Of a stretch of DNA of 64,000 nucleotides, positions 1 through 64,000 are shown piece by piece; the stretch's first letter is position 1, and every line of letters starts with the position of its first letter. The notes beneath the pieces are model-generated. The model made no database searches. It worked only from the letters and a program-made list of their open reading frames with translations, and had not been told where the DNA came from. The stretch is taken from positions 26,016 through 90,015 of the forward strand of contig CAYOTK010000004.1 of assembly GCA_964406895.1 (NCBI GenBank), given 5' to 3'. Made by a program: the position numbers and the translations under genes. Origin of the DNA: an uncultured Candidatus Saccharibacteria bacterium. Lineage in GTDB: Bacteria; Patescibacteriota; Minisyncoccia; Phycocordibacterales; PALSA-1337.

Positions 1-1236
1 CCCCATAGCGGGAAGACCGTCCTCATGGGTTTGCTTCGGGGCCTGTTGCCCCGGGACAAATTCATGGTTGCAGAGGCGGCACCTGATGGTGAAGGTATCA
101 CCGGATGGTCTGCCGAAGCGACGCAGGAGCTTGTCAAAGCGGTTCGCCGCAAGGGCAAGTTCCTGCCACAGTTCGTGGATTGGGTGTGCGCCTCGGTGCA
201 TAACTCCACGATGCCGATCACTCTCGTCGACTTGGGCGGAATGCTCTTGGACGATGAGGGAAAGTTCTCCGCCACGGGTGTCAGGCTGACAACGGAGAAT
301 GAACGAATCATGCGGGAATGCAGTCACTTGATCGTGATTGCGAACCCGAGCTACATGGAGTCGGCGGTGCCTACCTGGATCGCTGAAGCCAATCGTCTGG
401 GGGTCAAACCCTTGGCCATCCTCGAGTCGGTTCTTACGGGAGCTGATGATGAGATTGTAGCTGGGGGTGAACTCCCGATGCGAGCGCGTATCACGAAGCT
501 CGACCGGGAAAATCCTCCCCAATCCACAACCGCAAAGGTGGTCGTGGATTTGATCCTTTCACTCACAACAACGGAAGTCGTTGTGAAGGATGGTTCGGAA
601 GTCGCGGATGTGAATTTCCCGCGACTTGCCGAAACGCTCAACCTGCCGGTAAAAAACGGCGGGGCGGATCGCGACTGGCGACCTTCGGATCTTCCGAAAG
701 TACTGGCTGAAGCCAAAAAGCTTCTGGCCGGAAAATCGGAAGTGCGCCTTTGGGGAAACACTCCTCTCGGCGCACCGTACCATGTCCTCGCGGCAAATCT
801 GTCGCAGGAGGTTTGGTACGCTGATCCGAAAGTTCCGGGTGGCTATGTAGCTATTCCGGAAATGCCGGCCAGCACGGGAACACTCCTTGACTGGAAAGTC
901 GGGGAACGGGATGACAGCTCTCTCGTGGAGTTTGTCATTCCTGGGCAGGTGTTCAATGCGAACACTCTGCCCACACTCACCTTGCCGGAAGTGGACACTC
1001 GCAATGGTGTCGTAATTTCCGGCAAAGGACCACGTTGGCTCACCGGCGCAATCGCTCGGGCTTATGCTCGGGCAGGCGCCGCCTGGGTAGCGGTCTTTGA
1101 ACCGCGCGAGTCCAGCCGGATGCAGACTGACGGAAAGAAATGGTCGGAACACCATTCTGGCCAAGCTCCGGCAATTGTGGTCTACACGCGAGAGCGAGAC
1201 CACACCATCGGAACGATCATTCCGTTCAGTCTGTAA
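1..1236 (+). CDS. P-loop GTPase-like protein, paralog A (5' partial; continues upstream of window)
   Basis: Frame 1 is open from nt 1 and reads PHSGKTVLMG before the ATG at 25, so the Walker A/G1 lies at the window edge. ITLVDLGG is a G3-like DxxG motif. The N-terminus (PHSGK[ST]..L..LLP....FGAPDGE..W..EA.Q.LVK, hhhVDxGG) and the C-terminal block (GP.WL...IAR.YA.AGA.W.AVF.P.ES.R.Q...G.KWS..H) are homologous to ORF 7006..8715. Codon usage is GC-rich. Confidence 0.6.
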   Translation, partial: PHSGKTVLMGLLRGLLPRDKFMVAEAAPDGEGITGWSAEATQELVKAVRRKGKFLPQFVDWVCASVHNSTMPITLVDLGGMLLDDEGKFSATGVRLTTENERIMRECSHLIVIANPSYMESAVPTWIAEANRLGVKPLAILESVLTGADDEIVAGGELPMRARITKLDRENPPQSTTAKVVVDLILSLTTTEVVVKDGSEVADVNFPRLAETLNLPVKNGGADRDWRPSDLPKVLAEAKKLLAGKSEVRLWGNTPLGAPYHVLAANLSQEVWYADPKVPGGYVAIPEMPASTGTLLDWKVGERDDSSLVEFVIPGQVFNANTLPTLTLPEVDTRNGVVISGKGPRWLTGAIARAYARAGAAWVAVFEPRESSRMQTDGKKWSEHHSGQAPAIVVYTRERDHTIGTIIPFSL

Positions 1237-1370
1237 CAATTCAAAGGAATGGCAACTTCCTGATCCTTGATGGACAAATCGTTGCAGAAGCTTCGGAGAA
1301 GTGCTTCGGTTTTACTTCTCCACTTTATTCAACTCACGAATGGTTCGTGGGTTGACTGAGAAAGGTTTTC

Positions 1371-1871
1371 ATGAAAAAAGTTCTTGAGGCGATTGAGTTC
1401 GCTTTTTTGAAACACTTGGGCCAAGAGCGCCCAGGAGGTGAACCACAATTCGCACACGTGCTCCGAGTCGCCAAGTTGGCGGAGGAATGCGCGCAATGGC
1501 TGTCGCCAGAATCCGGTGAAGTTTTGGTCGTGTCGGAAATCCTCCACGATGTGTTGGAGGACACGCCGACGACGGACGCAGAAATCTGCAAGAAGTTCGG
1601 TGATGAGGTTGCCAAAATCGTCCGCGCTCTCTCGCATGAAAGCGAGGAGGAACCGGATGAGGTATATCTCCGCCGAGTAGCTCGGGGAGGTAAGATTGCA
1701 GTGTTAGCCAAACGGTTTGACCGACTGGACAACCTGCGATCGCTTGCCACAATGCCAGCGGAATTTCGCGAGCGAAAACTCGCGGAAGTTCGCTCGGCAC
1801 TTCCCATCTGGCGAGAGATCGATCCGGATGGAGCTTTGGAAATTGAGAAAGGAGTGGAGAGTTATGGATAA
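1371..1871 (+). CDS. Small HD-domain hydrolase, SpoT/Mesh1-like (small alarmone hydrolase-like)
   Basis: HLGQERPGGEPQFAHV...SEILHDVLEDTPTTDAEICKKFGDEVAKIV...VLAKRFDRLDNLRSL follows the RelA/SpoT hydrolase HD pattern block by block (H..Q.RKSGEPYI.HP / LLHDV(I/L)EDT / FG..VA.LV / KLADR.HNMR.L). It is 166 aa with no synthetase domain. Confidence 0.65.
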   Translation: MKKVLEAIEFAFLKHLGQERPGGEPQFAHVLRVAKLAEECAQWLSPESGEVLVVSEILHDVLEDTPTTDAEICKKFGDEVAKIVRALSHESEEEPDEVYLRRVARGGKIAVLAKRFDRLDNLRSLATMPAEFRERKLAEVRSALPIWREIDPDGALEIEKGVESYG

Positions 1872-2118
1872 CCGACCACTTTACGAACTCAAAATCAGAG
1901 CAACTTTTGTCCTTAGACTCCCCGAACCAGTTCGCGCTGAATTCGTGGAAATCGCGAGGGCAAAGTCTCCTTCGGCGAGTTTTGATCTCGCCCAGTTCGC
2001 CGCGCGAGCACGCGGAATTGTTAGTACGGAAGTCATTGCGATCGCAAAAGCTACGCGTTGGCTCTCAGTGATTCGCCGTGATCATGGCGATCAAGTGTTT
2101 GAACAGATTGTCGCTTAA
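1864..2118 (+). CDS. Ribbon-helix-helix (Arc/MetJ-like) DNA-binding protein
   Basis: The ATG at 1864 overlaps the HD gene stop (ATGGATAA), suggesting translational coupling. N-terminus MDNRPLYELKIRATFVLRLPEPVRAEFVEIARA matches the Arc-type beta-strand/helix signature (..R.P..L...L...A). It is 84 aa. Confidence 0.45.
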   Translation: MDNRPLYELKIRATFVLRLPEPVRAEFVEIARAKSPSASFDLAQFAARARGIVSTEVIAIAKATRWLSVIRRDHGDQVFEQIVA

Positions 2119-2136
2119 CGTGGTAACGGGGGTTTT

Positions 2137-2352
2137 ATGCCAAAGAAAAAAAAGATGCCCAACCGACGGATAAAGGTAAAAGGGTTCACATTGGAAGTAG
2201 TTTCTCCGAAATGTCCTTTTTCCGACGCTACGACGGAGGAGCGAGCAAAGGATCAGGCAGAAATGATTGCCAATGGAGGAATTCATCCTGCATGGTTCTC
2301 GGTTACAGCCGAAGACGTCCAACGCGAGTTAGATAAGGACAAGCTCAATTAG
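2137..2352 (+). CDS. Hypothetical small basic protein
   Basis: 71-aa ORF starting 19 nt after the RHH gene, same strand, with GC-rich codon usage. No recognisable motif. Confidence 0.3.
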   Translation: MPKKKKMPNRRIKVKGFTLEVVSPKCPFSDATTEERAKDQAEMIANGGIHPAWFSVTAEDVQRELDKDKLN

Positions 2353-2387
2353 GAGCACATCGCGCCACAACGCGAACAATTTCAATC

Positions 2388-2420
2388 GGCGAGTTTTTGT
2401 GGAAACTCGCCCACTTTTTT
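2388..2420 (+). terminator. Rho-independent terminator followed by an AT-rich promoter-like patch (to ~2470)
   Basis: GGCGAGUUU / AAACUCGCC stem followed by CACUUUUUU. Then cctataatatttgtttttttaaaattgtagg forms an AT-rich patch inside the otherwise GC-rich island, upstream of the MoxR gene. Confidence 0.45.
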
Positions 2421-2530
2421 GAGCCTATAATATTTGTTTTTTTAAAATTGTAGGCTCTTTGAGTAAACGCCACAAAAATGGCGACGGCTTCAAATAGGTG
2501 CGCCGGAATAAGCACCAGTGGAGAATCACA

Positions 2531-3742
2531 ATGAGTGATATCGTCCAATTGGGGATTGATCTCGCCCCCAAGGTGTCCGCTGTAATGACGGATGTCCTAA
2601 CGCGAAATCTCGGCCGTGAGGCAATTGTGCGGGCAACAATGCTCGCGCTCGTTTCGGGCAGACCGGCGTTTTTCCTGGGCAGTCCTGGGATCAACAAAAC
2701 CGGGACGGTGCAGGACATCGCCCGTCGGGTTGACGGTGCGGTGTTTTTTGACGCGCTCATGCCGACCATCGTGTCGGTTGAGCAACTGTTGGTGGAGAGC
2801 ACCTCCATCGTGGAGTCCCCGATAACTGATGGAGGTAAATCCATCAGCACCAGCGACAAGCTTGGGCGAGCAGCAAACGCGCACATTCTGTTCGCCGACG
2901 AGATTTGGAAAGCAGAACCTCGAGTTTTGCAGACCGTTTTGGACTTGGCGAAAGGCGACGGCGTTCGGCACGAGGGACGGATGATTAAAACCCCGCTTCT
3001 CGCTTTTGTGGCGGCCAGCAATGAGCTGCCGGATTCTGAAGGAAACCTCGGAGCACTGTGGTCACGAATGACCATTCGAGCCGAGGTGAAGTCCCTTGAC
3101 CGGGCCGGAAAAAAAAGCCTGGTCGCGACGCGATTGAACCGGCAACAGGCCGGCAAGTCAGCGCCGACAGGGGCGACTCTGACACTCGCTGAAGTGGAAA
3201 CGCTTCGCGAGGTTCGGCCGTTCGTGGAGGTTGGTGACGATATCGTCGAGATTGTACTCGACCTTTACCAATCGCTCCTTGACGGGGACAACGCCGGGTT
3301 CGCCTGGCTATGGGCCGACGACCGACGGTTCGGTCGTTGCATTGACGTTTTGCAGGCCAGTGCACTCCTTGACGGGAGAGCGCGAGTCGGCAAGCAGGAC
3401 CTTCGGGTTCTGGAGTTCTTGCTCTGGGACACCCCCGAGCAGATCCCCGTCGTCAAAAGCAAAATCGCCCCGCTCTGTCGGACACCACTGTCCGACGCGC
3501 AGGAGCTCGTAGACACACTCTTCGCTCCAGCGGGAGTGGTGGCGGAAGCGCTGGCTGGCGATCGGAACAAGATTGTTCCGGCCATCACCCAGTTTGAGGA
3601 GGCTGAGAAGGAACTCAGCCGGCTCGCGGGTGAGGCGAGTGGAACGGAAAAGGAGCAGATCGGCACGCTCCTCGCCAAAATTGCCGAGGAAAAACAGAAC
3701 GCGGTGGCGATCATACTTGGCGCCAAGCGTTGGAAAAAGTAG
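2531..3742 (+). CDS. MoxR-like AAA+ ATPase with atypical Walker A
   Basis: Start taken at the second ATG (MSDIVQLG), with GGAGA 8 nt upstream. Walker A is LGSPGINKTG (N replaces the conserved second G). Walker B is ILFADEIWKA. The MoxR sensor region DEI.KA.P.....LL....E......G......P..F..ASNELP parallels DEINRA...TQ.ALLEAM.E..V......-....F.VIATQNP. Confidence 0.7.
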   Translation: MSDIVQLGIDLAPKVSAVMTDVLTRNLGREAIVRATMLALVSGRPAFFLGSPGINKTGTVQDIARRVDGAVFFDALMPTIVSVEQLLVESTSIVESPITDGGKSISTSDKLGRAANAHILFADEIWKAEPRVLQTVLDLAKGDGVRHEGRMIKTPLLAFVAASNELPDSEGNLGALWSRMTIRAEVKSLDRAGKKSLVATRLNRQQAGKSAPTGATLTLAEVETLREVRPFVEVGDDIVEIVLDLYQSLLDGDNAGFAWLWADDRRFGRCIDVLQASALLDGRARVGKQDLRVLEFLLWDTPEQIPVVKSKIAPLCRTPLSDAQELVDTLFAPAGVVAEALAGDRNKIVPAITQFEEAEKELSRLAGEASGTEKEQIGTLLAKIAEEKQNAVAIILGAKRWKK

Positions 3743-3754
3743 AAAGGATCGGAA

Positions 3755-5491
3755 ATGCAAACGAAAGCCAGCCCGCTCATGCGGCAGGAGTTGCAGAAAC
3801 TCCTGGTCACGGATGCGGACGCTTTCACGGCGCTCCGCTTCCTGCGTCACCGCGAGCGCACCCCAGCGCTTTCGGAATTGGAAAACCAAGGAGGAAACGA
3901 GGTGCCCGGTTTTGCCGGAGCGCTTTGTGACCTCTACCACTCACTGTGGACGGAGACACCCAAGGTCAAGGAAGAAATTCCGGCTGACCGGCGGTTCTTC
4001 GCGGAGATTCTTCGGGGGGCGCTGGCATCGTCAGCGTTTGATGGTCTCCACGCGCAGACACAGTACTCAGACATCAAGTCGGTACTCGGCACCCTTTCCA
4101 TGGGTGATGCAGTGCTGGCAACGATGTCTCCGGAGGAAAAGAAAAATCTCCAAGACACTGCTAGTGCGCAGAAAACAGCGGATGAAGCCGAGGACGAGGC
4201 CAAACAGGCCGAGAACGAAGCTGATTCTGCTGAAGCACTCGCCCAGATGGTGGAGCAATCCGCCGGACAGGGCGAGAGCAGTGAGGGCGGACAAGAATCA
4301 TCCGGCGATCCTTCGGGAGAAGCCGAGGGTGGTTCTGGAGCGCCCAAATCAGGCAGTCCTTCAGGATCGCCAAGTGGTGGTTCACACGGAGCAGTTAGCG
4401 GAATGACGCCCGATGAAGCGCAGGCACTTGCGAACGAACTCGCTCGACAAGCGAGGGAGGCGCGTGCCAAAGCCAACTCGGCACGCGAAACTGCGAACAG
4501 CGCCAAAGAGGTCGCCGAATCCATCGCCAACCAACTTCTGGGGCAACCCGGAAGCGAGGAGGCGATGGAGAGAGCGAAAGATCTGGCGCGTCGTGGATTA
4601 GCCGCTGCTCAAAAGGCCCAAGCGAAGGTTGAGGAAGTATCCAAGACCATTGACTCGTGGGGGCTTGAGGAAGGCGAGCTCGTCCAGATGGGCATTCCGG
4701 AGGCCATGGGGCTTCTAGAAAAAATGCGCCAGAGCACGGCGCTCAAGAAGTTTGCTCAACTCCTGGGCCGAATCAAAAAGATTGCCGCTCGAAAAGCGGC
4801 GTCCGATGATAAAGCCGATGGAGTGCGAGTCACGAAGCCGGAAACGGGTCATGATATCAAAAGAGCGCTTCCGAGGGAGCTCACTGCTCTCTCGCACCCA
4901 TCGCTTCGTTTCGGCGCACTGACGCGCTGGAGCCGAGGAGAACTCGCTCTTCGGGGCGAGGAATCAAAGAGGAAATTGGGCGAGGGGCCGGTCGTGGTCT
5001 GCGAAGACTCGTCAGGCTCTATGGACGGGGTTAAGCAACAGTGGGCAAAGGCTGTAGTTTTAGCACTGGCCCATTACGCAAAGCTTCGTAACCGATCGTT
5101 CGCGTGGATCATGTTTGACACTGCTATCCAGCGGAGTCGCATTTACACTCGCGGGCGATTAACGCCCAAGGACCTTTTGGAAATCGCCGAGTCACGCTCA
5201 GGAGGTGGGACGAATTTTGAAATCCCCCTTCGCGAAGCCGTCAAAGTGATTCGTGGTGCTGGCCTTAAGAAAGCCGACATTGCGTTCATCACCGACGGGG
5301 ATTGCGCGATTTCGGACGAATTCGTTCGGGAGTTTGGTGGGGTCAAGAAGGCATTGGAAGTCAACGTGTTCGCAGTTCTCTGCGATGTTGGCCATACTGC
5401 CGAGGCGACCATTGCAAAATTCTCGGACAGAATTGAACAGGCTTCATCTTTCAACGAGGATGAAGCGGAACAATTTTTCCAAAAACTCTGA
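3755..5491 (+). CDS. von Willebrand factor A (vWA) domain protein with acidic/coiled-coil N-terminal region
   Basis: Starts 12 nt after MoxR, with AAAGGA upstream. The C-terminal vWA domain has a complete MIDAS: VVVCEDSSGSMDG (DxSxS), SRSGGGTNF (T) and AFITDGD (D). The N-terminal ~380 aa are Ala/Glu/Ser/Gly-rich low-complexity and coiled-coil. Confidence 0.75.
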   Translation: MQTKASPLMRQELQKLLVTDADAFTALRFLRHRERTPALSELENQGGNEVPGFAGALCDLYHSLWTETPKVKEEIPADRRFFAEILRGALASSAFDGLHAQTQYSDIKSVLGTLSMGDAVLATMSPEEKKNLQDTASAQKTADEAEDEAKQAENEADSAEALAQMVEQSAGQGESSEGGQESSGDPSGEAEGGSGAPKSGSPSGSPSGGSHGAVSGMTPDEAQALANELARQAREARAKANSARETANSAKEVAESIANQLLGQPGSEEAMERAKDLARRGLAAAQKAQAKVEEVSKTIDSWGLEEGELVQMGIPEAMGLLEKMRQSTALKKFAQLLGRIKKIAARKAASDDKADGVRVTKPETGHDIKRALPRELTALSHPSLRFGALTRWSRGELALRGEESKRKLGEGPVVVCEDSSGSMDGVKQQWAKAVVLALAHYAKLRNRSFAWIMFDTAIQRSRIYTRGRLTPKDLLEIAESRSGGGTNFEIPLREAVKVIRGAGLKKADIAFITDGDCAISDEFVREFGGVKKALEVNVFAVLCDVGHTAEATIAKFSDRIEQASSFNEDEAEQFFQKL

Positions 5492-5502
5492 AAGAGGAAA
5501 TT

Positions 5503-6156
5503 ATGGAAAATATCGTTGTAACGCTTCGAGCTGACCGGGGCAACAAGTTCGATGAAGACGGTCAGTGTATCGGGACCCATGAAAGGTCAATCGTCTTCAT
5601 GCCACGCGAGGTCAAGCCTGACCAAGTTGTCCGCGTCCGACTCATACCGATCATGGATCGAATGACGGGGAAAGAAAGAGTGGACAAAGGTGGCAGAGTT
5701 ATGTACCGCGCCGAACTCGCACCAGCGGAACTGCCGAGGAAATGCGAGGAAGACATTGCAAGGCAAGCAAAAGCCTTGCGGCAAGGCAAACCCTTTCCGA
5801 AGGATCAAGGCGAGGCACTCGCCAAATCCATATTTGGTAAGCGATTGGAACGTACTGACCACAAGTGGTACTACTTTTTCGCTGATGCCATCTTGGGGTC
5901 GCGGTTTTCACCCGCTGCCCTATTGATCTTAGAGGGGATGCCGATGTCTTCTGGTAGCTCATACGATGAGCTTATGGGGTGGTTGATCGGTAAAACTCGC
6001 TGGGGTTACAACTGGTACCACTTCCGAGAATCAGGAAAGATCGGAAAGGATGAGGTTCCGGAGTTTCCAGAAATAGAGCTCCGGACACTTATCGCGCGCC
6101 TTGAAAAAGGCGAATGGGTCATCGCAGACCTCTTGGTTAAGGAGGAACCGCGATGA
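5503..6156 (+). CDS. Hypothetical protein with TRAM-like (OB-fold) N-terminus; candidate vWA-MoxR-associated partner
   Basis: Starts 11 nt after the vWA gene. N-terminus VVTLRADRGNKFDEDGQCIGTHERSIVFMPREVKPDQVVRVRLIPI resembles the TRAM pattern (G.G.....g.vvFV....PGE.V.v.I). The rest is unassigned. Confidence 0.4.
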   Translation: MENIVVTLRADRGNKFDEDGQCIGTHERSIVFMPREVKPDQVVRVRLIPIMDRMTGKERVDKGGRVMYRAELAPAELPRKCEEDIARQAKALRQGKPFPKDQGEALAKSIFGKRLERTDHKWYYFFADAILGSRFSPAALLILEGMPMSSGSSYDELMGWLIGKTRWGYNWYHFRESGKIGKDEVPEFPEIELRTLIARLEKGEWVIADLLVKEEPR

Positions 6157-6191
6157 AAGGTTTTTGGTGCTGCAACACCAGTGGTTAAACC

Positions 6192-6235
6192 GGACGAATT
6201 TTTGCAGAAATTCGTCCACTTTATTCAATTCATAA
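6192..6235 (+). terminator. Hairpin after the TRAM-like gene (possible terminator)
   Basis: GGACGAAUUU / AAAUUCGUCC 10-bp stem, followed by ACUUUAUUCAAUUC, which is only moderately U-rich. Confidence 0.35.
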
Positions 6236-6327
6236 CTTCGGTTACGGATTGATAGAGTTTCAGCTCGAACCGCGTCCGCAGGCGCAACAATTTGCGGAAA
6301 AATTGCCCTTGAAAGGAGGGCTAACAG

Positions 6328-6774
6328 ATGAATTACAAAATCATCCCCGGATCCGTCGGGGTCCGGAAGTCGTTTCAGGTTACCTGCGGACTGCGCGTCG
6401 GGTACGACGCAGCCGCGGTGACTCACACCGGCGAGGAGGCCGTCGAGTCCGTCCTCGAACAATTGAAGTTCCGTGCGGCTGCGGGACTGCCGTACCTAAC
6501 CGGTACAATCACAACCGGAGAGGTCGTGTATGCATGGTCGGATGGGCCGGGCAAGGCCGGCGGCGGGCACGAGCCCGTCATCCGGTACGAGGGAGAAGTC
6601 AACCCCCTGTACAACAAGAATCTTCTCGAGAATCACGACGAGGTCGTCGCGATCTTGAACGAGCTCGGCATCGCCCTCGGAGCGGCGCTCGGGCAAACGC
6701 GGATCTACCTGGCCTACGACGGCCAGACGTGGATCCTCGAGGCGGAGAAGGCGGTTACCCCGACGGGTAACTAA
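6328..6774 (+). CDS. Hypothetical protein
   Basis: 148-aa ORF on the same strand within the island, with GGAGGG upstream. No recognisable motif. Confidence 0.35.
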   Translation: MNYKIIPGSVGVRKSFQVTCGLRVGYDAAAVTHTGEEAVESVLEQLKFRAAAGLPYLTGTITTGEVVYAWSDGPGKAGGGHEPVIRYEGEVNPLYNKNLLENHDEVVAILNELGIALGAALGQTRIYLAYDGQTWILEAEKAVTPTGN

Positions 6775-7005
6775 TTTCTCCAAAGGTTGTGTGAACCTTC
6801 AAAACATTCTGCGTCCCGCGTGGCGCAAAAAAATTTGGTTAACGGTGAGTGTATGCGGACACCCACAAAACTTTCAGCACCGGTCGGGTTGATCGGTGCT
6901 GGACTTTATTGAGTCCGTCCGCTTTTAGCGGGTTGATTCAAAAAGTTAAAGACAGCGACGAGAGTCGCCCGAGCCAGTCGGGTACTGGCATGAAAGGATA
7001 GCGGA

Positions 7006-8715
7006 ATGAAAAATATCCGCCGAGTAGTGGTTTGCGGACCCCCGCATTCGGGAAAGTCTGTGTTCCTAGCCAATCTCCAACGGCTATTGCCGGTTGAGCA
7101 TCACATGCTCATTTTCGGCGCTCCCGACGGTGAGTGGCATTGGAGCAACGAGGCCAACCAGAGCCTCGTCAAAAACCTGCGGGAAAAGAAAGGCTTCTCG
7201 CAGGACTGGTGCCGTCAAATCGTAACAGCGATCCAGAGTGCCGATCAGAAATTGGTACTCGTGGATACGGGTGGCAAGCGATTGCCACCGAACGATGAGA
7301 TCTTCTCGTCGTGCGATGGTTTCATCATTATTTCCTCATCGCCGGAGGAAATGATTGAGTGGCGGAAGTTCGGCGAGAGTTTCGGATGCCAGTGCTTGGC
7401 CGAGCTTGACTCGGTTTTGCATGGAACGTCAGAGCTCTATCCAGACCGCAAGGACGGCATCATCCGCGGTCAGATATGCGGTCTCGAGCGCGGGAAGACC
7501 ATTGAGTCGCCTGTGATGGACGCGGTGGCCAGTCGGCTTTGCGAAGTCATCAAAGCTAACGCTGAAATGACCAAGGCCGAACTTCTCGCCAACATCAATG
7601 GCGTGAAGTTGGTAGACCATCTGGGAATCACAGATCGCTCGGATCCGTATCTCGGAGTGAGGCCCTGGCACACGGCTCCTGCACTCAAACTCACGGCCGT
7701 GGCGCGCCGACTGGAAATCGTGCGAATCTGGAATGTCCGCACAAGTTTCCTGTCCTGCGCCTTCGCCTCGATGCTCCCAGGAAAAGTCCAGCTCTTCGGC
7801 GTGTCCGAGGGGTATGTGGAATTACCTGAAGTCGTTCCGGCTGGGAACGCTTCCGGCGATGGGGTGGAATGGGAAGTTACCGAACTGGCCGAGTATACCT
7901 TAGTGGAATTCCGCAAAACACGATTCTTCACTAAGGAACTGCTGGCGAGCGTGGTACCGCCCGTAGTCAATTCTCGCAAGGGGGTTGTGCTGTCTACGGA
8001 CGGTCCGCCCATCTGGCTAGACGCGACGATCGCAAGGTCGTATGCAAAAGCTGGCGCACCATGGATTGCTGTCTTCGTTCCGGTTGAGTCCGGACGAGTC
8101 CAGCCGTCTTTGGACGGCCAGAAATGGAGTGATGTGCACCCACCAGACGGACCGTGCGTGATAATTTACGGTCCGGAAAATCGGCTGGGAGAAATCATTC
8201 CCGTGCCGATTGCCCTGCTTAAATGGCAAGGGGGTGGACGTAAGTGGCGACTCGGGTCGGGCGAGCCAGTCGTGGATCGACAGAACAGCCACCTTGCCAC
8301 GCACGGCACGGTTTTGCCGTTCGTGGGTGAAGCCTTGCTCCAGATTCAATCCGGAGGACAAGACTTCATCGCCGAAGAAGTAGGTTTTGGCGAAGCCATC
8401 GGGCAGACGATTTGTGTCGCCACCCGCGAGGATGACGACATCGTTTTCGCCCAGCGGCCAAACCGAGCCGGACTCACACGGTTCGTGAAAGGTCGCGAGC
8501 CGGAGTCGTGCTCGACGGTTGTGGTTTGTCTAAAGCGAGCGCGGGAGGGCGGATACATCCTCCTTACTGCGTACATTGGTAGACGCACACCGGCCGAACC
8601 GTGGGACATGGAATGGGCAACGGATCAGTCCGTGCCTTTCTGGAATTCCCATGCTCTGATTTGGGGGCACGAATCAACAATACCAGGAACTGAAACGAAG
8701 GTTTGTTCTTGGTGA
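7006..8715 (+). CDS. P-loop GTPase-like protein, paralog B
   Basis: G1 is VVVCGPPHSGKS and G3-like is LVLVDTGGK. The N-terminal domain and a C-terminal block (GPPIWLDATIARSYAKAGAPWIAVFVPVESGRVQ...GQKWSDVH) are paralogous to ORF 1..1236. An additional ~170-aa C-terminal extension is present. Confidence 0.65.
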   Translation: MKNIRRVVVCGPPHSGKSVFLANLQRLLPVEHHMLIFGAPDGEWHWSNEANQSLVKNLREKKGFSQDWCRQIVTAIQSADQKLVLVDTGGKRLPPNDEIFSSCDGFIIISSSPEEMIEWRKFGESFGCQCLAELDSVLHGTSELYPDRKDGIIRGQICGLERGKTIESPVMDAVASRLCEVIKANAEMTKAELLANINGVKLVDHLGITDRSDPYLGVRPWHTAPALKLTAVARRLEIVRIWNVRTSFLSCAFASMLPGKVQLFGVSEGYVELPEVVPAGNASGDGVEWEVTELAEYTLVEFRKTRFFTKELLASVVPPVVNSRKGVVLSTDGPPIWLDATIARSYAKAGAPWIAVFVPVESGRVQPSLDGQKWSDVHPPDGPCVIIYGPENRLGEIIPVPIALLKWQGGGRKWRLGSGEPVVDRQNSHLATHGTVLPFVGEALLQIQSGGQDFIAEEVGFGEAIGQTICVATREDDDIVFAQRPNRAGLTRFVKGREPESCSTVVVCLKRAREGGYILLTAYIGRRTPAEPWDMEWATDQSVPFWNSHALIWGHESTIPGTETKVCSW

Positions 8716-9295
8716 AAAAAGTGTTAGAAAGTGCACCCAAAAAACTTTCCTCCGCTACAGAGCGTTGTGGCAAACATACGCATATGTAATTGTTCTTTTG
8801 GTCAACGGTAGTTCTGATGCGTCAGGGTTACCACAACAAAATTCCCAGCACCGCCTTGGTCGGTGGCGCTGGACTCAATTGAGTTCATGATTTTAGAGGA
8901 TCGTGAATTCATAGAGTATTACGCAGTGAAATAAGCATTAAAACAAAAAGAAGGCCCCATAAAGCTATAGGCCAGCATGACGGAATCAGATCAGGAAAAA
9001 GTGCGAGTGATTGCAAAATCTCTCTCCTCTAACCCTTCGACAAGCTCAGGATTATCCCGAGCAAAGTCGAGGGACAAACACGATTTCTTGGTTTGTCATC
9101 CAGTCGTTATGACCTGTAGCTTTATGGGGCTTTTTCATAATTCAAGACAATATACATTGCCACAATGTCAACATGGTTATTAGGTTGCTTAAAATATGGC
9201 TTATTATATAATTGATGCATGGTTCGAAACTCGATCCACCTTCACACTAGTGAATGGTAGGCCGAGACCATTTATTAGCATTAACAATAAATATA

Positions 9296-9568
9296 ATGAA
9301 CAAAGCAAGCATTGTAGAAGCAGTTCATGCAGTTCTCGGTGGAACAAAGGTTCAGGCCGAGCAAGCAGTAGAAGCAGTGATCAACAGTGTCATTGATTCT
9401 CTCAAGAAGGGTGAGGAGGTCTCAATCGCAGGTCTCGGCATCTTCTCGGTCAAACAGCGTGCAGCACGCGAGGCTCGTAACCCAAGGACAGGTGAATCCA
9501 TAAAGGTTCCTGCCATGAAGGTTCCTAAGTTCCGCGCCGCAAAGGCATTGAAGGATGCAGTAAAATAA
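9296..9568 (+). CDS. hup: HU family nucleoid DNA-binding protein
   Basis: MNKASIVEAVHAVLGGTKVQAEQAVEAVINSVIDSLKKGEEVSIAGLGIFSVKQRAAREARNPRTGESIKVPAMKVPKFRAAKALKDAV matches the HU/IHF signature (GFG.F.....R.GRNP.TGE...IPA...P.F.AGK.LKD). Start taken at the internal ATG (MNKAS). Confidence 0.85.
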   Translation: MNKASIVEAVHAVLGGTKVQAEQAVEAVINSVIDSLKKGEEVSIAGLGIFSVKQRAAREARNPRTGESIKVPAMKVPKFRAAKALKDAVK

Positions 9569-9598
9569 TACTTCAACTTCGTTTCTTACAGAAAAACA

Positions 9599-9635
9599 AG
9601 AACCACCCTGATTTTTAAGGGGTGGTTTTTGTTTT
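9599..9635 (+). terminator. Rho-independent terminator downstream of hup
   Basis: GAACCACCC / GGGUGGUU stem followed by UUUUGUUUUG. Confidence 0.5.
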
Positions 9636-9680
9636 GATAAAAAATTATGTACAGAGAGATGATATAATACGATCACAATC

Positions 9681-10433
9681 ATGGACATATCGCCAGACAG
9701 AAAACTTGTAACCAGTATGGAAATCGGCCCAGAAAGATTACCGAAAATCGAAGTCGACGTTTATAAAGACGCGGTAAATTACTGGGGTGCATGTAATCAT
9801 TCGATTCAATCTAAAGACTGGACGACTAGTATGGATCCCGATGTTGTTGAAAAAATTCGTGGCAAAACCAGAGAAGAGGCTGATAAGTTCCTCATCCCAT
9901 ATTTACAAGAAAAACATTTAGAAAAAACGCTCGAAATAGAGCGGTTTAAACAATTTGCACTCAAAGAGTTTAGCGAAAAATTTGAGACTGCATGTAATAA
10001 ACTTAAGCAGGTAATGTGTGGATATGAGATTTATAGAAATGATTTTACAATATTTATCACAACAATAAGTCGTCAACCCTACAACAAGGAAAACGGCTGG
10101 ATTTGGATGGGTATCAATAATACAGATCCGATACGCACATTTTTGCATGAATTATGTCATTTTCAATTTATTCATTATTGGCAAGAAAATACAGATTCGC
10201 CAGTAAGCAAACTTAGTCCTGAAGAATTCAATTATTTGAAAGAATCCTTAACAATGATTCTTGATGATGATTTCTTCCCTATTATACGAGCAGTAGACAG
10301 GGGCTATGAAGCACACCAAAGTTTTCGCGCCGTCTTAAAAGAATTCTGGTCAAAAAACAAAGATTTCAACGCGCTCGTTGATTATGCACTTAAAAGACTG
10401 CCGGAATTTATTTCAAAACCACAAAAAAATTAG
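9681..10433 (+). CDS. Hypothetical protein with HExxH motif (possible zinc metallopeptidase-like)
   Basis: 250-aa ORF with AT-rich codon usage. Contains FLHELCHFQF (HExxH). No further family assignment possible by eye. Confidence 0.5.
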   Translation: MDISPDRKLVTSMEIGPERLPKIEVDVYKDAVNYWGACNHSIQSKDWTTSMDPDVVEKIRGKTREEADKFLIPYLQEKHLEKTLEIERFKQFALKEFSEKFETACNKLKQVMCGYEIYRNDFTIFITTISRQPYNKENGWIWMGINNTDPIRTFLHELCHFQFIHYWQENTDSPVSKLSPEEFNYLKESLTMILDDDFFPIIRAVDRGYEAHQSFRAVLKEFWSKNKDFNALVDYALKRLPEFISKPQKN

Positions 10434-10454
10434 TATGTTCGTATTTTGTATACC

Positions 10455-11039
10455 CTATTTCCTCGCTACAAATTGAAACACATGCCCTGAGCGCACCTCA
10501 TGGTCTGCGTCTTTGTCATCATTCTCTTTCTCAACAAAATCCAAAATTTCTAAATCTTGCAATAATTTCTCGACCCTTTCCCTACTTGGATAAGTCTTAT
10601 CTAAACCACTATTACCAGCAGATTTGTCACGATTACCGAATAATTGACAGCAGAAAATACCGTCTTTCTTCAAACTATTCTTGATTTTCTCGAAAACCAT
10701 ATCGAAATTATTAGGGCTGCAAAAGTTCAAAGAAAACATTGCCGAAGCCAAGTCGTATTCATTTTCTGGAAATTGAAAATCCTCAAAAGATTCGATGACG
10801 GGGTGTAATTTATTATTGGCCAAACTGGTCGCCTCTTGAGCCAAAAGAGGACTATTATCAATAACCGTTACTTCGAAACCTTGTTTCAATAAATAAACAC
10901 AGTCTCTCAATGCCCCACCACCAATATCGATCGCCCTCCCTTTTGCTTTTACATACTTTTGAGCCTCAACAAGAAAAGAATATGGTGGCAAATTTCGAGT
11001 ATATTCATAATATTGAGACCAATCTGTTGTTTTTGCCAT
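10455..11039 (-). CDS. Class I SAM-dependent methyltransferase
   Basis: Motif I AIDIGGGALRD and a downstream acidic motif (VTVIDNSP). Overall TehB/UbiE-like fold pattern over 194 aa. Confidence 0.7.
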   Translation of the reverse strand: MAKTTDWSQYYEYTRNLPPYSFLVEAQKYVKAKGRAIDIGGGALRDCVYLLKQGFEVTVIDNSPLLAQEATSLANNKLHPVIESFEDFQFPENEYDLASAMFSLNFCSPNNFDMVFEKIKNSLKKDGIFCCQLFGNRDKSAGNSGLDKTYPSRERVEKLLQDLEILDFVEKENDDKDADHEVRSGHVFQFVARK

Positions 11040-11214
11040 AAGTTATATTTCTACTACTCACTTTTTCTACAAAATTTATTACAATACATTCATGACCTAA
11101 TAAATCTCTTATGAGAATGATCTGAAAAAATCTTAACACCGGAACAAATCAGTAGTGCCTGCACCGAGCGAGGAACAAACCCTCATCTTAGGCACAAACT
11201 TCAACGAATCGAGG

Positions 11215-11285
11215 TGCGGGCAGGGAGAATCGAACTCCCGTCTACACATTGGAAGTGTGTTATTCTACCACTAAACCATGCCCGC
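11215..11285 (-). tRNA. tRNA-Gly (anticodon UCC)
   Basis: The reverse complement reads GCGGGCAUGGUUUAGUGGUAGAAUAACACACUUCCAAUGUGUAGACGGGAGUUCGAUUCUCCCUGCCCGCA. It has a 7-bp acceptor, a GUUU/GAAU D-stem, an ACACA/UGUGU anticodon stem with loop CUUCCAA, and T-arm GGGAG-UUCGAUU-CUCCC. CC is encoded after the discriminator but the final A is not. Confidence 0.8.
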
Positions 11286-11363
11286 AATATTCAGTTATTT
11301 AAGAACAAAGTCAATACTAGCAATTATTTTTCGATATAACAAGACACTAATTTATCCAAAAAA

Positions 11364-11804
11364 TTATTTTTTATTTTCGTTTTCACTCTTTCCATCAACA
11401 ATCACCTCTTTGATCTCATCAATCTCCTTTTTCATCTCCTTGATTGTTGTTCTGATCTGCCCTATCTGCATTTCTTCCTCTTCTATTTCCTTCTCAGTTT
11501 TGTCCGTAACCTTCTTTTGCCCCTTCAAACCACTAATCAATATGGTGTCCCCTATAAAATAAGAAACAAACAATCCGGTAGCAAGCAAAACAATCAACAC
11601 CAAGATAAGACTTATAGGTTCATAGAATATGATGCCCCACCACCCTCCTTTGGCCTGAAGTATGTCGGCAGTATGCCAAACACCTCTCCAAAACAAAACA
11701 ATAGCCGTACCCCCTATCAACGTATAAAGAATAGGATAACGACTGAGGTGAACCCTGATCACATCCTCCAATTTATCAAAGAAATTTACTACTCTTTTTA
11801 TCAT
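11364..11804 (-). CDS. Hypothetical small membrane protein with Lys/Glu-rich C-terminus
   Basis: 146-aa ORF with two hydrophobic segments (LIGGTAIVLFW, ISLILVLIVLLATGLFV). AT-rich codon usage consistent with the host. Confidence 0.4.
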   Translation of the reverse strand: MIKRVVNFFDKLEDVIRVHLSRYPILYTLIGGTAIVLFWRGVWHTADILQAKGGWWGIIFYEPISLILVLIVLLATGLFVSYFIGDTILISGLKGQKKVTDKTEKEIEEEEMQIGQIRTTIKEMKKEIDEIKEVIVDGKSENENKK

Positions 11805-11831
11805 TTTTATGATTAATTTACTTAATATTCT

Positions 11832-11907
11832 TGGTCGGAGCGCCGGGATTCGAACCCGGAGTCACCTGTACCCAAAACAGGTATGTTAGCCGTTACACCA
11901 CGCTCCG
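11832..11907 (-). tRNA. tRNA-Pro (anticodon UGG), CCA encoded
   Basis: The reverse complement reads CGGAGCGUGGUGUAACGGCUAACAUACCUGUUUUGGGUACAGGUGACUCCGGGUUCGAAUCCCGGCGCUCCGACCA. Anticodon loop is UUUGGGU, T-arm is CCGGG-UUCGAAU-CCCGG, and the 3' CCA is genomically encoded. Confidence 0.8.
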
Positions 11908-11949
11908 TATGCAATGATATTAGCATAATATATCGAAATTGCACACGAA

Positions 11950-12348
11950 TCACAAAATAATATCCTGAATCCAATTGATATTCCCTGCCCTATTATCAGA
12001 ATCGATGTGAATTGCCAAAACGTGAAAATAAAATCTGATCTCATCACTTATTTTATTTTCATTCAAGTATGTTTCTATCATTCTGCGAATATGCTTCACC
12101 TTGAAACCATGAACATTCTCTTCCGGCCTATGGATGTCTGTTACATTTCCTATATTAAAAGTCGTGCTTTTTACCTCGAAGAAATGTATAGCACCATCCT
12201 TGAAACCAACAATATCTAATTCTCCCCATTTACGTTGGTAATTTCTAGCTATAATAGAAAAATTATTTTTCTTCAAGAAATCGCAAGCAATATCTTCTCC
12301 AATCTTTCCAAAGTATTTATTTTGTTTTTTGTTTGCATTATTTAACAT
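11950..12348 (-). CDS. YraN/UPF0102 family endonuclease-like protein
   Basis: 132-aa protein with GELDIVGFKDGAIHFFEVKS, matching the UPF0102 core (GE.DI.....L.FVEVK.R). Confidence 0.6.
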   Translation of the reverse strand: MLNNANKKQNKYFGKIGEDIACDFLKKNNFSIIARNYQRKWGELDIVGFKDGAIHFFEVKSTTFNIGNVTDIHRPEENVHGFKVKHIRRMIETYLNENKISDEIRFYFHVLAIHIDSDNRAGNINWIQDIIL

Positions 12349-12692
12349 AAATGTCCTGACTTTTAAACTTGAATAATAATAGTACGGCCCAAATTAGCCA
12401 CATTCACAGTATTCACAAATAATAGGACCAAAAAACACGAATATTAGCCATATTTCCTGTCTTTTATCACCACTATTAACAGACTTATCCACAGTTTGTC
12501 CTTTCAGCCCACGAATTTAAGCCGTATTTATCCGACTTATATGTGTATAAAGTACTGTCGTTTATACTTTACAATTCGTACTAATATTCCGCTCTAATAA
12601 AGCATTGTCTAACAAAAAACTACACACTTATTGTGCCTGCACCGAGCGAGGTGCTAAATCGAAATTATTTACTAATCACGAAAAAATTGAGG

Positions 12693-12763
12693 TGCGGGTA
12701 GGGAGAATCGAACTCCCACCTCGTCCTTGGCAAGGACGCGTCCTACCACTAAACGATACCCGC
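12693..12763 (-). tRNA. tRNA-Gly (anticodon GCC)
   Basis: The reverse complement reads GCGGGUAUCGUUUAGUGGUAGGACGCGUCCUUGCCAAGGACGAGGUGGGAGUUCGAUUCUCCCUACCCGCA. Anticodon loop is UUGCCAA. It is a paralog of the tRNA-Gly(UCC) and shares part of its 3' flank. Confidence 0.8.
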
Positions 12764-13001
12764 GGATTTCAACAAAAGGCATTATAGCCTATAATTTCAA
12801 AATTTGAAAGTTTTTACAAAACACTCTTGCTTCGCCAAAGGCTTCGCAAGACGAGTGCGTTTTTATAACTGTCCTACTACGCTCCTCACTCCGTTCGGAG
12901 CTTCGTAGGACTGCTTCGCGAAAGTGTATTATTGAGAATGCAATTAAACAAGTACTTGTACTGCGAAGCGACCCCAGCGATTAGCTGGGGTCGCGAAGCA
13001 G

Positions 13002-13075
13002 TACGCCCGGCAGGACTCGAACCTGCAACCCCTTGGTTCGAAGCCAAGTACTCTATCCAATTGAGCTACGGGCGC
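13002..13075 (-). tRNA. tRNA-Arg (anticodon UCG)
   Basis: The reverse complement reads GCGCCCGUAGCUCAAUUGGAUAGAGUACUUGGCUUCGAACCAAGGGGUUGCAGGUUCGAGUCCUGCCGGGCGUA. Anticodon loop is CUUCGAA, T-arm is GCAGG-UUCGAGU-CCUGC, with a G1-U72 wobble. CCA is not encoded. Confidence 0.7.
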
Positions 13076-13139
13076 GCATTGACATCATACCCTACTTGCA
13101 GTATTTGTGAAGTACTAAAATTAGTATATACTTGATTAC

Positions 13140-14609
13140 ATGATAATACCGAGTGAAATAAGCATAATCCTTGAAACGATCCGCAAATCCGGCCATGAAG
13201 CATATCTAGTCGGGGGTTGTGTTCGAGATATATTCCTCGGAAGAAAGCCAAAAGATTGGGACATAACAACGAATGCCAAGCCAGAAGAAATCCAGAAACT
13301 GTTTACAAAAACCGTGTATGAGAATATATACGGTACTGTAGCAGTAATAAACGAGGAAACTCTTGATGACACTCTAAGACAGGTAGAAATAACTCCCTAT
13401 CGACTAGAATCAATATATTCAGACAGCAGACACCCTGATCACGTAATATTTAGTGAGGAAATTGAAGATGATCTGAAAAGAAGAGACTTTACTATCAATT
13501 CCCTAGCTCTCAATGTCTCAGAAGATACAATAAAAGACACCATTGACCTTTTTGGCGGTTTAAAAGATATAAAAGACAAACTTATAAAGACAGTCGGCAA
13601 TCCAGACGATAGATTCACGGAAGATAGCCTTAGAATGATGCGTGCCATAAGACTGTCAGTTGAACTTGATTTCAAAATCGACATAGATACACTAAATTCT
13701 ATAAAGAAGCTAAACAAATCAATAAAACTGATAGCCATTGAGCGTGTAAGGGATGAATTCATAAAAATAATTATGTCTGACAGGCCTAAATTGGGCATTG
13801 AAATGCTGTATTCTACCGGATTATTGCAACATATAGTGCCAGAACTGATAAAAACAATCGGTGTTACACAAAACCAAGCTCATGCATATAATGTCTGGGA
13901 ACACCTGTTATTCAGTCTTCAACACGCTGCAGACAAGAAATGGCCTCTAGAAATAAGGCTTTCTGCCCTATTTCACGATATTTCAAAGCCACAAAAGAAG
14001 GGTCTTTCACGTGAAACAGGGATAATTACATTCTATGGACACGAATTGGCTGGTTCACGTGAAACACAAAAAATACTCGAAAGGCTCAAGTTTTCACGTG
14101 TAACTATAGACAAGATCGCCAAATTAGTGAGATGGCATATGTTCTTCTCGGATACCGAGATGATCACTCTATCGGCTGTTAGACGTATGATCGTTAACGT
14201 GGGACGCGAAAATATATGGGATTTAATGAATTTAAGAGTATGTGACAGAGTTGGCACCGGAAGACCTAAAGAAAATCCTTATAGGTTAAGAAAATACAAA
14301 GCAATGATCGAGGAGGCTCTGAGAGACCCAATCTCAGTTTCTATGCTGAAAATTGATGGAAACACTCTAATGAGTAAGTACAATCTCAAACCTGGTCCAA
14401 TCATAGGTAATATACTAAATGCACTTATGGAAGAGGTTCTAGAAGATCCAAAGCTAAATAATGAAGAATACCTGTTTTCACGTGTAAATGAACTAATATC
14501 TCTATCAGATAGTGAATTAAGAAAATTAGCAGATAAAGGCAAGGAAAAAAGAAATGAATTGGAAGAAAATGAAATAAAAGACATAAGAAATAAGCATCAC
14601 GTTGATTAG
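13140..14609 (+). CDS. cca: CCA-adding tRNA nucleotidyltransferase with C-terminal HD domain
   Basis: N-terminal nucleotidyltransferase motif YLVGGCVRD...DWDI, and an HD-domain region (HD at LFHDISKP). 489 aa. Confidence 0.85.
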   Translation: MIIPSEISIILETIRKSGHEAYLVGGCVRDIFLGRKPKDWDITTNAKPEEIQKLFTKTVYENIYGTVAVINEETLDDTLRQVEITPYRLESIYSDSRHPDHVIFSEEIEDDLKRRDFTINSLALNVSEDTIKDTIDLFGGLKDIKDKLIKTVGNPDDRFTEDSLRMMRAIRLSVELDFKIDIDTLNSIKKLNKSIKLIAIERVRDEFIKIIMSDRPKLGIEMLYSTGLLQHIVPELIKTIGVTQNQAHAYNVWEHLLFSLQHAADKKWPLEIRLSALFHDISKPQKKGLSRETGIITFYGHELAGSRETQKILERLKFSRVTIDKIAKLVRWHMFFSDTEMITLSAVRRMIVNVGRENIWDLMNLRVCDRVGTGRPKENPYRLRKYKAMIEEALRDPISVSMLKIDGNTLMSKYNLKPGPIIGNILNALMEEVLEDPKLNNEEYLFSRVNELISLSDSELRKLADKGKEKRNELEENEIKDIRNKHHVD

Positions 14610-14639
14610 TTTGTATAAAAGACAGAGTTATCCACAGTG

Positions 14640-15075
14640 TGTCCTTTACAGACATTCGTATAAGACATAAAATGTACACCAGATGGTTCGTCAACCGAGG
14701 AAAAAAGTTCAGAAAATATTTCCCATGAAATATCTGAACAAAAAGGACGAACACTGATCTTTGAAGTAAGGTGTGTTTGGGGTAAGGGTAGACCCCATCT
14801 AATTGATCAGTAACCATTAATATTTTTGTGTCGCTCTTTTGCTTGAGGAGCAATGAGAGTGCATGCTGTCATACAACAAAAATAGCCTCCCGACGGGAGA
14901 GCTCTTAAAAAAGACATGCGCACGCTCACCCAAGGAAAAGTCCTGACATCCATCCCTAGTAAGTGGTGTGAAAAGGGGATAAGGGTCTGTGGACCCATCG
15001 TGAGTTACTGACGCGCTTCGAGCCGCGTCCTTCGCATTCAATCTCTAGAGTGCCGACGCGGCTTCTTTTGTTATT
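14640..15075 (+). ncRNA. Candidate structured non-coding RNA in the 750-bp cca/TrmB-like gap (identity unresolved)
   Basis: About 50% GC in an AT-rich context with no credible ORF. Several hairpins (CUCCC-GAC-GGGAG, GGGUC-UGU-GGACCC, GACGCG...CGCGUC). An RNase P P4-like AGGAAAAGUCC motif is present, but its spacing to the following GUGAAAAGGGG element is not RNase-P-like. Ends with GCCG-ACG-CGGC plus UUCUUUUGUUAUUUG. Confidence 0.25.
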
Positions 15076-15361
15076 TGTAGAGTCTATTTTCAATTTAGTC
15101 CGCTCAGCAAAAACCCAGACATTTCACGCTACATTATTTGCATATAGACAAAAATTATTGTATTTCAAACTCGAGTTTTAGCAAAAATTCACAAGAATAC
15201 CGACATGATATGTAGTCAATAGTAAATTTCATTTAATGACGTCTATAAATTGAGTGAAAAAACGCCTAACGTTTTATTAATACGCTTATTTATGGCTGTA
15301 TAAAACAACCGTATTTTGAATTACTTTTTACTTCACCGTCAACCCTATAGGGCAATGATCA

Positions 15362-16129
15362 CTACCTATAAAAAACCTGATCCTTAGTTGTCTTCCACAT
15401 CACCTCAAAAAGCTCTTGATGCATCTTTATAGTACTTTTGTTTTCAATCACTATAGCCATAATCGGCATTTCTAACTGATGAATCAGAATCCTCTGTGGA
15501 GTTATAACCATATTTGTTGTTAATTTGGTCTCCGGCGGTAAAGCCCTGGCTTCCATGTTGAAATTCTTCTGAAATTGAAGGATCTTCTTACTTTCTTCAT
15601 TTTCCGGATCAGCAACTAAAATTCTGACACGGATTGGCAGTTTCGACCGCCTATCACGTAAGTCGTCGTAAAAAGCCTTGTCTAAGGCATAAGCCTTCTG
15701 CATACCAGCAATAATCATATAATCCTCTTTAGGCTTGATGTCAGTAAGTAAACTATTATAAACCGATCGAATTCCTTCCATGCCTTCATATATTCTTATT
15801 AAAGTCTCCCCGCCACCCTTATTGTATATATCCATAAAATCTCTTAAGCGGGTCTTCAGTTTGCTTTTCCTTTGTTCCAAAATAATTTCCAGCTTTTCTG
15901 GACTTTCGGCCGCAAATAAACTTTTAAAGCCTCTGAACTCAACTCTAACCAACCCTTTTTCTTTTAAAGCATCGATTACTGTGTATATGGTGGTTCTTTT
16001 TACTCCAGAAGCTCTAGAAATCTTCAAAACTGATGTAGGGCCAAGGGAAATCATGGCAAAATACACGGCCGACTCATGTTCGGATAGGCCAATGTCTTTC
16101 AGAATATCAAAATATTGATTCTTTTCCAT
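15362..16129 (-). CDS. TrmB-like HTH transcriptional regulator
   Basis: N-terminus MEKNQYFDILKDIGLSEHESAVYFAMISLGPTSVLKISRASGVKRTTIYTVIDALKEKGLV is a winged-helix TrmB-family pattern. 255 aa. Confidence 0.55.
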   Translation of the reverse strand: MEKNQYFDILKDIGLSEHESAVYFAMISLGPTSVLKISRASGVKRTTIYTVIDALKEKGLVRVEFRGFKSLFAAESPEKLEIILEQRKSKLKTRLRDFMDIYNKGGGETLIRIYEGMEGIRSVYNSLLTDIKPKEDYMIIAGMQKAYALDKAFYDDLRDRRSKLPIRVRILVADPENEESKKILQFQKNFNMEARALPPETKLTTNMVITPQRILIHQLEMPIMAIVIENKSTIKMHQELFEVMWKTTKDQVFYR

Positions 16130-16312
16130 TATTGTTTTAATAAAAGTGTCTAATAAATCGACAACATAAATACTAACATAATCAACAATATAATTAAACT
16201 TTCTTACGATATGACGACATTTTCGACTATTTTAGTGCTTAGTAATAAAATTTATCGAGAACGATTAAGCAATGTGCTTAATTGAAAAACGGTCTTAAAC
16301 ATAGGAGTCATT

Positions 16313-17059
16313 ATGTTGCAAGATAACAATAAGAAAATTCTCTGGTATCGTTTACGAGAAGCAGCGACAATAGGGAGCTCGTTGTTTCTTGTTTTTGGTC
16401 CCACTTTTCTATTTTGTGCAACCATAATTTATGGTTGTGAAAGGCGATATCCGATTGAATTATTCTCTGCCGCATCATGTGTCGTTGTGGCAATAGTAAT
16501 TGTCGGTTTTCTTTTGGCCCTTAGTGACAGTGTGCCGACAGGCAAATGGCTAATTGAAGTTCAGGGCGGAACAATTGTATTGGATAAGGAAACCAATAAA
16601 ATTGTGGAGGTACAGAATAAAAATGTGGTTCTAAGAAAGAGTCACCCAATCTTCAACGAAAAGTATCAATTTCTTACCATAAATCCCTCACAAGAAATTG
16701 GAATTACCATTCACCAATTGAAAGAAAAAAATGTAAACAATATTCATTGCAGGTTGACTCTGAAGATTAAGGAGGTGAATTGTCAAGGCTTTCAAGTCTT
16801 GTTTGACTTTCTAGTACGTAAAAAAATGTGGAAGGTTGACAGCGTTGATGGAGGAAAAACAGAGATCATTTGGCAGAGACCTGTTCGAGGCATGCTCTAT
16901 GATTTCTGCAACACGCATTCATTTCAACTGTCTGAGCTTTTCAACCCAATGAGAGAGGAGCAACAAGAACGGTTCGAAATCATTATGCACAGCTACTTTG
17001 ATCCACTTTTAGACGAATCCGGTATCGAAATCACTAGTTGCCGATTCTCAGTAAGCTGA
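16313..17059 (+). CDS. Hypothetical membrane protein (two N-terminal TM segments)
   Basis: 248-aa ORF with TM segments ATIGSSLFLVFGPTFLFCATIIYG and AASCVVVAIVIVGFLLAL. No known motif. Confidence 0.45.
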   Translation: MLQDNNKKILWYRLREAATIGSSLFLVFGPTFLFCATIIYGCERRYPIELFSAASCVVVAIVIVGFLLALSDSVPTGKWLIEVQGGTIVLDKETNKIVEVQNKNVVLRKSHPIFNEKYQFLTINPSQEIGITIHQLKEKNVNNIHCRLTLKIKEVNCQGFQVLFDFLVRKKMWKVDSVDGGKTEIIWQRPVRGMLYDFCNTHSFQLSELFNPMREEQQERFEIIMHSYFDPLLDESGIEITSCRFSVS

Positions 17060-17088
17060 AAAGCTATGTACCATTGATTCATTTTCAT

Positions 17089-17119
17089 CCCCCCGTCGAG
17101 TTTGCTCGTCGGGGGTTTT
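17089..17119. terminator. Bidirectional terminator between convergent ORF 16313..17059 and xth
   Basis: CCCCCGUCGAG / CUCGUCGGGGG stem with one U-U mismatch, followed by UUUUC on the + strand and an A-run on the other strand. Confidence 0.5.
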
Positions 17120-17148
17120 CATGAATTCAGAAAATATCACAAATAAAT

Positions 17149-17937
17149 TTACATTATCTCCAACCCTATCGGGCAATGATCTGAGCCCATAACATTGTCT
17201 AAAATTTCAGTTTTCTTAACTAAATCAATCAAACCTTGAGAAATAAAGAAATAATCAATACGCCACCCAACGTTACGATCTCGAGCAAAGGTTTTCATGT
17301 CCCAGTATGTATAAGCATCTTTCAAATCAGGGTGTTGATGGCGGAAAATATCGACATAACCAGATTCGATGACTTTGTCTATCCACGCGCGTTCAATAGG
17401 TAAGAAGCCTGTGTTTTCTTCATTTTCTTTTGGACGAGCAAGATCGATCTCAGTATGAGCAGTATTAACATCCCCACAAAAAATAACTTCGTAACCATTT
17501 TTTCTTTGCTTATTCACATATTTCAAGAATTCATCGTAGAATCTTAATTTGAAATCCAATCGATCAGGCCCACCACCACCGTTAGGGAAGTAGGTGTTGA
17601 TAATAACCAATTTATTCGGCATATTATTCAGGTCATGAAAAAATAGGGCAAGAAAACGACCTTCTTGATCAAGTTCCTCCTTACCAAGTCCATATTCAAC
17701 CTTATTGGGCTCAATTTTCGAATATATAGCGACACCACTATAGCCTTTGCGACCTTTTGAATGGTCGAAATATGCATAATAACCATTTGGATTTCTAACA
17801 CCTTCTTCCAGTTGATCGGGGTGAGCTTTTGTTTCCTGAATACAATAAACATCAGGAGATTCATTTATAAACCAATCAAAACCGCCTTTCTTAACATTTG
17901 CACGAAGGCCATTTAAGTTCCAAGAAATGATTCGCAT
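17149..17937 (-). CDS. xth: Exodeoxyribonuclease III (Xth/AP endonuclease family)
   Basis: MRIISWNLNGLRA start, with NTYFPNGG and GDVNTAHTEID, and the C-terminal SDHCPIGLEIM motif. True start taken at the internal ATG; the longer ORF to 18042 extends into the palindromic repeat. Confidence 0.85.
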   Translation of the reverse strand: MRIISWNLNGLRANVKKGGFDWFINESPDVYCIQETKAHPDQLEEGVRNPNGYYAYFDHSKGRKGYSGVAIYSKIEPNKVEYGLGKEELDQEGRFLALFFHDLNNMPNKLVIINTYFPNGGGGPDRLDFKLRFYDEFLKYVNKQRKNGYEVIFCGDVNTAHTEIDLARPKENEENTGFLPIERAWIDKVIESGYVDIFRHQHPDLKDAYTYWDMKTFARDRNVGWRIDYFFISQGLIDLVKKTEILDNVMGSDHCPIGLEIM

Positions 17938-17966
17938 GGGGAAATTATAACTTAATCCGGAAGGGG

Positions 17967-18134
17967 AAACAAAGCAGGTACAGCATGTACATACTAGTCG
18001 TTGCGAAAACTCACTCCTTAAATTTCTAAGAAAAAGCCTCACGAGGTCATCACGGTTCGGCTTTTTCTAAGAAATTTATAGTCGTTCAAACAGTTCGCAA
18101 CGACTAGTATGTACATGCTGTACCTGCTTTGTTT
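17967..18134. repeat. Palindromic element copy 1: perfect 41-bp inverted repeats flanking an 86-bp conserved core
   Basis: aaacaaagcaggtacagcatgtacatactagtcgttgcgaa at 17967-18007 is the exact reverse complement of 18094-18134. The core at 18008-18093 has its own internal inverted repeat (aaatttctaagaaaaagcc / ggctttttctaagaaattt) and is shared with 20813-20898 and, in reverse orientation, 62079-62167. Confidence 0.7.
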
Positions 18135-18261
18135 TCATCGAACACCACACCCTGCACATGAATTTTTGTGAGCAATCCAAATGAGGTGGTTACGCATGAC
18201 TATTGCATACGCACTTGTTTGCTCACAAAAATTCATGTGCAGGGTGTGGCGTGAAGAAAAA

Positions 18262-19209
18262 CTATTTCTTCTTATTATGAAACTTCTTATGAATATTCCT
18301 AAGCTCACTGTCTGTAACGTGAGTATAAATCTGAGTGGTTCCAATATTTGCATGACCAAGAAGCATTTGCACAGAACGCAAATCGGCACCATTTCTGAGT
18401 AAGTCAGTAGCGAAACTATGACGTATGACGTGTGGAGTAACTTTCTTCGAAATTCCAGCCTTAATAGCATAGTGTTTTATGATTCTTTCAACAGATCTTG
18501 TCGTCAACCTCGAAGCCTCCATATTGTTTTTCTTATTCGAAATCTGAACAAACAAAGCTTCTTCCATGTCATCTCTTTTGTCGAGATATTGCTTCAACCA
18601 TTTTTTGGCTTCATCAGAAAGAAAAACTACCCTTATCTTATCTCCTTTACCTCTGACAGAAAGCTCATCCAGCTTCATGTTGATTTCACGGGGCAGGGCA
18701 CAGAGCTCTGAAACACGCAAACCAGTCGAAAAAAGAAGTTCCATGATGGTTCGATCACGAAGGCCTCTCAATTTCGTTGTGTCGGGTGCATCCAATAATC
18801 GGCCTAATTCCTCGATTGTTATAAGATCCAGCGACCTTTCAGGAACTTTTGCCAATTCTATTCTCTCTGGCGGTAGTGATTTCACGCTCATTCTGGCAAG
18901 ATATTTGAGAAATGCTCTAAGAGCAATGAGATAGTAATTCTGAGTCTTCTTCTTCATGGTACCTGAAGCTAATCCTTTTGTTTTGCTTCCTTCTTGTCGA
19001 TTTAACCATAACCTAAACTCCCTAACCACATTATCTGTTATGTCATTTGGTGATTTCACCTTGGTAAATGATATGAAACGCGTCAAATATCGATCATAAT
19101 TTTCAACAGTCTTGAGTCCGCGACCTTTCTCTATCTCTATGTACTCCAAAAACTGTTGTTTCATGTCTTGAATATTGTGCGACATGAATACATTGTAGCA
19201 ATTATCCAC
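18262..19209 (-). CDS. xerC: Tyrosine site-specific recombinase, XerC/XerD family
   Basis: C-terminal catalytic motifs HVIRHSFATDLLRNGADLRSVQMLLGHANIGTTQIYTHV (R..H..R..LLGH...Y). N-terminal SAM-like domain (FLEYIEIEKGRGLKTVENYDRYL). Start could be any of the first three ATGs. Confidence 0.8.
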   Translation of the reverse strand: MDNCYNVFMSHNIQDMKQQFLEYIEIEKGRGLKTVENYDRYLTRFISFTKVKSPNDITDNVVREFRLWLNRQEGSKTKGLASGTMKKKTQNYYLIALRAFLKYLARMSVKSLPPERIELAKVPERSLDLITIEELGRLLDAPDTTKLRGLRDRTIMELLFSTGLRVSELCALPREINMKLDELSVRGKGDKIRVVFLSDEAKKWLKQYLDKRDDMEEALFVQISNKKNNMEASRLTTRSVERIIKHYAIKAGISKKVTPHVIRHSFATDLLRNGADLRSVQMLLGHANIGTTQIYTHVTDSELRNIHKKFHNKKK

Positions 19210-19249
19210 ATTTCAAACACACTTGACAAAAAAATGTGTGGTGGTAGTA

Positions 19250-19710
19250 TCTTACGTCAGATGACCTTTGGTAATGGTGAGGGCGCAGAACACACCACTC
19301 GTGGTGTGCAATACGCTTTGCATCGAAGGGTTGTCTGTGGCCTAACATCGAAAAAAAAGGCCACTATTGGAGGAAAGCCTATGAACAGTCCGCCCTGTGC
19401 GCTTCTCATGCGCACCAATGGAACGACCAAGAGTTCGGCGACATCCCGGGCGACCTGAAGCCCCGACCGGCCAACGGTACGCAGAACATCAACCAAAGAA
19501 AGGGGGTAGCGTGGAACGACTCGCAAAAATAGTCATCGCCCGAATGGTGGTGATTGAATGGCGGGCCAACACGGCCTTCACCTAACCAAACCTAGGGAAC
19601 CACAACAATTTCGCGGCCCTCCCTACCGCCCCGACCAGGCCGGTGAGCTAGTAAGAGCACGTACCCCACGTCGCTCGAGTTGGCTCACCGGCCGAATCTT
19701 TTTATATACC
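19250..19710 (+). ncRNA. GC-rich (~57%) candidate structured RNA (unidentified)
   Basis: A 460-nt non-coding GC island between the Xer gene and rpsO. It ends with an 11-bp stem (GGCCGGUGAGC...GCUCACCGGCC) followed by CGAAUCUUUUUAUAU. Contains a GAGGAAAGCC and a GUAAGAGCAC motif, and CGCAAAAAUAGUC resembling the tmRNA resume-codon context. No tRNA-like 3' domain was seen. ORFs in the track here are GC-biased and probably spurious. Confidence 0.3.
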
Positions 19711-19774
19711 TAGATAATGCAGATTTTAATACAGAAAGTTGCAAAAAAACCTCATTCATGCTATCATTTCCCAC

Positions 19775-20041
19775 ATGTTAACCACACGACAAAAGACAAA
19801 AGTAATCAAGGAAGTTGCTGTACATGACAAAGATACAGGCTCTTCTGAGGTTCAAATAGCTATTCTTACAAAGAGAATCACAGAATTAACCGACCATTTG
19901 AAGAAACACAAGAAAGACAATCACTCTCGACGTGGCCTTCTAGGCATGGTTGCAGACCGTCAAACACATTTGAATTATCTCAAACAATCTCATCCAAGAA
20001 GATACAGTACAGTAGTGAAGAAACTGGAGATTAAGAAATAA
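19775..20041 (+). CDS. rpsO: 30S ribosomal protein S15
   Basis: MLTTRQKTKVIKEVAVHDKDTGSSEVQIAILTKRITELTDHLKKHKKDNHSRRGLLGMVADRQTHLNYL is the S15 signature. Start taken at the second ATG. Confidence 0.85.
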   Translation: MLTTRQKTKVIKEVAVHDKDTGSSEVQIAILTKRITELTDHLKKHKKDNHSRRGLLGMVADRQTHLNYLKQSHPRRYSTVVKKLEIKK

Positions 20042-20081
20042 TGGTTCGACAAGCTCACCATAAATAATCAATAATCAAACA

Positions 20082-20135
20082 CCAATAACCAAGGACTAAC
20101 CTCGGTATGTTGGTTATTGGATCTTGGTTATTCTT
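20082..20135 (+). terminator. Hairpin downstream of rpsO (terminator/processing site)
   Basis: CCAAUAACCAA / UUGGUUAUUGG 11-bp stem with a 17-nt loop, followed by AUCUUGGUUAUUCUUCC. Confidence 0.4.
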
Positions 20136-20203
20136 CCATCACTGGTGTACAATACTGTATAGAGTCATTTTAATAATATTATTACTAATTTTTTCATAAA
20201 AAT

Positions 20204-20722
20204 ATGTCAGTCATAAAACACAAAGAACAGCGTGTTGGTATATTCATCGACGCTCAAAACCTATATCACAGCGGAAAGAATCTATATCATTCAAAGGTAA
20301 ATTTTGGTTCTATAGTCAAAGACGCTCTAGACGGCAGGAAACTAGTCCGTGCCGTGGCCTACGTTATTGCCACAGAATCTGGCGAAGAAAATAATTTCTT
20401 CGACGCCCTGACAAAAATGGGTATAGAAACCAAGGTCAAAGATTTACAAATATTCAGTTCTGGAGCCAAAAAAGCTGACTGGGACGTTGGTCTAGCTATT
20501 GATGCGGTGAAATTATCGCCAAAACTTGATGCTGTTATTCTTATTACCGGCGACGGAGACTTCGTGCCCCTTGTCGAGTATTTGCAGATGAATCAAGGTT
20601 GTCAGGTAGAAGTTGCCTCATTCGGCAAGTCAACCTCAGCTAAATTGATAGAATCAGCGGATCATTTCATGGATTTGGATGAAAACGCAGGTAAATATCT
20701 ATTGAGAGTAGGGAGGAAATAA
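20204..20722 (+). CDS. NYN/LabA-like (DUF88) domain protein
   Basis: VGIFIDAQNLYHS ... AVILITGDGDFVPLVEYLQ is the PIN-like NYN pattern (hhhD..N......GDGDF..L). 172 aa. Confidence 0.6.
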   Translation: MSVIKHKEQRVGIFIDAQNLYHSGKNLYHSKVNFGSIVKDALDGRKLVRAVAYVIATESGEENNFFDALTKMGIETKVKDLQIFSSGAKKADWDVGLAIDAVKLSPKLDAVILITGDGDFVPLVEYLQMNQGCQVEVASFGKSTSAKLIESADHFMDLDENAGKYLLRVGRK

Positions 20723-20774
20723 TATTTAAGCCCGCGTGAATTTATAAATCACCATTTTTAGTGTTGGGTGAATG

Positions 20775-20936
20775 TTTTTCAGCAGTACATGTGTGCTTTT
20801 GTTCGTTGCGAAAACTCACTCCTTAAATTTCTAAGAAAAAGCTTTACGAGGTCATCACGGTTCGGCTTTTTATAAGAAATTTATAGTCGTTCAAACAGTT
20901 CGCAACGAACAAAAGCACACATGTACTGCTGAAAAA
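20775..20936. repeat. Palindromic element copy 2: perfect 38-bp inverted repeats around the same 86-bp core
   Basis: tttttcagcagtacatgtgtgcttttgttcgttgcgaa at 20775-20812 is the exact reverse complement of 20899-20936. The core at 20813-20898 is ~95% identical to 18008-18093. The arm sequences differ from copy 1 but are again perfectly self-complementary. Confidence 0.7.
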
Positions 20937-21153
20937 CTCGTACCTTAGTAAGAAAGAATTTGATTCTCTGGAAAAAAATAAACTATCAATTTCTCCAGAA
21001 TCGTGTTAAATTACAAACATTAATATTAATAATTCGCCTGCAGATAGGCAGGTTTATCCTCCACAGCTTTTCCACATAAAAGCAAAAGAGGGAATCTGAA
21101 ATCTGAAGGCGAATAAGGTCGGACCTCTAAAAGGTCGGACCTCAAAGAAAAAA

Positions 21154-23289
21154 ATGAATAAAAAAGAATATACATTAGAATTGGGTGGCAAAACATTGAC
21201 CGCCGAATTCAACGATCTCGCAGACCAGACAAATGGTGCTGTGATGGTTAGATATGGAAATACCGTAATGCTTGCCACAGCAGTTATGGGAGATTATAAA
21301 GAAGGGGACTTTTTCCCACTTACAGTTGATTATGAGGAAAGGTTTTATGCAACAGGCAAAATTCTCGGTTCAAGATTCGTACGCAGAGAAGGAAGACCTT
21401 CTGAAGAAGCGATACTTTCTGGAAGAATAGTAGATAGAACGATCAGACCACTATTCAATCAAAAAATGAGAAATGAGGTTCAGGTTGTGCTAACAACAAT
21501 TGCCATCGATCAGGACGATCCTGATGTAGTGTCAGTCATTGCGGCTTCATTGGCACTCGGTGTATCAGATATACCTTGGAATGGACCAGTATCAGCTGTT
21601 CGTATAGGAAAGAATGGTGATTGGCTTATCAATCCAGACTTCAAGACAAGAGAAGATGAAAAAATAACCATCGACATGGTTGCTTGCGGAAAAGATGGAA
21701 TGATAAACATGATAGAAGTAGCAGGAAAAGAGGTCGATGAAAATACAGTCAATCAGGCTCTTAGTACAGCTTCTCTAGAAATCGAAAAAATACAAGCTTG
21801 GCAGAAGAAAATAATCGCTGAAATAGGCAAGCAAAAAACTGAAGTTAAGATAGAACAACCAACAGAGGGAACGAAAGAATTGTTTGATTCAGAAATATCA
21901 CCAATATTAGGTAAATTTGTTTTCAGTGGACCTGGGAAAAAGAAGCTTGCAGAGATAAATGAAAAGTGGATAAAACTTTTCACAGAGAAAATGCCTGAAG
22001 GAAATGTCGGCCAAGCACAAGAAGTGTTCGAAGAAGCTGTAAACGATCTACTACACAGCGAGGCGATCGATAATGATAAAAGACCTGACGGCAGAACAAT
22101 GGATGAAATCCGTCCACTTTTTGCAAAAGCAGGGGGTATTTCGTCAATACTGCACGGTACGGGAATATTCTTCCGCGGAGGCACACATGTTATGTCAGCA
22201 TTAACACTTGGATCACCTGGAGACGCTCTGGTTGTCGATGGGCTTATGGTTCAAGAAAACAAACGTTTCATGCATCACTATAACTTCCCACCATTTTCAA
22301 CAGGTGAGACAGGAAGGATGGGTGGAACAAACAGAAGAATGATTGGTCATGGAGCGCTTGCAGAAAAAGCCTTAGCGCCCATAATTCCTGCAAAAGAAAA
22401 ATTCCCTTATACAATTCGATTGGTATCAGAAGCTTTTGCTTCGAACGGTTCTACTTCTATGGGTTCAGTCTGCGCATCAACATTGGCACTTATGGACGGT
22501 GGAGTACCGATCAAAGCACCAGTTGCAGGAATTGCTTCTGGACTAATGATGCGAAATCAAAACGAATACAAAGTTCTTACAGATATTCAAGGTCCTGAAG
22601 ATCATCACGGGGACATGGATTTCAAGGTCGCCGGAACAAGAGAAGGAATAACAGCAGTACAAATGGATGTGAAAGTTGGGGGTATACCATTAAAAATCTT
22701 GACGGAAGCTTTCGTTAAGGCAAAAAATGCCCGCCTTCAAATTCTGGACCTAATCGAAAAGGAGATTTCACAACCTCGACAGACAATATCAGCCAATGCA
22801 CCTGAAATCATAATACTCAAGATAAAGCCTGATCAAATAGGTCTAGTTATTGGTACAGGAGGAAAAACTATAAACGAAATCAGGGACGTTACACACGTAG
22901 AAGACATAACCATTGAAGATGATGGAAGTGTTTTCATAACAGGAAAAGGGGGCACTGCAGAAAAAGCAAAAGAAATCATATATAACATGACCAGAGAATA
23001 TCTTCCTGGAGAAAAATTCGATGGGGAAGTTGTAAGAATGATGGACTTCGGTGCATTCGTGAAAATTGGCCCCAACGCAGAAGGACTAGTCCATGTATCT
23101 GAAATAGCTCCTTTCAGAGTTGAGAGAGTCGAAACTTACATCAAAGAAGGTGACAAAGTTCCTGTTGTGGTAAAAGAAATAGATGAAAAGGGAAGAATCA
23201 ATCTTTCTATTAAACAAGCGGATCCAAATTTCTTCACCAAGCGCGAGGAAACACCGAAGCCAAGACCAGCATTCAACAAGAGGCATTAG
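21154..23289 (+). CDS. pnp: Polyribonucleotide nucleotidyltransferase (PNPase)
   Basis: 711 aa with two RNase PH-like domains, KH (IGLVIGTGGKTINEI) and S1 (GEKFDGEVVRMMDFGAFVKI) domains. Typical N-terminus MNKKEYTLELGGKTL. Confidence 0.9.
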   Translation: MNKKEYTLELGGKTLTAEFNDLADQTNGAVMVRYGNTVMLATAVMGDYKEGDFFPLTVDYEERFYATGKILGSRFVRREGRPSEEAILSGRIVDRTIRPLFNQKMRNEVQVVLTTIAIDQDDPDVVSVIAASLALGVSDIPWNGPVSAVRIGKNGDWLINPDFKTREDEKITIDMVACGKDGMINMIEVAGKEVDENTVNQALSTASLEIEKIQAWQKKIIAEIGKQKTEVKIEQPTEGTKELFDSEISPILGKFVFSGPGKKKLAEINEKWIKLFTEKMPEGNVGQAQEVFEEAVNDLLHSEAIDNDKRPDGRTMDEIRPLFAKAGGISSILHGTGIFFRGGTHVMSALTLGSPGDALVVDGLMVQENKRFMHHYNFPPFSTGETGRMGGTNRRMIGHGALAEKALAPIIPAKEKFPYTIRLVSEAFASNGSTSMGSVCASTLALMDGGVPIKAPVAGIASGLMMRNQNEYKVLTDIQGPEDHHGDMDFKVAGTREGITAVQMDVKVGGIPLKILTEAFVKAKNARLQILDLIEKEISQPRQTISANAPEIIILKIKPDQIGLVIGTGGKTINEIRDVTHVEDITIEDDGSVFITGKGGTAEKAKEIIYNMTREYLPGEKFDGEVVRMMDFGAFVKIGPNAEGLVHVSEIAPFRVERVETYIKEGDKVPVVVKEIDEKGRINLSIKQADPNFFTKREETPKPRPAFNKRH

Positions 23290-23340
23290 AAATAAACTTA
23301 TCTTCTCGAATTATTTCATCATTCTAGGTATAATGAAGTC

Positions 23341-24906
23341 ATGAATGATGATAATAGTGATGCTCCACAACAATCCACAAAAGTCTTCGACATTTCATCA
23401 GACTTCGACATAAAACCTGCAAACGAAACAGATGAGTCAACGTCGTCTAGCAGTGATGTTGGTAAAATTTCTATTGTCAAAAAAAATCCCACAATATCTG
23501 CTACACCTACAAACAATACAACGAAACCAACAAACACCGATAATATTCCGGCTCAAACGCGAACTCCGTTTCCATCCAAACTAAATGTATTGAGTGCACA
23601 AGCAAATCTAGAGGTAAGAACTCCGCCTGTGGCAACACCACAACCAAAACCAATACCTACGATTACAAAGCCACTCACACAAACAACAGTGGTAAATCAG
23701 CCCGCACCAACGATACAAACGAATACTCCCGTAACGCCACCCCCAACGTCATCACCCGTCACACAAACGTCTCCAGCACCAACACTATCGACACCCACAA
23801 AAACCGCACAGACACCTTCATCTACTACTACTCCTGCAAATACGATATATCAAAGCCCAAACGTTAGGCCGATAAGAACCTATGAAGGCGATATGGCAGA
23901 AATCTTGGCACACAAGAGAACTTCTGTGGCAACAATTGCAATTGCTGAAAACAAAAAGAAGGAAGGCCAAGAGGTCATATCAAACAAAAAACCAGAACCG
24001 AAAGAAAGCTCTGGGTCTGGTCGCAAGATTTTATTATTCTTACTAAGTCTCATTTTGATAGGAGCGGGAATGATCGGAGCTTATTATCTATATACGAAGA
24101 GCCCTCTAGTAACAAGTAAACCAACATCTGTATACACGCCAAAGCCTGTTATAAAATCCATAATTCCTGCAGACACATATTATTCAATCAACATAGACAA
24201 CTCTACTCGAAATCAATTAAGGGAAAATCTTCTAGAAGAACTACATAAACAGCACGAGCCAAATACAGTCACTGATATTATAATTACAAGAACAATCAAT
24301 GGCGCGAAAACAAAAGTACCTCTAGCGGAGATGTTAAGTATTATGGATATAACCGCTCCTAGTATTCTCGTAAAATCATTCCTGCCTGATTGGATGTTGG
24401 GCATATACACTGACGAACAGGGAAACAATGACTTCTTTGTCACTGCGAATAGTGATTTCTTCCAGGATTCATTCGCAGGAATGTTAAATTGGGAAAAAGT
24501 AATGGCTGATGACATAAGGTCATACATAACTACTGAAAATATAAAAAACATAGTGAATGGACCACCACTACCACAAACAACTGTTGAAGTTAGAAAGCCA
24601 GAAACAAAAACTCAAACAAAAACAACGACCAAGAAAGTAACCAACACCAAAATTGCCACAACAAGCATAGAAACGGCCTCTACTACACCAGTCGCAGAAG
24701 AAGCTCCAGTGCCATTCCCAACACTGAGAGGACAATTCAGTGACAGAATCATAAAGAGTCGAGATGCCAGGGTATTCAAGACATCAGACGGAAAAACGTT
24801 ATTTATTTATTCCTTCATCAATGGAAAAACCCTTATTATTAGTGGCAGAGAGGCAACATTGTCAGAATTGATAACTCGCCTTGAAAAACAAGCCTACGTG
24901 CGCTAA
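23341..24906 (+). CDS. Hypothetical Pro/Thr-rich membrane-anchored protein
   Basis: 521-aa ORF. It has a long PT-rich low-complexity segment, a single TM segment (ILLFLLSLILIGAGMIGAYYLY) and an uncharacterised C-terminal domain. Confidence 0.5.
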   Translation: MNDDNSDAPQQSTKVFDISSDFDIKPANETDESTSSSSDVGKISIVKKNPTISATPTNNTTKPTNTDNIPAQTRTPFPSKLNVLSAQANLEVRTPPVATPQPKPIPTITKPLTQTTVVNQPAPTIQTNTPVTPPPTSSPVTQTSPAPTLSTPTKTAQTPSSTTTPANTIYQSPNVRPIRTYEGDMAEILAHKRTSVATIAIAENKKKEGQEVISNKKPEPKESSGSGRKILLFLLSLILIGAGMIGAYYLYTKSPLVTSKPTSVYTPKPVIKSIIPADTYYSINIDNSTRNQLRENLLEELHKQHEPNTVTDIIITRTINGAKTKVPLAEMLSIMDITAPSILVKSFLPDWMLGIYTDEQGNNDFFVTANSDFFQDSFAGMLNWEKVMADDIRSYITTENIKNIVNGPPLPQTTVEVRKPETKTQTKTTTKKVTNTKIATTSIETASTTPVAEEAPVPFPTLRGQFSDRIIKSRDARVFKTSDGKTLFIYSFINGKTLIISGREATLSELITRLEKQAYVR

Positions 24907-24915
24907 CATTAACTT

Positions 24916-25281
24916 ATGCAAGCAAAAGACTTAAAAAAATATAAAGAGCTATTACTAAAAGAAAAAGCTCGTTTGGAAGAGGACCTAAGCGGTATCGCAG
25001 AGAGAGATCCGAGTGCTTCCCGCGGTTGGGATGCCAAAACATCTGATATAGAGGTTGATTCTGCAGACGAAAATGAAGTTGCAGACAAATTCGAAGAACT
25101 CGAGGATAATGCGGGCATTGCTGATCAACTGGAAAATCAACTCCAAGAAGTTGATGCGGCATTACAAAGAATAGAAAGAGGTTCGTATGGCGTTTGTGAA
25201 AAATGCGGTAAACCAATAGAAAAAGACAGACTGGACGCAAACCCTTCTTCGAGAATATCTATCAAACACGATCACAAATAG
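24916..25281 (+). CDS. DksA/TraR-like protein (only one CxxC pair)
   Basis: Coiled-coil N-terminus and a C-terminal CEKCGKPIEKDRLDANPSSRISIKHDH. Resembles the DksA/TraR C4 finger but the second Cys pair is absent. Confidence 0.45.
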   Translation: MQAKDLKKYKELLLKEKARLEEDLSGIAERDPSASRGWDAKTSDIEVDSADENEVADKFEELEDNAGIADQLENQLQEVDAALQRIERGSYGVCEKCGKPIEKDRLDANPSSRISIKHDHK

Positions 25282-25343
25282 TCTCGAGCAAATCTTTAAT
25301 TAAAATTTAATAAATCTTTAACGTCGTACTGTATATTTGGCTA

Positions 25344-26879
25344 ATGAGCATAGCCAAAACCTTCAGTGCACAAACAATAGGATTAAAAACCGAAATAATA
25401 AGCGTTGAAATAGACATATCTAATGGTCTTAATTCCTTTTCTATTGTTGGAATGGGTGACAGGGCGGTTGCAGAAGCAAAAGACCGCATATCAGCAGCAA
25501 TCAAAAATTCTGGCTACACATCACCAAAACAAAAGAATCAAAAAGTCGTCATATCACTTGCTCCTGCCGATGTCAGGAAAGAAGGGCCGTCATTCGATCT
25601 TTCTATGGCAATCGGATATCTCAAGGCGTCAGGAGATGTTGATTTCGATACAGAAGGTAAATTATTTTTGGGAGAACTTTCATTATTGGGAGAAGTAAAA
25701 CAAATAAACGGCATATTGCCGATACTTTGTGCCGCGAAAAATATGGGCTTCAATCAAGCCTTTATTCCTGAAAAAAATAAAAAAGAGGCTTCTCTGGCTA
25801 AAAATATTGATATATATGCAGTTTCTTCACTGCAAGAATTGATAGAACATTTGTCCAACAAAAAACAAGCACCTAAAATACTTTTTGTCACACCACAGTC
25901 ACGCAGTTTCGTAGCAAAATACACAGACATGTCTTCTATACGTGGCAATGAAAACATAAAAAGAGGCCTAGAAATAGCCGCAGCAGGAGCTCATAACGTT
26001 ATCATGTGTGGCCCTCCTGGAACAGGCAAGACTATGCTTGCCCAAAGTTTTGTCACAATTCTGCCAGAACTTACGCAAGAACAATGCATTGAAGTTACTA
26101 GCATACATTCCATAGCAAAAATTCTAAAAGAAGAGCTGATAACAAATCCGCCGTTCCGTTCGCCACATCATACCGCCTCATATCCATCCATTGTCGGAGG
26201 CGGGAATATACCCAAACCTGGAGAAATTACCCTGGCACATAGAGGTGTGCTTTTTCTCGACGAACTACCAGAATTTGACCCGAAAGTATTAGAGGCTTTG
26301 AGACAACCCTTAGAAGAGAAAATTATTACAATATCTAGAGCGCGAGGATCTGTGGCATTCCCAGCACAATGCATTTTGATAGCCTCAATGAACCCGTGTC
26401 CATGTGGAAGAGGGGCTTCGAGAGGATGTGTTTGCCCCAATCACATTGTTGAGTCATACAAAAGAAGAATTTCTGGACCAATTACGGATAGGATTGATAT
26501 TTGGCTAAATGTTGAAAAAGTTGACTATGATAAACTTTCTGCGAGAAACCCTAGTGGAGAAAATTCTGCATCGATAGCCAATAGGGTAAAAGAAGCTAGA
26601 ATTTTACAAGAAGAAAGATTTTTAAAAATAAATAATAAAAATGATACACAAAAGTATTTCAACAGTGAAATGAACGCCGAAGACATAGATAAACTCATAG
26701 AAATGTCCGATGAATCGCGAAATACTCTTACTAAAACCTCACAAAAATTCCAATTATCAGGAAGATCTTTCCACAGATTAATAAAAGTCTCGAGAACTAT
26801 AGCGGATCTCTGCAAAAGCCCAATAATTCAAAACGAGCACGTTCTCGAAGCTATACAATATAGACAAAAAATATTTTAG
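25344..26879 (+). CDS. comM: YifB/ComM family Mg-chelatase-like AAA+ ATPase
   Basis: N-terminal Lon-like substrate-binding region (SIVGMGDRAVAEAKDRISAAI). Walker A is CGPPGTGKTMLA and Walker B is VLFLDELPEF. C-terminal ChlI-like region. 511 aa. Confidence 0.8.
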   Translation: MSIAKTFSAQTIGLKTEIISVEIDISNGLNSFSIVGMGDRAVAEAKDRISAAIKNSGYTSPKQKNQKVVISLAPADVRKEGPSFDLSMAIGYLKASGDVDFDTEGKLFLGELSLLGEVKQINGILPILCAAKNMGFNQAFIPEKNKKEASLAKNIDIYAVSSLQELIEHLSNKKQAPKILFVTPQSRSFVAKYTDMSSIRGNENIKRGLEIAAAGAHNVIMCGPPGTGKTMLAQSFVTILPELTQEQCIEVTSIHSIAKILKEELITNPPFRSPHHTASYPSIVGGGNIPKPGEITLAHRGVLFLDELPEFDPKVLEALRQPLEEKIITISRARGSVAFPAQCILIASMNPCPCGRGASRGCVCPNHIVESYKRRISGPITDRIDIWLNVEKVDYDKLSARNPSGENSASIANRVKEARILQEERFLKINNKNDTQKYFNSEMNAEDIDKLIEMSDESRNTLTKTSQKFQLSGRSFHRLIKVSRTIADLCKSPIIQNEHVLEAIQYRQKIF

Positions 26880-27928
26880 AACGGATTTCTGGCTCCACGA
26901 ATCTCAAAATGAAGGTGGGGGCCAGTCGATCTGCCTGTAGAACCAACATATCCAATTGTTTCACCTTGTTCTACTTTGGCCCCAACACGAGTTGCGCTCT
27001 TGATTATGTGAGCATAAAGGGTTTGTGTGCCGTTTGGATGCGAAACTACAATATAGTTTCCATATCCTCCATGCCAACCACCATCAGCAAGACTTATGAT
27101 AACTATTCCATCAGCTGACGCGCGTATAGGTGTGCCAATAGGAGCGGCCAAATCTACACCGTTGTGACCGTGTAGCCCCTGACTCCTATATCCTCCAATA
27201 ATAGGACGTATATAATAGCCGGAATATGCAGGCAAACCGGAGGAACTGCCACTAGAAATTTTGGATGCAACTGAAATTTCGGCATCTGGAATGATAATTG
27301 TCTGACCAGAAATAAGTTTGGTATTGATAGTAATATCGTTATATCTCAATACTTCTTCGATATCTGCTTTATATTTCTTTGTAATGGATGAAATTGTATC
27401 TCCCTTTGAAACTGTGTATTTAACACCAGAAACAGGCAAAATAATAAGAGTCTGACCGACCCTTAGGACTGATTTGCTACCACCTAGATCATTTGCCCAA
27501 ACAATTGTACTTATAGAAACATTAAACATCTTGGCAATACTGGACAAACTATCTCCTTCACGGACTATATATGTACTAATAGATGTATTATAGTCAGCTT
27601 CATCAATATTGGAACTCGATAATGCCTCTGCAGTAAGTACATTGCCTTGAATGGGTAGAGAATCAGCAGGTTTATTTGGATTTGGATCAAGATTCACGGC
27701 GGCCTGAAGTATGGGCATATTTTGTGAATTCATAACAACAGGTGGGTTAGATTTGGCAGAAGCAGACTCACCGCCAACCAATGAATTCACGAGTGAAACG
27801 ATGCTTGCATCAGCAGTTTTTGCTCCAAAAATAGTAGATGAAATAACCAGAACAGAAATTACAAATACAAAAAATATATTGCGGAATTCGAAAACATATT
27901 TAATTAATTTTTTATCAAATAATATCAT
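26876..27928 (-). CDS. LysM-domain M23 family metallopeptidase
   Basis: N-terminal TM/signal. Two LysM repeats (YIVREGDSLSSIAKMFNVSISTIVWANDL; YTVSKGDTISSITKKYKADIEEVLRYNDI). M23 motifs HNGVDLAAPIGTPIRA and YVGSTGRSTGPHLHFEIR. Confidence 0.8.
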   Translation of the reverse strand: MILFDKKLIKYVFEFRNIFFVFVISVLVISSTIFGAKTADASIVSLVNSLVGGESASAKSNPPVVMNSQNMPILQAAVNLDPNPNKPADSLPIQGNVLTAEALSSSNIDEADYNTSISTYIVREGDSLSSIAKMFNVSISTIVWANDLGGSKSVLRVGQTLIILPVSGVKYTVSKGDTISSITKKYKADIEEVLRYNDITINTKLISGQTIIIPDAEISVASKISSGSSSGLPAYSGYYIRPIIGGYRSQGLHGHNGVDLAAPIGTPIRASADGIVIISLADGGWHGGYGNYIVVSHPNGTQTLYAHIIKSATRVGAKVEQGETIGYVGSTGRSTGPHLHFEIRGARNPF

Positions 27929-28171
27929 AATACTTTTGAGAATCTTGCAATATTTTTATCGAGTCAATTCCGGAAATAAAACTTACTTCTATAATAAACA
28001 AATGGCTCTACAAAGCCATATAAGTAGTTTTTCTCGTTTGGGTATGTCTAAAGGGTATCAATCACAGAAATAAAGTCAACACTAAATATACACAGTCACA
28101 AATATCGTGGTTTTGTCAAATATTATGATTATATTTTTAGTTTTCTTATTGATCGTGTTAACATAGACCAA

Positions 28172-30103
28172 ATGAATCTAAACGAGGAACAGAAAAAAGC
28201 CGTCGAAACCACTGAGGGACCAGTTCTTATCGTGGCGGGAGCCGGATCAGGCAAAACAAAAGTCATAACTCACAGAATATTGAATCTTATGAAAAAGGGA
28301 ATTCCGGCATCTTCGATTCTGGCAATTACTTTCACCAACAAAGCTGCACGAGAAATGAAAGATCGTGTAGGCATACTTCTTTCTGAAGACAGAGAATTGA
28401 ATCGCCCGATTAGCTCCAACGAGAGACCATTCATAAGCACATTTCACGCATTAGGAGTTCATATAATTCGCGAGAATGCTTCAAAATTGGGTCTAAATAA
28501 ACATTTCAGCATATACGATAGGTCAGATTCCAAAAGAGCCATCAAAGAAGCAATGGAAAATTGCAATATTGATCCGAAAAAATTTGATCCCAATATGATT
28601 TTGAATCTAATTTCTAGGGCCAAGGGTGATGGCATGAATTATATTCAATATAGAGATACAGCCAAAGGATACATGGAGGAAGTAACAGCAGATATATGGG
28701 AAAAATATGACATCATAATGAATAAAGAAAAATCTTTAGACTTCGATGATCTATTGCTGAAAACCGCGCAACTTCTCGGTAATAACAGCGTTATAAGGGA
28801 GCATTACAATAATGTGTGGAAATATATTCACATTGATGAATATCAAGATACAAACAAAGTTCAATATCAGATTTCGCGATATTTGGCGGAAAAAAAACGA
28901 AACATTTGTGTAGTTGGCGATGCAGATCAAAATATATACACATGGCGAGGGGCAACAATCGAAAACATATTGAAATTTGAAAAAGATTATCCGGAATCTA
29001 CAGTCATTACTCTAGAAAAAAACTATCGATCAACAAAAACAATACTTTCAGCGGCAAATAGTGTAATTGAAAGAAATACTTTAAGAAAAAAGAAAAAACT
29101 ATATACTGACAATGAAGACGGAGAAAAAATATCACTTTTCGTCTCATATACAGAACAAGACGAAGCTAGAACAATTGCAGACACAACGAAAGAACTGATC
29201 AAATCAGGAGTTTCTCCTTCTCAAATAGCTGTACTATATAGAACTAACTTTCAATCAAGAGTCCTTGAAGAATTTTTCTTGAAAAAAAATCTTCCTTATC
29301 AATTACTGGGCACCAAATTCTTTGAAAGAAAAGAAATCAAAGATATTATTGCCTATATCAAAGCCTCACTTAACCGAGAAGGGTGGGGAGATATAGGTCG
29401 TTGTATAAATACTCCAACGAGAGGAATCGGCAAGGCCACTTTGGCCAAACTCGCCAGTGGACAAGAAAACTTGATAAACGAATCAACAAAAGTCAAAATC
29501 GCTGATTTCTGGAAACTTCTCGATGATATAAAAGAAGAAATTCATACAAAAAAACCTTCTGAGGTCATAAAATTTGTTCTAGAAAACACTGGTTTAGAAA
29601 GAAGCTTGCGTACGGGGGACAATGAGGATGAAGAGAGAATATTGAATGCAAGAGAGCTTGTTTCTGTAGCAAAACAATACGACCACCTAAGTTCCGACGT
29701 GGGTATGGAGACCTTCCTCACAAACGCCGCGCTTTCATCAGATCAAGATGAAATAAAAGAAAACAGTGAGGCGGTGAAACTCATGACTGTTCACGCCGCC
29801 AAAGGCCTAGAATTCGAACATGTTTTCGTTGCCGGCCTAGAAGAAAATCTTTTTCCATTGAAACATCTAGATGAGGGGGAAATAAGCAAATCCGAAGAAG
29901 AGGAAGAGCGCAGATTATTCTATGTCGCTATAACCAGAGCAAAAAAGAACCTGTATCTTAGCTATTCTATTGTTAGAACAATATACGGCTCCGAAAGAGT
30001 AAACGCCCCATCGGAATTCATAAATGACATAGAAAAGAAATTAATAGAAGAAAATACAGAACCCAAGCCAACGGGTGTTAAAGCAATTTTCATAGATTTC
30101 TGA
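28172..30103 (+). CDS. pcrA: ATP-dependent DNA helicase, UvrD/PcrA family
   Basis: Motif I AGAGSGKTKVITHRI, motif II VDEYQDTN, motif III GDADQNIY, motif V/VI (LMTVHAAKGLEF, VAITRA). 643 aa. Confidence 0.85.
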   Translation: MNLNEEQKKAVETTEGPVLIVAGAGSGKTKVITHRILNLMKKGIPASSILAITFTNKAAREMKDRVGILLSEDRELNRPISSNERPFISTFHALGVHIIRENASKLGLNKHFSIYDRSDSKRAIKEAMENCNIDPKKFDPNMILNLISRAKGDGMNYIQYRDTAKGYMEEVTADIWEKYDIIMNKEKSLDFDDLLLKTAQLLGNNSVIREHYNNVWKYIHIDEYQDTNKVQYQISRYLAEKKRNICVVGDADQNIYTWRGATIENILKFEKDYPESTVITLEKNYRSTKTILSAANSVIERNTLRKKKKLYTDNEDGEKISLFVSYTEQDEARTIADTTKELIKSGVSPSQIAVLYRTNFQSRVLEEFFLKKNLPYQLLGTKFFERKEIKDIIAYIKASLNREGWGDIGRCINTPTRGIGKATLAKLASGQENLINESTKVKIADFWKLLDDIKEEIHTKKPSEVIKFVLENTGLERSLRTGDNEDEERILNARELVSVAKQYDHLSSDVGMETFLTNAALSSDQDEIKENSEAVKLMTVHAAKGLEFEHVFVAGLEENLFPLKHLDEGEISKSEEEEERRLFYVAITRAKKNLYLSYSIVRTIYGSERVNAPSEFINDIEKKLIEENTEPKPTGVKAIFIDF

Positions 30104-30123
30104 ATATATGCTATTTTAAAGAT

Positions 30124-30918
30124 ATGCAAATCAGAGCAAAAAAATCATTAGGGCAACATTTCTTGAATTCAAAAAAGGCACTAGATCAAATAGTGCAAGC
30201 CTCTGGTCTATCAAAAAACGATATTGTGCTCGAAATAGGCCCTGGCACAGGAATATTAACAAAAGAAATACTATCTTCGGGGGCCAAAGTCATTGCTATA
30301 GAGAAAGATATCAGGGCCTTTGATTTGATAAAACAAAATTTCAAAAATGAAATAAAGTCAAACCAATTGCAAATCATTAACAAAGACATTCTAGAGATGG
30401 ACATGAATTCAATTGGCCTCCAGAATTCAAAATACGTCATTGTGGCAAATATTCCATATTATATAACTGGGACAATACTAGAAAAATTCCTAGAATATGA
30501 ACCGAGACCGCAAAAAATGGTTTTGCTGGTACAAAAAGAAGTCGCAGAAAGAATCATAACGAGAGACGGCAAGGAAAGCATATTATCAATATCTGTAAAG
30601 GCTTTTGGTAATCCCAAAATCATTGATACTGTGCCTCGCGGAGCCTTCGTGCCCCCACCAAACGTTGATTCTGCGATTTTACTCATAGATGAAATATCTG
30701 ATACGAAATTTTCAACACAAGGAATCAACATAAAACATTTTTTCAAAATAGTTAAAGCCGGTTTCGCACACAAAAGAAAATACCTGATAAGAAACATTGA
30801 GAGTGTTATTCCGAATCAAACAATCACAGAAATATGGTCAAAAAATAACATTGATCCTAAGATTCGCCCAGAAAATGTAAATATTTCAACATGGCTAAAT
30901 ATAGCCAAAGGTCAATAA
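30124..30918 (+). CDS. rsmA: 16S rRNA (adenine1518-N6/adenine1519-N6)-dimethyltransferase
   Basis: N-terminus KSLGQHFL, SAM motif LEIGPGTGILT, and NIPYYIT. Confidence 0.85.
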   Translation: MQIRAKKSLGQHFLNSKKALDQIVQASGLSKNDIVLEIGPGTGILTKEILSSGAKVIAIEKDIRAFDLIKQNFKNEIKSNQLQIINKDILEMDMNSIGLQNSKYVIVANIPYYITGTILEKFLEYEPRPQKMVLLVQKEVAERIITRDGKESILSISVKAFGNPKIIDTVPRGAFVPPPNVDSAILLIDEISDTKFSTQGINIKHFFKIVKAGFAHKRKYLIRNIESVIPNQTITEIWSKNNIDPKIRPENVNISTWLNIAKGQ

Positions 30919-30942
30919 ATATATCTGTGATATAATTATTTC

Positions 30943-31980
30943 ATGAAAAAAAATGTACTCAAATATACATTTATGTTGCTAGCTCTTTTTGTTATGTCTC
31001 GTGATGCATATGCACAGAACAACATTCCTCAGGACTTATTAAGTTCGGGTTTCAAATTTGAGAAAAACCTCAAGATGGGTGATTCTTCATATCCGGATGT
31101 CAATTATTTGCAATATTTCTTGAACAAAGATGACAGGACGATGGTTTCCAGAATCGGTGCAGGCTCAGACAAACAAACTACTTCATTTTTCGGGTCAAAA
31201 ACCAAGAAAGCTCTCAATAATTTCCAAAATATATACAAATTACCACAAGGAATATTCGGCCCAGAATCGAGAGCAAAAGCCAATCAAATACTGGATATTA
31301 TGAGAAGCGCCACCACGACTGCGAGCAAACAAGGCTCGAATAATTCATTTAGAGTAGATGATGAAAAAGTTATAAATCTAATGTCAGAGAAAATCGACAA
31401 ACAAACAAACAAAATCACCAGCAATTCGCAGAAAGAATCAATAAAAACCAACATTATAGCCAAACTCAAAGACGAAATACGTAGAGCAAGATTCCAATCA
31501 TATATCAACAAATCTGGTTTCCAAATGGTATATGACAGTGATAAAGAAGATCTGACATTCAAAAAAGATTCTCTAGGCCCTTCGGGTTGGGAAAAATTCT
31601 TAACATATGCAAAAAAAGCATTTTCAACAACAGTAGCGCATGCATACTCGAAATCTAGCTCCAATCAAAATCTCGCACTCGGTTTCGGTGGAGGGGGAGC
31701 AGAAACACCTTTTGGTGGAATGCACGTATTAGCTATACAATGCACTTGCGGACAAAATACTCTGCACTATATTCTGGATTATAGAACTAATAATCTTTTG
31801 GCTCTAATATATCAACCTGGAAGCTCAATTCTTTATTCGAACTATAACCTATATGGAACGTATGAGCTCGGAACATACGGCCAAGTCACACAAAGCTGCC
31901 AAATCGAAGCAGGCGAGGATTGTGTTGAACTACAATCAGACGGAGATTTGGGTCATTCACCTGGAACAGGAACATCATAA
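30943..31980 (+). CDS. Hypothetical secreted protein
   Basis: Signal peptide MKKNVLKYTFMLLALFVMSRDAYA. 345 aa with no recognisable catalytic motif. First gene of a block of secreted/membrane proteins leading to the VirB4 locus. Confidence 0.45.
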   Translation: MKKNVLKYTFMLLALFVMSRDAYAQNNIPQDLLSSGFKFEKNLKMGDSSYPDVNYLQYFLNKDDRTMVSRIGAGSDKQTTSFFGSKTKKALNNFQNIYKLPQGIFGPESRAKANQILDIMRSATTTASKQGSNNSFRVDDEKVINLMSEKIDKQTNKITSNSQKESIKTNIIAKLKDEIRRARFQSYINKSGFQMVYDSDKEDLTFKKDSLGPSGWEKFLTYAKKAFSTTVAHAYSKSSSNQNLALGFGGGGAETPFGGMHVLAIQCTCGQNTLHYILDYRTNNLLALIYQPGSSILYSNYNLYGTYELGTYGQVTQSCQIEAGEDCVELQSDGDLGHSPGTGTS

Positions 31981-32014
31981 AAAGACCGAGATGTTAACAT
32001 GTATTGGCGATTAA

Positions 32015-32914
32015 ATGCCTGATATAATTGAGTTTGGTATGTCTACCACCAAACTATTTCGTTTCAAAAATATTTTTGTATTGTTTATTTGCATATTGGC
32101 TGTATTCCTGACTCTTTTGTATACAAGAAACAAACAAAATGGTGGTAACACTGCCCAAAACAGCATTTCTGTTACAAATACAAAAACGCCTAACAAATTA
32201 CCTGAGAATTCTGAATGGAAAAAAGATTTTTTCACTGGTTCAGTGACAACAAACAAGGCAGATCAGAAAAGTTCAAAATCCACAAACGTCGAGAAACCAC
32301 TTACTTTGACTGACAAATTGGGCAGGGAATTCTTCACTAAATATGTTGAGTTGAAACAACAAAATTTGGCTGATGATCAAAAAACAGTCGCAAGCGCAAT
32401 GGAACAAACACTAGCAAACGCTCTAAGTGATATACCTCAAATAAAGAAATACACTCTAAATCAACTAAACATAACGAATACAAACGACAAAGAAAGCATA
32501 AAGAGTTATGCAAACTCTATTGGTCTTGTCTTCATAGAATTATGGCCAACAACAGATCCAGCACAAATTACGAACGAAGCATTTGAAAGCGGAAATGTGA
32601 AACTGTTGAAAAATATAGAGCCTCTCACTATTTCTTATGATAAAATAGTGAAAAGACTTCTTATTATCCCTGTGCCGAAAATTCTTGCTTCAGATCATCT
32701 CGACATTCTCAATTCCGCAAGTTCACTACTCAATATTTCCCAAGGATTAAGAAGTGTAGAAGCGGATCCAACAAAAGCAATTATTGCGTTAAATGACTAT
32801 CAAAATACCATGGACACATTGAAATACGCCCTCATAAATCTCAACACTTATTTCAAAAGTTATGGTTTGTATTTTGGGGATTCAGAGCCTGGAAATGTAT
32901 TTAGCACGATATAA
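32015..32914 (+). CDS. Hypothetical membrane-anchored protein
   Basis: N-terminal TM segment (IFVLFICILAVFLTLLY). 299 aa. Confidence 0.45.
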   Translation: MPDIIEFGMSTTKLFRFKNIFVLFICILAVFLTLLYTRNKQNGGNTAQNSISVTNTKTPNKLPENSEWKKDFFTGSVTTNKADQKSSKSTNVEKPLTLTDKLGREFFTKYVELKQQNLADDQKTVASAMEQTLANALSDIPQIKKYTLNQLNITNTNDKESIKSYANSIGLVFIELWPTTDPAQITNEAFESGNVKLLKNIEPLTISYDKIVKRLLIIPVPKILASDHLDILNSASSLLNISQGLRSVEADPTKAIIALNDYQNTMDTLKYALINLNTYFKSYGLYFGDSEPGNVFSTI

Positions 32915-32915
32915 A

Positions 32916-34700
32916 ATGAAATTTTATTTTACAAAAATTCAAAAAAGAATTCTGTTCATGAGCATGGTTGTAATCTTGCTCTTTGTATCGAATATTCAAA
33001 CAACAAAGGCCCAGCAAAGCCAGAATACCGTCCCTATAGGAACAGGATTTGATTTCCAGAGCATAATGAATTACAACAAGAATTTTAAATACGACAAAAT
33101 CGCCTATACAATTGCAAAGCAAATTCTTCACCAAATGACCGTTAGTGTAGTCAATTGGATCAATTCTGGTTTCAAGGGTAGTCCTGCATTCCTTACAAAT
33201 CCAGAAGGATTTTTCTTGGATGTTGGAGATCAACTCACGGGACAATTTATTTCAAATAGCGGACCGTTAGCCAGACTTTGTTCTCCGATCAATCTTGATC
33301 TACGACTTCAACTCGCACTCAATCAATCCGAATTCGTAGATCAGAGATATTCTTGTACCCTTAGCACGGTTATTGGCAATGTGAAGAGAGCACGAGTTCA
33401 AACTGGCATAGATATATCATCTCGACAGGGTGGAGCAACCATAGGAGATATGATTTCAGGAGATATTTTGACCAATCCGAATCAATTAAGTCTAGGTGCC
33501 GGTGGGACATCGCTGGATGCCGAAGGTCGTTTCTTATCTGGTAATTTCGATGAGGCGGGCTGGCAAGGATTCTTAGCATTAGCACTAGAACCACAAAACA
33601 ATTATTACGGAGCATACATGTTGGCCCAGAATGATCTGCAAACTCAAATAGCACAGAAACAGGCTGCTATAAATGCTGATTTGAATAGAGGTAACGGTTT
33701 CTTGTCTTGGCAAAAATGCGATGATGTTACAAGTCAGTTTTCTTTGTCTGCAAGCGATCCAAAAGGAGAAGGAGGGGCTGCCGGAAACTCATATGGATTA
33801 AATACCGATCAAATCAATCAGCTCAATGCGGGAGGTCCACAAGCAGTTAAGCTTCCTGCTGGCTCAAGCATACAAAAGAAAATCGATGTCAAAACTGGCA
33901 AAACAACATTTGAAAAATGTGAGACTGAAACCCCTGGCTCCGTCATATCTAATACACTTAAGAAGCAACTAGATGTTCCAGCCACAGAACTTGAGCTTGC
34001 GGATAACATAAATGCTGTTGTAAATGCTCTTGTAAGTCAGATGATAAGCAAAATGTTAGGCGGAGGTTTGCGCAGTTTGAGTCCTAATGGCTCTAGTAAT
34101 GGTGAGTCATTCACCAATCAAGTTATAAGAGAGGAAATCATTAATCCGCCGTATACAGGAGCACAAATTGCAAAATTAAATTCGGATATAGAAACAGCCA
34201 AAAAATCCGCTAATGATTACAAGTCCATATACGACCAATCGATAGGTTTGATGACTGATACCAAAACAAGATTTGAAACAGCCCAAGCATGTTTCGTAAC
34301 TCTGAATAATAATCCGATGGCTATATATACCATAAAGCAGAGAGCCGTAGATGGCATCGTAAATATAGAAAGTAAAATTAAAAATGTAATAGATCCAAAA
34401 CTGAAAGAATTAGCCTCTCAACAAAGGTACGCAAATTCCACAATAGACAAAATAAACCAGGTTCAGGCTGACGTTGCCGGACAAACAGCAAATAACAGCA
34501 CGAAACTGAGTGCTCAAGATTATTCAGAAACATATACGACTATAATAGAATCAACCATTAACTCTAACAATTCTGTGGCTACAGCCCAAAAGGCATTAGA
34601 CGAACTCAAGAAAACAATTACCGAATTAAACGCGGAAGCAAAGAGGTTACAAGATGAGTGTTACCAACTCAGTTATAATGCAGACAAACAAAATCGTTAA
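32916..34700 (+). CDS. Hypothetical secreted protein with coiled-coil C-terminus
   Basis: Start taken at MKFYFTK (signal peptide ILFMSMVVILLFVSNIQTTKA), 2 nt after the previous stop. About 595 aa. Confidence 0.45.
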   Translation: MKFYFTKIQKRILFMSMVVILLFVSNIQTTKAQQSQNTVPIGTGFDFQSIMNYNKNFKYDKIAYTIAKQILHQMTVSVVNWINSGFKGSPAFLTNPEGFFLDVGDQLTGQFISNSGPLARLCSPINLDLRLQLALNQSEFVDQRYSCTLSTVIGNVKRARVQTGIDISSRQGGATIGDMISGDILTNPNQLSLGAGGTSLDAEGRFLSGNFDEAGWQGFLALALEPQNNYYGAYMLAQNDLQTQIAQKQAAINADLNRGNGFLSWQKCDDVTSQFSLSASDPKGEGGAAGNSYGLNTDQINQLNAGGPQAVKLPAGSSIQKKIDVKTGKTTFEKCETETPGSVISNTLKKQLDVPATELELADNINAVVNALVSQMISKMLGGGLRSLSPNGSSNGESFTNQVIREEIINPPYTGAQIAKLNSDIETAKKSANDYKSIYDQSIGLMTDTKTRFETAQACFVTLNNNPMAIYTIKQRAVDGIVNIESKIKNVIDPKLKELASQQRYANSTIDKINQVQADVAGQTANNSTKLSAQDYSETYTTIIESTINSNNSVATAQKALDELKKTITELNAEAKRLQDECYQLSYNADKQNR

Positions 34701-34703
34701 AAC

Positions 34704-36614
34704 ATGAATAGAAATTATCAAAACAGAATATATAAAATACTTTCACTGATAATTGTCTTTGTTATTGTTGGTACCAATATCGTGCACGGTCAAGCAGCCG
34801 CATCTTCATTCACGTCTTTCCTTGGTGTTCCCGATATTTATGGCTTGGTAAATCAAGTACTTGGCTGGCTTGCCAACTATCTGCTCATGATAATGTCTTT
34901 GCTATTGAGCATGGCCGCTGCCGCGCTCAATACTTCAATAGTCATAACAATGCATATAAGGGAATTCGTTGATAGCACTCCTGTTATATATGAAGTCTGG
35001 AAAATAATAAGAGACATTTCAGGAATATTCTTCATATTCGTATTGCTTATTGCTGCAATCAAAATCATTCTTGGTCTTGATACGAAAATAAGCGAAGTTA
35101 TAAAAAACATAGTAATAGCCGGTGTTCTCATCAATTTCAGTTTCTTCATCGTTAGCGTCCTTATCGATGCTTCAAACATTGTTTCACAGACAATATACAA
35201 TGCCATGATACCCAATTCTCCAGCCGTAACTATGTCTGATTTTGGTCCTGCAGTTTCTGATGGTAAGGGTGGTTCGAACGGTGGCATCAAGGCATTGACT
35301 CAAAAATACTTCTCGAACACTCCTTCGAAGGGAAGTATAACCGACATATTCATGCAAAGTCTCAGTGTGCAGAGTTTGTACAACAAACAGCTCATGAATA
35401 ACAATCAATACAAAAATATTGATAATAATTCCAGTAGTGGCATCATGACAATGATCAAAATCATACTTATTGCAGTTGTTGGTTCAATAATCATGTTTAC
35501 ATCTGCTGTTAGTTTCATGATTGCCGCGGGAGCATTCATTGTAAGACTTGTAATATTATTGTTCTTATTGGCATTTTCACCGATATATTTTGCTGGAATG
35601 GTCATTCCTGGAATAAAAGAATACGTTGGCGACTTCAAAAATCAGCTCCAATCACAGCTTATATTCATGCCTGTATACTTACTGCTTATGTACGTGGCTC
35701 TAAGAGTTTTGAATGAAAGCAAAATATTAGGAACTGGCTATATGCAGTTATACCAGGGCAATCTGGGTAATTCATGGGCTATCGATCTTATAGCTCTTGG
35801 TGTTAACTTCGCACTAGTTATTGTCATTCTAAACATACCGCTTATAGGCGCCATGAAATTGGGCGGTTCTGCCACCAAGCTGTTCAGTAATTTGGCTTCG
35901 AAATATGGAGCGTCCAATGTGTGGAAAAATGTTGGCAGTTTCGCCGGAAGAAATACTATTGGTGTATCAGCTTCAATGCTTAATAACAGTCAGATTGCAA
36001 AAAGTATCTATGCATATACTCCTGGTCTAGGCAGAATCGTAAACAATAGACTATCCAAGATAAGCGGTTCTGGTTTCGGAGTTAAGGGTGGAAGCTATGA
36101 TCAAACCAGAAAAGAACACGTGGAGTCGGTCAGGAAATTCAGTGAGTCATTGGGGCATGATCCAAGCCTAACAAGCAAGGAGGCTATTGACAAGATAAAA
36201 GCAGACACGACACTTGAGTACAGTGGTCGTATTGTAGCAAAGGAATCTGCTGTGTCCATGGCTGAAAGAGCCATGATTGCAGAGACAGATCCAGTTCGCA
36301 AGGCATACAAAACTGAGGAGTACGATAAACTGAAGAGAGAGCTTGATGACATGCAGAAAAATAGAGAAACAAATATAAACAAACAATCGGAAGAAAAGAT
36401 AAATAAAATAAAAAATGAAAGAAAAAATAAAGTGGCAGATTACTATGAAAACGGGGTAAGGAATACTGTGCTGGGAGCTGTTGGTGTTAAACCAAAATTC
36501 AACATGGATATAGTTAGAGCTATTAAAAAAGAAAAAAAAGAAAGTGATGAAATAATGAATTTACTCAGAAAAATCGATGGCAAAGCAGGAAGTTCAGGTG
36601 ATTCAAAAAAATAA
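34704..36614 (+). CDS. Polytopic membrane protein, VirB6/TrbL-like candidate
   Basis: 636 aa, with at least 8 hydrophobic segments over the first ~400 aa and a hydrophilic Lys/Glu-rich coiled-coil tail. Lies 4 kb upstream of a VirB4-type ATPase. Confidence 0.4.
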   Translation: MNRNYQNRIYKILSLIIVFVIVGTNIVHGQAAASSFTSFLGVPDIYGLVNQVLGWLANYLLMIMSLLLSMAAAALNTSIVITMHIREFVDSTPVIYEVWKIIRDISGIFFIFVLLIAAIKIILGLDTKISEVIKNIVIAGVLINFSFFIVSVLIDASNIVSQTIYNAMIPNSPAVTMSDFGPAVSDGKGGSNGGIKALTQKYFSNTPSKGSITDIFMQSLSVQSLYNKQLMNNNQYKNIDNNSSSGIMTMIKIILIAVVGSIIMFTSAVSFMIAAGAFIVRLVILLFLLAFSPIYFAGMVIPGIKEYVGDFKNQLQSQLIFMPVYLLLMYVALRVLNESKILGTGYMQLYQGNLGNSWAIDLIALGVNFALVIVILNIPLIGAMKLGGSATKLFSNLASKYGASNVWKNVGSFAGRNTIGVSASMLNNSQIAKSIYAYTPGLGRIVNNRLSKISGSGFGVKGGSYDQTRKEHVESVRKFSESLGHDPSLTSKEAIDKIKADTTLEYSGRIVAKESAVSMAERAMIAETDPVRKAYKTEEYDKLKRELDDMQKNRETNINKQSEEKINKIKNERKNKVADYYENGVRNTVLGAVGVKPKFNMDIVRAIKKEKKESDEIMNLLRKIDGKAGSSGDSKK

Positions 36615-36617
36615 TAT

Positions 36618-37238
36618 ATGAATAATCAAATAAACATAGAGCAAGCAATAGAAGAGAAATACTCGAAATTACCAGAACCTTTGAAAAGGGCCATAAACAG
36701 TCCTGACCTGATGACAAAAGTCATAGCAATTGGCAAACAAAACGATTTGATGATAGACCAAATAGGACAACTACGAACAAATGTGTTGCTAACGATGCTA
36801 GGATTACAACCATCATCAACATTCACTGATATTTTGAAGGGGGACATGGGTGTACCGGAAATAAAAGCAAATAAAATCGCGACTGAAATCAACACTGCAG
36901 TTTTCCAGTCAATAAAAACTTATTTAGCCGAATTCGAGGAAGAAAACGAGACCGAAGAAGAAGCACCGGCTACAAATTCAGATCCACGCATCTCTTCCGT
37001 AGAAAAAGTAGGTGGATTCACAGTAGAGAAGCACGGTGATATACCAAAATTTGAAAAACCCGCCCCAACAGAGAAGGCAAATCCAGCACAAGGCAATACT
37101 CATGTAGAAGCTATTGTTGAAAACCTACTAACAACACCAAACATTCAACACGAACAGATAATCAATAAATCTGCCAGTGTAAATAATGCAGGCGTAAGCA
37201 TAAATCCGAGCACAGATCCTTACAGAGAAGAGTTCTAG
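36618..37238 (+). CDS. Hypothetical protein
   Basis: 206-aa ORF, 3 nt after the previous gene. No motif. Confidence 0.4.
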   Translation: MNNQINIEQAIEEKYSKLPEPLKRAINSPDLMTKVIAIGKQNDLMIDQIGQLRTNVLLTMLGLQPSSTFTDILKGDMGVPEIKANKIATEINTAVFQSIKTYLAEFEEENETEEEAPATNSDPRISSVEKVGGFTVEKHGDIPKFEKPAPTEKANPAQGNTHVEAIVENLLTTPNIQHEQIINKSASVNNAGVSINPSTDPYREEF

Positions 37239-37275
37239 GCTTTGGTAACTGCTTTTTGTACGTTATAATACTGTC

Positions 37276-37710
37276 ATGCGTTTACAAGTTCCTCAATTTA
37301 TTGAAGTCGAAGATAAGATATTCAATCAGCTAACACTCAAGCAATTCATATATTTGGCTGGTGGGGGAGGCTTATCATTCATGGTATATGCTTTCTTGGG
37401 CAATTTCCTCCTAGCACTTATACCTATAGCAATAATCATGGGGATATCTTCAACATTTGCCTTCTACAAAATCAACAACAAGCCTTTCATAAATGTTGTT
37501 GAGGCGGCATTCAAATATTATTTTGGTAACAAATTGTATATTTGGAGAAAAGAAGACAAGCCAAAACAGAATACAGAAGCAAATAACATAGCACAAGCCA
37601 AAAATTACGCATCAATAATGGTCCCCAAGATATCAGATAGTAAACTGAAAGATCTAACCTGGAGCCTAGATATCAAAGAAAGCATGTATTCAAATCGCAA
37701 TCAACAATAA
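37276..37710 (+). CDS. Small two-TM protein, PrgI/VirB3-like candidate
   Basis: 144 aa with two adjacent TM segments (FIYLAGGGGLSFMVYAFLG; LLALIPIAIIMGISSTFAFY). It sits immediately upstream of the VirB4-like ORFs, as VirB3/PrgI does. Confidence 0.4.
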   Translation: MRLQVPQFIEVEDKIFNQLTLKQFIYLAGGGGLSFMVYAFLGNFLLALIPIAIIMGISSTFAFYKINNKPFINVVEAAFKYYFGNKLYIWRKEDKPKQNTEANNIAQAKNYASIMVPKISDSKLKDLTWSLDIKESMYSNRNQQ

Positions 37711-37711
37711 T

Positions 37712-38350
37712 ATGGCCAACTCACAAACAACTCAAAATTTCGTACCAATCCAAGAAATAAGAGACGGTATTGTTATCCTGAAAGACGGAGGAATGAGATC
37801 TATTGTACTTGCATCTTCACTCAATTTTGCACTCAAATCCGCTGATGAACAAAATTCCATAATGCTTCAGTTCCAAAATTTCCTCAACTCTTTGGATTTT
37901 TCTGTTCAAATTTTCGTACAATCCAAGAAACTAGACATCCGACCATACATAGCGCTTCTAGAAGAGAGGTATAAAGAACAAGTAACAGATCTAATGAAGA
38001 TTCAGGTACGTGAATATATTGAGTTCATAAAAGCATTCGTCGAGAATACAAACATAATGTCGAAAAGTTTCTTCGTAGTCATACCGTATGATCCCGCACT
38101 GATTAATACAGGAGGGAATCCGCTATCAAAGGTCCTACCAGGCAAAAAAACTAGCACAGAAACATCCGACGCACAGAATGAGCAATTCCAAGAATACAGA
38201 AGTCAACTAGAGCAAAGAGTTGCAGTGGTTGAACAAGGATTAGTTAGATGTGGAATAAGAGCAGCAGAACTCGGAACCGAAGAAGTGGTAGAATTGTTCT
38301 ACAAGATATTCAATCCTGGAGAAACAGAAAAGCCAATTCAAATATCATAA
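37712..38350 (+). CDS. VirB4 N-terminal-domain-like protein (possible split or frameshifted VirB4)
   Basis: IQEIRDGIVILKDGGMRSIVLASSLNFALKSADEQNSIMLQFQNFLNSLDFSVQIFV resembles the VirB4/TraC N-terminal domain. Its stop is 1 nt before the ATG of the ATPase ORF, which is in a different frame. Confidence 0.4.
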   Translation: MANSQTTQNFVPIQEIRDGIVILKDGGMRSIVLASSLNFALKSADEQNSIMLQFQNFLNSLDFSVQIFVQSKKLDIRPYIALLEERYKEQVTDLMKIQVREYIEFIKAFVENTNIMSKSFFVVIPYDPALINTGGNPLSKVLPGKKTSTETSDAQNEQFQEYRSQLEQRVAVVEQGLVRCGIRAAELGTEEVVELFYKIFNPGETEKPIQIS

Positions 38351-38351
38351 T

Positions 38352-40166
38352 ATGTCATTATTTAGCAAATTATTTGGGAAAAAAGAAGAATCACCGCTGG
38401 TGTCCATATTGCCAGAGGAAATTTATCAAGCAGGCGTTCTAGAACTAAAAGACGTCATTGCTCCATCAGCGCTCAAAATAAGCCCGAAGGAAATGAATCT
38501 GGGTGAGAAAATAGGTCGTACTTTGTTCGTTATTTCATATCCTAGATTCCTAGACGAGAATTGGTTCGCGCCCATCATAAACCTAGACAAGGTTTTCAAT
38601 GTTTCAATATTCATACATCCTGTGGATACAGCAAAAATACTACGACACTTCCAGAAAAAAGTCGCCGAGGTTCAAAGCCAAATACAAATAAGAGAGCGCA
38701 AGGGTCTAGTTAGGGATCCTCAGCTCGACACAGCGTATCAGGATCTAGAAGCCTTGAGAGATCAACTCATGCAAGCACAAGAACACCTTTTCGATGTTGG
38801 TGTATATATAAACATCTTTGCCGACAATGAAAATGAGTTGGACAAACTAGAATCAGAAATAAAATCTATACTAGAATCAAAGCTCGTCTATGTTAAACCC
38901 GCTCTATTCCAGCAAGAACAGGGGTTCAAGAGTGTTATTCCAATAGCTGACGACTCTTTGGCGGTACACTCCAAACTCAACTCTTCACCATTGTCGAGCT
39001 TATTCCCATTCGTTTCTTTCGATCTAACATCTGACAAGGGCATACTTTATGGTATTAACAGACACAATTCTTCACTCGTTCTTTTCGATCGTTTTTCTCT
39101 CAACAATTACAATTCTGTAACATTTGCCGTTGCTGGTTCTGGTAAATCCTACTGTACGAAACTTGAGATTCTGAGAACACTCATGTTCGACACAGATGTC
39201 ATAGTTATAGATCCGGAAAAAGAATATGAGTATATGGCAGAAGCAACAGGAGGTAAGTATTTCAATATATCACTCAATTCTGAACACCATATCAATCCAT
39301 TTGATCTGCCAATACCGAGAGAAGACGAGGCTGCTTCGGACGTATTGCGTTCAAACATTGTTAACCTGGTCGGTCTATTCAGGATCATGTTGGGTGGATT
39401 GACCCAAGAAGAAGACGCCATCATAGATAGAGCCATAACAGAAACATATGCCTTGAAGGATATAACGGCTGATTCTAATTTCAAAAACGTTGAACCGCCA
39501 CTATTGTCTGATTTTGAATTAGTCTTGGCAGGAATGGAGGGCACTGACTCTCTCGTCCAGAGACTTACCAAATATACAAAAGGCACATGGGCCGGATTCA
39601 TCAATCGCCCATCGAACGTAGATATAAATAAGCGCTTCGTTGTATTCTCATTGCGAGACATGGAAGACGAATTGAAGCCTGTTGCCATGTATATAGTTAC
39701 ACATTATATATGGAACGCTATTCGCAAGAATTTGAAAAAGCGCTTATTGGTTATTGATGAGGCTTGGTGGATGATGAAATCAGAAGACACGGCATCATTC
39801 CTATTTGGTCTGGCCAAAAGAGGTCGTAAATATTTCTTGGGATTGTCTACTATTACTCAGGACGTGGACGACTTCTTACGATCTCCATATGGATTACCCA
39901 TAGTTACGAACTCTTCTATACAGATATTGCTCAAACAATCTCCTGCGGTCATCGATAATATTCAAAAAACCTTCAATCTCACAGATGAGGAAAAATACTT
40001 ACTTCTAGAGTCTGATGTGGGGGAGGGCATATTCTTCGTTGGACTAAAACACGTCGCCATAAAGATTGTTGGTTCATATACTGAAGATCAAATAATAACC
40101 ACAAATCCGGCACAGATATTACAGATAGAAAGATCGAAGAAAGAACTAGAACAGGCAAGCCGCTAA
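38352..40166 (+). CDS. virB4: Type IV secretion VirB4/TraC-family ATPase
   Basis: Walker A VTFAVAGSGKSYCTK and Walker B RLLVIDEAWWMM, plus a C-terminal RGRKYFLGLSTITQ sensor region. 604 aa. Confidence 0.75.
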   Translation: MSLFSKLFGKKEESPLVSILPEEIYQAGVLELKDVIAPSALKISPKEMNLGEKIGRTLFVISYPRFLDENWFAPIINLDKVFNVSIFIHPVDTAKILRHFQKKVAEVQSQIQIRERKGLVRDPQLDTAYQDLEALRDQLMQAQEHLFDVGVYINIFADNENELDKLESEIKSILESKLVYVKPALFQQEQGFKSVIPIADDSLAVHSKLNSSPLSSLFPFVSFDLTSDKGILYGINRHNSSLVLFDRFSLNNYNSVTFAVAGSGKSYCTKLEILRTLMFDTDVIVIDPEKEYEYMAEATGGKYFNISLNSEHHINPFDLPIPREDEAASDVLRSNIVNLVGLFRIMLGGLTQEEDAIIDRAITETYALKDITADSNFKNVEPPLLSDFELVLAGMEGTDSLVQRLTKYTKGTWAGFINRPSNVDINKRFVVFSLRDMEDELKPVAMYIVTHYIWNAIRKNLKKRLLVIDEAWWMMKSEDTASFLFGLAKRGRKYFLGLSTITQDVDDFLRSPYGLPIVTNSSIQILLKQSPAVIDNIQKTFNLTDEEKYLLLESDVGEGIFFVGLKHVAIKIVGSYTEDQIITTNPAQILQIERSKKELEQASR

Positions 40167-40170
40167 ATTC

Positions 40171-40620
40171 ATGAAAAAAGTAAATAAAAACACTTGGACA
40201 AAGTTATATGTCACAGCGGGTATTATAGATATCGTTCAATTAATCATTGATTTAACCGGCGTTGGTGTTGCCATAAACACTTTTGCCGATCCTGTAATTG
40301 GGATTGGATTTATTGCGTATCTGAATCACATTGGGGTAAGTGTGTTTAAGCATCCTTCTAGATTTGCATCAATGGTTGGTGTGGGTTTATTAGAAAATTT
40401 CACAGGTGGAATTGCACCAGCATGGATAGCTGATATATTCTACATTCATCATTCATACAAGAAAGAACTTGCTCAATATGAAGAAGATGAAAAAATAACA
40501 CAGTTAACATCAAATACTCGACCCACCATGTACGACGGGGGAATGAGGAATCCAGAAAGTTCAAACACAAATCAAAACGAACCCTTGGTCAATAACGGGT
40601 ACAGAAGGCCACAAAGATAA
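40171..40620 (+). CDS. Hypothetical small membrane protein
   Basis: 149 aa with hydrophobic segments. Immediately downstream of virB4. Confidence 0.4.
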   Translation: MKKVNKNTWTKLYVTAGIIDIVQLIIDLTGVGVAINTFADPVIGIGFIAYLNHIGVSVFKHPSRFASMVGVGLLENFTGGIAPAWIADIFYIHHSYKKELAQYEEDEKITQLTSNTRPTMYDGGMRNPESSNTNQNEPLVNNGYRRPQR

Positions 40621-40678
40621 ATATAAATTCAGCTAGCTGTGAATTGATGATATGTGACGTTCACGATACAATATAGTC

Positions 40679-41740
40679 ATGATTTCTCTCTTTTCGCAAA
40701 AAAATAAAATAATAAAGGAATATATCGGTATTTCTATTTTTGCTCTGTTATTTTTCAGTATTTTTTACACAGCACGAGCACAAGGTTTACCATCAGTAAT
40801 TGGCGGACTTGAGCTTACACCATCAACGTCTAGTCCCGCCCCAGGACAAACAGTAACAATTACCGCTCAAAGCTTCAGTTCAAACATAAATTCCGCTAAA
40901 ACAACATGGTCAGTGGGTGGCAAAGTATTACAATCAGGCACAGGACTTACAAAACTCGACATCGTTGCACCTGTTTTGGGTCAAAAAAAGACAGTTTTAT
41001 TGACAATAGTCACTAGCGAAGGGCAGACAATATCAAAAAGCATAGACATAATTCCTGGGTCCATAGATATGATCGTAGAAACGAATGGCTACAAACCGCC
41101 GTTATTTCTAGGCAAACTATCTCCCGTATATCAAAACGAAGTCAAAATAATCGCAATACCCCACATTGCCATCAATACAAAAGAAGAATTAGACCCCAAC
41201 AAATTGGTGTATCAATGGAAGAAGAATGATCAAGTACTACAGAGTCAATCTGGTTTCGGTAAGAATTTCGTCACCGTTTCTGGAGACATAATACCGAGGC
41301 CTTATATCGTAACTGTTACAGCAAGCACACAGGATGGTAGATATTCTTCGACCGGAGCAGTAAATATTGCAGAATCAGACCCACAAATATCTTTCTACAT
41401 TAACGATCCTTTATATGGGATTCTTTTTAACAAAATAGCAGACAGCAACATAAGGATTGATACAAACAGGAGAGTGAACGTTCTTTCAGTGCCTTATGGT
41501 TTCAATCCGAACACGGATCTTAGCAACATTGTTCTTGATTGGATAATAAACGGTGAATCTCATCAAGAATTAGCCAAGAGCACATCAGTTGTTTTGCGCG
41601 CACCTGAAGGCAAGGCAGGATACTCGAACATACAATTACAAATTAGCAATTCAGAGAAATTACTACAAAGAGCGTCTTCTGGTTTTTCGACCACTTTTAC
41701 AGCGAATAAAAGTTCAGCAGATAATAATGTGACATTTTGA
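40679..41740 (+). CDS. Hypothetical secreted protein
   Basis: Signal/TM IGISIFALLFFSIFYTARA. 353 aa, beta-rich composition. Confidence 0.45.
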   Translation: MISLFSQKNKIIKEYIGISIFALLFFSIFYTARAQGLPSVIGGLELTPSTSSPAPGQTVTITAQSFSSNINSAKTTWSVGGKVLQSGTGLTKLDIVAPVLGQKKTVLLTIVTSEGQTISKSIDIIPGSIDMIVETNGYKPPLFLGKLSPVYQNEVKIIAIPHIAINTKEELDPNKLVYQWKKNDQVLQSQSGFGKNFVTVSGDIIPRPYIVTVTASTQDGRYSSTGAVNIAESDPQISFYINDPLYGILFNKIADSNIRIDTNRRVNVLSVPYGFNPNTDLSNIVLDWIINGESHQELAKSTSVVLRAPEGKAGYSNIQLQISNSEKLLQRASSGFSTTFTANKSSADNNVTF

Positions 41741-43047
41741 TAAACATGAAAATAAATACAAAAAAAACAATTAGTGCATACATTTTGGCGATATTAATAT
41801 TGAGTTCATTTTCATATTCAGTATCAGCAATCACAAATACGAGAACCGCAAAAGCTGCGAGTGATGGGGAATATACACTTCTCGAACCCTTGCCTTGTAT
41901 TCCTGGGTCAGGTGTAACATGTCCTTCATCAATGAAAACGACAATTGATTTCAGGAATTACATGCAGTATGCGTTCAATCTTTTGATTGGCCTAGCCGCT
42001 GCTGCCGCCGTATTCATGATGGTTTGGGGTGGTTTCAAATACATGAGCACTGATTCTTGGTCAGATAAGTCTGAAGGTTTGGACATATTCAAACACGCAA
42101 TTTATGGATTGCTACTCGTCTTGTCTTCATATCTTATATTGAAAACCATCGATCCTCGCCTCGTTGAAATACCGAGCAATATTGTGCCAACGATTACGTT
42201 GAAAAAGAGTCTGGAAGCACCAATGGATGACTTTTTTGTTCAAATGATAAATGAGGCATCAAAATATCAAGAGCAAGGGCAAGGACTTGTTGAAAAAGCT
42301 AAAAAATCAAAAGCGGATGTTAGTGTACTTGAATCACAAAAACAAGACATAATCAAACAAATAAACGATTTAAAGAATCCAGATGAAATTACCCCTCTTG
42401 AGCAAGGACTAAATGAATCAGATCCAAAAATACAAGAACTTAGAGCAAAAATTGAAAATATTGACAATGAAATAAACAGAATAAAGGCTGAAATTTCAAT
42501 TGACGTTGGTTTGTCTACCATGACAAATGGGGTTGTTTCTCAAACGCTAAATGACTTGGCATTAAACAAGATTCGCCAAGACAGTGTGTTTAGAGAATTT
42601 TATACAGGAAATAAAAACATAAACAAAAGCACAATAGATGCAATTTTTGCTGAATCAAACATAGCTGTAGAAAAGATTGTTGCACAAAGGACCAGACAAC
42701 TTGAGGAATTGGGCAGTCAAGATAAAATAGGGCTTATTCAAGAAAAAGCACGAGAAGTTTATCTTACCTTAGATATAGCAAAGGTTAACGCAATAATTCA
42801 AAACACAAAAAGCCAAAATGATGTAAACGGAGCATTTGGAAATTTTGTATCTCGTAGTGACACAGAAACAGCATATGTCGGCAGCGAAAAAATGGGCACA
42901 AAGCAGGAACTAAGAAACAAACTTCAAACAGACATAAACAATATTTCAACTAAAATTAATAGCGTGAATAATCAAGATTCGAAAGCAGATCTCCAAAAAA
43001 AACTGAACGACACAAAAAATTTATTGATTGAAAAATTCGGCCATTAA
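41737..43047 (+). CDS. Membrane protein with pilin-like hydrophobic hairpin and long coiled-coil
   Basis: Signal peptide, then FNLLIGLAAAAAVFMMVWGGFKYM...IYGLLLVLSSYLIL (TrbC/VirB2-like two-helix hairpin), then a ~280-aa coiled-coil. Overlaps the previous gene by 4 nt. Confidence 0.4.
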   Translation: MINMKINTKKTISAYILAILILSSFSYSVSAITNTRTAKAASDGEYTLLEPLPCIPGSGVTCPSSMKTTIDFRNYMQYAFNLLIGLAAAAAVFMMVWGGFKYMSTDSWSDKSEGLDIFKHAIYGLLLVLSSYLILKTIDPRLVEIPSNIVPTITLKKSLEAPMDDFFVQMINEASKYQEQGQGLVEKAKKSKADVSVLESQKQDIIKQINDLKNPDEITPLEQGLNESDPKIQELRAKIENIDNEINRIKAEISIDVGLSTMTNGVVSQTLNDLALNKIRQDSVFREFYTGNKNINKSTIDAIFAESNIAVEKIVAQRTRQLEELGSQDKIGLIQEKAREVYLTLDIAKVNAIIQNTKSQNDVNGAFGNFVSRSDTETAYVGSEKMGTKQELRNKLQTDINNISTKINSVNNQDSKADLQKKLNDTKNLLIEKFGH

Positions 43048-43048
43048 A

Positions 43049-44356
43049 ATGACAAAAAAAACACTTATATTATTCATAGGATTGATAATACTTGCGGGAA
43101 TTGCTGGGGGAGCATATTGGTATTTCCTTATGCGCACGCCCGATGTGGGCCCAATAAATAGGAACAACAACCCAAGCAATAACTCAGGGGGATTTTCGCC
43201 CATATCAAGACCAGTTTCACAAAACAATTCTACAAGCACAGATATCACGGAGCCAGAAGTAAGCCCAACCCCAACTCAGACGAGCACAAGGAATACGCCT
43301 GACATATTGAGACTTATAAGCGAAACACCAGTGGGCGGTTATGGCATGCTGACAACAGCAACGACCACAATAATAAGATGGGTAGACAGGGGCAGAGGAA
43401 ACGTATATGAAACAACAGGGGAGAGTAACGAGATATCGACATTGTCGAACACTATTTTACCTAGAATATACAACAGCTTATGGAACAAAAACATCACTTC
43501 TTTCATAGGCAACATGATAGACAGTGAAGGAAATGATTATTCAACAATATTTGCCGAATTGAAACTTAGACCAGCAGAAAAAAGCGCAACAACATCAACG
43601 AGCACGGCAATAAGCACAGTTACAAAATACGAATTGAAAGGCAAGGAATTGCCCCAAAACATAATAACCATTGCAGTATCGCCCAAAAAAGACAAAATAT
43701 TTTTCGTAGTTGTAGGATCAGAAAAGGGAACAGGCTATGTTTCAACATTCGACGGTAAAAATATAGTGAAAATATTCGACACCCCCGTTACAGAAATAAC
43801 AGCCGACTGGCCAACAGAAGACTCCATAACCATAAACACGAAGGCGGCATCTGACATGTTCGGATTCATGTACAAAGTAGACCCCAAAACAGGAAAATGG
43901 AAAAAGCTTGTTAGTGGTTTGCCTGGAATGCAAACAAAAATGAGTCACGATGGTAAATACGTCATAATATCGGCATCAGGGAGCAATAGGGATGTGGTTA
44001 CAAGCATATACAATGTGCAGAAAAACACCGGCACAAGCATGCTAGTCAAAACAATGGCTGATAAGTGTGTTTGGGGCAATCAATACAAAAACGTTGTATA
44101 TTGTGCCGTACCATCTCAATTACCATCTGCTACATATCCTGACGATTGGTATGTGGGCAACGTGGTAACATCAGATAAAATCTGGCAAATAAACGCCGAT
44201 ACAGGAGAATTGCACTTGGTATCTTCAATTGTAGACAAAGCCAACAGACAAATAGACGCATACAACCTCATACTCGATGAAAAAGATAACTACTTATTAT
44301 TCACAAACAAAAGAGACCTCTCTCTTTGGTCTTTAGACCTGACTGCAACCAACTAG
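43049..44356 (+). CDS. Hypothetical secreted protein
   Basis: Start taken at MTKKTLILFIGLIILAGIAGG, 2 nt after the previous stop. 435 aa. Confidence 0.45.
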   Translation: MTKKTLILFIGLIILAGIAGGAYWYFLMRTPDVGPINRNNNPSNNSGGFSPISRPVSQNNSTSTDITEPEVSPTPTQTSTRNTPDILRLISETPVGGYGMLTTATTTIIRWVDRGRGNVYETTGESNEISTLSNTILPRIYNSLWNKNITSFIGNMIDSEGNDYSTIFAELKLRPAEKSATTSTSTAISTVTKYELKGKELPQNIITIAVSPKKDKIFFVVVGSEKGTGYVSTFDGKNIVKIFDTPVTEITADWPTEDSITINTKAASDMFGFMYKVDPKTGKWKKLVSGLPGMQTKMSHDGKYVIISASGSNRDVVTSIYNVQKNTGTSMLVKTMADKCVWGNQYKNVVYCAVPSQLPSATYPDDWYVGNVVTSDKIWQINADTGELHLVSSIVDKANRQIDAYNLILDEKDNYLLFTNKRDLSLWSLDLTATN

Positions 44357-44358
44357 AA

Positions 44359-45099
44359 TTATTTCTTCAGGAATTTCTTGCTAATATAAAGCTCCTGACA
44401 AAGTGTAAATAGGGAAGTAACAGACCAATAAATAGCAATTACCGCAGCTGCTCCAGGGAAACTCTTGGGGATGATCCAATATGTAGAAACAAAGGCGATT
44501 ATAGGAAAAACGTATTTCATTTGTGCGTTCATAGAATAAGCCACTTGAGCAGAAATATCTGATGTGTTGTTTGGTTTGGCAAGGCCTTTTTGTTGCCTAG
44601 AAGCGATACTAAAATACAATTGCAAGAATTGGGCCACAGCTGTTATGAGAGCCAAAACGAAACTTTTATGGGTTAGATCCAAACCCAGCAAGGAAGCCTT
44701 GATATGTGGAACACTAACAAAAGAATAAAGGAATTCTGGTCTGACTTCAGGAATAATCTTATAAAAAACTGATATTATACCGATAAGTATTGGTATCTGA
44801 ATCAAAAGCAACCAAACACTAGCAAAAGGTTTAATCTTCTTGTCTTTGTATAATTGCATGATCTTCAGGGCCTGAGTTTGTTTGTCGTTTGAATATTTTG
44901 ATTTTATTTCATTGGTCTCTGGTTCAACTTCTTTCATTCTTGCCTGCGTCAATAGTGCGCTTTTGGAAAGAGGGAAAAGAATAAATCTAACCACTATAGT
45001 AAAAAGGATAACAGCAACGCCGACATCAATTCCTGGTACAGAATTCATGATTAAGACAAGACCATTATAAAGCGGACGGAAAATTAATTCGTGATACAT
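44359..45099 (-). CDS. yidC: Membrane protein insertase YidC (short form)
   Basis: 246 aa with 5 TM segments in a YidC/Oxa1 arrangement. Gene order rpmH-rnpA-yidC. Confidence 0.8.
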   Translation of the reverse strand: MYHELIFRPLYNGLVLIMNSVPGIDVGVAVILFTIVVRFILFPLSKSALLTQARMKEVEPETNEIKSKYSNDKQTQALKIMQLYKDKKIKPFASVWLLLIQIPILIGIISVFYKIIPEVRPEFLYSFVSVPHIKASLLGLDLTHKSFVLALITAVAQFLQLYFSIASRQQKGLAKPNNTSDISAQVAYSMNAQMKYVFPIIAFVSTYWIIPKSFPGAAAVIAIYWSVTSLFTLCQELYISKKFLKK

Positions 45100-45113
45100 A
45101 TAATTGTATTATT

Positions 45114-45452
45114 CTACTTCAAAAACCCCAATTTAACAAAGATTTGTCTAACACCTTCATCAAGACTCTTATAGTCTGCTTTTATAACACCCGCTTTTGC
45201 CAAAAATATACCTTGAATAGGAATGGGTGTATTACCGATCACCCTTTCTATTGAACCATATATTCTTCTGCGTATTTTGTTTCTTTCAACGGCTGTTTTT
45301 GAAATCTTCTTAGGCGCAACAGAAACCAGCCCCATGGATTCAGCTTTATTCAAAGAATATACGAAAGTAAAAAAAGGGCTATGTATGGCCTTGCCCTGTG
45401 ACATTATTGAATCAAACTGCTTCTTTGAGAGTCTGTGCTTTTTTTGTAGCAT
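45114..45452 (-). CDS. rnpA: Ribonuclease P protein component
   Basis: 112-aa basic protein (KHRLSKKQFDSIM...RNKIRRRIYG). Sits between rpmH and yidC. Confidence 0.75.
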   Translation of the reverse strand: MLQKKHRLSKKQFDSIMSQGKAIHSPFFTFVYSLNKAESMGLVSVAPKKISKTAVERNKIRRRIYGSIERVIGNTPIPIQGIFLAKAGVIKADYKSLDEGVRQIFVKLGFLK

Positions 45453-45453
45453 A

Positions 45454-45588
45454 TCAAACCGCTATTCTATGGCGGCCCTTACTGCGTCTCTTGGCCAAAA
45501 CCTTTCGACCAGAAGTCTTCTTCATGCGGACTCTGAAACCATGACTCTTGGCGCGCTTTCTTTTTTTGGGATTATAAGTGAATGACAT
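45454..45588 (-). CDS. rpmH: 50S ribosomal protein L34
   Basis: Not in the ORF track (44 aa). The reverse complement translates to [44 protein letters not shown]. Confidence 0.85.
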
Positions 45589-45747
45589 GTCGATACTATA
45601 ATCTATACACGAACAAAAAGCAAATTTGATTTTTTATGAAAATTTATCAAAAAAGTTTTGAAAATTATCTTATGCACAACTTATCAACATATTTTGGAGT
45701 TCTCCACAAGTTTTCAGATTTATAAACAGGTATATACTTATAACACC
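45589..45747. promoter_or_regulatory. oriC-type region upstream of dnaA with DnaA-box cluster
   Basis: TTATGCACA (45670-45678), TTATCAACA (45681-45689) and TTCTCCACA (45700-45708) are each one mismatch from TTATCCACA. They lie in the AT-rich divergent rpmH/dnaA intergenic region. Confidence 0.5.
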
Positions 45748-47094
45748 ATGAACGATTATTCAAAAATTTGGCAATCAGCTTTGGTCGAAATAGAGACCAG
45801 CGTATCACAAGCCAACTTTTCTACATGGTTCAAAGACACAAGGATAGTAAAAGAGTCTGACGGAACGGTTTATCTGGGTGTACCAAACTCTTTCACACAA
45901 GAATGGCTATTCAAAAAGTTCCACAACTCCATTTTGAGAATATTAAGACAAATGAATGAGCAGGTGAGGGCACTGGAATACATTGTAGAGTCAGAAAATA
46001 GCCGTTCTAAGGATGATTCACGCAGAAAAGGCTCTGTTGCCCCAACAATGTCCATGCCTTTGCAGGATTTCTATATAAACAAAGAAGACAATCTCAATCC
46101 GCGTTACACATTCGAGAATTTTGTAGTCGGCCCTTTCAACGAAATAGCTCATGCCGCATCAAAAACCATAGTCAAAACCCCCGGACAAACATACAACCCG
46201 CTGTTTATATATGGTGACCCAGGAAGAGGAAAGACCCATCTCATACAAGCAGTCGGCAATCAGATCAAAAAAGACCATCCCAACAAAAAAGTCTATTATT
46301 TAACATCAGAATCTTTCTGTTCAGAGTTTTTAAGCGCACTCCAAGAAAGTCGCGCTCAAGTATTCAAGGAAAAATATCGTAAATATGACGTTGTTATCAT
46401 GGATGACGTTCAGTTCTTCTCAAACAAAGAGAAATTCCAGGAAGAACTTTTCCATCTTTTCAACACATTCAAGGATACGGGCAGACAATTGGTATTTTCT
46501 TCAGATAGAAATCCGAATATTATTCCTGGGCTGGAAGATCGTATAAGAAGCCGTTTTAGTGCAGGAATGATCGTAGATATACCAGAACCAGACAAAGAGT
46601 CTCGTGCAGAAATAGTGAAGATCAAATGCGCTGTTCACAACATAAGCTTACAAGACGAAATCATAGAGCTTTTGACCAATTCAGTTGAAGGCAACATAAG
46701 AGAAATAGAGGGTATAGTCAATATAATAGCCTGCCAAATACAAGTCAAAAACAGACCATTATCACTCAACGAAGTTAAAAACATACTCAAAAACAATTCC
46801 CGACCGAAGAAAAACCTTTCTGTGAAGGACGTTGTTAAGATAGTTTCTGATTTCTACAACATTAGCGAGGAAAGCATATATAACAAGACTCGTCGAAAAG
46901 AAGTTGTGAGGCCGAGACAAGTCGTTATGTACCTTTTGAGAGAGGATTTCAACGTGTCTTTTCCTTCAATTGGAGAAAAGATGGGTGGAAGAGATCATAC
47001 TACAGCCATTCACTCTTATGAGAAGGTAAAAGAAGAGTTGAAAACCGATCAGCTTTTGTTGCAGGAAATAGGTCAGATCCGTTCGATGTTGTAA
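45748..47094 (+). CDS. dnaA: Chromosomal replication initiator protein DnaA
   Basis: Start at MNDYSKIWQSAL. Walker A GDPGRGKTHL, Walker B VVIMDDVQF, and DnaA box-binding domain IV (RPRQVVMYLLRE...HTTAIHSYEK). Confidence 0.9.
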   Translation: MNDYSKIWQSALVEIETSVSQANFSTWFKDTRIVKESDGTVYLGVPNSFTQEWLFKKFHNSILRILRQMNEQVRALEYIVESENSRSKDDSRRKGSVAPTMSMPLQDFYINKEDNLNPRYTFENFVVGPFNEIAHAASKTIVKTPGQTYNPLFIYGDPGRGKTHLIQAVGNQIKKDHPNKKVYYLTSESFCSEFLSALQESRAQVFKEKYRKYDVVIMDDVQFFSNKEKFQEELFHLFNTFKDTGRQLVFSSDRNPNIIPGLEDRIRSRFSAGMIVDIPEPDKESRAEIVKIKCAVHNISLQDEIIELLTNSVEGNIREIEGIVNIIACQIQVKNRPLSLNEVKNILKNNSRPKKNLSVKDVVKIVSDFYNISEESIYNKTRRKEVVRPRQVVMYLLREDFNVSFPSIGEKMGGRDHTTAIHSYEKVKEELKTDQLLLQEIGQIRSML

Positions 47095-47320
47095 TGTGAA
47101 TAAGTTGTGATTAGTAAGTTAATAAAAACGTAATAAGTTGTTAATCAAGTATGAAGAGGTGTGAGGTGAGAGAGTTATTCAAACAATATTATTGAGAAAT
47201 CAACAGTTTATCCAATATTATCCAAGAAAAATACGGCTCAAAATATAAATAAAAAAAGTTAACCACATATCAACAGCCCTAATAATAACAATAAATTTTT
47301 AAAAAATAATTAATACTATT
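47095..47320. promoter_or_regulatory. dnaA-dnaN intergenic region with DnaA-box-like repeats and AT-rich stretch (DUE candidate)
   Basis: Tandem TTATCCAAT (47208-47216) and TTATCCAAG (47218-47226), followed by ~90 nt that is more than 85% AT. Confidence 0.4.
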
Positions 47321-48427
47321 ATGAACATAGAAGTCAGCGCCGAAAAATTCAAAGAAGCTATCCATTTGATCGAGAGAATTGCTGGTAAGCATCCAACACT
47401 TCCTGTTCTATCTTGTATTTTGATAGAAAGCACAAAAAACGCAGTTATTTTGAGAGCTACCAATCTTGATGTCGGAATGGAAATTTCAATACCAGCCAAA
47501 ACTGATTCAGAAACACGTATTGCGGTCCCTGCAAATATCCTATCTTCATTTATTGGCCAAATATCAGAACAAAACCAGACTATCAAGCTATCCGAAAGTT
47601 CAGGAAATGTAACAATTTCATCTCAAAAAACAAAAAGCATACTCAAAACACTTCCAAATGAAGATTTTCCGAGTGTTCCAAGAGTAAGCCAAGGAGAAAA
47701 GCTCGTTATAAATTCAGGTCTTGTATCAAAAGGCTTAAGTTCTGTTAGTTATAGTTCATCTATTTCGAGTGTTAAACCCGAATTATCAAGCGTTTATGTA
47801 TATTCTGAGTCAAATCAACTAGTTTTTGCGGCAACAGATTCATTTAGGCTTGCGGAGAAAAGAATCAGACTAACAAATCAAATTTCAAAATGTGATATTT
47901 TGATACCGTTCAAAAATACACCAGATATTATTCGTTTCCTAGAATATGTGAACAAAGACGTTGATATCAAATACAACAAAAACTTGATTTCGTTTGAAAC
48001 TAACGACGTTTATTTGGTTTCCAGAGTTATTGATGGTGTTTTCCCTGACTATAAACAGATAATTCCGAAATCTTTTGCTTCTGAAGCGGTGGTATTGAAA
48101 CAAGATTTTTGGAATGCAATAAAAATATCCAACATATTCTCTGATAAATTCAATCAAATTCATTTTTACATTGACCCCGCCAAGAAATTATTCGAAATCC
48201 AAACGAAAAATAGCGACATAGGTGAGAATAAAACCTCGATAGACGCCGCTCTTACAGGGGAGAGTGTAGAGATCAATTTCAATTACAAATACATATCAGA
48301 TTGTTTCCAGTCAATTGATTCAGATAGTTTGTCTTTACAACTTTCAGGTACAAATAAACCCATGGTTATAAGACCAATTGCGGGAGATCAGAATTTCATG
48401 TATCTAGTAATGCCTATGAATAGATAA
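47321..48427 (+). CDS. dnaN: DNA polymerase III beta subunit (sliding clamp)
   Basis: 368 aa with a three-domain beta-clamp pattern, directly downstream of dnaA. Confidence 0.85.
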   Translation: MNIEVSAEKFKEAIHLIERIAGKHPTLPVLSCILIESTKNAVILRATNLDVGMEISIPAKTDSETRIAVPANILSSFIGQISEQNQTIKLSESSGNVTISSQKTKSILKTLPNEDFPSVPRVSQGEKLVINSGLVSKGLSSVSYSSSISSVKPELSSVYVYSESNQLVFAATDSFRLAEKRIRLTNQISKCDILIPFKNTPDIIRFLEYVNKDVDIKYNKNLISFETNDVYLVSRVIDGVFPDYKQIIPKSFASEAVVLKQDFWNAIKISNIFSDKFNQIHFYIDPAKKLFEIQTKNSDIGENKTSIDAALTGESVEINFNYKYISDCFQSIDSDSLSLQLSGTNKPMVIRPIAGDQNFMYLVMPMNR

Positions 48428-48428
48428 T

Positions 48429-48686
48429 ATGTTCAATATCGGTCAATACATATCGAAACTGAACAATAAGAGGCTCAATCATATAACGAAAATCAACAAC
48501 ATCTCTGTTGTTATAAACAAAATAAGTGGTTTGAATGTTGGTGTGAATGACATTAAGATTCGAAATGGTGTTTTGTATATAGACAAAGTAAACAGCGTTG
48601 GAAGAAATGAAATTTTTATCAAAAAAAGTCTTCTTATAAAAGAAATTAATAATATTTGCGGAGAAAGTATCTCCGATATTAGATAA
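48429..48686 (+). CDS. Hypothetical small protein (possibly DUF721-like)
   Basis: 85 aa, 1 nt after dnaN. Pattern V..NG.L.I...NS....E.......L...IN. Confidence 0.3.
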   Translation: MFNIGQYISKLNNKRLNHITKINNISVVINKISGLNVGVNDIKIRNGVLYIDKVNSVGRNEIFIKKSLLIKEINNICGESISDIR

Positions 48687-51233
48687 TTACTGACTTTTGA
48701 AATTAATCGACGCCAGGCCTTTGTTATACGCTTGGTCGTAGACTGTGATGGACAAAGTGTTTTCTGTGTCTAGATCGGTCAAATCTGAAGGAATAAAGGA
48801 TATATTCAACGGGTCAGTGGTTGAAGTTAATATGTATTTATTATTTATATAAACTTCTGTTTTGATAATACTTCTACCATCCGCAATTTTTATCTGTAGA
48901 TTCAAAAGTTTTTGAGGATCAATAACTGTTCCGGAAACAGGGGAAAATATACTAACAACAGGACCTTTCCCCGCGAGGTGAACATCGTCTGTTTGGGTCG
49001 GTATTGTGAAAGATGTAGCTTCTTTGAATTCAGGATGTAATTTTTGCCAATTGTCGAACCATTGTCTAACGCCATACTCCCAATATTCATATTGTGAATC
49101 ATTTTTTGGATCTGCTGGCGCTGGACCACGAGGATCGTCTTTGTTTAACCATTGTAATATCGTATGAACACCATTTGATATTACGTCCTTCTGGGTTTCG
49201 ATCGGTGTTAGATCCGTTGCAACCTTTCCGGAAATTTTGTCGACTCGATAATACTGTCCACCAGACCAAACACCTCTAAGCACAGGTTTGCCGTCTAATA
49301 GTGGTTCTGGTGGGCTTTTGAAATTCTCAACAGGCAAAGATTTCACCGCTTGAGACATGAAGGCGCCCCAAAGAGGAGATATTATTAGTCCGGCGACATT
49401 GTGTTGCATGGGAACATTGTCACTATTTCCCGCCCAAGCCCCTACTACCAGGTTAGGTGTATATCCTATTGTCCAAACGTCACGGTAGTCATTTGTAGTA
49501 CCTGTTTTTATCGCTACTTGTCTTCCGACTCCATCCGCTATTGGTTTCAAGCTGTTCATTCTGACGGAGTTATCAGATAGTATGCTTGATATTTGTCTTG
49601 CTATTTCTGGTTGCAAGGCTTGGAAAGGAGAAACGGTTGCTTCCTCAATAACATTTCCCTTAGTGTCTTCTATTCTTAAGACTTCTCTTACAGGATTCCT
49701 CACGCCATCATTTGCGAAAACTCCATATGCGCTGGTTATATCGAGAAGTCGGACTTCACCACCACCTAGCACTAGTGTAAGGCCGTATCGATTTGGATCA
49801 GTTAAGGTTGTTATACCCATATCTCTTGCTGTGTTGATCGCATTTGCTATGCCGGCCAAGTAAAGTGTTTTGACTGCTGGTATGTTTCTCGATTGGGCAA
49901 GAGCTTTCCTCATAGGCATTGGGCCATCGAATATTTCATCATATTCATTTGGTGAATAACAAACTTTGGTGGGATCGTCGTTTGGATTCTTAGGTTTTCC
50001 TTCCACCGTACATTTGGTCGAGAATTCCGTTCTGACATCGAAAAGCATTGTTTCTGGCGTATAACCTTTCTTGAAAGCTGTTGCATATACGAATGGTTTG
50101 AATGTTGAGCCTGGTTGTCTCAAGGCAAGAGCCACATTGTAATTTCCAGCTATTGATGCGTCGAAATAATCTTTTGAACCAACCATTGCTAATATGTCTC
50201 CAGTTTTTGGATCTATAGCTACCATGGCCGTGTTGCTAGCGTTGAAGTTTGATGCGAGGGTGGGGGAGAATTTCTTGATTACCGACTCTGCTTTTTGTTG
50301 CATATCATAATCTAGCGTCGTTATTACTCTCAATCCTCCTGACGACACTCTCTCCTCGCCATATTTTTGTGTTAAATAGTCTTTGACCATCATGACGAAA
50401 TGTGGAGCCCTGATGCTGCCGTCATTTTTTGCAAGAAACTGTACTTTTTCCGCTGAGGCTTTCTTGAATTCGGCATCAGTTATGAAGCCCACAGATTTCA
50501 TTCTTTGTAATACAAGTTTTTGTCTGGCATCAAGTTCTGCCTTATGTGTACCGTAGGGCGAGAATCTTGACGGTGCTTGTGGTATTGCAGCCAAATATGC
50601 TGCTTCCGCCAATGTCACGTCCATCGATGTTTTCCCGAAGAATGACCTGCTGGCTTCTTCGACTCCATATATCGTGCCACCATACGATGTTTCATTCAGG
50701 TATGTTTCTAAGATTTTATTCTTAGGCATGATTTTTGTGAGTTTGATAGCCAAAACCCATTCTTTGATCTTTCTTGTTATGGTTTTGTCTTGAGTTAGAA
50801 GAGTGTTCTTAACGACCTGTTGGGTTATGGTTGATGCTCCTTGTCCATATCCGCCCGAAACAAGGTTCGCAATCACAGCCCTTATGATAGATGTCGGTTC
50901 TATACCAATGTTGTTATAGAAATTGGCATCCTCAATAGCTACTGTGGCTTTTTGTATATATGTTGAAACGTCGTCTATAGAAACATCGGTTCTTCGGACA
51001 TTGACACCAGAATCATAAAGCAGGATTTTCCCGGTCTTGTCATAGAATTTTGTGGACTCGATTATTTGCCTAGAATTGAACGAGGCCAGATCTGGCATTC
51101 TGAGCGTGGCTACCCACAAAGAAGCTGCTCCTGCCAGAATAAGGACGGCTGAAATGAACAGCAGAACTAACGATCTCAAGTGGTGGGTCGCCTTGCGACG
51201 CCTGTGTTTCATATGAGGGATATTATACAACAA
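48687..51233 (-). CDS. Bifunctional penicillin-binding protein 1A (transglycosylase/transpeptidase)
   Basis: GT51 motifs (EDANFYNNIGIE, GASTITQQ, RKIKE). Transpeptidase motifs SxxK (GSTFKP), SxN and KTG (KTGTTND). C-terminal extension. 848 aa. Confidence 0.85.
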   Translation of the reverse strand: MLYNIPHMKHRRRKATHHLRSLVLLFISAVLILAGAASLWVATLRMPDLASFNSRQIIESTKFYDKTGKILLYDSGVNVRRTDVSIDDVSTYIQKATVAIEDANFYNNIGIEPTSIIRAVIANLVSGGYGQGASTITQQVVKNTLLTQDKTITRKIKEWVLAIKLTKIMPKNKILETYLNETSYGGTIYGVEEASRSFFGKTSMDVTLAEAAYLAAIPQAPSRFSPYGTHKAELDARQKLVLQRMKSVGFITDAEFKKASAEKVQFLAKNDGSIRAPHFVMMVKDYLTQKYGEERVSSGGLRVITTLDYDMQQKAESVIKKFSPTLASNFNASNTAMVAIDPKTGDILAMVGSKDYFDASIAGNYNVALALRQPGSTFKPFVYATAFKKGYTPETMLFDVRTEFSTKCTVEGKPKNPNDDPTKVCYSPNEYDEIFDGPMPMRKALAQSRNIPAVKTLYLAGIANAINTARDMGITTLTDPNRYGLTLVLGGGEVRLLDITSAYGVFANDGVRNPVREVLRIEDTKGNVIEEATVSPFQALQPEIARQISSILSDNSVRMNSLKPIADGVGRQVAIKTGTTNDYRDVWTIGYTPNLVVGAWAGNSDNVPMQHNVAGLIISPLWGAFMSQAVKSLPVENFKSPPEPLLDGKPVLRGVWSGGQYYRVDKISGKVATDLTPIETQKDVISNGVHTILQWLNKDDPRGPAPADPKNDSQYEYWEYGVRQWFDNWQKLHPEFKEATSFTIPTQTDDVHLAGKGPVVSIFSPVSGTVIDPQKLLNLQIKIADGRSIIKTEVYINNKYILTSTTDPLNISFIPSDLTDLDTENTLSITVYDQAYNKGLASINFKSQ

Positions 51234-51252
51234 TAGTTGTTTGAGAAGAAAT

Positions 51253-51531
51253 CTATTGCTCCCATTTATCGCCGAAAGGATCTATTTCTTCATCGTCTGG
51301 ACTGAATGAATCGTCTTCTTCTTCAGGCAACAGAATATCACCGTCAGTTTTTTCATCTACTTCTGTAACGGTATCCACCTCATCAATTTCGATTGCTGTT
51401 ATGATTTTCTTTGGTTCAATCTCTGTTTCTTCAGATTCTTCTACGGGTGTTGCGACTTTTTTGATTTCTTTTTTGTCCGACTTCTCGGCTTTTATTGTTT
51501 TTTTGCTTTTGGATTTTTTTTGCTTTTTCAT
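51253..51531 (-). CDS. Hypothetical acidic protein
   Basis: 92-aa ORF with a Lys-rich N-terminus and an Asp/Glu-rich remainder. Confidence 0.35.
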   Translation of the reverse strand: MKKQKKSKSKKTIKAEKSDKKEIKKVATPVEESEETEIEPKKIITAIEIDEVDTVTEVDEKTDGDILLPEEEDDSFSPDDEEIDPFGDKWEQ

Positions 51532-51583
51532 AAATAATGTCTCCAGACTATTAATATTTATATGACATTATTATCAGACCGTA

Positions 51584-52111
51584 TTATTTTTTGCAATAAA
51601 GCCTTCCTGTGGATAATCTTGTGAGAGCAACAGCGATGGCGTCGTATTCATCGTCGAGAGCTTTTTTGTTTTTGATTTCTATCAATAGTTCTAGCATTTT
51701 TTTGATTCTTGCCTTATCGCTCGAACCGTCTCCCGTGATTGCCATTTTGATTTCCATTGGGCTGAATTCATATATGTCCATATTGTTTTTCATGGCTTCA
51801 TTTATGATTATTCCGCGCACCTCAGAAACGCGCATGGCAGTTTTTTGGTTTTTTGTAATAAACAAAGTTTCTATTGCCAGCGAATCGGGCTCATATTCTT
51901 TTATTATTTTTGTGACGAACTTACTTATCTCAAACATTCTTGTATATATGTTTGATTTCGATGATGTTTGTAAACAGTGTGAATACAGCAATTCTTCTTT
52001 GTTGTTAGGGTCTTTCTTGATAATACAAATACCCAAACGATCATAGCCTGGATCTATGCCGAGAACCACCTCGCTTGCTTTCACTGTTTTGATCAAATTA
52101 TTATTCCGCAT
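51584..52111 (-). CDS. ruvC: Crossover junction endodeoxyribonuclease RuvC
   Basis: VVLGIDPGYDRLGICII (first catalytic Asp), and later motifs (AIETLF, DAIAVAL). Start taken at MRNNNL to avoid overlapping yebC. Confidence 0.75.
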   Translation of the reverse strand: MRNNNLIKTVKASEVVLGIDPGYDRLGICIIKKDPNNKEELLYSHCLQTSSKSNIYTRMFEISKFVTKIIKEYEPDSLAIETLFITKNQKTAMRVSEVRGIIINEAMKNNMDIYEFSPMEIKMAITGDGSSDKARIKKMLELLIEIKNKKALDDEYDAIAVALTRLSTGRLYCKK

Positions 52112-52631
52112 TAGTGAAAACTTCTTGGACATCATCATTGTTCTCCAAGTCTTCAACTAATTTACCCAATAATTCAATATCCGAATCTTCAAGGGGCATT
52201 GTCGATGTTGCGGTCCAAATATTATCTTGCTTTTGGAATGCCCACGACGCACTCCCTGGAGAGGCGAGAGCAATGCCGTGTTGAGACAGTATGTGTTTGA
52301 TCTCTTGGGAAGACTTGTTTCGATTGTCTGTAAGAGCTTCTATGAGCATTGCTACTCCTCCTGGACCGTAGGCTTCGTATATTATTGTTTCCATCTCAGC
52401 GCTGTTATCAGTCATGGCCTTCTTCACAGCCCTGTCGATAGTATCGTTCGGCATGTTTTCTTTCTTCGCCTTCTCTATGGCTGTTGCAAGTCCTGGGGAT
52501 GAAAGATTGCCCTTGGCTTTTTTGGCCTCAACGGTTATTAGTCTGACTAATTTGCCAAAAGCTTTGCTTTTTTGAGCGTCATTTTTGGCTTTTAAATGTT
52601 TTATTTTGGAAAATTTATTATGTCCAGACAT
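52101..52631 (-). CDS. yebC: YebC/PmpR family DNA-binding regulator (short)
   Basis: MSGHNKFSKIKHLKAKNDAQKSKAFGKLVRLITVEAKKAKGNLSSPGLATAIEKAKKENMPNDTIDRAVKKAM is the YebC N-terminal signature. 176 aa is shorter than typical. Confidence 0.7.
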   Translation of the reverse strand: MSGHNKFSKIKHLKAKNDAQKSKAFGKLVRLITVEAKKAKGNLSSPGLATAIEKAKKENMPNDTIDRAVKKAMTDNSAEMETIIYEAYGPGGVAMLIEALTDNRNKSSQEIKHILSQHGIALASPGSASWAFQKQDNIWTATSTMPLEDSDIELLGKLVEDLENNDDVQEVFTNAE

Positions 52632-52656
52632 TTTGTTTATTATTATTGGTAATTAT

Positions 52657-53670
52657 TTACAAACTGAGTTTGTGTGGGCCTTTTTCACCCAAATGTGTAT
52701 AGGCTTTATCAGTAGCTATCCTACCTCGCGGGGTGCGCTCGAGCAAGCCGAGTTGTATGAGATATGGTTCATAGACTTCTTCGATCGTGGCTTGTTCTTC
52801 GGATAATGCGGCCGCAATAGTGTTGAGTCCCACTGGCCCGCCGTTAAATTTGTTGATTATGCTCCGCAGAATCTCTCTGTCTGCGTGATTGAGACCCAAG
52901 CGATCAACACCCAACATTGCCAGAGCTTTTTCTACAACTTCTTTTGTTAGATTTTTCTTTTCTATTTGGGCAAGATCTCTACATCTTTTCAAGTGATAAT
53001 TCGCTGTTCGTGGCGTGAATCTTGAACGAATAGCTATTTCTTTGATGGCGTCTTCTTCTATGCTCATGTCTAATATTTTCGAAGACCTTCTCACGATATC
53101 TGCTATTTCTTCATTGCTATAAAATTCGAGTTTGAATACTCCGCCCGAGAAACGTGAGCGCAACGGGGAAGATATCATTGCTATTCTCGTCGTGGCCGCA
53201 ATGAGAGTGAATGGTGGGAGGTCGAGTTGAATTGTTCTTGCAGAAGGTCCTTTGCCGATGATGATGTCTAGTTTGCCAGATTCCATAGCGGGGTAGAGGA
53301 CTTCTTCTATGGCTTTATTTAGTCTGTGTATTTCGTCTATGAACAATATATCTCCAGCCGAAAGATTGGTGACAATAGATGCCAGATCTCCAACCTTGAG
53401 AATTGCTGGGCCGGATGTGATCTTCATCTGTGCGCCAGTTTCTTTTGCTATAAGATGAGCTAGGGTTGTCTTGCCCAATCCTGGAGGACCGTAAAAAAGC
53501 ATGTGTTCAGGCGGGTGATTGCGTTCTTTTGCTGCCGTTAGAAGTATGTGAAGATTGTCTTTTATGTTTTTTTGACCAATGTATTCATGCCATCTTGATG
53601 GTCTCAGTGTTTGGTCTAGAAAACCCGTATCTTTGTCTCCAGTATTTGTATTGTTTTTCTTGCTTGACAT
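52657..53670 (-). CDS. ruvB: Holliday junction branch migration ATPase RuvB
   Basis: LRPSRWHEYIGQ, Walker A FYGPPGLGKTTLA, Walker B ILFIDEIHRL. Confidence 0.9.
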   Translation of the reverse strand: MSSKKNNTNTGDKDTGFLDQTLRPSRWHEYIGQKNIKDNLHILLTAAKERNHPPEHMLFYGPPGLGKTTLAHLIAKETGAQMKITSGPAILKVGDLASIVTNLSAGDILFIDEIHRLNKAIEEVLYPAMESGKLDIIIGKGPSARTIQLDLPPFTLIAATTRIAMISSPLRSRFSGGVFKLEFYSNEEIADIVRRSSKILDMSIEEDAIKEIAIRSRFTPRTANYHLKRCRDLAQIEKKNLTKEVVEKALAMLGVDRLGLNHADREILRSIINKFNGGPVGLNTIAAALSEEQATIEEVYEPYLIQLGLLERTPRGRIATDKAYTHLGEKGPHKLSL

Positions 53671-53999
53671 TTGAGTTTGAGTATGATAGTATACTTACGT
53701 AAAAGATTTTTATACAGTTCGTACCGGAAATGACAGAGAAATGCTGTTGTTTTATTTTTTCCTTGTAAATTGAGCTCGCAAACCTCTAAGCAATGGCCTT
53801 CCGAAGGTTTGGGTATAGTGCTAAGGACATTTTGGTTGAAAAGCTTGTCTTTTTTTTACTGAAATTATCCTCGGGACTTTACCTCGCTTAACGCATCACG
53901 CGATAAGATATTGCTTAGAGATTTACGCGCTTAATCTCTATTCACATACTACCTCTACGTCTATAGAAAAATCAATTGACACAGCTGTGGATTGCTGTT

Positions 54000-54320
54000 T
54001 TATCTCAACCCTACACCTGCATCATGTATTGTTTTTTGGAATGATTGCTGGGTTTTCGTGAGTTCTGTTGATTGGTCTCTTATTTTTTTCTCTGCAATAA
54101 CAACGTCGTTTTTCAATTGAGTGACTTTTCTCTCCGTGCCGACGAGGTTGGCTTTTTTTGTATCCAATTGTCTTTGTAGATTCGTTATGTCTTGTTTTGC
54201 AGACACTAAATTTGCTTCGGATTTTTGTAATTCGAGTTTTTTCGTCTGCAATTCACGACTTTCTTTTTCGATCTGTGTTCTAAGGGCGTTGACGAGCTGT
54301 GATAGATTCTGGTTTTGCAT
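54000..54320 (-). CDS. Hypothetical coiled-coil protein
   Basis: 106 aa, entirely heptad-like. Upstream of pilB on the same strand. Confidence 0.35.
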   Translation of the reverse strand: MQNQNLSQLVNALRTQIEKESRELQTKKLELQKSEANLVSAKQDITNLQRQLDTKKANLVGTERKVTQLKNDVVIAEKKIRDQSTELTKTQQSFQKTIHDAGVGLR

Positions 54321-54329
54321 GATTGTTTA

Positions 54330-56003
54330 TTAATCTTGTAAAGAAATGACTCTTTCTAACTCTTCCATAGAGGTCATTCCTTGAAGAATTTTCAATATAC
54401 CATCTTGTTTCATGGTTAGTATTCCTTGGCCTTTTGCTGCTTGCCAAATTTCTCTTTCGCTAGGGTTGAGCTCTACGGCATTTTCTATTTTGTCATCTGT
54501 AAGTATTGCTTCATATATACCTGTTCTGCCTTTGTATCCAATCTGGTTGCATTTGTCACAACCTACGGGAGTGTATATTTTTGTCGTATTTGCAGGAATG
54601 TAATTCTTGTCTTCTATCTCTGATAATGTTTGATCGATTTTGTTTTTTGTTTCTCCCTCGGCCAATACTTCTTTCTTGCAGAATTGACATAGTTTCCTAA
54701 CCAGTCTCTGTGCCATTGCTATTCGAAGTGCAGAAGTTATAACTTTTGAGTTTATTCCTAGATCAATAAGTCTTGGAAATGTGCCTGCCGCATCGTTCGT
54801 GTGTAGGGTAGAGAATACAAGGTGTCCTGTAAGAGCTGAGTTTATGGCTATACTTGCTGTTTCATTGTCTCGTATTTCACCTATCATGATAATGTCGGGA
54901 TCTTGTCTAACTGTTGCTCTCAATCCTTCTGCGAAGTTGTAGCCTTTCTCGTTTGTTTGTGTCTGTACGATTCCTGGAAGATGATATTCTATCGGGTCTT
55001 CTATTGTTACTATCTTGATTCCGGGGGTTTGAACTCTCTTTAGGAATGCGTATAGAGTGGTGGTTTTTCCTGATCCTGTTGGGCCTGTGGTCAGTATCAT
55101 GCCGTCAGGTCTGTCCATCTCTCTTTTCAATATATTAAGAAGTTTTTCGTTTATGCCCAAATCTTCCAATGGAACATTGATTGACTTTGGGTTAAGGATT
55201 CTCATAACGACTGATTCGTTGTACGCTCCAGGCAATATGGAAACACGAACCTCTACTTCTCCTGACGGTAGTCTTATGCTGAATCTACCATCCTGAGAAT
55301 CTTTCTTTATGTTTAATTTCATTCCTGAAATAAGCTTTATTCGTGAAAGAAGTAGGTTGTATGTTTCGGTGTCGAGTTTGGTTACTTCTGTTAATACTCC
55401 ATCCAATCTGTATCTGAGTTCGACATATGTTTCTTCCGGTTCCATATGAATATCAGAAGCGTCTATAGACAATGCTCCCGCTACTAATGTTTCTAGTATT
55501 CTAGATACTCTGTATGCTTTTTTTCCTGAAACCGAGGAATTCAGTATGTCGACTATTGCGGGTAGGTTTTTGGCTTGTTCTATGATTGTAGCCACTTCTT
55601 CATTTGATATTTCGAGAGATCCTGCTCGGCTTTCGTATGCAAAAGAAAGATCGTTATACATTTTCCATGCTTTCTCAAGGCTCTGTGTTGAGGCTATGTT
55701 GATTTCGATAATATAACCTTTCTCTTCGAGACCCTTCACCACCTCTAGTGTTTTTTCATCGTCTGGATTGCGTGCTGCTATTTTGAGTTTTTTGTCAGAA
55801 ATCGCATATGCTGCCATGAGTCTTTCTCTGGCTGTTTTCTCTTCTATAAGTCTCAGTGCGTCTGTGTTTATCGATATCGCTAGTAGGTTGACGTAATTCA
55901 CGCCGTATTTCGATGATAAAATTTGCACCAAGTCTTCTTCTTCGCGATGCAGAAGATCGTCTATTTTTCTTTTTTGCTTATCTTCGTCGAATTGAACTGT
56001 CAT
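54330..56003 (-). CDS. pilB: Type IV pilus / type II secretion assembly ATPase PilB/GspE
   Basis: Walker A TGPTGSGKTTTLYA, Asp box, Walker B MIGEIRD, His box, and tetracysteine CQFC...CDKC. N-terminal GspE_N-like domain. 557 aa. Confidence 0.85.
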   Translation of the reverse strand: MTVQFDEDKQKRKIDDLLHREEEDLVQILSSKYGVNYVNLLAISINTDALRLIEEKTARERLMAAYAISDKKLKIAARNPDDEKTLEVVKGLEEKGYIIEINIASTQSLEKAWKMYNDLSFAYESRAGSLEISNEEVATIIEQAKNLPAIVDILNSSVSGKKAYRVSRILETLVAGALSIDASDIHMEPEETYVELRYRLDGVLTEVTKLDTETYNLLLSRIKLISGMKLNIKKDSQDGRFSIRLPSGEVEVRVSILPGAYNESVVMRILNPKSINVPLEDLGINEKLLNILKREMDRPDGMILTTGPTGSGKTTTLYAFLKRVQTPGIKIVTIEDPIEYHLPGIVQTQTNEKGYNFAEGLRATVRQDPDIIMIGEIRDNETASIAINSALTGHLVFSTLHTNDAAGTFPRLIDLGINSKVITSALRIAMAQRLVRKLCQFCKKEVLAEGETKNKIDQTLSEIEDKNYIPANTTKIYTPVGCDKCNQIGYKGRTGIYEAILTDDKIENAVELNPSEREIWQAAKGQGILTMKQDGILKILQGMTSMEELERVISLQD

Positions 56004-56096
56004 ATGACTATGATTATAACAAGAAAGAATTGTCTGCGCATGTTGCTGTGTGATTTATCAAAAGCAGTCACACGCAATTTTGGACATGTTTTGATA

Positions 56097-56225
56097 ACAA
56101 AGAGGGGTTTTGTGTGCTTTGGGACATGCGGGAAATTTTCTGCAGAAAATTTCCCTTATCCTCGGCATTTTTCTGCTGAAAAATGCCTCCGGACATGTCC
56201 CAAAGCACACAAAACCCCTCTTTGT
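56097..56225. repeat. Nested perfect palindrome in the pilB/tsaE divergent region
   Basis: 56097-56128 is the exact reverse complement of 56194-56225 (32 bp). The inner segment contains a 26-bp perfect palindrome GGGAAATTTTCTGCAGAAAATTTCCC and a near-palindrome GGCATTTTTCTGCTGAAAAATGCC. Confidence 0.6.
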
Positions 56226-56269
56226 GGTGCAAACATGGCATTATTTCTCAATTGTATTATCATTAAGTC

Positions 56270-56755
56270 ATGAAAACTCACGTTACTAATTCACTGGAAG
56301 AAACTGAATCCTTGGCTCGTCTTTGGCTCGAGAATGTTTCGGCGAAATATGCTGGTATTGATAGCGCTCTTGTTGTGACTCTTTCTGGTCATATCGGAGC
56401 GGGCAAGACCGCTTTCGTGAATATGGTTGCCAAGATTTGTGGCGTTGAGGAGTCTGTGACAAGTCCAACTTTCGTTATCATGAAAATATATGAGTTGAAA
56501 GGTGGGGTGCGAAAGAGCGGGGAAGCGCCGGAAGTTCCAAATAATTGGAAGCGCCTGGTTCATATAGATGCATATCGCCTAGAAAAAGCCGAAGAATTCG
56601 AAATTGTTGGTTTGGAACAGCTGGTCGCGGACAAAAATAATTTGATTATGATCGAATGGCCAGAGAATGTTGCGGAGGCGCTCGCAGGTATTGAGCCTTT
56701 GGAAAAGATCAATTTCACTGTGATGGGTGAAAAGTCTAGGAGTGTGGAGTTTTAG
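56270..56755 (+). CDS. tsaE: tRNA threonylcarbamoyladenosine biosynthesis protein TsaE (YjeE ATPase)
   Basis: P-loop LSGHIGAGKTAFV and SPTFVIM motif. 161 aa. Confidence 0.75.
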   Translation: MKTHVTNSLEETESLARLWLENVSAKYAGIDSALVVTLSGHIGAGKTAFVNMVAKICGVEESVTSPTFVIMKIYELKGGVRKSGEAPEVPNNWKRLVHIDAYRLEKAEEFEIVGLEQLVADKNNLIMIEWPENVAEALAGIEPLEKINFTVMGEKSRSVEF

Positions 56756-56899
56756 AATATCACATTCATTTGACAATCACGCAATTATTATTGTAGTCTG
56801 ATTTCAGACCACCCCTGATTGCACCTGACCCTGTTTCTTGGCCCTGCAAATGAGAGGGTAAGAGAAATATGGACGGCACCATGACGGCGTGGAAGACAT

Positions 56900-57307
56900 A
56901 TGAATAGAAACGATCAATTCGGCCCCATCTTTGCCTTGGCGGCCCGGTTCGCCTCCGAAATCGCTGGCATGAATCTGCCCACTGAGGTAATTCAGAAAGC
57001 GAAAGAGCAAAAGAATCACCCTCTCTGGACGGCGGTAAACAGAGCGTTGTCGCCGGATGGTAACCCCAATCCGATCAGCGATGAGACCTCCCTGGTCCTG
57101 TCGAGACGCTTCACTCTTTTCATCGATTTTTTGGGATTGCCTGAAGAGGTGGCCGTGGCTGCGACAAAAAATGATCACCCGCTCTGGGGCGCCGTGAGAA
57201 AGGCGCTGTTGCCCGAAGAGATGTCGATGTCACCGGGTCTTGCCCTTAAGGAAAAGGGTGGAGACAAAAAGGTCGGGCGCTTCATTGTTTTGGATAATTT
57301 GTGGTGA
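56900..57307 (+). CDS. Hypothetical protein with internal tandem repeat (GC-rich ORF)
   Basis: 135 aa. Internal duplication KNHPLWTAVNRALSPD / KNDHPLWGAVRKALLPEE. It lies in a ~600-bp ~52% GC patch within AT-rich DNA. Confidence 0.35.
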   Translation: MNRNDQFGPIFALAARFASEIAGMNLPTEVIQKAKEQKNHPLWTAVNRALSPDGNPNPISDETSLVLSRRFTLFIDFLGLPEEVAVAATKNDHPLWGAVRKALLPEEMSMSPGLALKEKGGDKKVGRFIVLDNLW

Positions 57308-57380
57308 ACACGGGCAAAAGTGCACCTGTGAAGATCTGTCGTATCGGTCAGACCTTTTTGTTCTTTTGTCCTTTTTTCAT

Positions 57381-57418
57381 CCCTCCGCCTGTTTGCAGGC
57401 GGAGGGGTTTTCTTTTTG
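57381..57418 (+). terminator. Strong rho-independent terminator
   Basis: CCCUCCGCCUG-UUUG-CAGGCGGAGGG (11-bp GC-rich stem) followed by GUUUUCUUUUUG, immediately before the polA start. Confidence 0.65.
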
Positions 57419-57431
57419 CTACAATATACCC

Positions 57432-59885
57432 ATGCCCAAGCCTGAAAATAACAAGAAAAGACTCGTATTACTAGATGCGCACGCAATACTGCACCGTGCA
57501 TATCACGCTCTGCCCGATTTTCATACCAAGAAAGGCGAGCCAACGGGGGCATTATACGGCCTATCGGCAATGCTTATAAAGATAATAGAAGACTTGAAGC
57601 CAGACTATCTCGTGGCGTGTTACGACGTGCACGCGCCAACTATGAGGCATGAAATATACAAGGATTACAAGGCGGGTAGGAAAAAAGCCGAAGACGATTT
57701 GATATCGCAGATCAAGCGTTCAAGAGATGTTTTCGAAGCACTCAATGTTCCCATATATGAAAAGGCGGGTTACGAAGCGGATGACATTCTTGGGACAATC
57801 GTTTTAGAGGTCGGACTTCGAGGAGGTCGGACCTCTAAAAGGTCGGACCTCGAAATCATAATTGCTTCAGGAGATATGGATACGATGCAACTCATTTCTG
57901 GCGAAGATGTGAAAGTCTACACATTGAAAAAGGGGATTAAAGACACAATCATGTACGACGAGGAAGCTGTGAAAGAAAGATTTGGTTTTGGCCCGAAACT
58001 AATTCCTGACTACAAGGGTCTTTCTGGTGATCCGTCGGACAATATTGTGGGCGTGAAGGGTATAGGTGAGAAGACAGCGACGACACTCATCACAACTTTC
58101 GGCACCGTAGAAAAAATTTACCAAGAATTAGAAGCTGGTCACGAGAAGTCTTTCGAAAAGGCCGGAATAAAACCGCGAATCATTCAACTTTTGAAGGATA
58201 ATAAGGAAGAGGCAGAGTTCAGTAAAATGTTAGCGACTATAAGAACGGACGCGCCGATTGATTTCAAATTACCGGAAAAAACATTCAAGGAAACGCTCGA
58301 CGTCAAAAAAGCAAAATCATTCTGGACAGAGCTTGAATTCAGGACTTTGGGACAGAGATTGGAGCAAGTTATTTCAGGCGATAATAAAATCGTTACAAAA
58401 GGCGAGAATGTGACCAAGGAAGAAGTAGTGCAAAATGAAGAGGGATTATTTGGTTCAGAACAAAACAAAAAGACGCTCGAGAATATTCCGGCCGAAAGAC
58501 TAGAGAAGGTGGCTTTGGCTCTGTGGGTCGTTGATTCCAATATAACTAACCCGACTCTGGAAGACATTTTGAATTTCTCCAATACAGACAGCTTTGAAAC
58601 TGCTGAGAAAGCTATTTTCGATGAGCTAGAAAAGAGAGGCTTGAAGAAAGTCTATGAAGAAATAGAGTTGCCACTTATACCGATCATCAAAAAGATGGAA
58701 ACTCGCGGCGTGAAGATAGATCGTGCCACTCTCAAGGATCTTGCCACAAAATATCACACTGAAGCTGAGCGGTTGGAGAAGGAAATATGGCAGTTGGCAG
58801 GTGTAGAATTTAATATAAGTTCACCGAAACAGTTGGGAGAAGTTTTGTTCGACAAGCTTCAGCTCACCGCCAAGAATATGAAGAAAACTAGTGGTGGTGC
58901 TCGTTCAACCCGAGAATCAGAGCTGGAGAAATTGAGAGATCTTCACCCAATAGTTCCTCTCATATTCAGTCATCGCGAGCTTAGCAAACTCCTTTCGACT
59001 TACATAGACGCTATACCACCACTTCTTGATTGGAATGATCGTCTGCATACACATTTCATATCAACAGGCGCAACTACAGGCAGAATGGCGTCACAGAATC
59101 CAAATCTTCAGAATATTCCTATAAAAACAGAACTCGGTCGTGCCATAAGAAAAGCTTTTGTTGCAGAAAAAGATTTTGTTTTGGCTAGCTTCGATTATTC
59201 TCAAGTAGAATTGCGCATCGCCGCTTTTCTTTCTCACGATGAGAAGCTTATAGAGATTTTCAGGAAAGGGGAAGACGTGCATACTTCTGTGGCCTCATCG
59301 GTTTTCAAGGTTCCGTTTAATGAAGTTAGTGCAGAAATGCGCAGACGAGCTAAGGTTATAAATTTCGGCATCATATATGGCATGGGTGTTTTGGCCTTGA
59401 AGGACAATCTAGGCACGAGTAGAGATGAAGCGCAGAAATTCATGAATGATTATTTTGAAACATTTTCGACTTTGGCTAATTATCTCGACAAAATAAAAGT
59501 TGAGACCAATAAGAAAGGTTATACAGAAACTTTTTTCGGGCGTCGCAGGTATTTCGAGGGTATAAAGTCTAAAATTCCATATATTAGGGCACAGGCCGAG
59601 AGAATGGCTATCAATGCTCCTATTCAAGGAACGGGTGCAGATATCGTGAAAATTTCAATGAAAAATATCGATCGTTTCATTCAGGAAAAAGGTCTTGAAG
59701 GTTCTGTTTTTCCACTTCTCCAGGTTCACGATGAATTGATATATGAAATTCGTGCAGACGTTGCCGATAAGGTCTCGGCACAAATCAGAGAAATAATGGA
59801 GAAAGTGATTGATCCAAAAGAAATAGAGGGCATAATTTTGAAATCCAGTTGCTCACTCGGCAAGAATTGGGGGGAATTGAAGTGA
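57432..59885 (+). CDS. polA: DNA polymerase I
   Basis: Start at MPKPENNKKRLVLLDAHA. 5'-nuclease motifs (LLDAHAILHRAYHA, GYEADD). Polymerase motif A (ASFDYSQVELRI), motif B (RRRAKVINFGIIYG) and motif C (LQVHDELI). 817 aa. Contains an in-frame GC-rich tandem repeat at 57811-57856. Confidence 0.9.
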   Translation: MPKPENNKKRLVLLDAHAILHRAYHALPDFHTKKGEPTGALYGLSAMLIKIIEDLKPDYLVACYDVHAPTMRHEIYKDYKAGRKKAEDDLISQIKRSRDVFEALNVPIYEKAGYEADDILGTIVLEVGLRGGRTSKRSDLEIIIASGDMDTMQLISGEDVKVYTLKKGIKDTIMYDEEAVKERFGFGPKLIPDYKGLSGDPSDNIVGVKGIGEKTATTLITTFGTVEKIYQELEAGHEKSFEKAGIKPRIIQLLKDNKEEAEFSKMLATIRTDAPIDFKLPEKTFKETLDVKKAKSFWTELEFRTLGQRLEQVISGDNKIVTKGENVTKEEVVQNEEGLFGSEQNKKTLENIPAERLEKVALALWVVDSNITNPTLEDILNFSNTDSFETAEKAIFDELEKRGLKKVYEEIELPLIPIIKKMETRGVKIDRATLKDLATKYHTEAERLEKEIWQLAGVEFNISSPKQLGEVLFDKLQLTAKNMKKTSGGARSTRESELEKLRDLHPIVPLIFSHRELSKLLSTYIDAIPPLLDWNDRLHTHFISTGATTGRMASQNPNLQNIPIKTELGRAIRKAFVAEKDFVLASFDYSQVELRIAAFLSHDEKLIEIFRKGEDVHTSVASSVFKVPFNEVSAEMRRRAKVINFGIIYGMGVLALKDNLGTSRDEAQKFMNDYFETFSTLANYLDKIKVETNKKGYTETFFGRRRYFEGIKSKIPYIRAQAERMAINAPIQGTGADIVKISMKNIDRFIQEKGLEGSVFPLLQVHDELIYEIRADVADKVSAQIREIMEKVIDPKEIEGIILKSSCSLGKNWGELK

Positions 59886-59902
59886 TTTGTTATACTGCCA
59901 CT

Positions 59903-60631
59903 ATGCTATACGTAATTCATGGCCCAGATAAAAAAATAGCCACAGATAAAGCTCTTTCTTTGGTGCATTCTCTGCAAAGCAAAAAGCCAGATGCAACACT
60001 GGTAAAAATCGATGGTGATAATTGGAATTCTGCGATCATTCAGGAAAATTTCGGTGGTCAGGGACTTTTCTCGAACAAATATATAGTTTTTTTGAATCGT
60101 GTTTGCGAGAACGCTTCCGCAAAAGAAAAGATTCTGGATTTCGTTTCTGCCATGAAAGAATCAACAAATATTTTTATTATTCTCGAAGGAACCTTGAATG
60201 CAGAGCTGAAAAAATCATTCGAAAAATCCGCAGAGAAAATGGTTTTGTGCGAAGAAAAGACCGCCGTCAAAAAGGGTTTTGGTGATTTCAATATTTTTGC
60301 GCTTGGTGACGCACTAGGAGAAAAGAAATTCATGAATGCATGGGTACTATATAGGAAGGCCTTGGAGAAGGGTTTGGAAGTAGAAAGTATATTGGGCACC
60401 ATATTCTGGCAGATGAAATCTATATTACTCGCTTCTCGCTCAAGTTCCGCGTCCGAGGCAGGTCTCAGCCCCTTTGTTTTCAATAATTGCAAAAGGTTTG
60501 CGAAAAATTATTGTACCGAGGAATTAGAAAACACTTTGAGAAAATTAATTACTATTTATCACGATGGTCATAGGGGATTGGTCGATATGGAGGTTGAGGT
60601 GGAGGGGTGGGTGGTGAGGGGGTTAGATTAG
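59903..60631 (+). CDS. holA: DNA polymerase III delta subunit-like (HolA) protein
   Basis: Start taken at MLYVIHGPDKK (the delta N-terminus typically reads vyllyGee). Length 243 aa, consistent with a reduced delta. Confidence 0.45.
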   Translation: MLYVIHGPDKKIATDKALSLVHSLQSKKPDATLVKIDGDNWNSAIIQENFGGQGLFSNKYIVFLNRVCENASAKEKILDFVSAMKESTNIFIILEGTLNAELKKSFEKSAEKMVLCEEKTAVKKGFGDFNIFALGDALGEKKFMNAWVLYRKALEKGLEVESILGTIFWQMKSILLASRSSSASEAGLSPFVFNNCKRFAKNYCTEELENTLRKLITIYHDGHRGLVDMEVEVEGWVVRGLD

Positions 60632-60862
60632 TCTTTTTCTTGTAAAAGCAAAACCAGAACCTTGTTTCAGGTATTTTTCAAAAGAAAGACTTTTAACTTT
60701 ATTTTCAAAACAACAATACCAAATAATTTTGACTGGTCTTCTGTTTGATGTGCTTTGAACTGAACCTTTATTGTGATAGTTAATACGGTTTTTTAAATTG
60801 TTGGATGAGCCAACATAATATGAATTATCAGAACATTTAAGAATGTAAACATAATAAGGCAT
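60623..60862 (-). CDS. GIY-YIG nuclease-domain protein (YhbQ/UPF0213-like)
   Basis: MPYYVYILKCSDNSYYVGSSNNLKNRINYHNKG...RRPVKIIWY carries the GIY-YIG motifs. The longer track ORF (to 60994) runs into the repeat region and is not supported. Confidence 0.65.
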   Translation of the reverse strand: MPYYVYILKCSDNSYYVGSSNNLKNRINYHNKGSVQSTSNRRPVKIIWYCCFENKVKSLSFEKYLKQGSGFAFTRKRLI

Positions 60863-61024
60863 GAATAAAATTATAGCAGAATAGTGTCTTACTACGCTCG
60901 CTACGCGAGCTTCGTAGGACTGCTTTCCTGCTCCGCCAAAGGCTACGCAGGACAAGCGCGTTTTATGCATTATTGTGCCTGCACTGCGAAGCAACCCCAG
61001 CGATTAGCTGGGGTTGCGAGGCAG

Positions 61025-61098
61025 TGCGCCCAGTTGGATTCGAACCAACGACCCACTCCTTAAAAGGGAGTTGCTCTACCAGGCTGAGCTATGGGCGC
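61025..61098 (-). tRNA. tRNA-Lys (anticodon UUU)
   Basis: The reverse complement reads GCGCCCAUAGCUCAGCCUGGUAGAGCAACUCCCUUUUAAGGAGUGGGUCGUUGGUUCGAAUCCAACUGGGCGCA. Anticodon stem is ACUCC/GGAGU with loop CUUUUAA. CCA is not encoded. Confidence 0.8.
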
Positions 61099-61104
61099 GC
61101 GGAT

Positions 61105-61467
61105 TTATAGTGGCATATCGAAGGCAAAAAATCCAGCACCTGTAAGAGCTAGAGATACCGCCAATATAAAAAGTATTAAATAATAATTTACACCATCTGT
61201 AAGTAGCGCTCGTGATTTGGCCTTGTCGAAAAGCCTTATAAACATATCGATCGCTATTACAATTGCTGCTAATTGTGTCCAAAGTCCAATCAAAATAAGG
61301 ATTGCTGATAGTGATTCTACAACAGAAATGGCTTTTTCTTTGGGGGTGGCGTGAGGCTGTTTGAAAGTCTTGTATCTTAGAAATATAAGAGTAATTCCCA
61401 AGCATAATCTAATCAAAAAAGGAGAAAGTTGATTCCATGAAAGCAGACTAGGGAATAAAGATAGCAT
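61105..61467 (-). CDS. DoxX-like small membrane protein
   Basis: 120 aa with 3-4 TM segments (LIRLCLGITLIFLRY...; ILILIGLWTQLAAIVIAIDMFI; YYLILFILAVSLALTGAGFFAF). Confidence 0.45.
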   Translation of the reverse strand: MLSLFPSLLSWNQLSPFLIRLCLGITLIFLRYKTFKQPHATPKEKAISVVESLSAILILIGLWTQLAAIVIAIDMFIRLFDKAKSRALLTDGVNYYLILFILAVSLALTGAGFFAFDMPL

Positions 61468-61508
61468 AATAGTTAATTGTTATGTTAATGTGCATATTAT
61501 AAACCAAT

Positions 61509-62030
61509 ATGCGAACGAAACCAAATTCAAAGCACAACATAAGGACGCGTAGGTCTTTCGAAAAAACAATTCTTCTTGATAATATCAGAAGCGTTCACAA
61601 TGTTGGTTCAATATTCCGTACAGCAGAGACAATAGGTATAAGCAAAATATTTTGTTGTGGCACCACACCTGCTCCTGTAGACAGATTCGGCAGGAAGAGG
61701 GAAGATTTTGCTAAGGTCGCTTTGTGTGCCGAAAATGCAATCAGCTGGTCTTACGCGCCATCTTCCGAATCACTCTTGAAAAGTTTGAAGAAAAAAAATA
61801 AAAAATTGATAATAATTAGTCTTGAACAAGATAAGAACTCTGTTGATTATAAGAAAATAAAAATTAATTCTGATTGTCTCATTATTTTGGGTAATGAAGT
61901 GGAAGGTGTTTCTAAAAAACTATTGAAATTGTCTGATATTATTGCCGAAATACCAATGCGAGGCAAAAAAGAGTCCTTGAATGTTTCAGTGGCGGCCGGC
62001 ATTTTCCTTTTTAGGATTTTCGATAGGTAA
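61509..62030 (+). CDS. SpoU/TrmH family RNA 2'-O-methyltransferase
   Basis: LLDNIRSVHNVGSIFRTAETIG (motif 1), LGNEVEGVS (motif 2) and IPMRGKKESLNVSVAAGIFLF (motif 3). Confidence 0.75.
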   Translation: MRTKPNSKHNIRTRRSFEKTILLDNIRSVHNVGSIFRTAETIGISKIFCCGTTPAPVDRFGRKREDFAKVALCAENAISWSYAPSSESLLKSLKKKNKKLIIISLEQDKNSVDYKKIKINSDCLIILGNEVEGVSKKLLKLSDIIAEIPMRGKKESLNVSVAAGIFLFRIFDR

Positions 62031-62078
62031 TGTGTTGGTGGTGGGGAGGGGTGATGCACAAGATGTTGTATTTTTGTA

Positions 62079-62167
62079 TGCAGAGCAACTGTTTGAGCGA
62101 GTATAAATTTCTTGGAAAAAGCCGAACCGTGATGACCTCGTGAGGCTTTTTCCTAGAAATTTAACGA
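62079..62167. repeat. Palindromic element core, copy 3 (reverse orientation, without perfect outer arms)
   Basis: ctgtttgagcgagtataaatttcttggaaaaagccgaaccgtgatgacctcgtgaggctttttcctagaaatttaacgagcgagtt is ~85% identical to the reverse complement of 18008-18093. Confidence 0.6.
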
Positions 62168-62417
62168 GCGAGTTTTGTCGAGGACGATAATACATCATGC
62201 CTAGGGTTTCTTTTAATAAAGCTCCCGCCGGTTTTGGCCGGCGGGGTGAGGGTTCTTTCAAGACCTCCATGGACGCACTGGTCTCGATGCCCTTTTTTTC
62301 GCTCGTCTGATTTGAACTAGAAGCGCTTTAAGGGCTTTGAACTCTACTTTGATTCGTATGGGCATCAAATCCTCCTTGTTGAATTTATAACATCTTACAT
62401 CAAAAACAAAAAAACAC

Positions 62418-63332
62418 CTATTTTTGATGCAATGGACAAAAATGCGTACCACGACCAGCAACAACGATGCGTGCAATTATCCCACCGCAACCTTTTTTCA
62501 GGCATTTGAGGCCTTTCCTGCGATAAACACAATGCTTTTCTTGGAAACCACCTTTCTCGCCATGAATATTTCTATAATCAGACATAGAATCACCGCCAAG
62601 CTCTATGCCGTGCGCCAGTGTCTGCCTTATCGCCGTATATAATTTGCGTTTCGAGGAAGTGCTTAAACTTCTTACTAGAGTTTTTGGGTGAATATTTGCA
62701 CGCCAGAGGGATTCATCGGCGTAAATGTTGCCAATGCCGGCAATAACAGTTTGATCGAGCAGTGTCTGTTTGATTTTCCAATTATTTTTTGCAGTGATCT
62801 TCTCAGAAAAAATTTTGAAAGTAAATTTGTCATCCAAGGGTTCTGGACCAAGATCTTTTGTATGTATTGAGCTTTGTAATTCTGATGATTTGATGAGAGT
62901 AACCTTCGCGAATCTTCTCATATCAGAAAGGGCAATGAATTTTCCATTACTCATGCTGAGAACGAATCTGACTCTTCTGTTGAAGGGATCTTTGAGCCCA
63001 GAAGGGGATATTGGCTCCCATGGGTCCGATTTAATTCTAGGATTAAATTTGTATAGACCGTAGAGAAGATGGCCAGTCATTTTCATATGGACTAGAATAG
63101 TGTTTCCATTTTCGAGATTGATGAGAACATTCTTGGCTCTTCTTTTCACAGAAATAATTTTGCTACCAGTAACAGCCTTTTTGAATTTGGTAAAATAGGC
63201 GGTGTCTTTTATTGTTTCGGAGCCTTTGAAATATGAACTATTGTAATTCGACCAGACGTCGCGAATGACCAAGCCAACAATGTGCTCGTTTAAACCCGTT
63301 ACAGTTGTTTGAACTTCTGGTAATTCTGGCAT
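62418..63332 (-). CDS. mutM: Formamidopyrimidine-DNA glycosylase (Fpg/MutM)
   Basis: Start at MPELPEV (catalytic Pro2/Glu3). C-terminal zinc finger CxxC...CxxC (CLKKGCGGII...CPLHQ). H2TH region. Confidence 0.8.
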   Translation of the reverse strand: MPELPEVQTTVTGLNEHIVGLVIRDVWSNYNSSYFKGSETIKDTAYFTKFKKAVTGSKIISVKRRAKNVLINLENGNTILVHMKMTGHLLYGLYKFNPRIKSDPWEPISPSGLKDPFNRRVRFVLSMSNGKFIALSDMRRFAKVTLIKSSELQSSIHTKDLGPEPLDDKFTFKIFSEKITAKNNWKIKQTLLDQTVIAGIGNIYADESLWRANIHPKTLVRSLSTSSKRKLYTAIRQTLAHGIELGGDSMSDYRNIHGEKGGFQEKHCVYRRKGLKCLKKGCGGIIARIVVAGRGTHFCPLHQK

Positions 63333-63407
63333 AATCACACTATACAAGTCTTTTGAGATATTAAGCAAGATTGAAAAAAGACTGTTCGTGTTATAATTAT
63401 TTTCATT

Positions 63408-64000
63408 ATGAGATATTTCGTTGCTCTCGCAATAGTCATGGGTATATTTGTTTTGCCGTGGCTATATGTTAATTATCCAACGAAGATCAATTACGTACTC
63501 AATTCTATCGGTAGTGCAGGGGAACAAATTGCCGCTGTTATTTTGTCTCATAAGCCCAAAACCATAGATGAACTCAAATCAAAATACAATGTTGCACAGG
63601 ATTCCAACAATATCAAAGTTAAGATACTGATCGTTCCTGGACATGAACCGAGTTACGGTGGAGCTGAATATGGCAATATAAAAGAAAGAGAAATGACGGT
63701 AGAATTGGCCAATTATCTAGCTGATTTCCTGAAGAATAATAATAGGTATAGAGTCTATATGACTCGCGATAACAATTCTTGGAGTTCAGAATTCAATACG
63801 TATTTCACGAATAATTGGAACAACATAGAGGAGTGGAGGAAGGCTCACAAAGAAGAAGTTGCAGAACTCATTCGTGTTGGGAGTTTCCGTCCAGTCAATC
63901 CAGAGGTTTATCACAACAATGCTCCGACCGATGTTGCTATAAGATTGGCGGGTATCAACAAGTGGGCAGACGATAATGATATAGACATGGTCATTCATGT
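63408..64000 (+). CDS. N-acetylmuramoyl-L-alanine amidase (Amidase_3 family), 3' partial at window edge
   Basis: Not in the ORF track (no stop in window). Translation reads MRYFVALAIVMGIFVLP...ILIVPGHEPSYGGAEYGNIKEREMTVELANYLADFLKNNNRYRVYMTRDNN...DIDMVIH, following the Amidase_3 pattern (DAGHGG..GA...E......la..l...g..V..TR..D.....adlfiSiH). Confidence 0.6.
   Translation, partial: MRYFVALAIVMGIFVLPWLYVNYPTKINYVLNSIGSAGEQIAAVILSHKPKTIDELKSKYNVAQDSNNIKVKILIVPGHEPSYGGAEYGNIKEREMTVELANYLADFLKNNNRYRVYMTRDNNSWSSEFNTYFTNNWNNIEEWRKAHKEEVAELIRVGSFRPVNPEVYHNNAPTDVAIRLAGINKWADDNDIDMVIH

Follow-up and report, generated by a model that had tools for sequence, protein, structure and literature searches.

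Results and discussion

Gene content of the island

Three closely spaced genes lie on the + strand of the 64-kb window (the whole stretch of DNA analysed), encoding a RavA-type MoxR AAA+ ATPase (2531-3742; 403 aa, P-loop GSPGINKT), a vWA protein with a C-terminal ViaA/CoxE-type vWA domain (3755-5491; 578 aa; assigned with Pfam, NCBIfam and PHROG) and p217 (5503-6156; 217 aa), which combines an N-terminal TRAM/S1-like OB fold (residues ~1-78) with a novel alpha/beta C-domain. The short intergenic distances pointed out in the sequence-only reading were found as gaps of 12 nt between MoxR and vWA (AAAGGATCGGAA) and 11 nt between vWA and p217 (AAGAGGAAATT), both resembling a ribosome-binding site. 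A consensus scan marked a terminator-like hairpin (2388-2411, +) and a promoter-like site directly 5' of MoxR (2419-2448, +), both pattern matches only, and a further terminator-like hairpin at the 3' end of the three-gene unit (6192-6217, +).

The remainder of the island, which that reading had held to be unrecognisable, proved to contain several assignable proteins, all encoded on the + strand. The first (1-1236) is a P-loop(AAA)-Csx3 protein (Pfam Cas_csx3, 1.6e-12), a paralogue without the C-terminal X domain described below; its real start is 27 nt before the window, giving a protein of 420 aa with N-terminus MPKIAIGGPPHSGKT (full-length translation taken from locus L001, 4472-5734). It is followed by a SpoT/RelA-type HD hydrolase (1371-1871; 166 aa; HD_4) with the HD..ED motif present (Pfam HD_4, 2e-12; NCBIfam spoT_relA, 1e-17; phrog_990, 8e-24), found upstream of MoxR in eight independent locus groups. 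Overlapping its end by 8 nt is the gene for a basic ribbon-helix-helix-like (RHH) protein of 84 aa (1864-2118; weak Pfam Arc match, 0.085, residues 14-35), which is conserved beside HD in L009, L019, L021, L023, L030 and L032 and was detected as an 84-aa homologue in seven of the eight locus groups with HD. A basic 71-aa ORF to which no function was assigned (2137-2352) has a called gene at the matching position in L001 and L002.

Downstream of the three-gene unit, the family search suggested earlier for 6328-6774 (p148) returned a candidate PII-fold SAM lyase or SAM-AMP-lyase-like enzyme, the match being full-length but weak (E ~0.13); W70, E82 and Q123 align with SAM-AMP lyase W64, E71 and Q108, the conserved Glu/Gln pair is present, and a SAM-AMP-lyase-like protein occurs in several loci of the island. 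The last protein (7006-8715; 569 aa) joins a P-loop domain (AAA_18) and a Csx3 domain to an X domain (residues ~396-569) with a RelE/BECR-like fold. It is intact in six locus groups, with fragments or the P-loop domain only in L011, L030 and L032. Both P-loop-Csx3 proteins match the type III CRISPR accessory family C3a67 (PADLOC AAA-Csx3; 9e-39 for the shorter and 2.5e-49 for the longer), and the histidines of A. fulgidus Csx3 are replaced in the aligned stretch of the island Csx3. The 64-kb window contained no Cas10, CD-NTase or other signal-generating enzyme and no CRISPR array.

Downstream of these genes lies a structured, CU-rich non-coding RNA (8950-9135, +), supported by its folding energy (MFE z = -10.3) and by covariation. 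It is closed by a stem of 23 bp and carries an invariant CU-rich core (CUCUCUCCUCU) as well as a U-run on its 3' side. Among nine aligned sequences 93% of cells were paired (31-45% in slid controls) and 15 of the 41 pairs showed compensatory changes. The RNA matched no Rfam family and is a new covariation-supported structured RNA that often accompanies the island: it is linked to 8 of the 14 p217 loci, was not found in L007, L009, L019 and L021 even with filters off, and is present in L013 without MoxR-vWA.

The three-gene unit

The gene order vWA then p217 was kept in all 14 independent loci, and MoxR lay upstream of vWA-p217 in each of the 11 loci with sequence available. Such recurrence is beyond chance; MoxR, vWA and p217 form a genuine operon, inherited as a unit without exception. 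The neighbourhood search proposed with the sequence-only reading thus upheld its view of MoxR, vWA and a third partner as a real, co-inherited unit in a strongly conserved neighbourhood.

Among Pfam families the MoxR protein best matched bpMoxR (PF20030, 9e-19), followed by AAA_lid_8 (4e-13) and AAA_5 (7e-9); it also matched NCBIfam RavA (2.7e-32) and, over the AAA+ module (residues 14-315), the structures of E. coli RavA (E 5e-28). The sequence-only reading had read the P-loop correctly as GSPGINKT, while its suggestion that NTP binding could be abolished is unlikely to hold, because the N is conserved in all homologous loci (sole exception D, in L032), it falls at the A of RavA (GPPGIAKS), and the remaining motifs, namely Walker B (DEIWKA), sensor-1 (AASNELP) and the arginine motifs, are intact and common to MoxR and RavA. 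As N or D is present in every relative and is maintained with the other ATPase motifs in lineages only ~65% identical, we regard GSPGINKT as a lineage signature and not as decay.

The vWA protein matched Pfam VWA_CoxE (1e-5), NCBIfam ViaA (1e-11) and phrog_24053 (7e-54). Its MIDAS, described from the outset as intact, is complete (CEDSSGS ... GGGT ... ITDGD) and conserved in most relatives, a simple regular expression having failed at the central threonine or the final aspartate in four loci (L019, L028, L029 and L031). The acidic stretch of residues 1-380 (pI 5.07) combines a helical N-domain, which is conserved, with an acidic low-complexity linker of Gly/Ser and a coiled coil resembling an alanine zipper.

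No family in Pfam, NCBIfam, PADLOC or PHROG matched p217. Its confident AlphaFold model (pLDDT 89.8) agrees with the TRAM-like start noted from the sequence, the N-terminus being an OB fold nearest to TRAM/S1 domains with matches spanning only the first ~55-80 residues; the C-terminal domain had no match. Among 1.84 billion representatives the family forms 125 clusters at 50% identity, of which p217 is the shortest member and most are 450-1065 aa long, so that the third subunit is the evolutionarily variable part of the trio (217 to 1065 aa). Most members show two separated matched stretches; Zn-ribbon-rich inserts and variable tails are present in the long forms, 10 of which contained no Pfam domain. 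The OB domain has an invariant residue, D61, in an exposed loop. A housekeeping identity for p217, named beforehand, together with an unconserved neighbourhood, as what would undo a conflict role, did not emerge from these searches, and the partner is unrecognised and lineage-variable, as are the third components of the ternary systems with which it had been compared.

Composition and distribution

The trio sits in a GC-rich island of ~10 kb (GC3 0.55-0.79 vs 0.31-0.43 in host genes). MoxR and P-loop-Csx3-X of the window share 87% and 85% identity with their L007 counterparts, compared with 60% for PolA and 58% for T2SSE. The island is therefore compositionally foreign, and its proteins have diverged less than the housekeeping proteins of the host, a pattern seen in most, not all, of the Patescibacteria loci examined. 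Strong purifying selection could explain the high conservation of MoxR, transfer not being required. The island adjoins the same TrmB gene in many lineages, an arrangement as compatible with vertical inheritance or a dedicated regulator as with mobility, and neither flanking att-like repeats nor an island-borne integrase was found around it. A GTDB pattern search retrieved 5 of 185,579 species with the patterns used, four being Patescibacteria/Saccharibacteria MAGs and one (L019) being labelled Gammaproteobacteria; nearly all attributable loci with p217 homologues belong to Patescibacteria, as does every homologue that carries an organism name. The p217 family had no match in IMG/VR viral contigs.

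Relation to known systems

MoxR-vWA-centred ternary conflict systems comprise four classes, VMAP, iSTAND, FtsH and beta-propeller (Kaur, Burroughs, Iyer and Aravind, 2020; PMC7159879), and Csx3, S1/cold-shock OB domains and variable third components are known from such systems (PMC7159879). The trio shares with them a MoxR AAA+ protein, a MIDAS vWA protein and a constant third gene with highly variable regions; in both, the P-loop of MoxR is non-canonical, the best Pfam match of the MoxR here (bpMoxR) is a further point in common, and some ternary systems also contain Csx3 and RNA-binding domains of OB fold. The parallel drawn in the sequence-only reading needs correction, however, as the trio fits the defining features of none of the four classes. 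The third component is a new OB plus alpha/beta family instead of VMAP-C, an inactive STAND NTPase, FtsH or a propeller; the vWA protein lacks a C-terminal effector or propeller and MoxR an N-terminal extension of VMAP type; the P-loop reads GxPGxN/DKT and not GXXXTAKS; Csx3 resides on separate P-loop proteins instead of being fused to vWA; and the hosts are unicellular ultrasmall Patescibacteria instead of multicellular bacteria.

The closest solved and curated relative of MoxR-vWA is E. coli RavA-ViaA. RavA has identical Walker B and sensor-1 motifs and likewise a non-glycine residue at the N position of the P-loop, and ViaA shares the MIDAS motif. The trio differs in the size of MoxR (403 aa without a LARA domain vs 498 aa in RavA), in its dedicated third subunit and in an entirely different genomic context, and scores fell far below the equivalog cut-offs (RavA, 112 vs 681 bits; ViaA, 45 vs 500 bits).

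Ro60 (TROVE plus vWA/MIDAS) binds Y RNA, in which a stem joins both ends and a pyrimidine-rich unpaired region and a U-tail are present. The likeness to a vWA/MIDAS gene beside a long-stem, pyrimidine-rich, U-tailed RNA is architectural only; a TROVE domain is lacking here, Rfam gave no match to Y RNA or YrlA, and the RNA occurs in only about half of the loci.

MoxR-vWA pairs are also found in Bacillus phage 0305phi8-36 (gp66/gp63), Moorella phage MTATph1 and Acidianus two-tailed virus. Residues ~300-566 of the vWA protein are 36-37% identical to proteins of the large phages 0305phi8-36 and MTATph1 (218 and 177 kb), where the MoxR gene is adjacent to vWA or two small ORFs away. In contrast to GSPGINKT, the phage MoxRs have canonical P-loops (GPPGTGKS, GPPGTAKT), and a partner of the p217 family is missing from these phages, as are Csx3 and HD neighbours.

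Among type III CRISPR accessories are CARF-RelE (Csm6-type cluster 3; Shah et al., 2019; PMC6546367) and SAM-AMP lyase (PMC12255297). Csx3-X mirrors CARF-RelE in fusing a sensor domain to a RelE-like fold. Unlike such accessories, the island has no cas10, other cas genes or CRISPR array nearby and other residues stand in place of the Csx3 histidines; the X domain and p148 are assigned from weak fold or profile similarity, and the type III-like proteins adjoin the MoxR-vWA-p217 operon without being members of it.

Possible function

Several functions can be weighed for this island. It might be a counter-defence island of a mobile element or episymbiont that disarms the type III CRISPR-style signalling of a host or competitor, the Csx3/Crn3-like, SAM-AMP-lyase-like and HD proteins acting as signal-degrading or signal-binding modules and MoxR-vWA-p217 as a phage-type chaperone module. 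The foreign composition, the lack of cas10 in the window and the viral relatives point this way: besides the vWA and HD matches given above and the phage vWA genes close to MoxR, these are phrog_19600 for MoxR (2e-28) and phrog_23674 for the X domain (9e-25), the latter being 42% identical to ORFs of Rak2-like jumbo phages. Phage SAM-AMP lyases are anti-CRISPRs (PMC12255297), as are viral ring nucleases (PMC13148439). We nevertheless consider this function unlikely, given the absence of the p217 family from IMG/VR viral contigs and of structural, replication or integration genes from the island, the conserved chromosomal site beside TrmB in many lineages, the ordinary P-loops and missing p217 partner of the phage MoxRs, and a fused RelE-like RNase fold that suits an effector better than an inhibitor. 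A smaller probability still attaches to an RNA or ribosome quality-control RNP, Ro60-Y RNA- or Midasin-like, serving stress response instead of immunity, in which vWA/MoxR would load or remove the OB protein on structured RNA or ribosomal particles. The linked RNA, with its long stem, pyrimidine-rich single-stranded core and U-tail, and the OB/TRAM-like fold of the third subunit are consistent with it, as are the role of the Midasin MIDAS domain in pre-60S ribosome assembly (PMC7159879) and several neighbours whose relatives are tied to translation (SpoT-type HD, the RelE-like fold, and the X domain with homologues in phage tRNA regions). Against it stand the missing TROVE domain and Y RNA match, the four loci without the RNA and the one with the RNA but no MoxR-vWA; rarity and foreign composition are unlike core RNA metabolism, and no partner of the RNA ligase, kinase-phosphatase or exonuclease type came to light.

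It is highly improbable that the trio is an ordinary chaperone of RavA-ViaA/CoxD-CoxE type that matures a metalloenzyme or membrane complex, with p217 a lineage-specific accessory and the neighbours incidental. The kinship with RavA and ViaA and the additional VWA_CoxE match are outweighed by the low equivalog scores, the missing LARA domain, the lack of a candidate client enzyme in any locus, the strict linkage to Csx3, HD and RHH genes, and the sparse distribution and foreign GC content. We disfavour most strongly, as barely credible, a degenerating prophage or island fragment with an inactive ATPase betrayed by its deviant P-loop. Damaged copies do occur (a split vWA gene in L004 and L017, incomplete Csx3-X and HD in L011 and L030), but the N/D P-loop persists together with all other motifs in lineages only ~65% identical, most loci keep full-length ORFs, and protein identity exceeds that of housekeeping genes.

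Our preferred explanation, to which we give about an even chance of being right, is that the trio and its neighbours constitute an RNA- or translation-directed accessory conflict system, a fifth, Patescibacteria-specific kind of MoxR-vWA ternary system. In its favour are the operon layout, the conserved motifs, the OB/TRAM-like fold, the gene linkage, the rarity and variability of the third subunit, the restricted distribution, the foreign composition, the linked RNA, the published parallels, and conflict-type neighbours (the Csx3 family C3a67, the RelE/BECR-like fold, the SAM-AMP-lyase-like p148 and HD_4). Counting against it are the lack of a signal-generating enzyme or CRISPR array in the window, the replaced Csx3 histidines, the recurrent site beside TrmB, the missing att-like repeats and integrase, and the possible role of purifying selection in MoxR conservation. 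MoxR would act as a hexameric RavA-type AAA+ ATPase with the lineage-specific P-loop GxPGxN/DKT, and the vWA protein as a ViaA-type adaptor whose MIDAS grips an acidic residue or peptide. The OB protein p217 may bind RNA as a sensor or adaptor, candidates being the RNA encoded in the island, rRNA or tRNA, or a transcript of an invader, and the MIDAS could hold either p217, with D61 as a candidate ligand, or its target. ATP hydrolysis by MoxR would then assemble, release or reset the vWA-OB complex. A conflict or defence role for the trio is plausible from its context, in which the nucleotide-signal modules and the RelE-like domain would join it in defence or in the control of a toxic effector.

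Gene order and co-inheritance of the trio

The genes encoding the MoxR ATPase (2531-3742, + strand, 403 aa), the vWA protein (3755-5491, + strand, 578 aa) and the third protein, p217 (5503-6156, + strand, 217 aa), are separated by spacers of only 12 nt (AAAGGATCGGAA) and 11 nt (AAGAGGAAATT), confirming the close spacing described in the sequence-only reading, and each spacer resembles a ribosome-binding site. Consensus scans, which yield pattern matches only, placed a terminator-like hairpin (2388-2411) and a promoter-like site (2419-2448) directly 5' of the MoxR gene and a further terminator-like hairpin (6192-6217) directly 3' of the p217 gene, a pattern compatible with a discrete three-gene unit. 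An 18-nt direct repeat, TCCACTTTATTCAA(C/T)TCA, was found at 1319-1336 and 6215-6232 (+ strand). Its two copies are intergenic, lying 5' of a SpoT-type HD hydrolase gene (1371-1871) and 5' of the gene for a 148-aa protein (p148; 6328-6774, + strand), each directly after a terminator-like hairpin, and may represent a shared operator or promoter element.

The gene order recurs in related loci. Look-ups and scans together yielded 14 independent loci encoding members of the p217 family, and the vWA gene lies directly 5' of the p217 gene in all 14, with MoxR 5' of vWA in all 11 loci for which the sequence is long enough; the neighbourhood is thus conserved elsewhere. A SpoT-type HD_4 gene is found 5' of MoxR in eight locus groups, seven of which also contain an overlapping gene for a ribbon-helix-helix-like protein of ~84 aa (L007/L008 have an unscored 65-aa ORF at this place). 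A gene of ~570 aa combining a P-loop (AAA_18), a Csx3 domain and a C-terminal X domain with a putative RelE/BECR-like fold (P-loop-Csx3-X; 7006-8715 in the window) is intact in six locus groups, while L011, L030 and L032 retain fragments or the P-loop domain only. A second P-loop plus Csx3 copy, fused or split, is usual, along with small ORFs, ten of which, taken from other loci, gave no match in Pfam. The far left of the loci is occupied by a large protein of 850-1047 aa followed by a divergent TrmB regulator. The island of the window is circularly permuted, with the p148 and P-loop-Csx3-X genes located after the trio and not before it as in L008, L009 and L023, and in L022 a DEAD/HA2 helicase replaces HD-MoxR-vWA.

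The MoxR ATPase and the vWA protein

The MoxR protein matched bpMoxR (9e-19), AAA_lid_8 and AAA_5 in Pfam, the bpMoxR profile (PF20030) scoring 67.8 bits against a cut-off of 27 bits. The NCBIfam RavA model also matched (2.7e-32), and E. coli RavA structures aligned with residues 14-315 (5e-28), the alignment ending at ~315 of 403 residues. All the residues characteristic of a MoxR-clade AAA+ ATPase are present and align to RavA, i.e. the Walker A Lys/Thr, the Walker B DE (DEIWKA), the sensor-1 Asn (AASNELP) and the arginines, the Walker B, sensor-1 and Arg-containing motifs being common to both proteins. The Walker A motif reads GSPGINKT, as had been noted, with N or D in the family preceding the lysine in place of G or A. 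The earlier suggestion that this Asn could abolish nucleotide binding holds up less well. It aligns to an Ala in RavA (GPPGIAKS), it is kept in the MoxR proteins of related loci (GSPGINKT, GEPGLNKT) down to ~65% identity, and the other motifs are intact, so that loss of nucleotide binding appears unlikely from the alignments. An Asp variant (GSPGVDKT) is confined to a single clade with a long-form partner. Since the residue is conserved across relatives, the idea of a degraded P-loop was dropped, and this pattern of conservation marks the N/D residue as a selected lineage signature.

The vWA protein matched the Pfam VWA_CoxE/VWA_2 families and the NCBIfam ViaA model (1e-11). Its MIDAS is complete (CEDSSGS, GGGTNF and ITDGD, supplying DxSxS, T and D), in agreement with the earlier reading, and most of the homologous loci retain it, although the threonine or the last aspartate escaped a simple regular expression in L019, L028, L029 and L031. 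The acidic coiled-coil N-terminus also stood, the first ~380 residues having a pI of 5.07 and comprising a conserved helical domain of ~120 aa, a linker that is variable, acidic and rich in Gly/Ser, and a coiled coil resembling an alanine zipper. The vWA domain itself (Pfam 404-528 of 578) is the last domain of the protein in all relatives. The vWA reading frame is interrupted, giving two ORFs, in two metagenomic copies (L004, 284-2019; L017, 1517-3157), reflecting either population-level inactivation or an assembly error; one of these copies shares 99.96% identity with the window.

A third protein from a dark family

The third protein had been proposed to begin with a TRAM-like OB fold and to belong to no recognized family, and both statements were borne out. 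No family, housekeeping or other, was matched by p217 in Pfam (E≤0.1), NCBIfam, PADLOC or PHROGs, its C-terminal half matched none in Pfam even at E≤5, and the p217 family profile had no match in the PDB. The Pfam TRAM profile (PF01938) likewise gave no match at E≤0.1, yet a confident AlphaFold model built from 24 homologues (pLDDT 89.8; pTM 0.77) predicts a five-stranded OB barrel at the N-terminus that is superimposable on TRAM domains (TRAM/S1-type), followed by an alpha/beta domain without detectable relatives (residues ~79-217).

When 1.84 billion representatives were scanned in full with HMMER, 125 clusters of the p217 family were recovered, 113 of them at E≤1e-10; no relatives were found in IMG/VR. 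Most members are considerably longer (450-1065 aa) and contain, from N- to C-terminus, the OB domain, a cysteine-rich (Zn-ribbon-like) insert of ~220 aa, a conserved C-domain (~300-445) and, last, a tail that varies. Ten long forms searched against Pfam yielded no domain. p217 is therefore the minimal member of a dark family that combines constant modules with highly variable regions.

Island neighbours

The trio is surrounded by a GC-rich island of ~10 kb, the rest of which had been read as matching no recognized family. The P-loop-Csx3 proteins and the SpoT-type HD_4 hydrolase could be assigned; p148 has no family match. Both P-loop-Csx3 proteins, which are operon neighbours outside the trio, matched AAA-Csx3 (C3a67; PADLOC PDLC01059) across their P-loop and Csx3 domains (2.5e-49 over residues 4-358, and 9e-39), a family of type III CRISPR accessory proteins defined previously (PMC6546367). 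They fit this profile, yet there is no adjoining type III cas cassette in the window or the fetched loci. Indeed, neither cas genes nor CRISPR arrays were detected across the window and the fetched loci, which is as far as these genomes were visible, and no cyclase is visible in the window. Both proteins also matched the A. fulgidus Csx3 structures, but within the aligned stretch the window proteins have other residues in place of the AfCsx3 histidines, so binding seems more plausible for these domains than ring-nuclease activity. A literature search on Csx3 and Patescibacteria returned only works that do not mention Csx3.

The only PDB profile matches of p148 were to the SAM lyase/SAM-AMP lyase family, over the full length and at a weak E of ~0.13. 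Members of that family are marked by a PII-like trimer fold, with the catalytic Glu located in the T-loop and a Gln in the B-loop. [quoted passage not shown] Relatives of p148 are more widely spread in Patescibacteria, often beside TrmB and often with no MoxR-vWA nearby. A further island protein of 274 aa, encoded upstream of the window in the overlapping locus L001 (3444-4268), had a single PDB match covering most of the 139-aa chain of Csx15, a type III CRISPR ring nuclease/sensor and thus of the same theme as its neighbours; with an E of 0.66, the assignment was rejected as too weak. A Pnkp/RtcB-type RNA-repair operon was also considered and dropped because no ligase was present and no supporting literature was matched, no prior description of Csx3 with RtcB or RNA repair having been found.

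Structured RNAs

The last island gene is followed by a structured RNA (8950-9135; -91.7 kcal/mol, MFE z = -10.3), which G-U pairs assign to the + strand. Its terminal stem comprises 23 bp, its unpaired CUCUCUCCUCU core is invariant and mimics the anti-Shine-Dalgarno sequence, and it has a U-run. Homologues were found 130-280 nt 3' of the p217 gene (~3 kb in two cases) in L011, L016, L017, L025/26, L028, L029 and L030, so that 8 of the 14 p217 loci contain the RNA; it also occurs in L013, after a p148-helicase pair and with no MoxR-vWA, and was not found in L007, L009, L019 or L021. In an alignment of nine sequences, 93% of the cells in 41 pairs were standard, versus 31-45% with slid partners, and 15 of the 41 pairs showed compensatory double changes, a number reached by none of 500 shuffles. 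No Rfam family matched even at E≤10, the sole IMG/VR match to the core motif was not the RNA, and the purine-rich complement of the CU core had no above-chance target in the window.

Upstream of the island, ~1.3-1.4 kb before window position 1 (L001 3072-3225), is a second, smaller CU-rich structured element that overlaps a doubtful 55-aa ORF call. Its invariant UGUUAUUCCUCUUC pairs with a downstream purine-rich, Shine-Dalgarno-like GAUAAGAGGGG, and 9 of 31 pairs are compensatory among four sequences; it could be an SD-sequestering leader.

Composition and distribution of the island

Outside the island, the window has the content of a typical Patescibacteria chromosome, encoding DnaA, PolA, PNPase, the CCA-adding enzyme, type IV pilus and T4SS genes, and tRNAs. 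Among these host genes, and unrelated to the trio, are a TraG/VirB4-type P-loop ATPase and T4SS pilin genes (38352-43047, + strand). The island (window 1-9140) has a GC content of 55% versus ~37% for the host part (9500-64000), and the GC3 of island genes (0.55-0.79) exceeds that of host genes (0.31-0.43). Most other hosts with visible flanks likewise had an island of higher GC content than their own, a contrast that was clear in L001, L015, L019 and L021, weaker in L022 and L023, and absent in L009 and L011. Identity between the window and L007 was also higher for island proteins (MoxR, 87%; P-loop-Csx3-X, 85%) than for PolA (60%) and the T2SSE ATPase (58%). Together, these contrasts in composition and identity argue for horizontal exchange. 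Simple mobility, on the other hand, is disfavoured, as neither att-like direct repeats around the island nor an island integrase were found and the position adjoining TrmB recurs in many lineages.

With the patterns used, p217 matched in only 5 of 185,579 GTDB species, represented by four Patescibacteria/Saccharibacteria MAGs and one MAG labelled Gammaproteobacteria; all named homologues are from Patescibacteria MAGs. The Gammaproteobacteria-labelled MAG (L019, CAZEKG010000005.1) contains a complete island of ~60% GC between flanks of ~42%, reflecting either misbinning or a transfer beyond Patescibacteria.

Comparison with known systems

The sequence-only reading had suggested the trio as a candidate ternary conflict or regulatory module. 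A MoxR-vWA pair co-inherited with a variable third partner does work in the manner of the ternary systems described by Kaur et al. (PMC7159879), yet it lacks the defining features of all four classes set out there. In VMAP systems the third protein has a VMAP-C domain, for which p217 gave no match in the Pfam release that holds bpMoxR from the same paper and, we assume, the VMAP-C model. The MoxR of that class carries an N-terminal extension with WxhapG and PsWRxa motifs (PMC7159879), whereas here the AAA+ module starts from ~residue 14 with no Trp in the first 40 residues; and its vWA proteins carry variable C-terminal effectors, whereas those of the window and its relatives end at the vWA domain. 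The third component of iSTAND systems is an inactive STAND NTPase, which p217 is not, and the FtsH AAA+ of the FtsH class has no counterpart here, whether in the island itself or among related loci. The beta-propeller class, from which the Pfam bpMoxR model derives, strictly has a C-terminal beta-propeller on the vWA protein and a third protein with TPR/propeller regions (PMC7159879); here the protein stops at its vWA domain, and neither a propeller nor a TPR was matched. Membership of this class, prompted by the bpMoxR match, was dropped for want of a propeller. The MoxR of that class matches the bpMoxR profile and has a GXXXTAKS P-loop, the non-canonical form present in two ternary classes (Kaur et al., PMC7159879); the MoxR of the trio scores above the bpMoxR cut-off, but its P-loop reads GSPGINKT/GSPGVDKT.

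Nor are the two proteins equivalogs of RavA and ViaA, their scores (112.5 and 44.8 bits) lying far below the cut-offs (681 and 500 bits) and the LARA domain being missing. No paper linking MoxR to a TRAM domain was found in the library searched.

Possible function

We conclude that MoxR, vWA and OB protein form an obligate trio whose catalytic and MIDAS motifs are intact and whose third subunit varies, located in an accessory, compositionally foreign island that is rich in nucleotide-signal and RNA-directed domains. By analogy with RavA-ViaA, Midasin and CbbQO-type pairs, an acidic partner residue would be bound by the vWA MIDAS, and the complex would be remodelled by the ATPase. We propose that p217 may be both this partner and an RNA-binding adaptor or sensor, and that the trio could control, or be controlled by, the Csx3, RelE-like, HD and lyase modules in a conflict setting.

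Several rival explanations bear on this proposal. The same modules might form a counter-defence arsenal instead. An ordinary metallochaperone would be conceivable, though improbable, for the MoxR-vWA pair. A decaying remnant would account for the fragmentary P-loop-Csx3-X genes of some loci, but is very improbable and at odds with the conserved P-loop of the trio itself. A Ro60/Midasin-like RNA quality-control RNP would make use of the covarying RNA linked to the trio; compared with Ro60-Y RNA, however, the island has no TROVE match and the RNA no Rfam Y RNA match.

The most far-reaching reading is a self-contained, Patescibacteria-unique RNA-surveillance machine without Cas10. Here vWA-MoxR would load or unload the OB protein on the Y-RNA-like, anti-Shine-Dalgarno-mimicking RNA of the island or on ribosomes, while P-loop-Csx3 sensors, a SAM-nucleotide lyase and a SpoT-type hydrolase would tune a nucleotide signal gating a RelE-like RNase. 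We consider this complete scheme speculative and rather improbable.

The interest of the trio and its island lies in the new third subunit, a P-loop that is unusual yet conserved, type III-like modules occurring as orphans in episymbionts, and the new structured RNA. Experimental handles are offered by the 125-cluster dark family with its confident model, the conserved N/D P-loop and the unannotated RNA with strong covariation. MoxR-vWA ternary systems are known mainly from multicellular bacteria, and the trio would extend this paradigm to the genome-reduced, episymbiotic Patescibacteria, with a new third subunit that would point to RNA rather than to peptides or peptidases. The gathering of type III CRISPR second-messenger-type domains (Csx3, a SAM-AMP-lyase-like protein, an HD hydrolase and a sensor-RelE-like fusion) with no visible Cas10 raises the question of which signal is read or erased by these orphan modules in bacteria living attached to other cells.

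Follow-up and report, generated by a model that had tools for sequence, protein, structure and literature searches.

A covarying two-hairpin RNA element in the intergenic spacers of AAA-Csx3 clusters from Patescibacteria, at positions where related clusters carry hammerheads

Intergenic palindromes of the REP/BIME type can shield the mRNA upstream of them against 3′ exonucleases, and cleavage at RNase III sites of the phage T7 type leaves a stabilizing 3′ hairpin on the upstream message. In vitro, clustered hammerheads that flank genes have been shown to cut polycistronic RNA, and their presumed role is to process it into gene-length mRNAs (PMC3088659; review PMC6765202). Motifs that share genetic contexts with hammerhead and twister led to the discovery of twister-sister, pistol, and hatchet (PMC5737381). 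Two copies of a hairpin element found in the 64-kb stretch of DNA analyzed here (the window) are instances of a previously undescribed structured-RNA family, located between the genes of a Csx3-type cluster in Patescibacteria. The elements probably mark where a long mRNA is cut or stabilized, since they sit where related clusters carry self-cleaving hammerheads.

The copies lie on the forward strand at about 6835–6949 and about 8798–8920, not at 6786–6880 and 8794–8885 as given in the first-pass annotation, in which gttaacggtgagt was assigned a start at 6786 (true start 6838). Their similarity is genuine, with a local alignment score of 42 versus 17.9 ± 2.4 (maximum 30) in 500 dinucleotide shuffles (z = 10), and across the rest of the 64-kb window nothing matches copy 1 better than copy 2. 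The aligned segments span 6833–6946 and 8796–8917. The CAGCACCG/CGGTGCTG stem-loop noted at first pass folds in both copies and is here termed hairpin A (73% identity between the copies). Placement was also as described, copy 1 lying in the 231-nt spacer ahead of a 569-aa gene and copy 2 beginning 80 nt past the stop of that gene. Both have a further hairpin 5′ of hairpin A, of the same shape and differing sequence, which is missing from most family members. A small third hairpin (GGACUnnAUUGAGUyC) in the original description is not conserved; it competes with a longer conserved hairpin, B, which includes its bases. The two copies do not stand alone: at least five related elements, these two included, occur in the same block (Table 1) and are members of a larger family.

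Table 1. Elements and the flanked gene in the window (positions of the window; cells are empty where no entry applies)
Feature	Position	Strand	Sequence or context	Basis
Copy 1, upstream GGUU box	6838..6846	+	TTGGTTAAC	Seen in sequence
Copy 1, extra 5′ hairpin 1	6845..6866	+	GUG.GUGU/ACAC.CAC	MFE fold
Copy 1, hairpin A	6875..6901	+	CAGCACCGGTC/GATCGGTGCTG, loop GGGUU	Folds
Copy 1, hairpin B	6902..6949	+	Lower helix, bulged U, upper helix	Covariance model, MFE fold
Copy 2, upstream box	8800..8808	+	TTGGTCAAC	Sequence, alignment
Copy 2, extra 5′ hairpin 1	8807..8832	+	GGUAGUUCUGA/UCAGGGUUACC	MFE fold
Copy 2, hairpin A	8845..8872	+	CAGCACCGCC/GGTGGCGCTG, loop UUGGUC	Folds
Copy 2, hairpin B	8873..8920	+	ACUCAAUUGAGUUCAUGAU...AUCGUGAAUUCAUAGAGU	Covariance model
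Third instance	1295..1364	+	Hairpin A 1295–1321, B 1322–1364; between AAA-Csx3 paralog A and HD gene	
Weaker instance	2388..2467	+	Hairpin A 2388–2411, B 2411–2467; ahead of MoxR gene	
Further instance	6192..6261	+	Hairpin A 6192–6217, B 6218–6261; ahead of 148-aa gene	
Paralog B (569 aa)	7006..8715	+	P-loop NTPase, Csx3, unassigned C-terminal domain; flanked by both copies	

Covariance models R1 and R2 identified five instances within a 10-kb high-GC block and none in the remaining 55 kb of the window. Hairpin B of copy 1 scored 32.3 bits with R1 (E = 3e-5) and 27.1 bits with R2 (E = 9e-4), its nearest relative being L017:6346–6388 (74%). The corresponding values for copy 2 were 41.3 bits (E = 1e-7) and 44.7 bits (E = 1e-8), with L030:7850–7897 (77%) and L017:5777–5823 (71%) as nearest relatives. 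Folds support the third instance (R1 43.5 bits, R2 44.2 bits) and the instance ahead of the 148-aa gene, which is the top R2 match (47.8 bits, E = 2e-9). The element ahead of the MoxR gene is weaker (R1 E = 0.15; R2 29 bits, E = 3e-4), and its hairpin A is terminator-like in a consensus scan. Hairpin B of copy 2 is the final feature of the high-GC block, the GC content dropping past about 8900. A chimeric assembly behind this jump was rejected, as two independent Logan contigs share the junctions at 100% identity.

Paralog B, which lies between the two copies, matches Pfam Cas_csx3 and AAA_18 as well as PADLOC AAA-Csx3 (E = 2.5e-49). In its AF2 model (pLDDT 83.6) the Csx3 domain aligns with AfCsx3/Crn3 (6yud) at a TM score of 0.87. 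Beyond this domain, Foldseek comparison with the PDB recovered just a P-loop domain of SIMIBI-like type and left the 160 C-terminal residues unassigned, so that nothing supports a healing role of the polynucleotide-kinase type. In IMG/VR we found no relative of paralog B that would point to a phage origin. The AAA-Csx3, HD, and MoxR-VWA genes are CRISPR-ancillary, and no CRISPR locus was seen in the window or in the flanking sequence examined; no RNase was recognizable among the cluster genes. A consensus scan of L001, the locus sequence spanning the entire block, found only one strong sigma-70-like promoter (L001:1103–1131), upstream of the whole block. Promoter candidates inside the block are weak 9/12 matches, only one of them in a spacer (L001:5414–5443, inside the 2411–2467 element). 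This arrangement is consistent with one long transcript needing internal punctuation.

Searches covering both strands of 267 kb of related Patescibacteria loci returned 38 matches with R2 (E ≤ 0.1) and 27 with R1 (E ≤ 0.05); these counts do not represent independent events because the loci are related and some instances are copies within one genome. All 38 instances are on the gene strand. Each is intergenic, 37–160 nt past a stop codon and 7–130 nt ahead of the next start, and each lies inside an AAA-Csx3/HD/MoxR-VWA cluster, with up to seven per locus. Every match in L026 and L027 (±10 kb) falls in the cluster neighborhood. Among L029–L032 (±8 kb), matches are confined to L030 and to L032, the latter with a single one at the cluster's far end; L029 and L031 contain the same cluster type with no element match. 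No element was found near the flanking housekeeping genes (EF-G, EF-Tu, NusA, trigger factor) in the loci examined.

The family module consists of a GGUU box, which is single-stranded, and of hairpins A and B, set 0–2 nt apart. Hairpin A occurs immediately 5′ of B in essentially all matches (mean z −3.2) and has 6–17 bp in 30/30 instances examined, often with GGUU in its loop. Within a genome it can be nearly identical between spacers (L017 2028–2052 versus 5752–5776, 96%). In hairpin B, a lower helix of 6 bp with conserved sequence (CUUUA/UAGAG) is joined by one bulged U to an upper helix of ~12 bp whose sequence is free. The bulged U is 100% conserved and is the sole invariant unpaired base; in the window it lies at about 1329, 6225, 6910, and 8881 in four of the elements. 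In the 70 nt 5′ of hairpin B, GGTT is 4.4-fold enriched across the 38 instances, with peaks at −40..−31 and −20..−11.

Within covariance-model alignments, which are biased towards the model's own structure, 86.1% of hairpin B cells are paired, compared with 67.1 ± 1.3 in shuffles and 36–46% in slid controls. Double-change cells number 99 against 31.5 ± 5.5 in shuffles, and compensatory changes affect 14 of the 18 pairs. The sense strand folds better than the antisense in 29/30 cases (mean MFE −36.8 versus −27.0 kcal/mol, p = 3.5e-8); as a consequence of G-U pairs (13% of all pairs), antisense folds are 9.7 kcal/mol worse. Strong covariation together with better folding of the sense strand indicates that the element acts as RNA. 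The cis-acting RNA suggested in the first-pass annotation is accordingly supported by a covarying, strand-specific, and G-U-rich structure that is always on the coding strand and always intergenic. Pairing of the hairpin A loop with the B loop or flanks as a pseudoknot gave duplex energies the same as those of shuffled loops.

Known RNA classes did not cover the element. Rfam 15 yielded five tRNAs only in the window at the gathering threshold, no match in 6100–9300 at E ≤ 10, none in L001 at E ≤ 1, and nothing overlapping the two-hairpin elements in the related loci (20+ loci searched). Judged by the core C3–A9 (CUGAUGA) and G12–A14 (GAA) between three helices, a type III hammerhead was rejected, as 5/5 window elements have no CUGAUGA...GAAA core and no RF00008 match. 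A hidden or variant hammerhead was sought by hand alignment of hairpin B, including the natural U3/A8 variant, and was likewise discarded (register misfit, no A9, no stem II). A riboswitch or ligand-sensing attenuator does not fit conserved bases that are helical, the missing pseudoknot signal, or several copies per operon with one past the last gene. Some hairpin A loops (L005, L013, L018, L015) contain GGUGGUACC, suggestive of a T-box, but there is no Rfam T-box match and no upstream stem I. A sigma-70 promoter (TTGAGT/TTCAAC + TAGAGT) was also dismissed, its spacing ranging over 22–50 nt and its spacer covarying as a helix.

More distantly related clusters carry type III hammerheads in the same positions, upstream of the paralog B homolog in L006, L014, L022, and L031 and downstream of it in L029 and L030. 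In L030 this one gene has a two-hairpin module before it and a hammerhead after it. A box and hairpin A of the same kind stand ahead of the hammerheads, abutting stem III, and the GUUCUUUGAAA flank partly recurs behind them. The best RF00008 match is L031:7849 (48.1 bits, E = 2e-7), the others having E values of 1e-5 to 6e-3, all under the gathering score of 48.5. A loop–flank pairing in these modules (UUCAAA with UUUGAA) was inconsistent across loci and was set aside. We found no paper linking hammerheads to Csx3 clusters.

We give roughly an even chance to the element being an intercistronic module for mRNA processing and stability, a reading based on its structure and on this interchange of positions. 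A modular sense-strand RNA would punctuate the long polycistronic transcript of the AAA-Csx3, SpoT-like HD, and MoxR-VWA cluster, which may be cut within or at hairpin B. The cutter would most plausibly be an endonuclease specific for double strands, for example the housekeeping RNase III, or else a factor reading the conserved lower helix and bulged U. Classical RNase III substrates resemble hairpin B in size, at about 18 bp plus a bulge, and its 18 modeled pairs and single bulge agree with roughly two turns of dsRNA in which imperfections are tolerated. Against this reading, the conserved lower-helix sequence and the bulged U are not known as RNase III determinants, the cluster has no recognizable RNase, hairpin A with CUUUAUU would also suit an intrinsic terminator, and some clusters of the same type do not carry the element. 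The cut would leave the upstream cistron with hairpin A as a protective 3′-terminal stem and give the downstream one its own 5′ end, so that the sub-operons A, HD-84-71, MoxR-VWA-217, 148, and B could differ in stability and yield. In related clusters the type III hammerheads would do the equivalent job autonomously.

The main rival of this processing reading, possible though doubtful in our estimation, is a leaky intrinsic terminator or attenuator, in which hairpin A and the U-rich CUUUAUU would halt part of the transcription per sub-operon. Hairpin B would then exist only in read-through RNA, sequestering the U tract or structuring the next 5′ UTR, and the GGUU boxes could bind a termination-tuning factor. 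Hairpin A is GC-rich and is directly followed by (A)CUUUAUU, and the elements begin soon past stop codons. Under a rule of at least 5 bp, a loop of 3–8 nt, and at least 5 U in 8 starting 0–2 nt after the stem, the consensus scan finds terminator-like hairpins A at 6873–6903 (copy 1, with its CTTTATTG tail), 6192–6217, and L001:5383–5406. The scan as a whole is, however, not above shuffle expectation (18 versus 14 ± 3.9), and the U run falls short at 1295–1321 and in copy 2 (ACTCAATT), where ACUCAAUU has 3 U in 8 and hairpin A was not flagged. The homologous hairpin A of hammerhead-type modules is followed by CCCUCC or UCUGUCC and not by a U tract. Moreover, the complement of the tract, UAGAG, is conserved and changes length with it (CUUA/UAGG, CUUUUA/UAGGAG), whereas a terminator needs no such partner. 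Several B hairpins end 5–20 nt ahead of a ribosome-binding site, and because the block spacers have no strong promoter, efficient termination would silence the downstream genes. Of the attenuator suggested at first pass, the terminator-like look of hairpin A and CUUUAUU stands, but copy 2 lies past the last gene of the block and no antiterminator pairing was found.

The tight restriction of the element to the AAA-Csx3 cluster type, along with conserved helix bases, the invariant bulged U, and repeated GGUU boxes, would also suit a small RNA, about 80–115 nt long, that is stand-alone or excised. Such an RNA could be a partner, substrate, or decoy of AAA-Csx3, the HD hydrolase, or MoxR-VWA, using the boxes, lower helix, and bulged U as protein-binding determinants. 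AfCsx3, a homolog of the Csx3 domain of the cluster, has been crystallized with ssRNA (3wzi) and cA4 (6yud), and past the last gene copy 2 has no downstream cistron requiring a 5′ end. We nevertheless regard this as unlikely, given that the consensus scan found no promoter for separate transcription, that up to seven instances per locus lie each exactly in a gene–gene spacer, that the upper helices vary freely, and that the elements are replaced by hammerheads, which are cis-cleaving devices. Rather improbable is a new RNA cleavage element substituting for the hammerheads, either a minimal self-cleaving motif at the bulged U or a dedicated substrate of the cluster-encoded AAA-Csx3/HD. At the DNA level, a recombination site, attC-like cassette site, or mobile palindrome of the REP/MITE type might have spread with, or caused, the paralog duplication. 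We judge this very improbable: all instances share one orientation, the poorer antisense fold argues against a double-stranded or cruciform site, and compensatory substitutions keep the helices though flanking homologs are only 50–85% identical to paralog B. Nor do the neighborhoods contain an integrase or transposase, direct repeats flank the block, or the conserved parts hold attC core sites (RYYYAAC/GTTRRRY), and element-bearing spacers are orthologous between genomes. The near-identical hairpins A in different spacers of one genome speak for a DNA repeat, as do the mosaic look of copy 2 (A like copy 1, B like L017:5777), its position exactly at the GC boundary, and a gene order that varies between loci. 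The more specific proposal of a recombination site tied to the duplicated paralogs is not supported, on the same grounds and because instances also lie beside genes that are not paralogs (HD, MoxR, the 148-aa gene).

If the processing module is real, it would be a new family of structured RNAs in Patescibacteria, a phylum whose RNA biology is almost entirely uncharacterized, and would make a self-cleaving ribozyme and a simple bulged hairpin alternative ways of serving a single position in an operon. It would also provide a natural swap experiment on the purpose of bacterial hammerheads, which is still an open question. Were a cluster-encoded activity to act on the element as its substrate, the Csx3-type cluster would be regulated in part by processing its own transcript. 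The family offers a testable handle on the expression of stand-alone AAA-Csx3/HD/MoxR-VWA clusters, and the covariance model can be used for annotating them. Should the elements be merely terminator-like hairpins, their interest would be modest and local.

Among described systems, Rho-independent terminators resemble the module in lying downstream of genes and in having a U-rich tract right behind a GC-rich stem-loop. Here, in contrast, the U tract is paired to a conserved complement, forming the foot of a second covarying hairpin, and copy 2 and the hammerhead-type modules have only a weak U tract or none. REP/BIME stabilizing palindromes are likewise intergenic operon hairpins with several similar copies per genome, but the present elements keep to one orientation and one gene cluster, have diverged with compensatory changes, and are accompanied by no RAYT or transposase. 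The intercistronic RNase III hairpins of the phage T7 early region (R0.3–R1.3) are similar in being long imperfect hairpins between cistrons of one transcript, with some flanking sequence in common. They have no sequence relation to the Patescibacteria elements, which differ in having a separate hairpin A, the invariant bulged U, and GGUU boxes, and in which cleavage is putative. Clustered type III hammerheads beside genes of bacterial and prophage operons (Perreault et al. 2011, PMC3088659; RF00008) differ in that the window elements contain neither the catalytic core nor stem II, and as they also have no Rfam hammerhead match even at E ≤ 10, self-cleavage by known chemistry is not expected. 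Both nonetheless occupy the same cluster spacers on the same strand behind a box and hairpin A, and the order of helix, unpaired pyrimidine, and helix in hairpin B mirrors stem III, H17, and stem I, with the invariant bulged U at a position that appears analogous to H17.

Two similar sequences do flank paralog B, an AAA-Csx3 gene, as the first-pass annotation had proposed, copy 1 lying in the 231-nt spacer before this 569-aa ORF and copy 2 just after it, but the coordinates were off: copy 1 runs from ~6835, ~50 nt downstream of 6786 where it had been placed, and copy 2 starts near 8798 in our reading of 6000-9600. Local alignment of both spacers pairs 6833-6946 with 8796-8917 at a score of 42, against 17.9 ± 2.4 (maximum 30) in 500 dinucleotide shuffles (z = 10), and nowhere in the 64-kb window does copy 1 have a better match than copy 2. 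Both are on the plus strand and contain the CAGCACCG/CGGTGCTG stem-loop described earlier. An additional 5' hairpin and a TTTGGTYAACGGT box are peculiar to these two copies. A third hairpin (GGACUnnAUUGAGUyC) is found in G-type variants only, where it competes with hairpins A and B, and is not a family feature.

The spacers beside paralog B homologs share one architecture despite quite different sequences, namely a GC-rich hairpin A followed after 0-2 nt by a long hairpin B, whose foot has a 5' strand reading (A)CUUUAUU(S)A and a 3' strand reading U(S')AUAGAG. R1, a covariance model that we built for hairpin B from 17 instances picked by hand, returned 33 matches at E <= 1, the sole opposite-strand match being the weakest (E = 0.94). 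A search of both strands of 267 kb with the second-round model (R2) returned 38 matches at E <= 0.1, 38/38 of them on the gene strand. Every match is intergenic. Window matches are confined to the high-GC block, every match in the related loci L026 and L027 (+/-10 kb) falls within the cluster neighbourhood, and among L029-L032 (+/-8 kb) L030 and L032 alone yield a match; no matches were found near the flanking housekeeping genes. Both models missed a divergent variant downstream of the paralog B homolog in L015 (~3800-3930) and L032 (~9740-9830), comprising a GGUUACUUG box, hairpin A and then CUUUUUCUUGUGU...ACACAAGCUGAAAG, so that the 38 matches underestimate the extent of the family. In the extended neighbourhood, a two-hairpin element (L027:3143-3190) directly precedes the gene for a 75-aa protein (L027:3236-3463) that is limited to an RNA polymerase alpha C-terminal-domain-like fold.

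RNAalifold recovered hairpin B on a plain MAFFT alignment, with compensatory changes in 14/16 pairs. The model-fitted alignment is best described as a lower helix of 6 bp and an upper helix of 12 bp separated by one bulged U, with 86.1% of cells paired against 67.1 ± 1.3 in shuffles (slid controls, 36-46%) and 99 double-change cells against 31.5 ± 5.5, covariation counts that overstate independent events given the fitting of the alignments to the model and the relatedness of the sequences. The bulge is a U in 38/38 instances. In the lower helix, the five inner pairs keep their sequence and show no compensatory change, and their strands co-vary in length (CUUA/UAGG, CUUUUA/UAGGAG). A putative bulged C/G position proved to be paired (G-C 12, C-G 9). 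All 30 examined instances have a hairpin A, with 6-17 bp and a mean z of -3.2, and the region upstream of B is 4.4-fold enriched in GGUU, with peaks in the hairpin A loop and ~20 nt further upstream. The hairpins A of copies 1 and 2 are mutual closest relatives (73%) and L017 likewise has hairpin A twins within one genome (96%), while the nearest B relatives lie in other genomes (L017:6346, 74%, for copy 1; L030:7850, 77%, for copy 2). We infer from this pattern that copies were exchanged or duplicated within the cluster with their helices maintained.

GC content is 52-60% from window position 1 to ~8900 and 35-40% in the remainder. The right junction is present at 100% identity in two independent Logan assemblies and the left, ~1 kb before the window start, in one of them (L001), ruling out an assembly chimera as the source of the GC jump; the block thus spans ~10 kb, from L001:~1940 to window ~8920, inside a low-GC Patescibacteria contig. 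No integrase and no flanking repeats were found. Synteny of the low-GC neighbours (TrmB and a ~950-aa gene) with other genomes suggests replacement of the resident cluster through recombination with a high-GC relative. The nearest relatives of the block are L008 and L017 (74-80% DNA identity). All block genes are on the plus strand. Paralog B homologs (50-86% identity) occur in Patescibacteria MAGs (Adlerbacteria, Kaiserbacteria and unclassified), and none were found in viral contigs. Synteny at all loci comprises a large protein, divergent TrmB regulator, ORF-poor gap, small ORFs, B, HD, MoxR and VWA, HD usually being present after B and missing in some loci. The gap after TrmB (L001:994-1940), 600-1400 nt long in most related loci examined, could be a long leader or unannotated RNA.

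Several smaller features accompany the cluster. The paralog B leader carries two more small hairpins, GCGAC..GUCGC and CCGAGnCnGUCGGG (window 6955-6990, L008:3950-3985, L017:3945-3983), conserved in 83-85% relatives and followed by ACUGGCA just ahead of the ribosome-binding site, with a 26-nt look-alike inside the B coding region (8247-8272). Directly downstream of the 148-aa gene's stop codon is a small hairpin, AAGGUU-GUGUG-AACCUU (6783-6799), which in L008 (~3782-3800, AAAGUU...AACUUU) has a compensatory change from G-C to A-U and precedes a conserved CAAAACAYUCUGC. Between the block end and the HU gene (9296-9568), a 187-nt stretch (8949-9135, plus strand) folds as a very stable rod ending in a U run (-91.7 kcal/mol, z = -11.6 vs shuffles); it has no Rfam match and is a candidate non-coding RNA gene of 6S-like shape.

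Features of the window and related loci (window coordinates unless a locus is named)
Feature	Position	Strand	Remark
Module, copy 1	6835-6949	+	before paralog B
Module, copy 2	8798-8920	+	after paralog B
Module instance	1295-1364		before HD gene
Module instance, weaker	2388-2467		before MoxR gene
Module instance	6192-6261		before 148-aa gene
Csx15-like protein	block	+	
AAA-Csx3 paralog A	block	+	truncated by window start
SpoT-like HD hydrolase	block	+	
Two small ORFs	block	+	after HD hydrolase
RavA-like MoxR ATPase	block	+	
ViaA-like VWA protein	block	+	
217-aa and 148-aa proteins	block	+	
Paralog B	7006-8715	+	P-loop domain, Csx3 domain, C-terminal domain without assignment
Direct repeat, 106 nt	17998-18103, 20803-20908		97% identity, low-GC part
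Repeated tRNA gene and flank	12825-13077, 60926-61100		48 kb apart
Five tRNA genes	11215-13075, 61025-61098	-	
Type III hammerheads	L006:2840-2894, 3799-3838, ~6275-6330		
Type III hammerheads	L014:2064-2118, 2506-2560, 3892-3944		
Type III hammerheads	L031:6701-6755, 7849-7903, 11771-11825		
Type III hammerheads	L007:3579-3633; L030:9747-9801; L029 ~9765-9825		
Type III hammerheads	L022 ~380-470; L010 ~455-520		

In more distant AAA-Csx3 clusters of related Patescibacteria, the same spacers are occupied by type III hammerhead ribozymes with intact cores, several per locus and all on the gene strand. Nine were matched by RF00008 at E = 2e-7 to 6e-3, all under the curated cut-off (best 48.1 vs 48.5 bits), so that standard annotation would miss them; L006:3799 (E = 0.32) and L030:9747 (E = 0.14) scored more weakly, and pattern matching and inspection by eye reveal further hammerheads. 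On the upstream side of the paralog B homolog, hammerheads occur in L006, L014, L022 and L031 and two-hairpin modules in the window, L005, L008, L017, L018 and L030; downstream, hammerheads occur in L029 and L030 and modules in the window, L003, L004, L005, L008, L013, L017 and L018, so that both types are found in L030. A module of like kind lies ahead of the hammerheads, in which a short box recurs in the loop of a hairpin A directly adjoining stem III, and GUUCUUUGAAA follows several hammerheads as well as some B hairpins.

The sole strong promoter-like site (L001:1103-1131, window about -1892) is located upstream of the whole block. It is sigma-70-like, TTGACA-17-TATTAT with TG (11/12 with extended -10), and faces the cluster ~840 nt ahead of the first gene. 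Since the block spacers contain no more than a single weak match (9/12), in the 2411-2467 element, and the distance from the end of hairpin B to a ribosome-binding site is 5-20 nt in several cases, the elements appear to be transcribed within a long mRNA. We give about even credence to their being intercistronic punctuation modules. An endonucleolytic cut at or in hairpin B would leave hairpin A as a protective 3' stem and provide the following cistron with a defined 5' end. RNase III would be the most economical nuclease candidate; the conserved lower helix, invariant bulged U and GGUU boxes point to a factor with more specific recognition.

The main rival, in which hairpin A and a U tract form a leaky terminator or attenuator, is a tentative possibility. 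Against it, the U tract has a conserved complement and is poor in copy 2, and the homologous hairpin in hammerhead modules has no U tract behind it. The sense strand folds a mean of 9.7 kcal/mol better than the complement (29/30, p = 3.5e-8; G-U share of pairs, 13%), and this asymmetry and the single orientation argue for function at the sense-RNA level. An excised small RNA that serves the proteins of the cluster is unlikely, and a DNA-level recombination or mobile repeat would be quite surprising. Self-cleavage is also unlikely, as neither a pseudoknot nor a conserved unpaired core was found in the elements.

The element constitutes a new RNA motif. No family in Rfam 15 matches it, and we found no description of it in the literature; its general kind, cis-acting intercistronic RNA structures, is already known. 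The positional alternation with hammerheads was unexpected, and the element is a reasonable candidate for experimental test, self-cleavage included. Hairpin B recalls a hammerhead in that its lower helix, bulged U and upper helix correspond to stem III, H17 and stem I, but the core and stem II are missing, making this a resemblance and not membership. Clustered hammerheads flanking genes cut polycistronic RNA in vitro and have been proposed to yield gene-length mRNAs (PMC3088659; PMC6765202).

Follow-up and report, generated by a model that had tools for sequence, protein, structure and literature searches.

The two copies of a short repeat that bracket two tRNA genes and cca in a 64-kb window (the whole stretch of DNA analysed here) are probably two separate cis-regulatory modules linked to DnaA, both of them anciently conserved in Paceibacteria-type Patescibacteria. 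Copy 2 (site X) is located within the promoter of a conserved non-coding transcription unit (unit X), and copy 1 (site Y) is located over a putative promoter of yraN; the original prediction had missed both locations. Patescibacteria (CPR) have very few regulators, and the control of their replication and gene expression is almost entirely undescribed. If our interpretation is correct, a phylum-scale pair of E. coli-type high-affinity DnaA sites is wired into two promoters beside tRNA genes, and the role of DnaA as a regulator would be ancient and kept in minimal genomes, possibly with datA-like control linked to tRNA-Gly transcription. The locus also points to a new, widely conserved candidate non-coding RNA, a candidate TAAAGGACA-binding factor and a centromere (parS) inside the reading frame of a housekeeping gene.

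A pair of repeats with perfect DnaA boxes brackets tRNA genes and cca

The repeats and the genes around them are as follows.

11950-12348, - strand: yraN (UPF0102/PF02021; Pfam), the gene that lies downstream of site Y when read from the putative promoter
12479-12507, + strand: site Y (copy 1), ACAGAC-TTATCCACA-GTTTGTCCTTTCAG (sequence, repeat search)
12691-12763, - strand: tRNA-Gly(GCC) (ARAGORN, Rfam)
13001-13075, - strand: tRNA-Arg(TCG), within the bracketed segment (ARAGORN, Rfam)
13140-14609, + strand: cca, encoding the CCA-adding enzyme, within the bracketed segment (Pfam)
14622-14651, + strand: site X (copy 2), ACAGAG-TTATCCACA-GTG-TGTCCTTTACAG (sequence, repeat search)
14681-15072, + strand: unit X, a predicted non-coding transcript of ~390 nt (promoter, fold, terminator, conservation)
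15362-16129, - strand: TrmB-like gene, between unit X and the xth-like gene in the window
16313-17059, + strand: orf248, between unit X and the xth-like gene in the window
17149-18042, - strand: xth-like gene (Exo_endo_phos), a conserved far neighbour of unit X (Pfam and tblastn synteny)

The original prediction of a repeat pair with perfect DnaA boxes, in one orientation and 2.1 kb apart, was borne out by the sequence (12485+ and 14628+), and the ARAGORN calls together with the Pfam domains of cca (PolyA_pol, PolyA_pol_RNAbd, HD and tRNA_NucTran2_2) confirmed that tRNA-Gly, tRNA-Arg and cca are bracketed. Read on the + strand, the copies are TTATCCACAGTTTGTCCTTTCAG (12485-12507) and TTATCCACAGTGTGTCCTTTACAG (14628-14651), which differ by a single substitution at position 12 (T/G) and by a 1-nt indel, an A ahead of CAG. 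The match count of 21 of 23 given originally was roughly right, and gapped alignment gives 22 matches in 24 columns. Leftward, the likeness runs 6 nt further (ACAGAC in copy 1, ACAGAG in copy 2), and the repeat search therefore gives a 26-nt repeat with 92% identity (12479-12504 and 14622-14647; family D6). Between 12479-12507 and 14622-14651, 24 of 26 bases are common, with CAG following past the 1-nt indel; beyond ~30 nt, the likeness between the copies ends in the repeat search.

The repeats are real and above chance. With up to three mismatches allowed, the 20-mer TTATCCACAGTNTGTCCTTT is found at only two places in 64 kb, which are copies 1 and 2, and had no match across 100 shuffles. The composite motif of the sites is AGTTATCCACAG plus TGTCCTTTA. 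The perfect TTATCCACA occurs four times in the window (12485+, 14628+, 19202+ and 51616-), and the box at 51616 has a box-8 nt-(-35) geometry identical to that of the copy-2 promoter. We did not find the many dispersed copies that would mark a generic repeat; across 289 kb of related loci, the box is no more frequent outside X and Y than chance predicts.

Site X is part of the promoter of a candidate non-coding RNA

Two features accompany the DnaA box of site X (14628-14636), which is located at about -53 to -45 of the inferred start.

14614-14624, + strand: GACA box TATAAAAGACA, upstream and in the opposite orientation to the box that overlaps the -35
14645-14673, + strand: sigma70-like core promoter of unit X (promoter scan, 10/12 matches)

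The core promoter consists of the -35 hexamer TTTACA (14645-14650), a 17-nt spacer and the -10 hexamer TAAAAT (14668-14673), and TATAAGACAT is located inside the spacer and -10 region. As an unbiased sample, we used 80 metagenome loci chosen by cca homology alone, in which X sites were anchored on TGTCCTTTAC alone. The TGTCCTTTAC -35 element has a same-orientation box (≤1 mismatch) at most 30 nt upstream in 56 of 63 sites, corresponding to 54 of 55 loci, at a null rate of 0.5%. Among these boxes, 37 of 56 are perfect and the others are 1-mismatch variants; the variants at X (TTATCCCCA, TTGTCCACA, TTTTCCACA and TTATCAACA) are ordinary DnaA-box variants. The -35 of the site X promoter is the TTTACA of TGTCCTTTACA, and the box precedes the anchor by either 3-4 nt or, a helical turn further, 13-16 nt; the helical face is therefore kept. 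A -10-like hexamer is present 16-18 nt past TTTACA in 49 of 55 unbiased X sites compared to 0-4 of 55 at control offsets, while a YAGR motif 6-7 nt past the -10 (32/55) is suggestive of a start only. Most relatives have TAAAGGACA ahead of the site X box, at a distance of 0-12 nt. The exact 20-mer of site X occurs in 32 species genomes versus ~4 expected by chance; 30 of the 32 are Patescibacteria, in which its place is the cca/xth intergenic region. In ~44 of 55 loci, the orientation of the X unit is reversed with respect to cca and site Y, and the direct orientation of the repeats is therefore clade-specific.

Unit X is located between cca and the xth-like gene and is ~250-400 nt long across relatives; between lineages, the entire unit changes orientation and its neighbours do not move. 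Its 5' hairpin (14685-14752) leaves CCGAGG unpaired and is followed by a boxA-like TGATCTTTGAAG (14755-14766); an intrinsic terminator (GCCGCGTC...GACGCGGC plus TTCTTTTGTT; 15022-15072) is located further downstream. Terminators and sequence blocks are conserved in relatives, and the folding z-score is -3.37. In most of 16 relatives, the 5' hairpin has an outer stem of different sequence that still pairs, a pattern suggestive of compensatory changes, although length variation blocks a clean alignment. No conserved forward-frame ORF was found in unit X. Rfam 15 gave no match in the window at gathering score or at E ≤ 10, and unit X was also without a match at gathering score in 32 relative loci. 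As an independent unit with a promoter and a terminator and without a conserved ORF, unit X has the make-up of an RNA gene, and its sequence features predict that it is expressed.

Site Y overlaps a putative yraN promoter

The perfect DnaA box of site Y (12485-12493) is accompanied by a second element.

12458-12467, + strand: GACA box TGTCTTTTAT, upstream of copy 1

The complement of the site Y box contains the putative -35 hexamer of yraN, TGGATA (12491->12486), and the complement of the TGTCTTTTAT box contains the -10-like hexamer GATAAA (12468->12463). TGGATA is a weak -35, and GATAAA is a weak -10 in the window. Across relatives, the spacing of TGGATA to TATAAA/GATAAA is constant at 16-17 nt. 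Together, these elements point to a putative promoter that would read into yraN.

Site Y is located ~185 nt downstream of the 3' end of tRNA-Gly(GCC). Wherever a relative's locus contains yraN, an orthologous site Y is located between this gene and tRNA-Gly(GCC), and the site is also present in about 24 of 52 metagenome loci anchored on cca, with position and orientation relative to yraN conserved; synteny of yraN itself was detected in 50 of 80 unbiased loci (tblastn). The consensus of site Y is TGTCCTTTATACAC-ATATCCMCAGAG-TTATCCACAGTTTT, and the site usually consists of two tandem boxes; the window has one perfect box, and 1-mismatch boxes are located near copy 1 at 12394 and 12542. Many relatives have TTATCCCCA at site Y, which alters A7, a position of the TTATNCACA consensus that is normally important for DnaA. 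In E. coli, yraN is located 20 nt upstream of diaA.

The conserved block matches a high-affinity DnaA box

The evidence on DnaA includes three further features.

9254-9568: HU/IHF-family gene
45662-47320, + strand: dnaA/oriC-like locus, with three direct near-consensus boxes upstream of dnaA (45670, 45681 and 45700)
45748-47094, + strand: dnaA (Pfam)

At 12485 as well as at 14628, the perfect TTATCCACA is a 9-bp match to TTATNCACA, the high-affinity R-type DnaA box. At X sites, where box positions were preselected at ≤1 mismatch and flanks are unbiased, the information content is 1.5-2.0 bits in the 9-mer, ~1 bit at -2/-1 (AG), 0.6 at +10 (G) and ~0 outside AG-[9-mer]-G. This conserved block, AG-TTATCCACA-G, is the same 11-mer as in R1 and R4 of E. 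coli oriC, both of which have the exact sequence GTTATCCACAG, and copy 2 has 18 nt in common with the R4 context (GACAGAGTTATCCACAGT). The DnaA protein of the window has a domain IV homologous to 1J1V and, in a comparison with the E. coli sequence, keeps the base-contacting residues RPRQ, S-x-P-x-IG (SFPSIG) and GGRDHTT..H. The boxes of X and Y are the strongest DnaA boxes in 64 kb, while those at dnaA are all imperfect. Based on these sequence matches, DnaA is predicted to occupy X and Y. The locus at 45662-47320 has the canonical rnpA-rpmH/dnaA-dnaN arrangement and more boxes in its AT-rich dnaA-dnaN spacer; it is likely oriC and is ~31 kb from the repeats, in agreement with the original placement of the sites outside oriC.

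X and Y have common building blocks, i.e., an AG-TTATCCACA-G box and at least one TAAAGGACA/TGTCCTTTA ("GGACA") box. GGACA boxes are 16-fold enriched at ≤100 nt from a DnaA box, always accompany the box at X and Y and are absent from the dnaA/oriC region of the window; they point to a second, candidate protein. This protein could also read the TTATCCACAG part, and the TAAAGGACA boxes that occur together with the DnaA box likely have a factor of their own. In the cca coding sequence, GGACA boxes are found in KDIKDK codons. Three direct units are phased at 11 nt (TATCCACAGTn, TGTCCTTTACA and TGTCCTTTATA), an arrangement that would also suit an OmpR/PhoB-type activator.

Two parS-like sites are located within cca

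Between X and Y, the reading frame of cca contains two palindromes.

14003-14018: parS-like palindrome TCTTTCACGTGAAACA, 1 mismatch from tGTTNCACGTGAAACa
14051-14066: parS-like palindrome TGGTTCACGTGAAACA, 1 mismatch from tGTTNCACGTGAAACa

tGTTNCACGTGAAACa is the parS consensus (PMC7022226), and at ≤3 mismatches these are the only two matches to the 16-bp palindrome in 64 kb. In the cca loci of relatives, 149 parS-like sites were observed versus ~0.2 expected. They occupy the same cca codons with the synonymous codons fixed, and the codons GGT-TCA-CGT-GWA-ACN are present in every gene encoding GSR(E/V)T. The palindrome thus occurs beyond chance and under DNA-level selection, as for parS, and ParB binding is putative; the ORFs of the window that were scanned gave no ParB gene.

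A model for X and Y and its alternatives

In the model that we favour, DnaA, probably with a candidate GGACA-box-binding factor, would occupy X and Y. The site X promoter would drive unit X, a conserved unclassified non-coding RNA that begins with a boxB/boxA-like leader and ends at a terminator of its own, and DnaA at about -50 would be in an activator or nucleation position, tying X RNA to DnaA and the replication cycle. At site Y, the box(es) would cover the -35 of the promoter-like TGGATA-16/17-TATAAA reading into yraN, and DnaA would be in an occluding position that ties yraN to the same cycle. The direction of regulation at each site is what we infer from sequence. This arrangement suggests a link of the replication cycle to a small RNA and to a nuclease-like gene. 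X and Y, which hold the best DnaA boxes close to the origin, would also sequester DnaA like datA-type loci.

We consider it possible, although doubtful, that the composite is instead the operator of a lineage-specific transcription factor and that its likeness to a DnaA box is coincidental; candidates are a winged-helix/OmpR-like protein on the 11-nt-phased T(A/G)TCC units and the TrmB-like neighbour. The constant association of GGACA with the box and its absence at dnaA/oriC, the 11-nt phasing of the TATCC, TGTCC and TGTCC units, the palindromic versions (site X of locus L021 and site Y of locus L018) and the frequent TTATCCCCA at Y are all in agreement with such a factor, and a TrmB-like gene is located beside X in the window and in 8 of 80 unbiased loci. 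However, this neighbour is present in only ~10% of loci, the window encodes a DnaA with intact DNA-contact residues, and the variants at X are classic DnaA-box variants. Moreover, the conserved block has the exact extent of a DnaA box with E. coli R1/R4 flanks, which also speaks for the regulatory sites proposed originally, and the lack of constraint on the 3 nt that separate this block from TGTCC suggests that the two are separable elements. X and Y might also act mainly at the DNA level, as datA/DARS-like DnaA-control or titration sites or as centromere flanks, a tentative interpretation that is compatible with the DnaA-linked modules that we favour. DnaA reportedly binds at the parS region of Caulobacter, and X and Y have two near-perfect parS between them, with parS enriched in the cca loci of relatives. 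X and Y also hold the strongest boxes of the 64 kb compared to the imperfect boxes at dnaA, the HU/IHF-family gene is located in the window, and site Y has a datA-type location, i.e., outside oriC and downstream of tRNA-Gly(GCC) as in E. coli (PMC10950094). Against a purely DNA-level role, X and Y have just 1-2 boxes each, of which one is perfect in the window, and no identified IHF site, and neither resembles a datA/DARS-type cluster of several DnaA boxes with IHF/Fis sites; the strict placement of the boxes and their helical phase with respect to promoter hexamers are predicted by a transcriptional role and not needed for pure titration.

Of the two interpretations offered originally, that of DnaA-titration or regulatory sites outside oriC has become the leading explanation, based on the predicted DnaA sites and the deep conservation of both copies. 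The other, that the copies mark the boundaries of a segment that was duplicated or inserted (as att-like repeats or a target-site duplication), is refuted and retains next to no probability. The same orientation, the close spacing, the high identity over 26 nt and the adjoining tRNA genes fit such an origin, but each copy has its own syntenic orthologue and distinct flanks in relatives, the tRNA/cca segment is present in all of them as core genes with synteny kept (tblastn), and X is inverted relative to Y in most. The likeness ends at ~30 nt, and no integrase or transposase was found inside the segment by ORF and Pfam scan; conserved core synteny, a lack of mobility genes and variable X/Y orientation are not those of a mobile-element or duplication boundary. 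It is also very unlikely that replication starts in the X/Y region, whether as the true origin or as a second, bipartite one. The perfect DnaA boxes, their tandem arrangement at Y and the parS nearby would be compatible with an origin, but no AT-rich unwinding element or box cluster was found at X or Y; the canonical rnpA-rpmH/dnaA-dnaN locus with a box cluster and an AT-rich element is at 45.6-47.3 kb instead, and the boxes at X and Y are phased to promoter hexamers. The GC skew of the window is uninformative.

Comparison with known systems

Unit X resembles an rrn-type antitermination leader (boxB-boxA-boxC) in that its hairpin is followed by a single-stranded (A/U)GUUCUUU(G/C)AAA, which is often duplicated, and in the window a boxC-like GGUGUGUUUGGGG comes next after the boxA-like element. 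The E. coli boxA is GCTCTTTAACAA. In contrast to rrn leaders, unit X is not followed by rRNA and is a unit of ~250-400 nt with its own terminator, and NusB/E binding is putative; in locus L016, no boxA was found upstream of 23S. The parS-like sites resemble chromosomal parS/ParB centromeres near oriC in being near-consensus and located ~31 kb from dnaA; they differ in lying within the cca reading frame, and their link to the DnaA boxes is positional only.

E. coli datA is a DnaA-box cluster that promotes DnaA-ATP hydrolysis and is located downstream of the glyV-X-Y tRNA-Gly operon, and tRNA read-through modulates its function (PMC10950094). Its boxes are directly downstream of tRNA-Gly(GCC) genes. 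Similarly, site Y has consensus box(es) outside oriC right after tRNA-Gly(GCC) in every relative examined, and read-through from the tRNA promoter can therefore cross the boxes. However, datA is a box cluster with an essential IHF site and not a promoter element, whereas the 1-2 boxes of site Y are accompanied by GGACA boxes and are in constant phase with promoter-like hexamers that would read into yraN. The count of 1-2 boxes per site is lower than in datA or in the DnaA-box clusters of B. subtilis, and DnaA-ATP hydrolysis, which belongs to datA, is putative at site Y. Speculatively, yraN, Y, tRNA-Gly, tRNA-Arg, cca, X and X RNA might together form a conserved chromosome-maintenance hub of Paceibacteria, in which a cca centromere and datA/DARS-like DnaA sites are combined with a DnaA-controlled boxA-leader RNA whose feedback would act on replication, on segregation or on the supply of tRNA.

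X and Y contain the 11-mer of E. coli oriC R1 and R4 but are located outside the origin, without a DUE and without an array of low-affinity sites of known function; the flank identity may reflect a shared DnaA preference or chance. DnaA acts as a transcription factor at dnaA and nrdAB in E. coli and at dnaA, sda and intergenic DnaA-box clusters in B. subtilis. As in such promoters, a high-affinity box is located just upstream of the -35 (X) or over it (Y), and by analogy this placement implies activation or repression by DnaA level or nucleotide state. The targets differ in being an unclassified non-coding RNA and yraN, with regulation predicted, and the box is conserved class-wide in Patescibacteria and always combined with TAAAGGACA.

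Two DnaA box-containing repeats outside the likely origin

The repeats predicted to bracket tRNA-Gly(GCC), tRNA-Arg(TCG), and cca are indeed present, both on the + strand:

12485-12507, +: copy 1, read as TTATCCACAGTTTGTCCTTTCAG, within site Y (12479-12507) between tRNA-Gly(GCC) and yraN
14628-14651, +: copy 2, read as TTATCCACAGTGTGTCCTTTACAG, within site X (14622-14651) 3' of cca

One substitution and a 1-nt indel separate the copies, and a repeat search extends their likeness by 6 nt to the left (12479-12504 and 14622-14647; 26 nt, 92% identity). The 20-mer at ≤3 mismatches matched only these two sites in the 64 kb and gave 0 matches in 100 shuffles. The left neighbor of copy 1 is yraN (UPF0102), while copy 2 is followed on its right by ~750 nt without an ORF and then by a TrmB-like gene, an unknown ORF, and an xth-like Exo_endo_phos gene.

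According to the original prediction, the repeats may be titration or regulatory DnaA sites or else the boundaries of a duplicated or inserted segment. Because the core synteny is conserved, each copy has a separate orthologue, and mobility genes are absent, the latter reading is ruled out, while regulatory or titration sites are plausible. X and Y look like a long repeat in the window because Y here also carries ...GTTTGTCCTTT, which is present only in the window and partly in one related locus (L013). The subclade of the window has X and Y on one strand; X is inverted in most relatives (~44/55 loci), and the orientation of Y to yraN is unchanged.

In the window, dnaA (45748-47094) is followed by dnaN, and both come after rnpA-rpmH-yidC in the canonical origin order. 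Upstream of dnaA are three near-consensus boxes in direct orientation, and the AT-rich dnaA-dnaN spacer holds more boxes. Based on this arrangement, the likely oriC is at the dnaA locus, ~31 kb from the repeats. GC skew in the window was uninformative. The genome has a G+C content of 37%. Positions 1-9000 have 55% G+C versus 37% in the remainder and encode two Csx3-domain proteins (25-1236 and 7006-8715), a MoxR-type AAA+ protein (2498-3742), and a vWA protein (3755-5491); this stretch is either a horizontally acquired defense-like island or an assembly mis-join.

Site X is part of a conserved unit with a predicted non-coding RNA

Scanning one genome per species (596 Gb, both strands) for the exact 20-mer, which has 19 specified bases, we identified 32 loci versus ~4 expected by chance. 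Thirty of these are Patescibacteria MAGs, with record titles naming Paceibacterota, Parcubacteria, Zambryskibacteria, or Taylorbacteria or bearing generic labels; the remaining two, on Parvarchaeota and Tokpelaia contigs without context, look like chance hits. In the Patescibacteria loci, the motif was always located between cca and the xth-like gene, as determined by tblastn with the window proteins. In the group of the window, cca is followed by the motif and ~500 nt of non-coding sequence with xth convergent to it; in the second arrangement, xth is followed by the motif and ~300 nt of non-coding sequence with cca convergent to it. The motif thus makes up a single unit with the non-coding stretch behind it, and this unit has been inverted between lineages with its neighbors fixed in place. 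The aligned contexts share the architecture [TAAAGGACA]-N0-12-TTATCCACA-N3-TGTCCTTTACA-...-TAnAAT-N6-7-CAGA. In the window, the unit ("unit X," 14681-15072) has the following boundaries:

14645-14673, +: sigma70-like core promoter, TTTACA-17-TAAAAT, 10/12 matches in a promoter scan
15022-15072, +: intrinsic terminator, GCCGCGTC...GACGCGGC followed by a T-run

The genome scan admitted exact matches only; we therefore also used an unbiased sample of 80 metagenome loci selected by cca homology alone (54-69% identity). Anchoring on TGTCCTTTAC alone gave 63 X sites in 55 loci. A DnaA box with ≤1 mismatch, in the same orientation and ≤30 nt upstream, was present at 56 of the 63 sites and in 54 of the 55 loci, versus a rate of 0.5% in random windows of the same loci. 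The gap from box to anchor was 3-4 nt at 39 sites and 13-16 nt, i.e., one helical turn more, at 14 sites. Information amounted to 1.5-2 bits over the 9-mer, ~1 bit for each of the preceding A and G, and 0.6 bit for the next G, and was nil beyond; the box variants were TTATCCCCA, TTGTCCACA, TTTTCCACA, ATATCCACA, and TTATCAACA. A −10-like hexamer lay 16-18 nt past TTTACA at 49/55 sites versus 0-4/55 at control offsets. The 23-mer thus combines a DnaA box-sized AG-TTATCCACA-G with a −35 element lying within a TGTCCTTTA box, the two being separated by three unconstrained bases.

Unit X folds better than all 100 shuffles (z = −3.37). It had no Rfam match at gathering score or E≤10, the equivalent regions of 32 relatives had none at gathering score, and searches at both thresholds around copy 1 and at 19.2-19.7 kb returned only tRNAs. 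RNase P, tmRNA, SRP, and 6S RNA were rejected as identities of unit X, since comparison of motifs by eye revealed no CR-I/CR-IV pair, acceptor/T-arm, or helix-8 motif; ARAGORN also found no tmRNA in the window. A small protein was likewise rejected: unit X has no conserved forward-frame ORF, and the only conserved "peptides" are antisense translations of the convergent cca. In the 5' hairpin, the sequence of the outer stem varies between genomes and the pairing stays (GGUUCGUC/GACGAAC, GUUUGUC/GACAGAC, UUCAUC/GAUGAA, and GGUUGAGUC/GACUUUAACC), with a conserved CCGAGG left unpaired. A single-stranded (A/U)GUUCUUU(G/C)AAA follows. Columns of the full-length MAFFT alignment of unit X are unreliable owing to large indels. 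rrn operons have a boxB-boxA leader, the E. coli boxA being GCUCUUUAACAA, and the hairpin and single-stranded segment of unit X resemble such a leader. A boxA-like motif was not found upstream of the 23S gene in L016, the sole Patescibacteria rRNA locus compared, and literature searches with boxA strings returned nothing matching. Judged from its sequence, unit X is a candidate gene for an unclassified non-coding RNA with a boxA-like leader, and we infer that it is expressed.

Two large near-perfect inverted repeats (17967-18134 and 18142-18252) lie between the xth-like gene and an integrase gene. One has 41-nt arms (100% identity) and an 86-nt spacer with its own 20-nt inverted repeat; the other pairs 34-nt arms (97%) with a 43-nt spacer.

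Site Y overlaps a putative yraN promoter

Wherever a related locus includes yraN, a box is present in the interval from the tRNA-Gly(GCC) 3' end to the yraN start, always on the strand opposite to yraN; in the unbiased set, a Y box was found in ~24 of the 52 loci with enough upstream sequence. The consensus, TGTCCTTTATACAC-ATATCCMCAGAG-TTATCCACAGTTTT, consists of a GGACA box (the TAAAGGACA-type motif that accompanies the DnaA boxes) and then two tandem boxes, and the Y box is TTATCCCCA in many relatives. Read toward yraN, (T/G)GGATA and TATAAA(GGACA) are separated by a constant 16/17 nt, consistent with a putative yraN promoter in which the Y box covers the −35 element. In the window, its elements are as follows:

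12491 to 12486, −: TGGATA
12468 to 12463, −: GATAAA

Site Y is surrounded by two to three + strand occurrences of the motif AGCCAT(A/T)T in most relatives and in the window (12394-12530; TTAGCCACAT, TTAGCCATAT, and TAAGCCGTAT). A gene for an HU/IHF-family DNA-binding protein (9254-9568, +) lies ~3 kb from site Y; as E. coli datA requires IHF, this gene may be of interest.

Both tRNA-Gly genes (UCC and GCC; 11207-11285 and 12685-12763; 76% identical) have, ~40 nt downstream, the identical 19-mer GTGCCTGCACCGAGCGAGG (11155-11173 and 12633-12651), a small GCACC...GGTGC hairpin that probably signals 3' processing or termination. A strong hairpin with 21-nt arms (GTACTGCGAAGCGACCCCAGC/GCTGGGGTCGCGAAGCAGTAC; 12958-13004) abuts the 3' end of tRNA-Arg, and the GC-rich 12800-12990 between the two tRNAs has repeated CTTCGC/GCGAAG words.

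cca contains parS-like sites and GGACA boxes

Between X and Y, cca contains the only matches in the window, at ≤3 mismatches, to the parS consensus tGTTNCACGTGAAACa (PMC7022226), together with GGACA boxes:

14003-14018: parS-like palindrome, TCTTTCACGTGAAACA, 16 bp, 1 mismatch
14051-14066: parS-like palindrome, TGGTTCACGTGAAACA, 16 bp, 1 mismatch
13520-13590 and 14575-14590 (+370 to +415 in cca of relatives): TAAAGGACA/AAAAGACA boxes, in YKGQ and KDIKDK codons

The 110 related cca loci contain 149 parS-like sites at ≤2 mismatches versus ~0.2 expected. At one site, GSR(E/V)T is written GGT-TCA-CGT-GWA-ACN in every gene encoding it; these genes otherwise use CGT for 25% of Arg residues and TCA for 27% of Ser residues. 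The parS-like sites are kept in cca by fixed synonymous codons. In other lineages, parS-like sites lie upstream of yraN or within unit X. Similarly, KDIKDK is written AAGGACATAAAGGACAAA in 17 of 19 relatives' genes versus the ~2% predicted by codon use in the remainder of these genes, which suggests DNA-level selection that also maintains within cca the box found beside the DnaA boxes. With parS-like sites and GGACA boxes in cca between DnaA sites, the segment looks like a DNA-level hub of a centromere plus DnaA sites.

DnaA or another factor at X and Y

From the sequence evidence, we lean toward DnaA as the occupant of sites X and Y. GTTATCCACAG is the exact sequence of R1 and R4 of E. coli oriC, and the match between copy 2 and the R4 context covers 18 nt. 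DnaA of the window can be aligned with 1J1V, the structure of E. coli domain IV, and keeps RPRQ, S-x-P-x-IG, and GGRDHTT..H; AG also tends to precede the boxes near its dnaA. Outside X and Y, TTATCC(A/C)CA occurs at chance level in 289 kb of related loci (6 versus ~4.4 expected).

Alternatively, an additional factor, or one other than DnaA, could act at these boxes. Each site has only one or two boxes, and Y has TTATCCCCA variants. Moreover, TAAAGGACA boxes are constantly present, 16-fold denser near DnaA boxes, and absent from the dnaA region, which implies a second factor. The 11-nt phasing of TATCC/TGTCC/TGTCC would suit an OmpR-type activator as well as a DnaA oligomer that extends outward from a strong site. 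The TrmB-like neighbor was rejected as a dedicated regulator, as it is present in only ~10% of loci.

The window contains two further perfect boxes, which also count toward DnaA. A third TTATCCACA, at 19202, is followed after 12 nt by TTGACA-17-TAGTAT. Beyond these hexamers, a ~430-nt GC-rich (~55%) stretch between the gene for a XerC/D-like integrase and rpsO ends in a hairpin and T-run (about 19640-19705); 19202-19700 may be a second unclassified structured RNA. Related loci contained no sequence similar to 19.2-19.7 kb or to the high-GC island. The fourth box (51608-51616, −) has the geometry of site X (box, 8 nt, TTATTG, 17 nt, TGATAA) and sits inside a RuvC-like ORF, at its 3' end. Downstream of this box lie an ORF for a highly acidic product of 92 aa (51253-51531) and a PBP1A-like gene (48687-51233).

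Comparison with known systems

DnaA is a transcription factor at box-containing promoters, including those of E. coli dnaA and nrdAB and B. subtilis sda, and at DnaA-box clusters in B. subtilis. By analogy, such promoters would be the closest functional counterpart of both X and Y. In position, site Y most resembles E. coli datA, where DnaA boxes cluster immediately 3' of the glyV-X-Y tRNA-Gly(GCC) operon; datA function is modulated by tRNA read-through (PMC10950094). However, the box cluster and IHF site that define datA are missing at site Y, and we therefore do not class it as datA. In E. coli, 20 nt separate yraN from the downstream diaA, the gene for the DnaA initiator-associating protein; this neighborhood hints weakly at a tie between the YraN family and DnaA biology. 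Literature searches on CPR DnaA boxes, parS, and structured RNA, and with motif strings, returned nothing on the X/Y element. Overall, X and Y would represent a known kind of element, i.e., DnaA boxes outside oriC that are wired into promoters, here conserved across a large uncultivated clade and tied to an undescribed predicted non-coding RNA.
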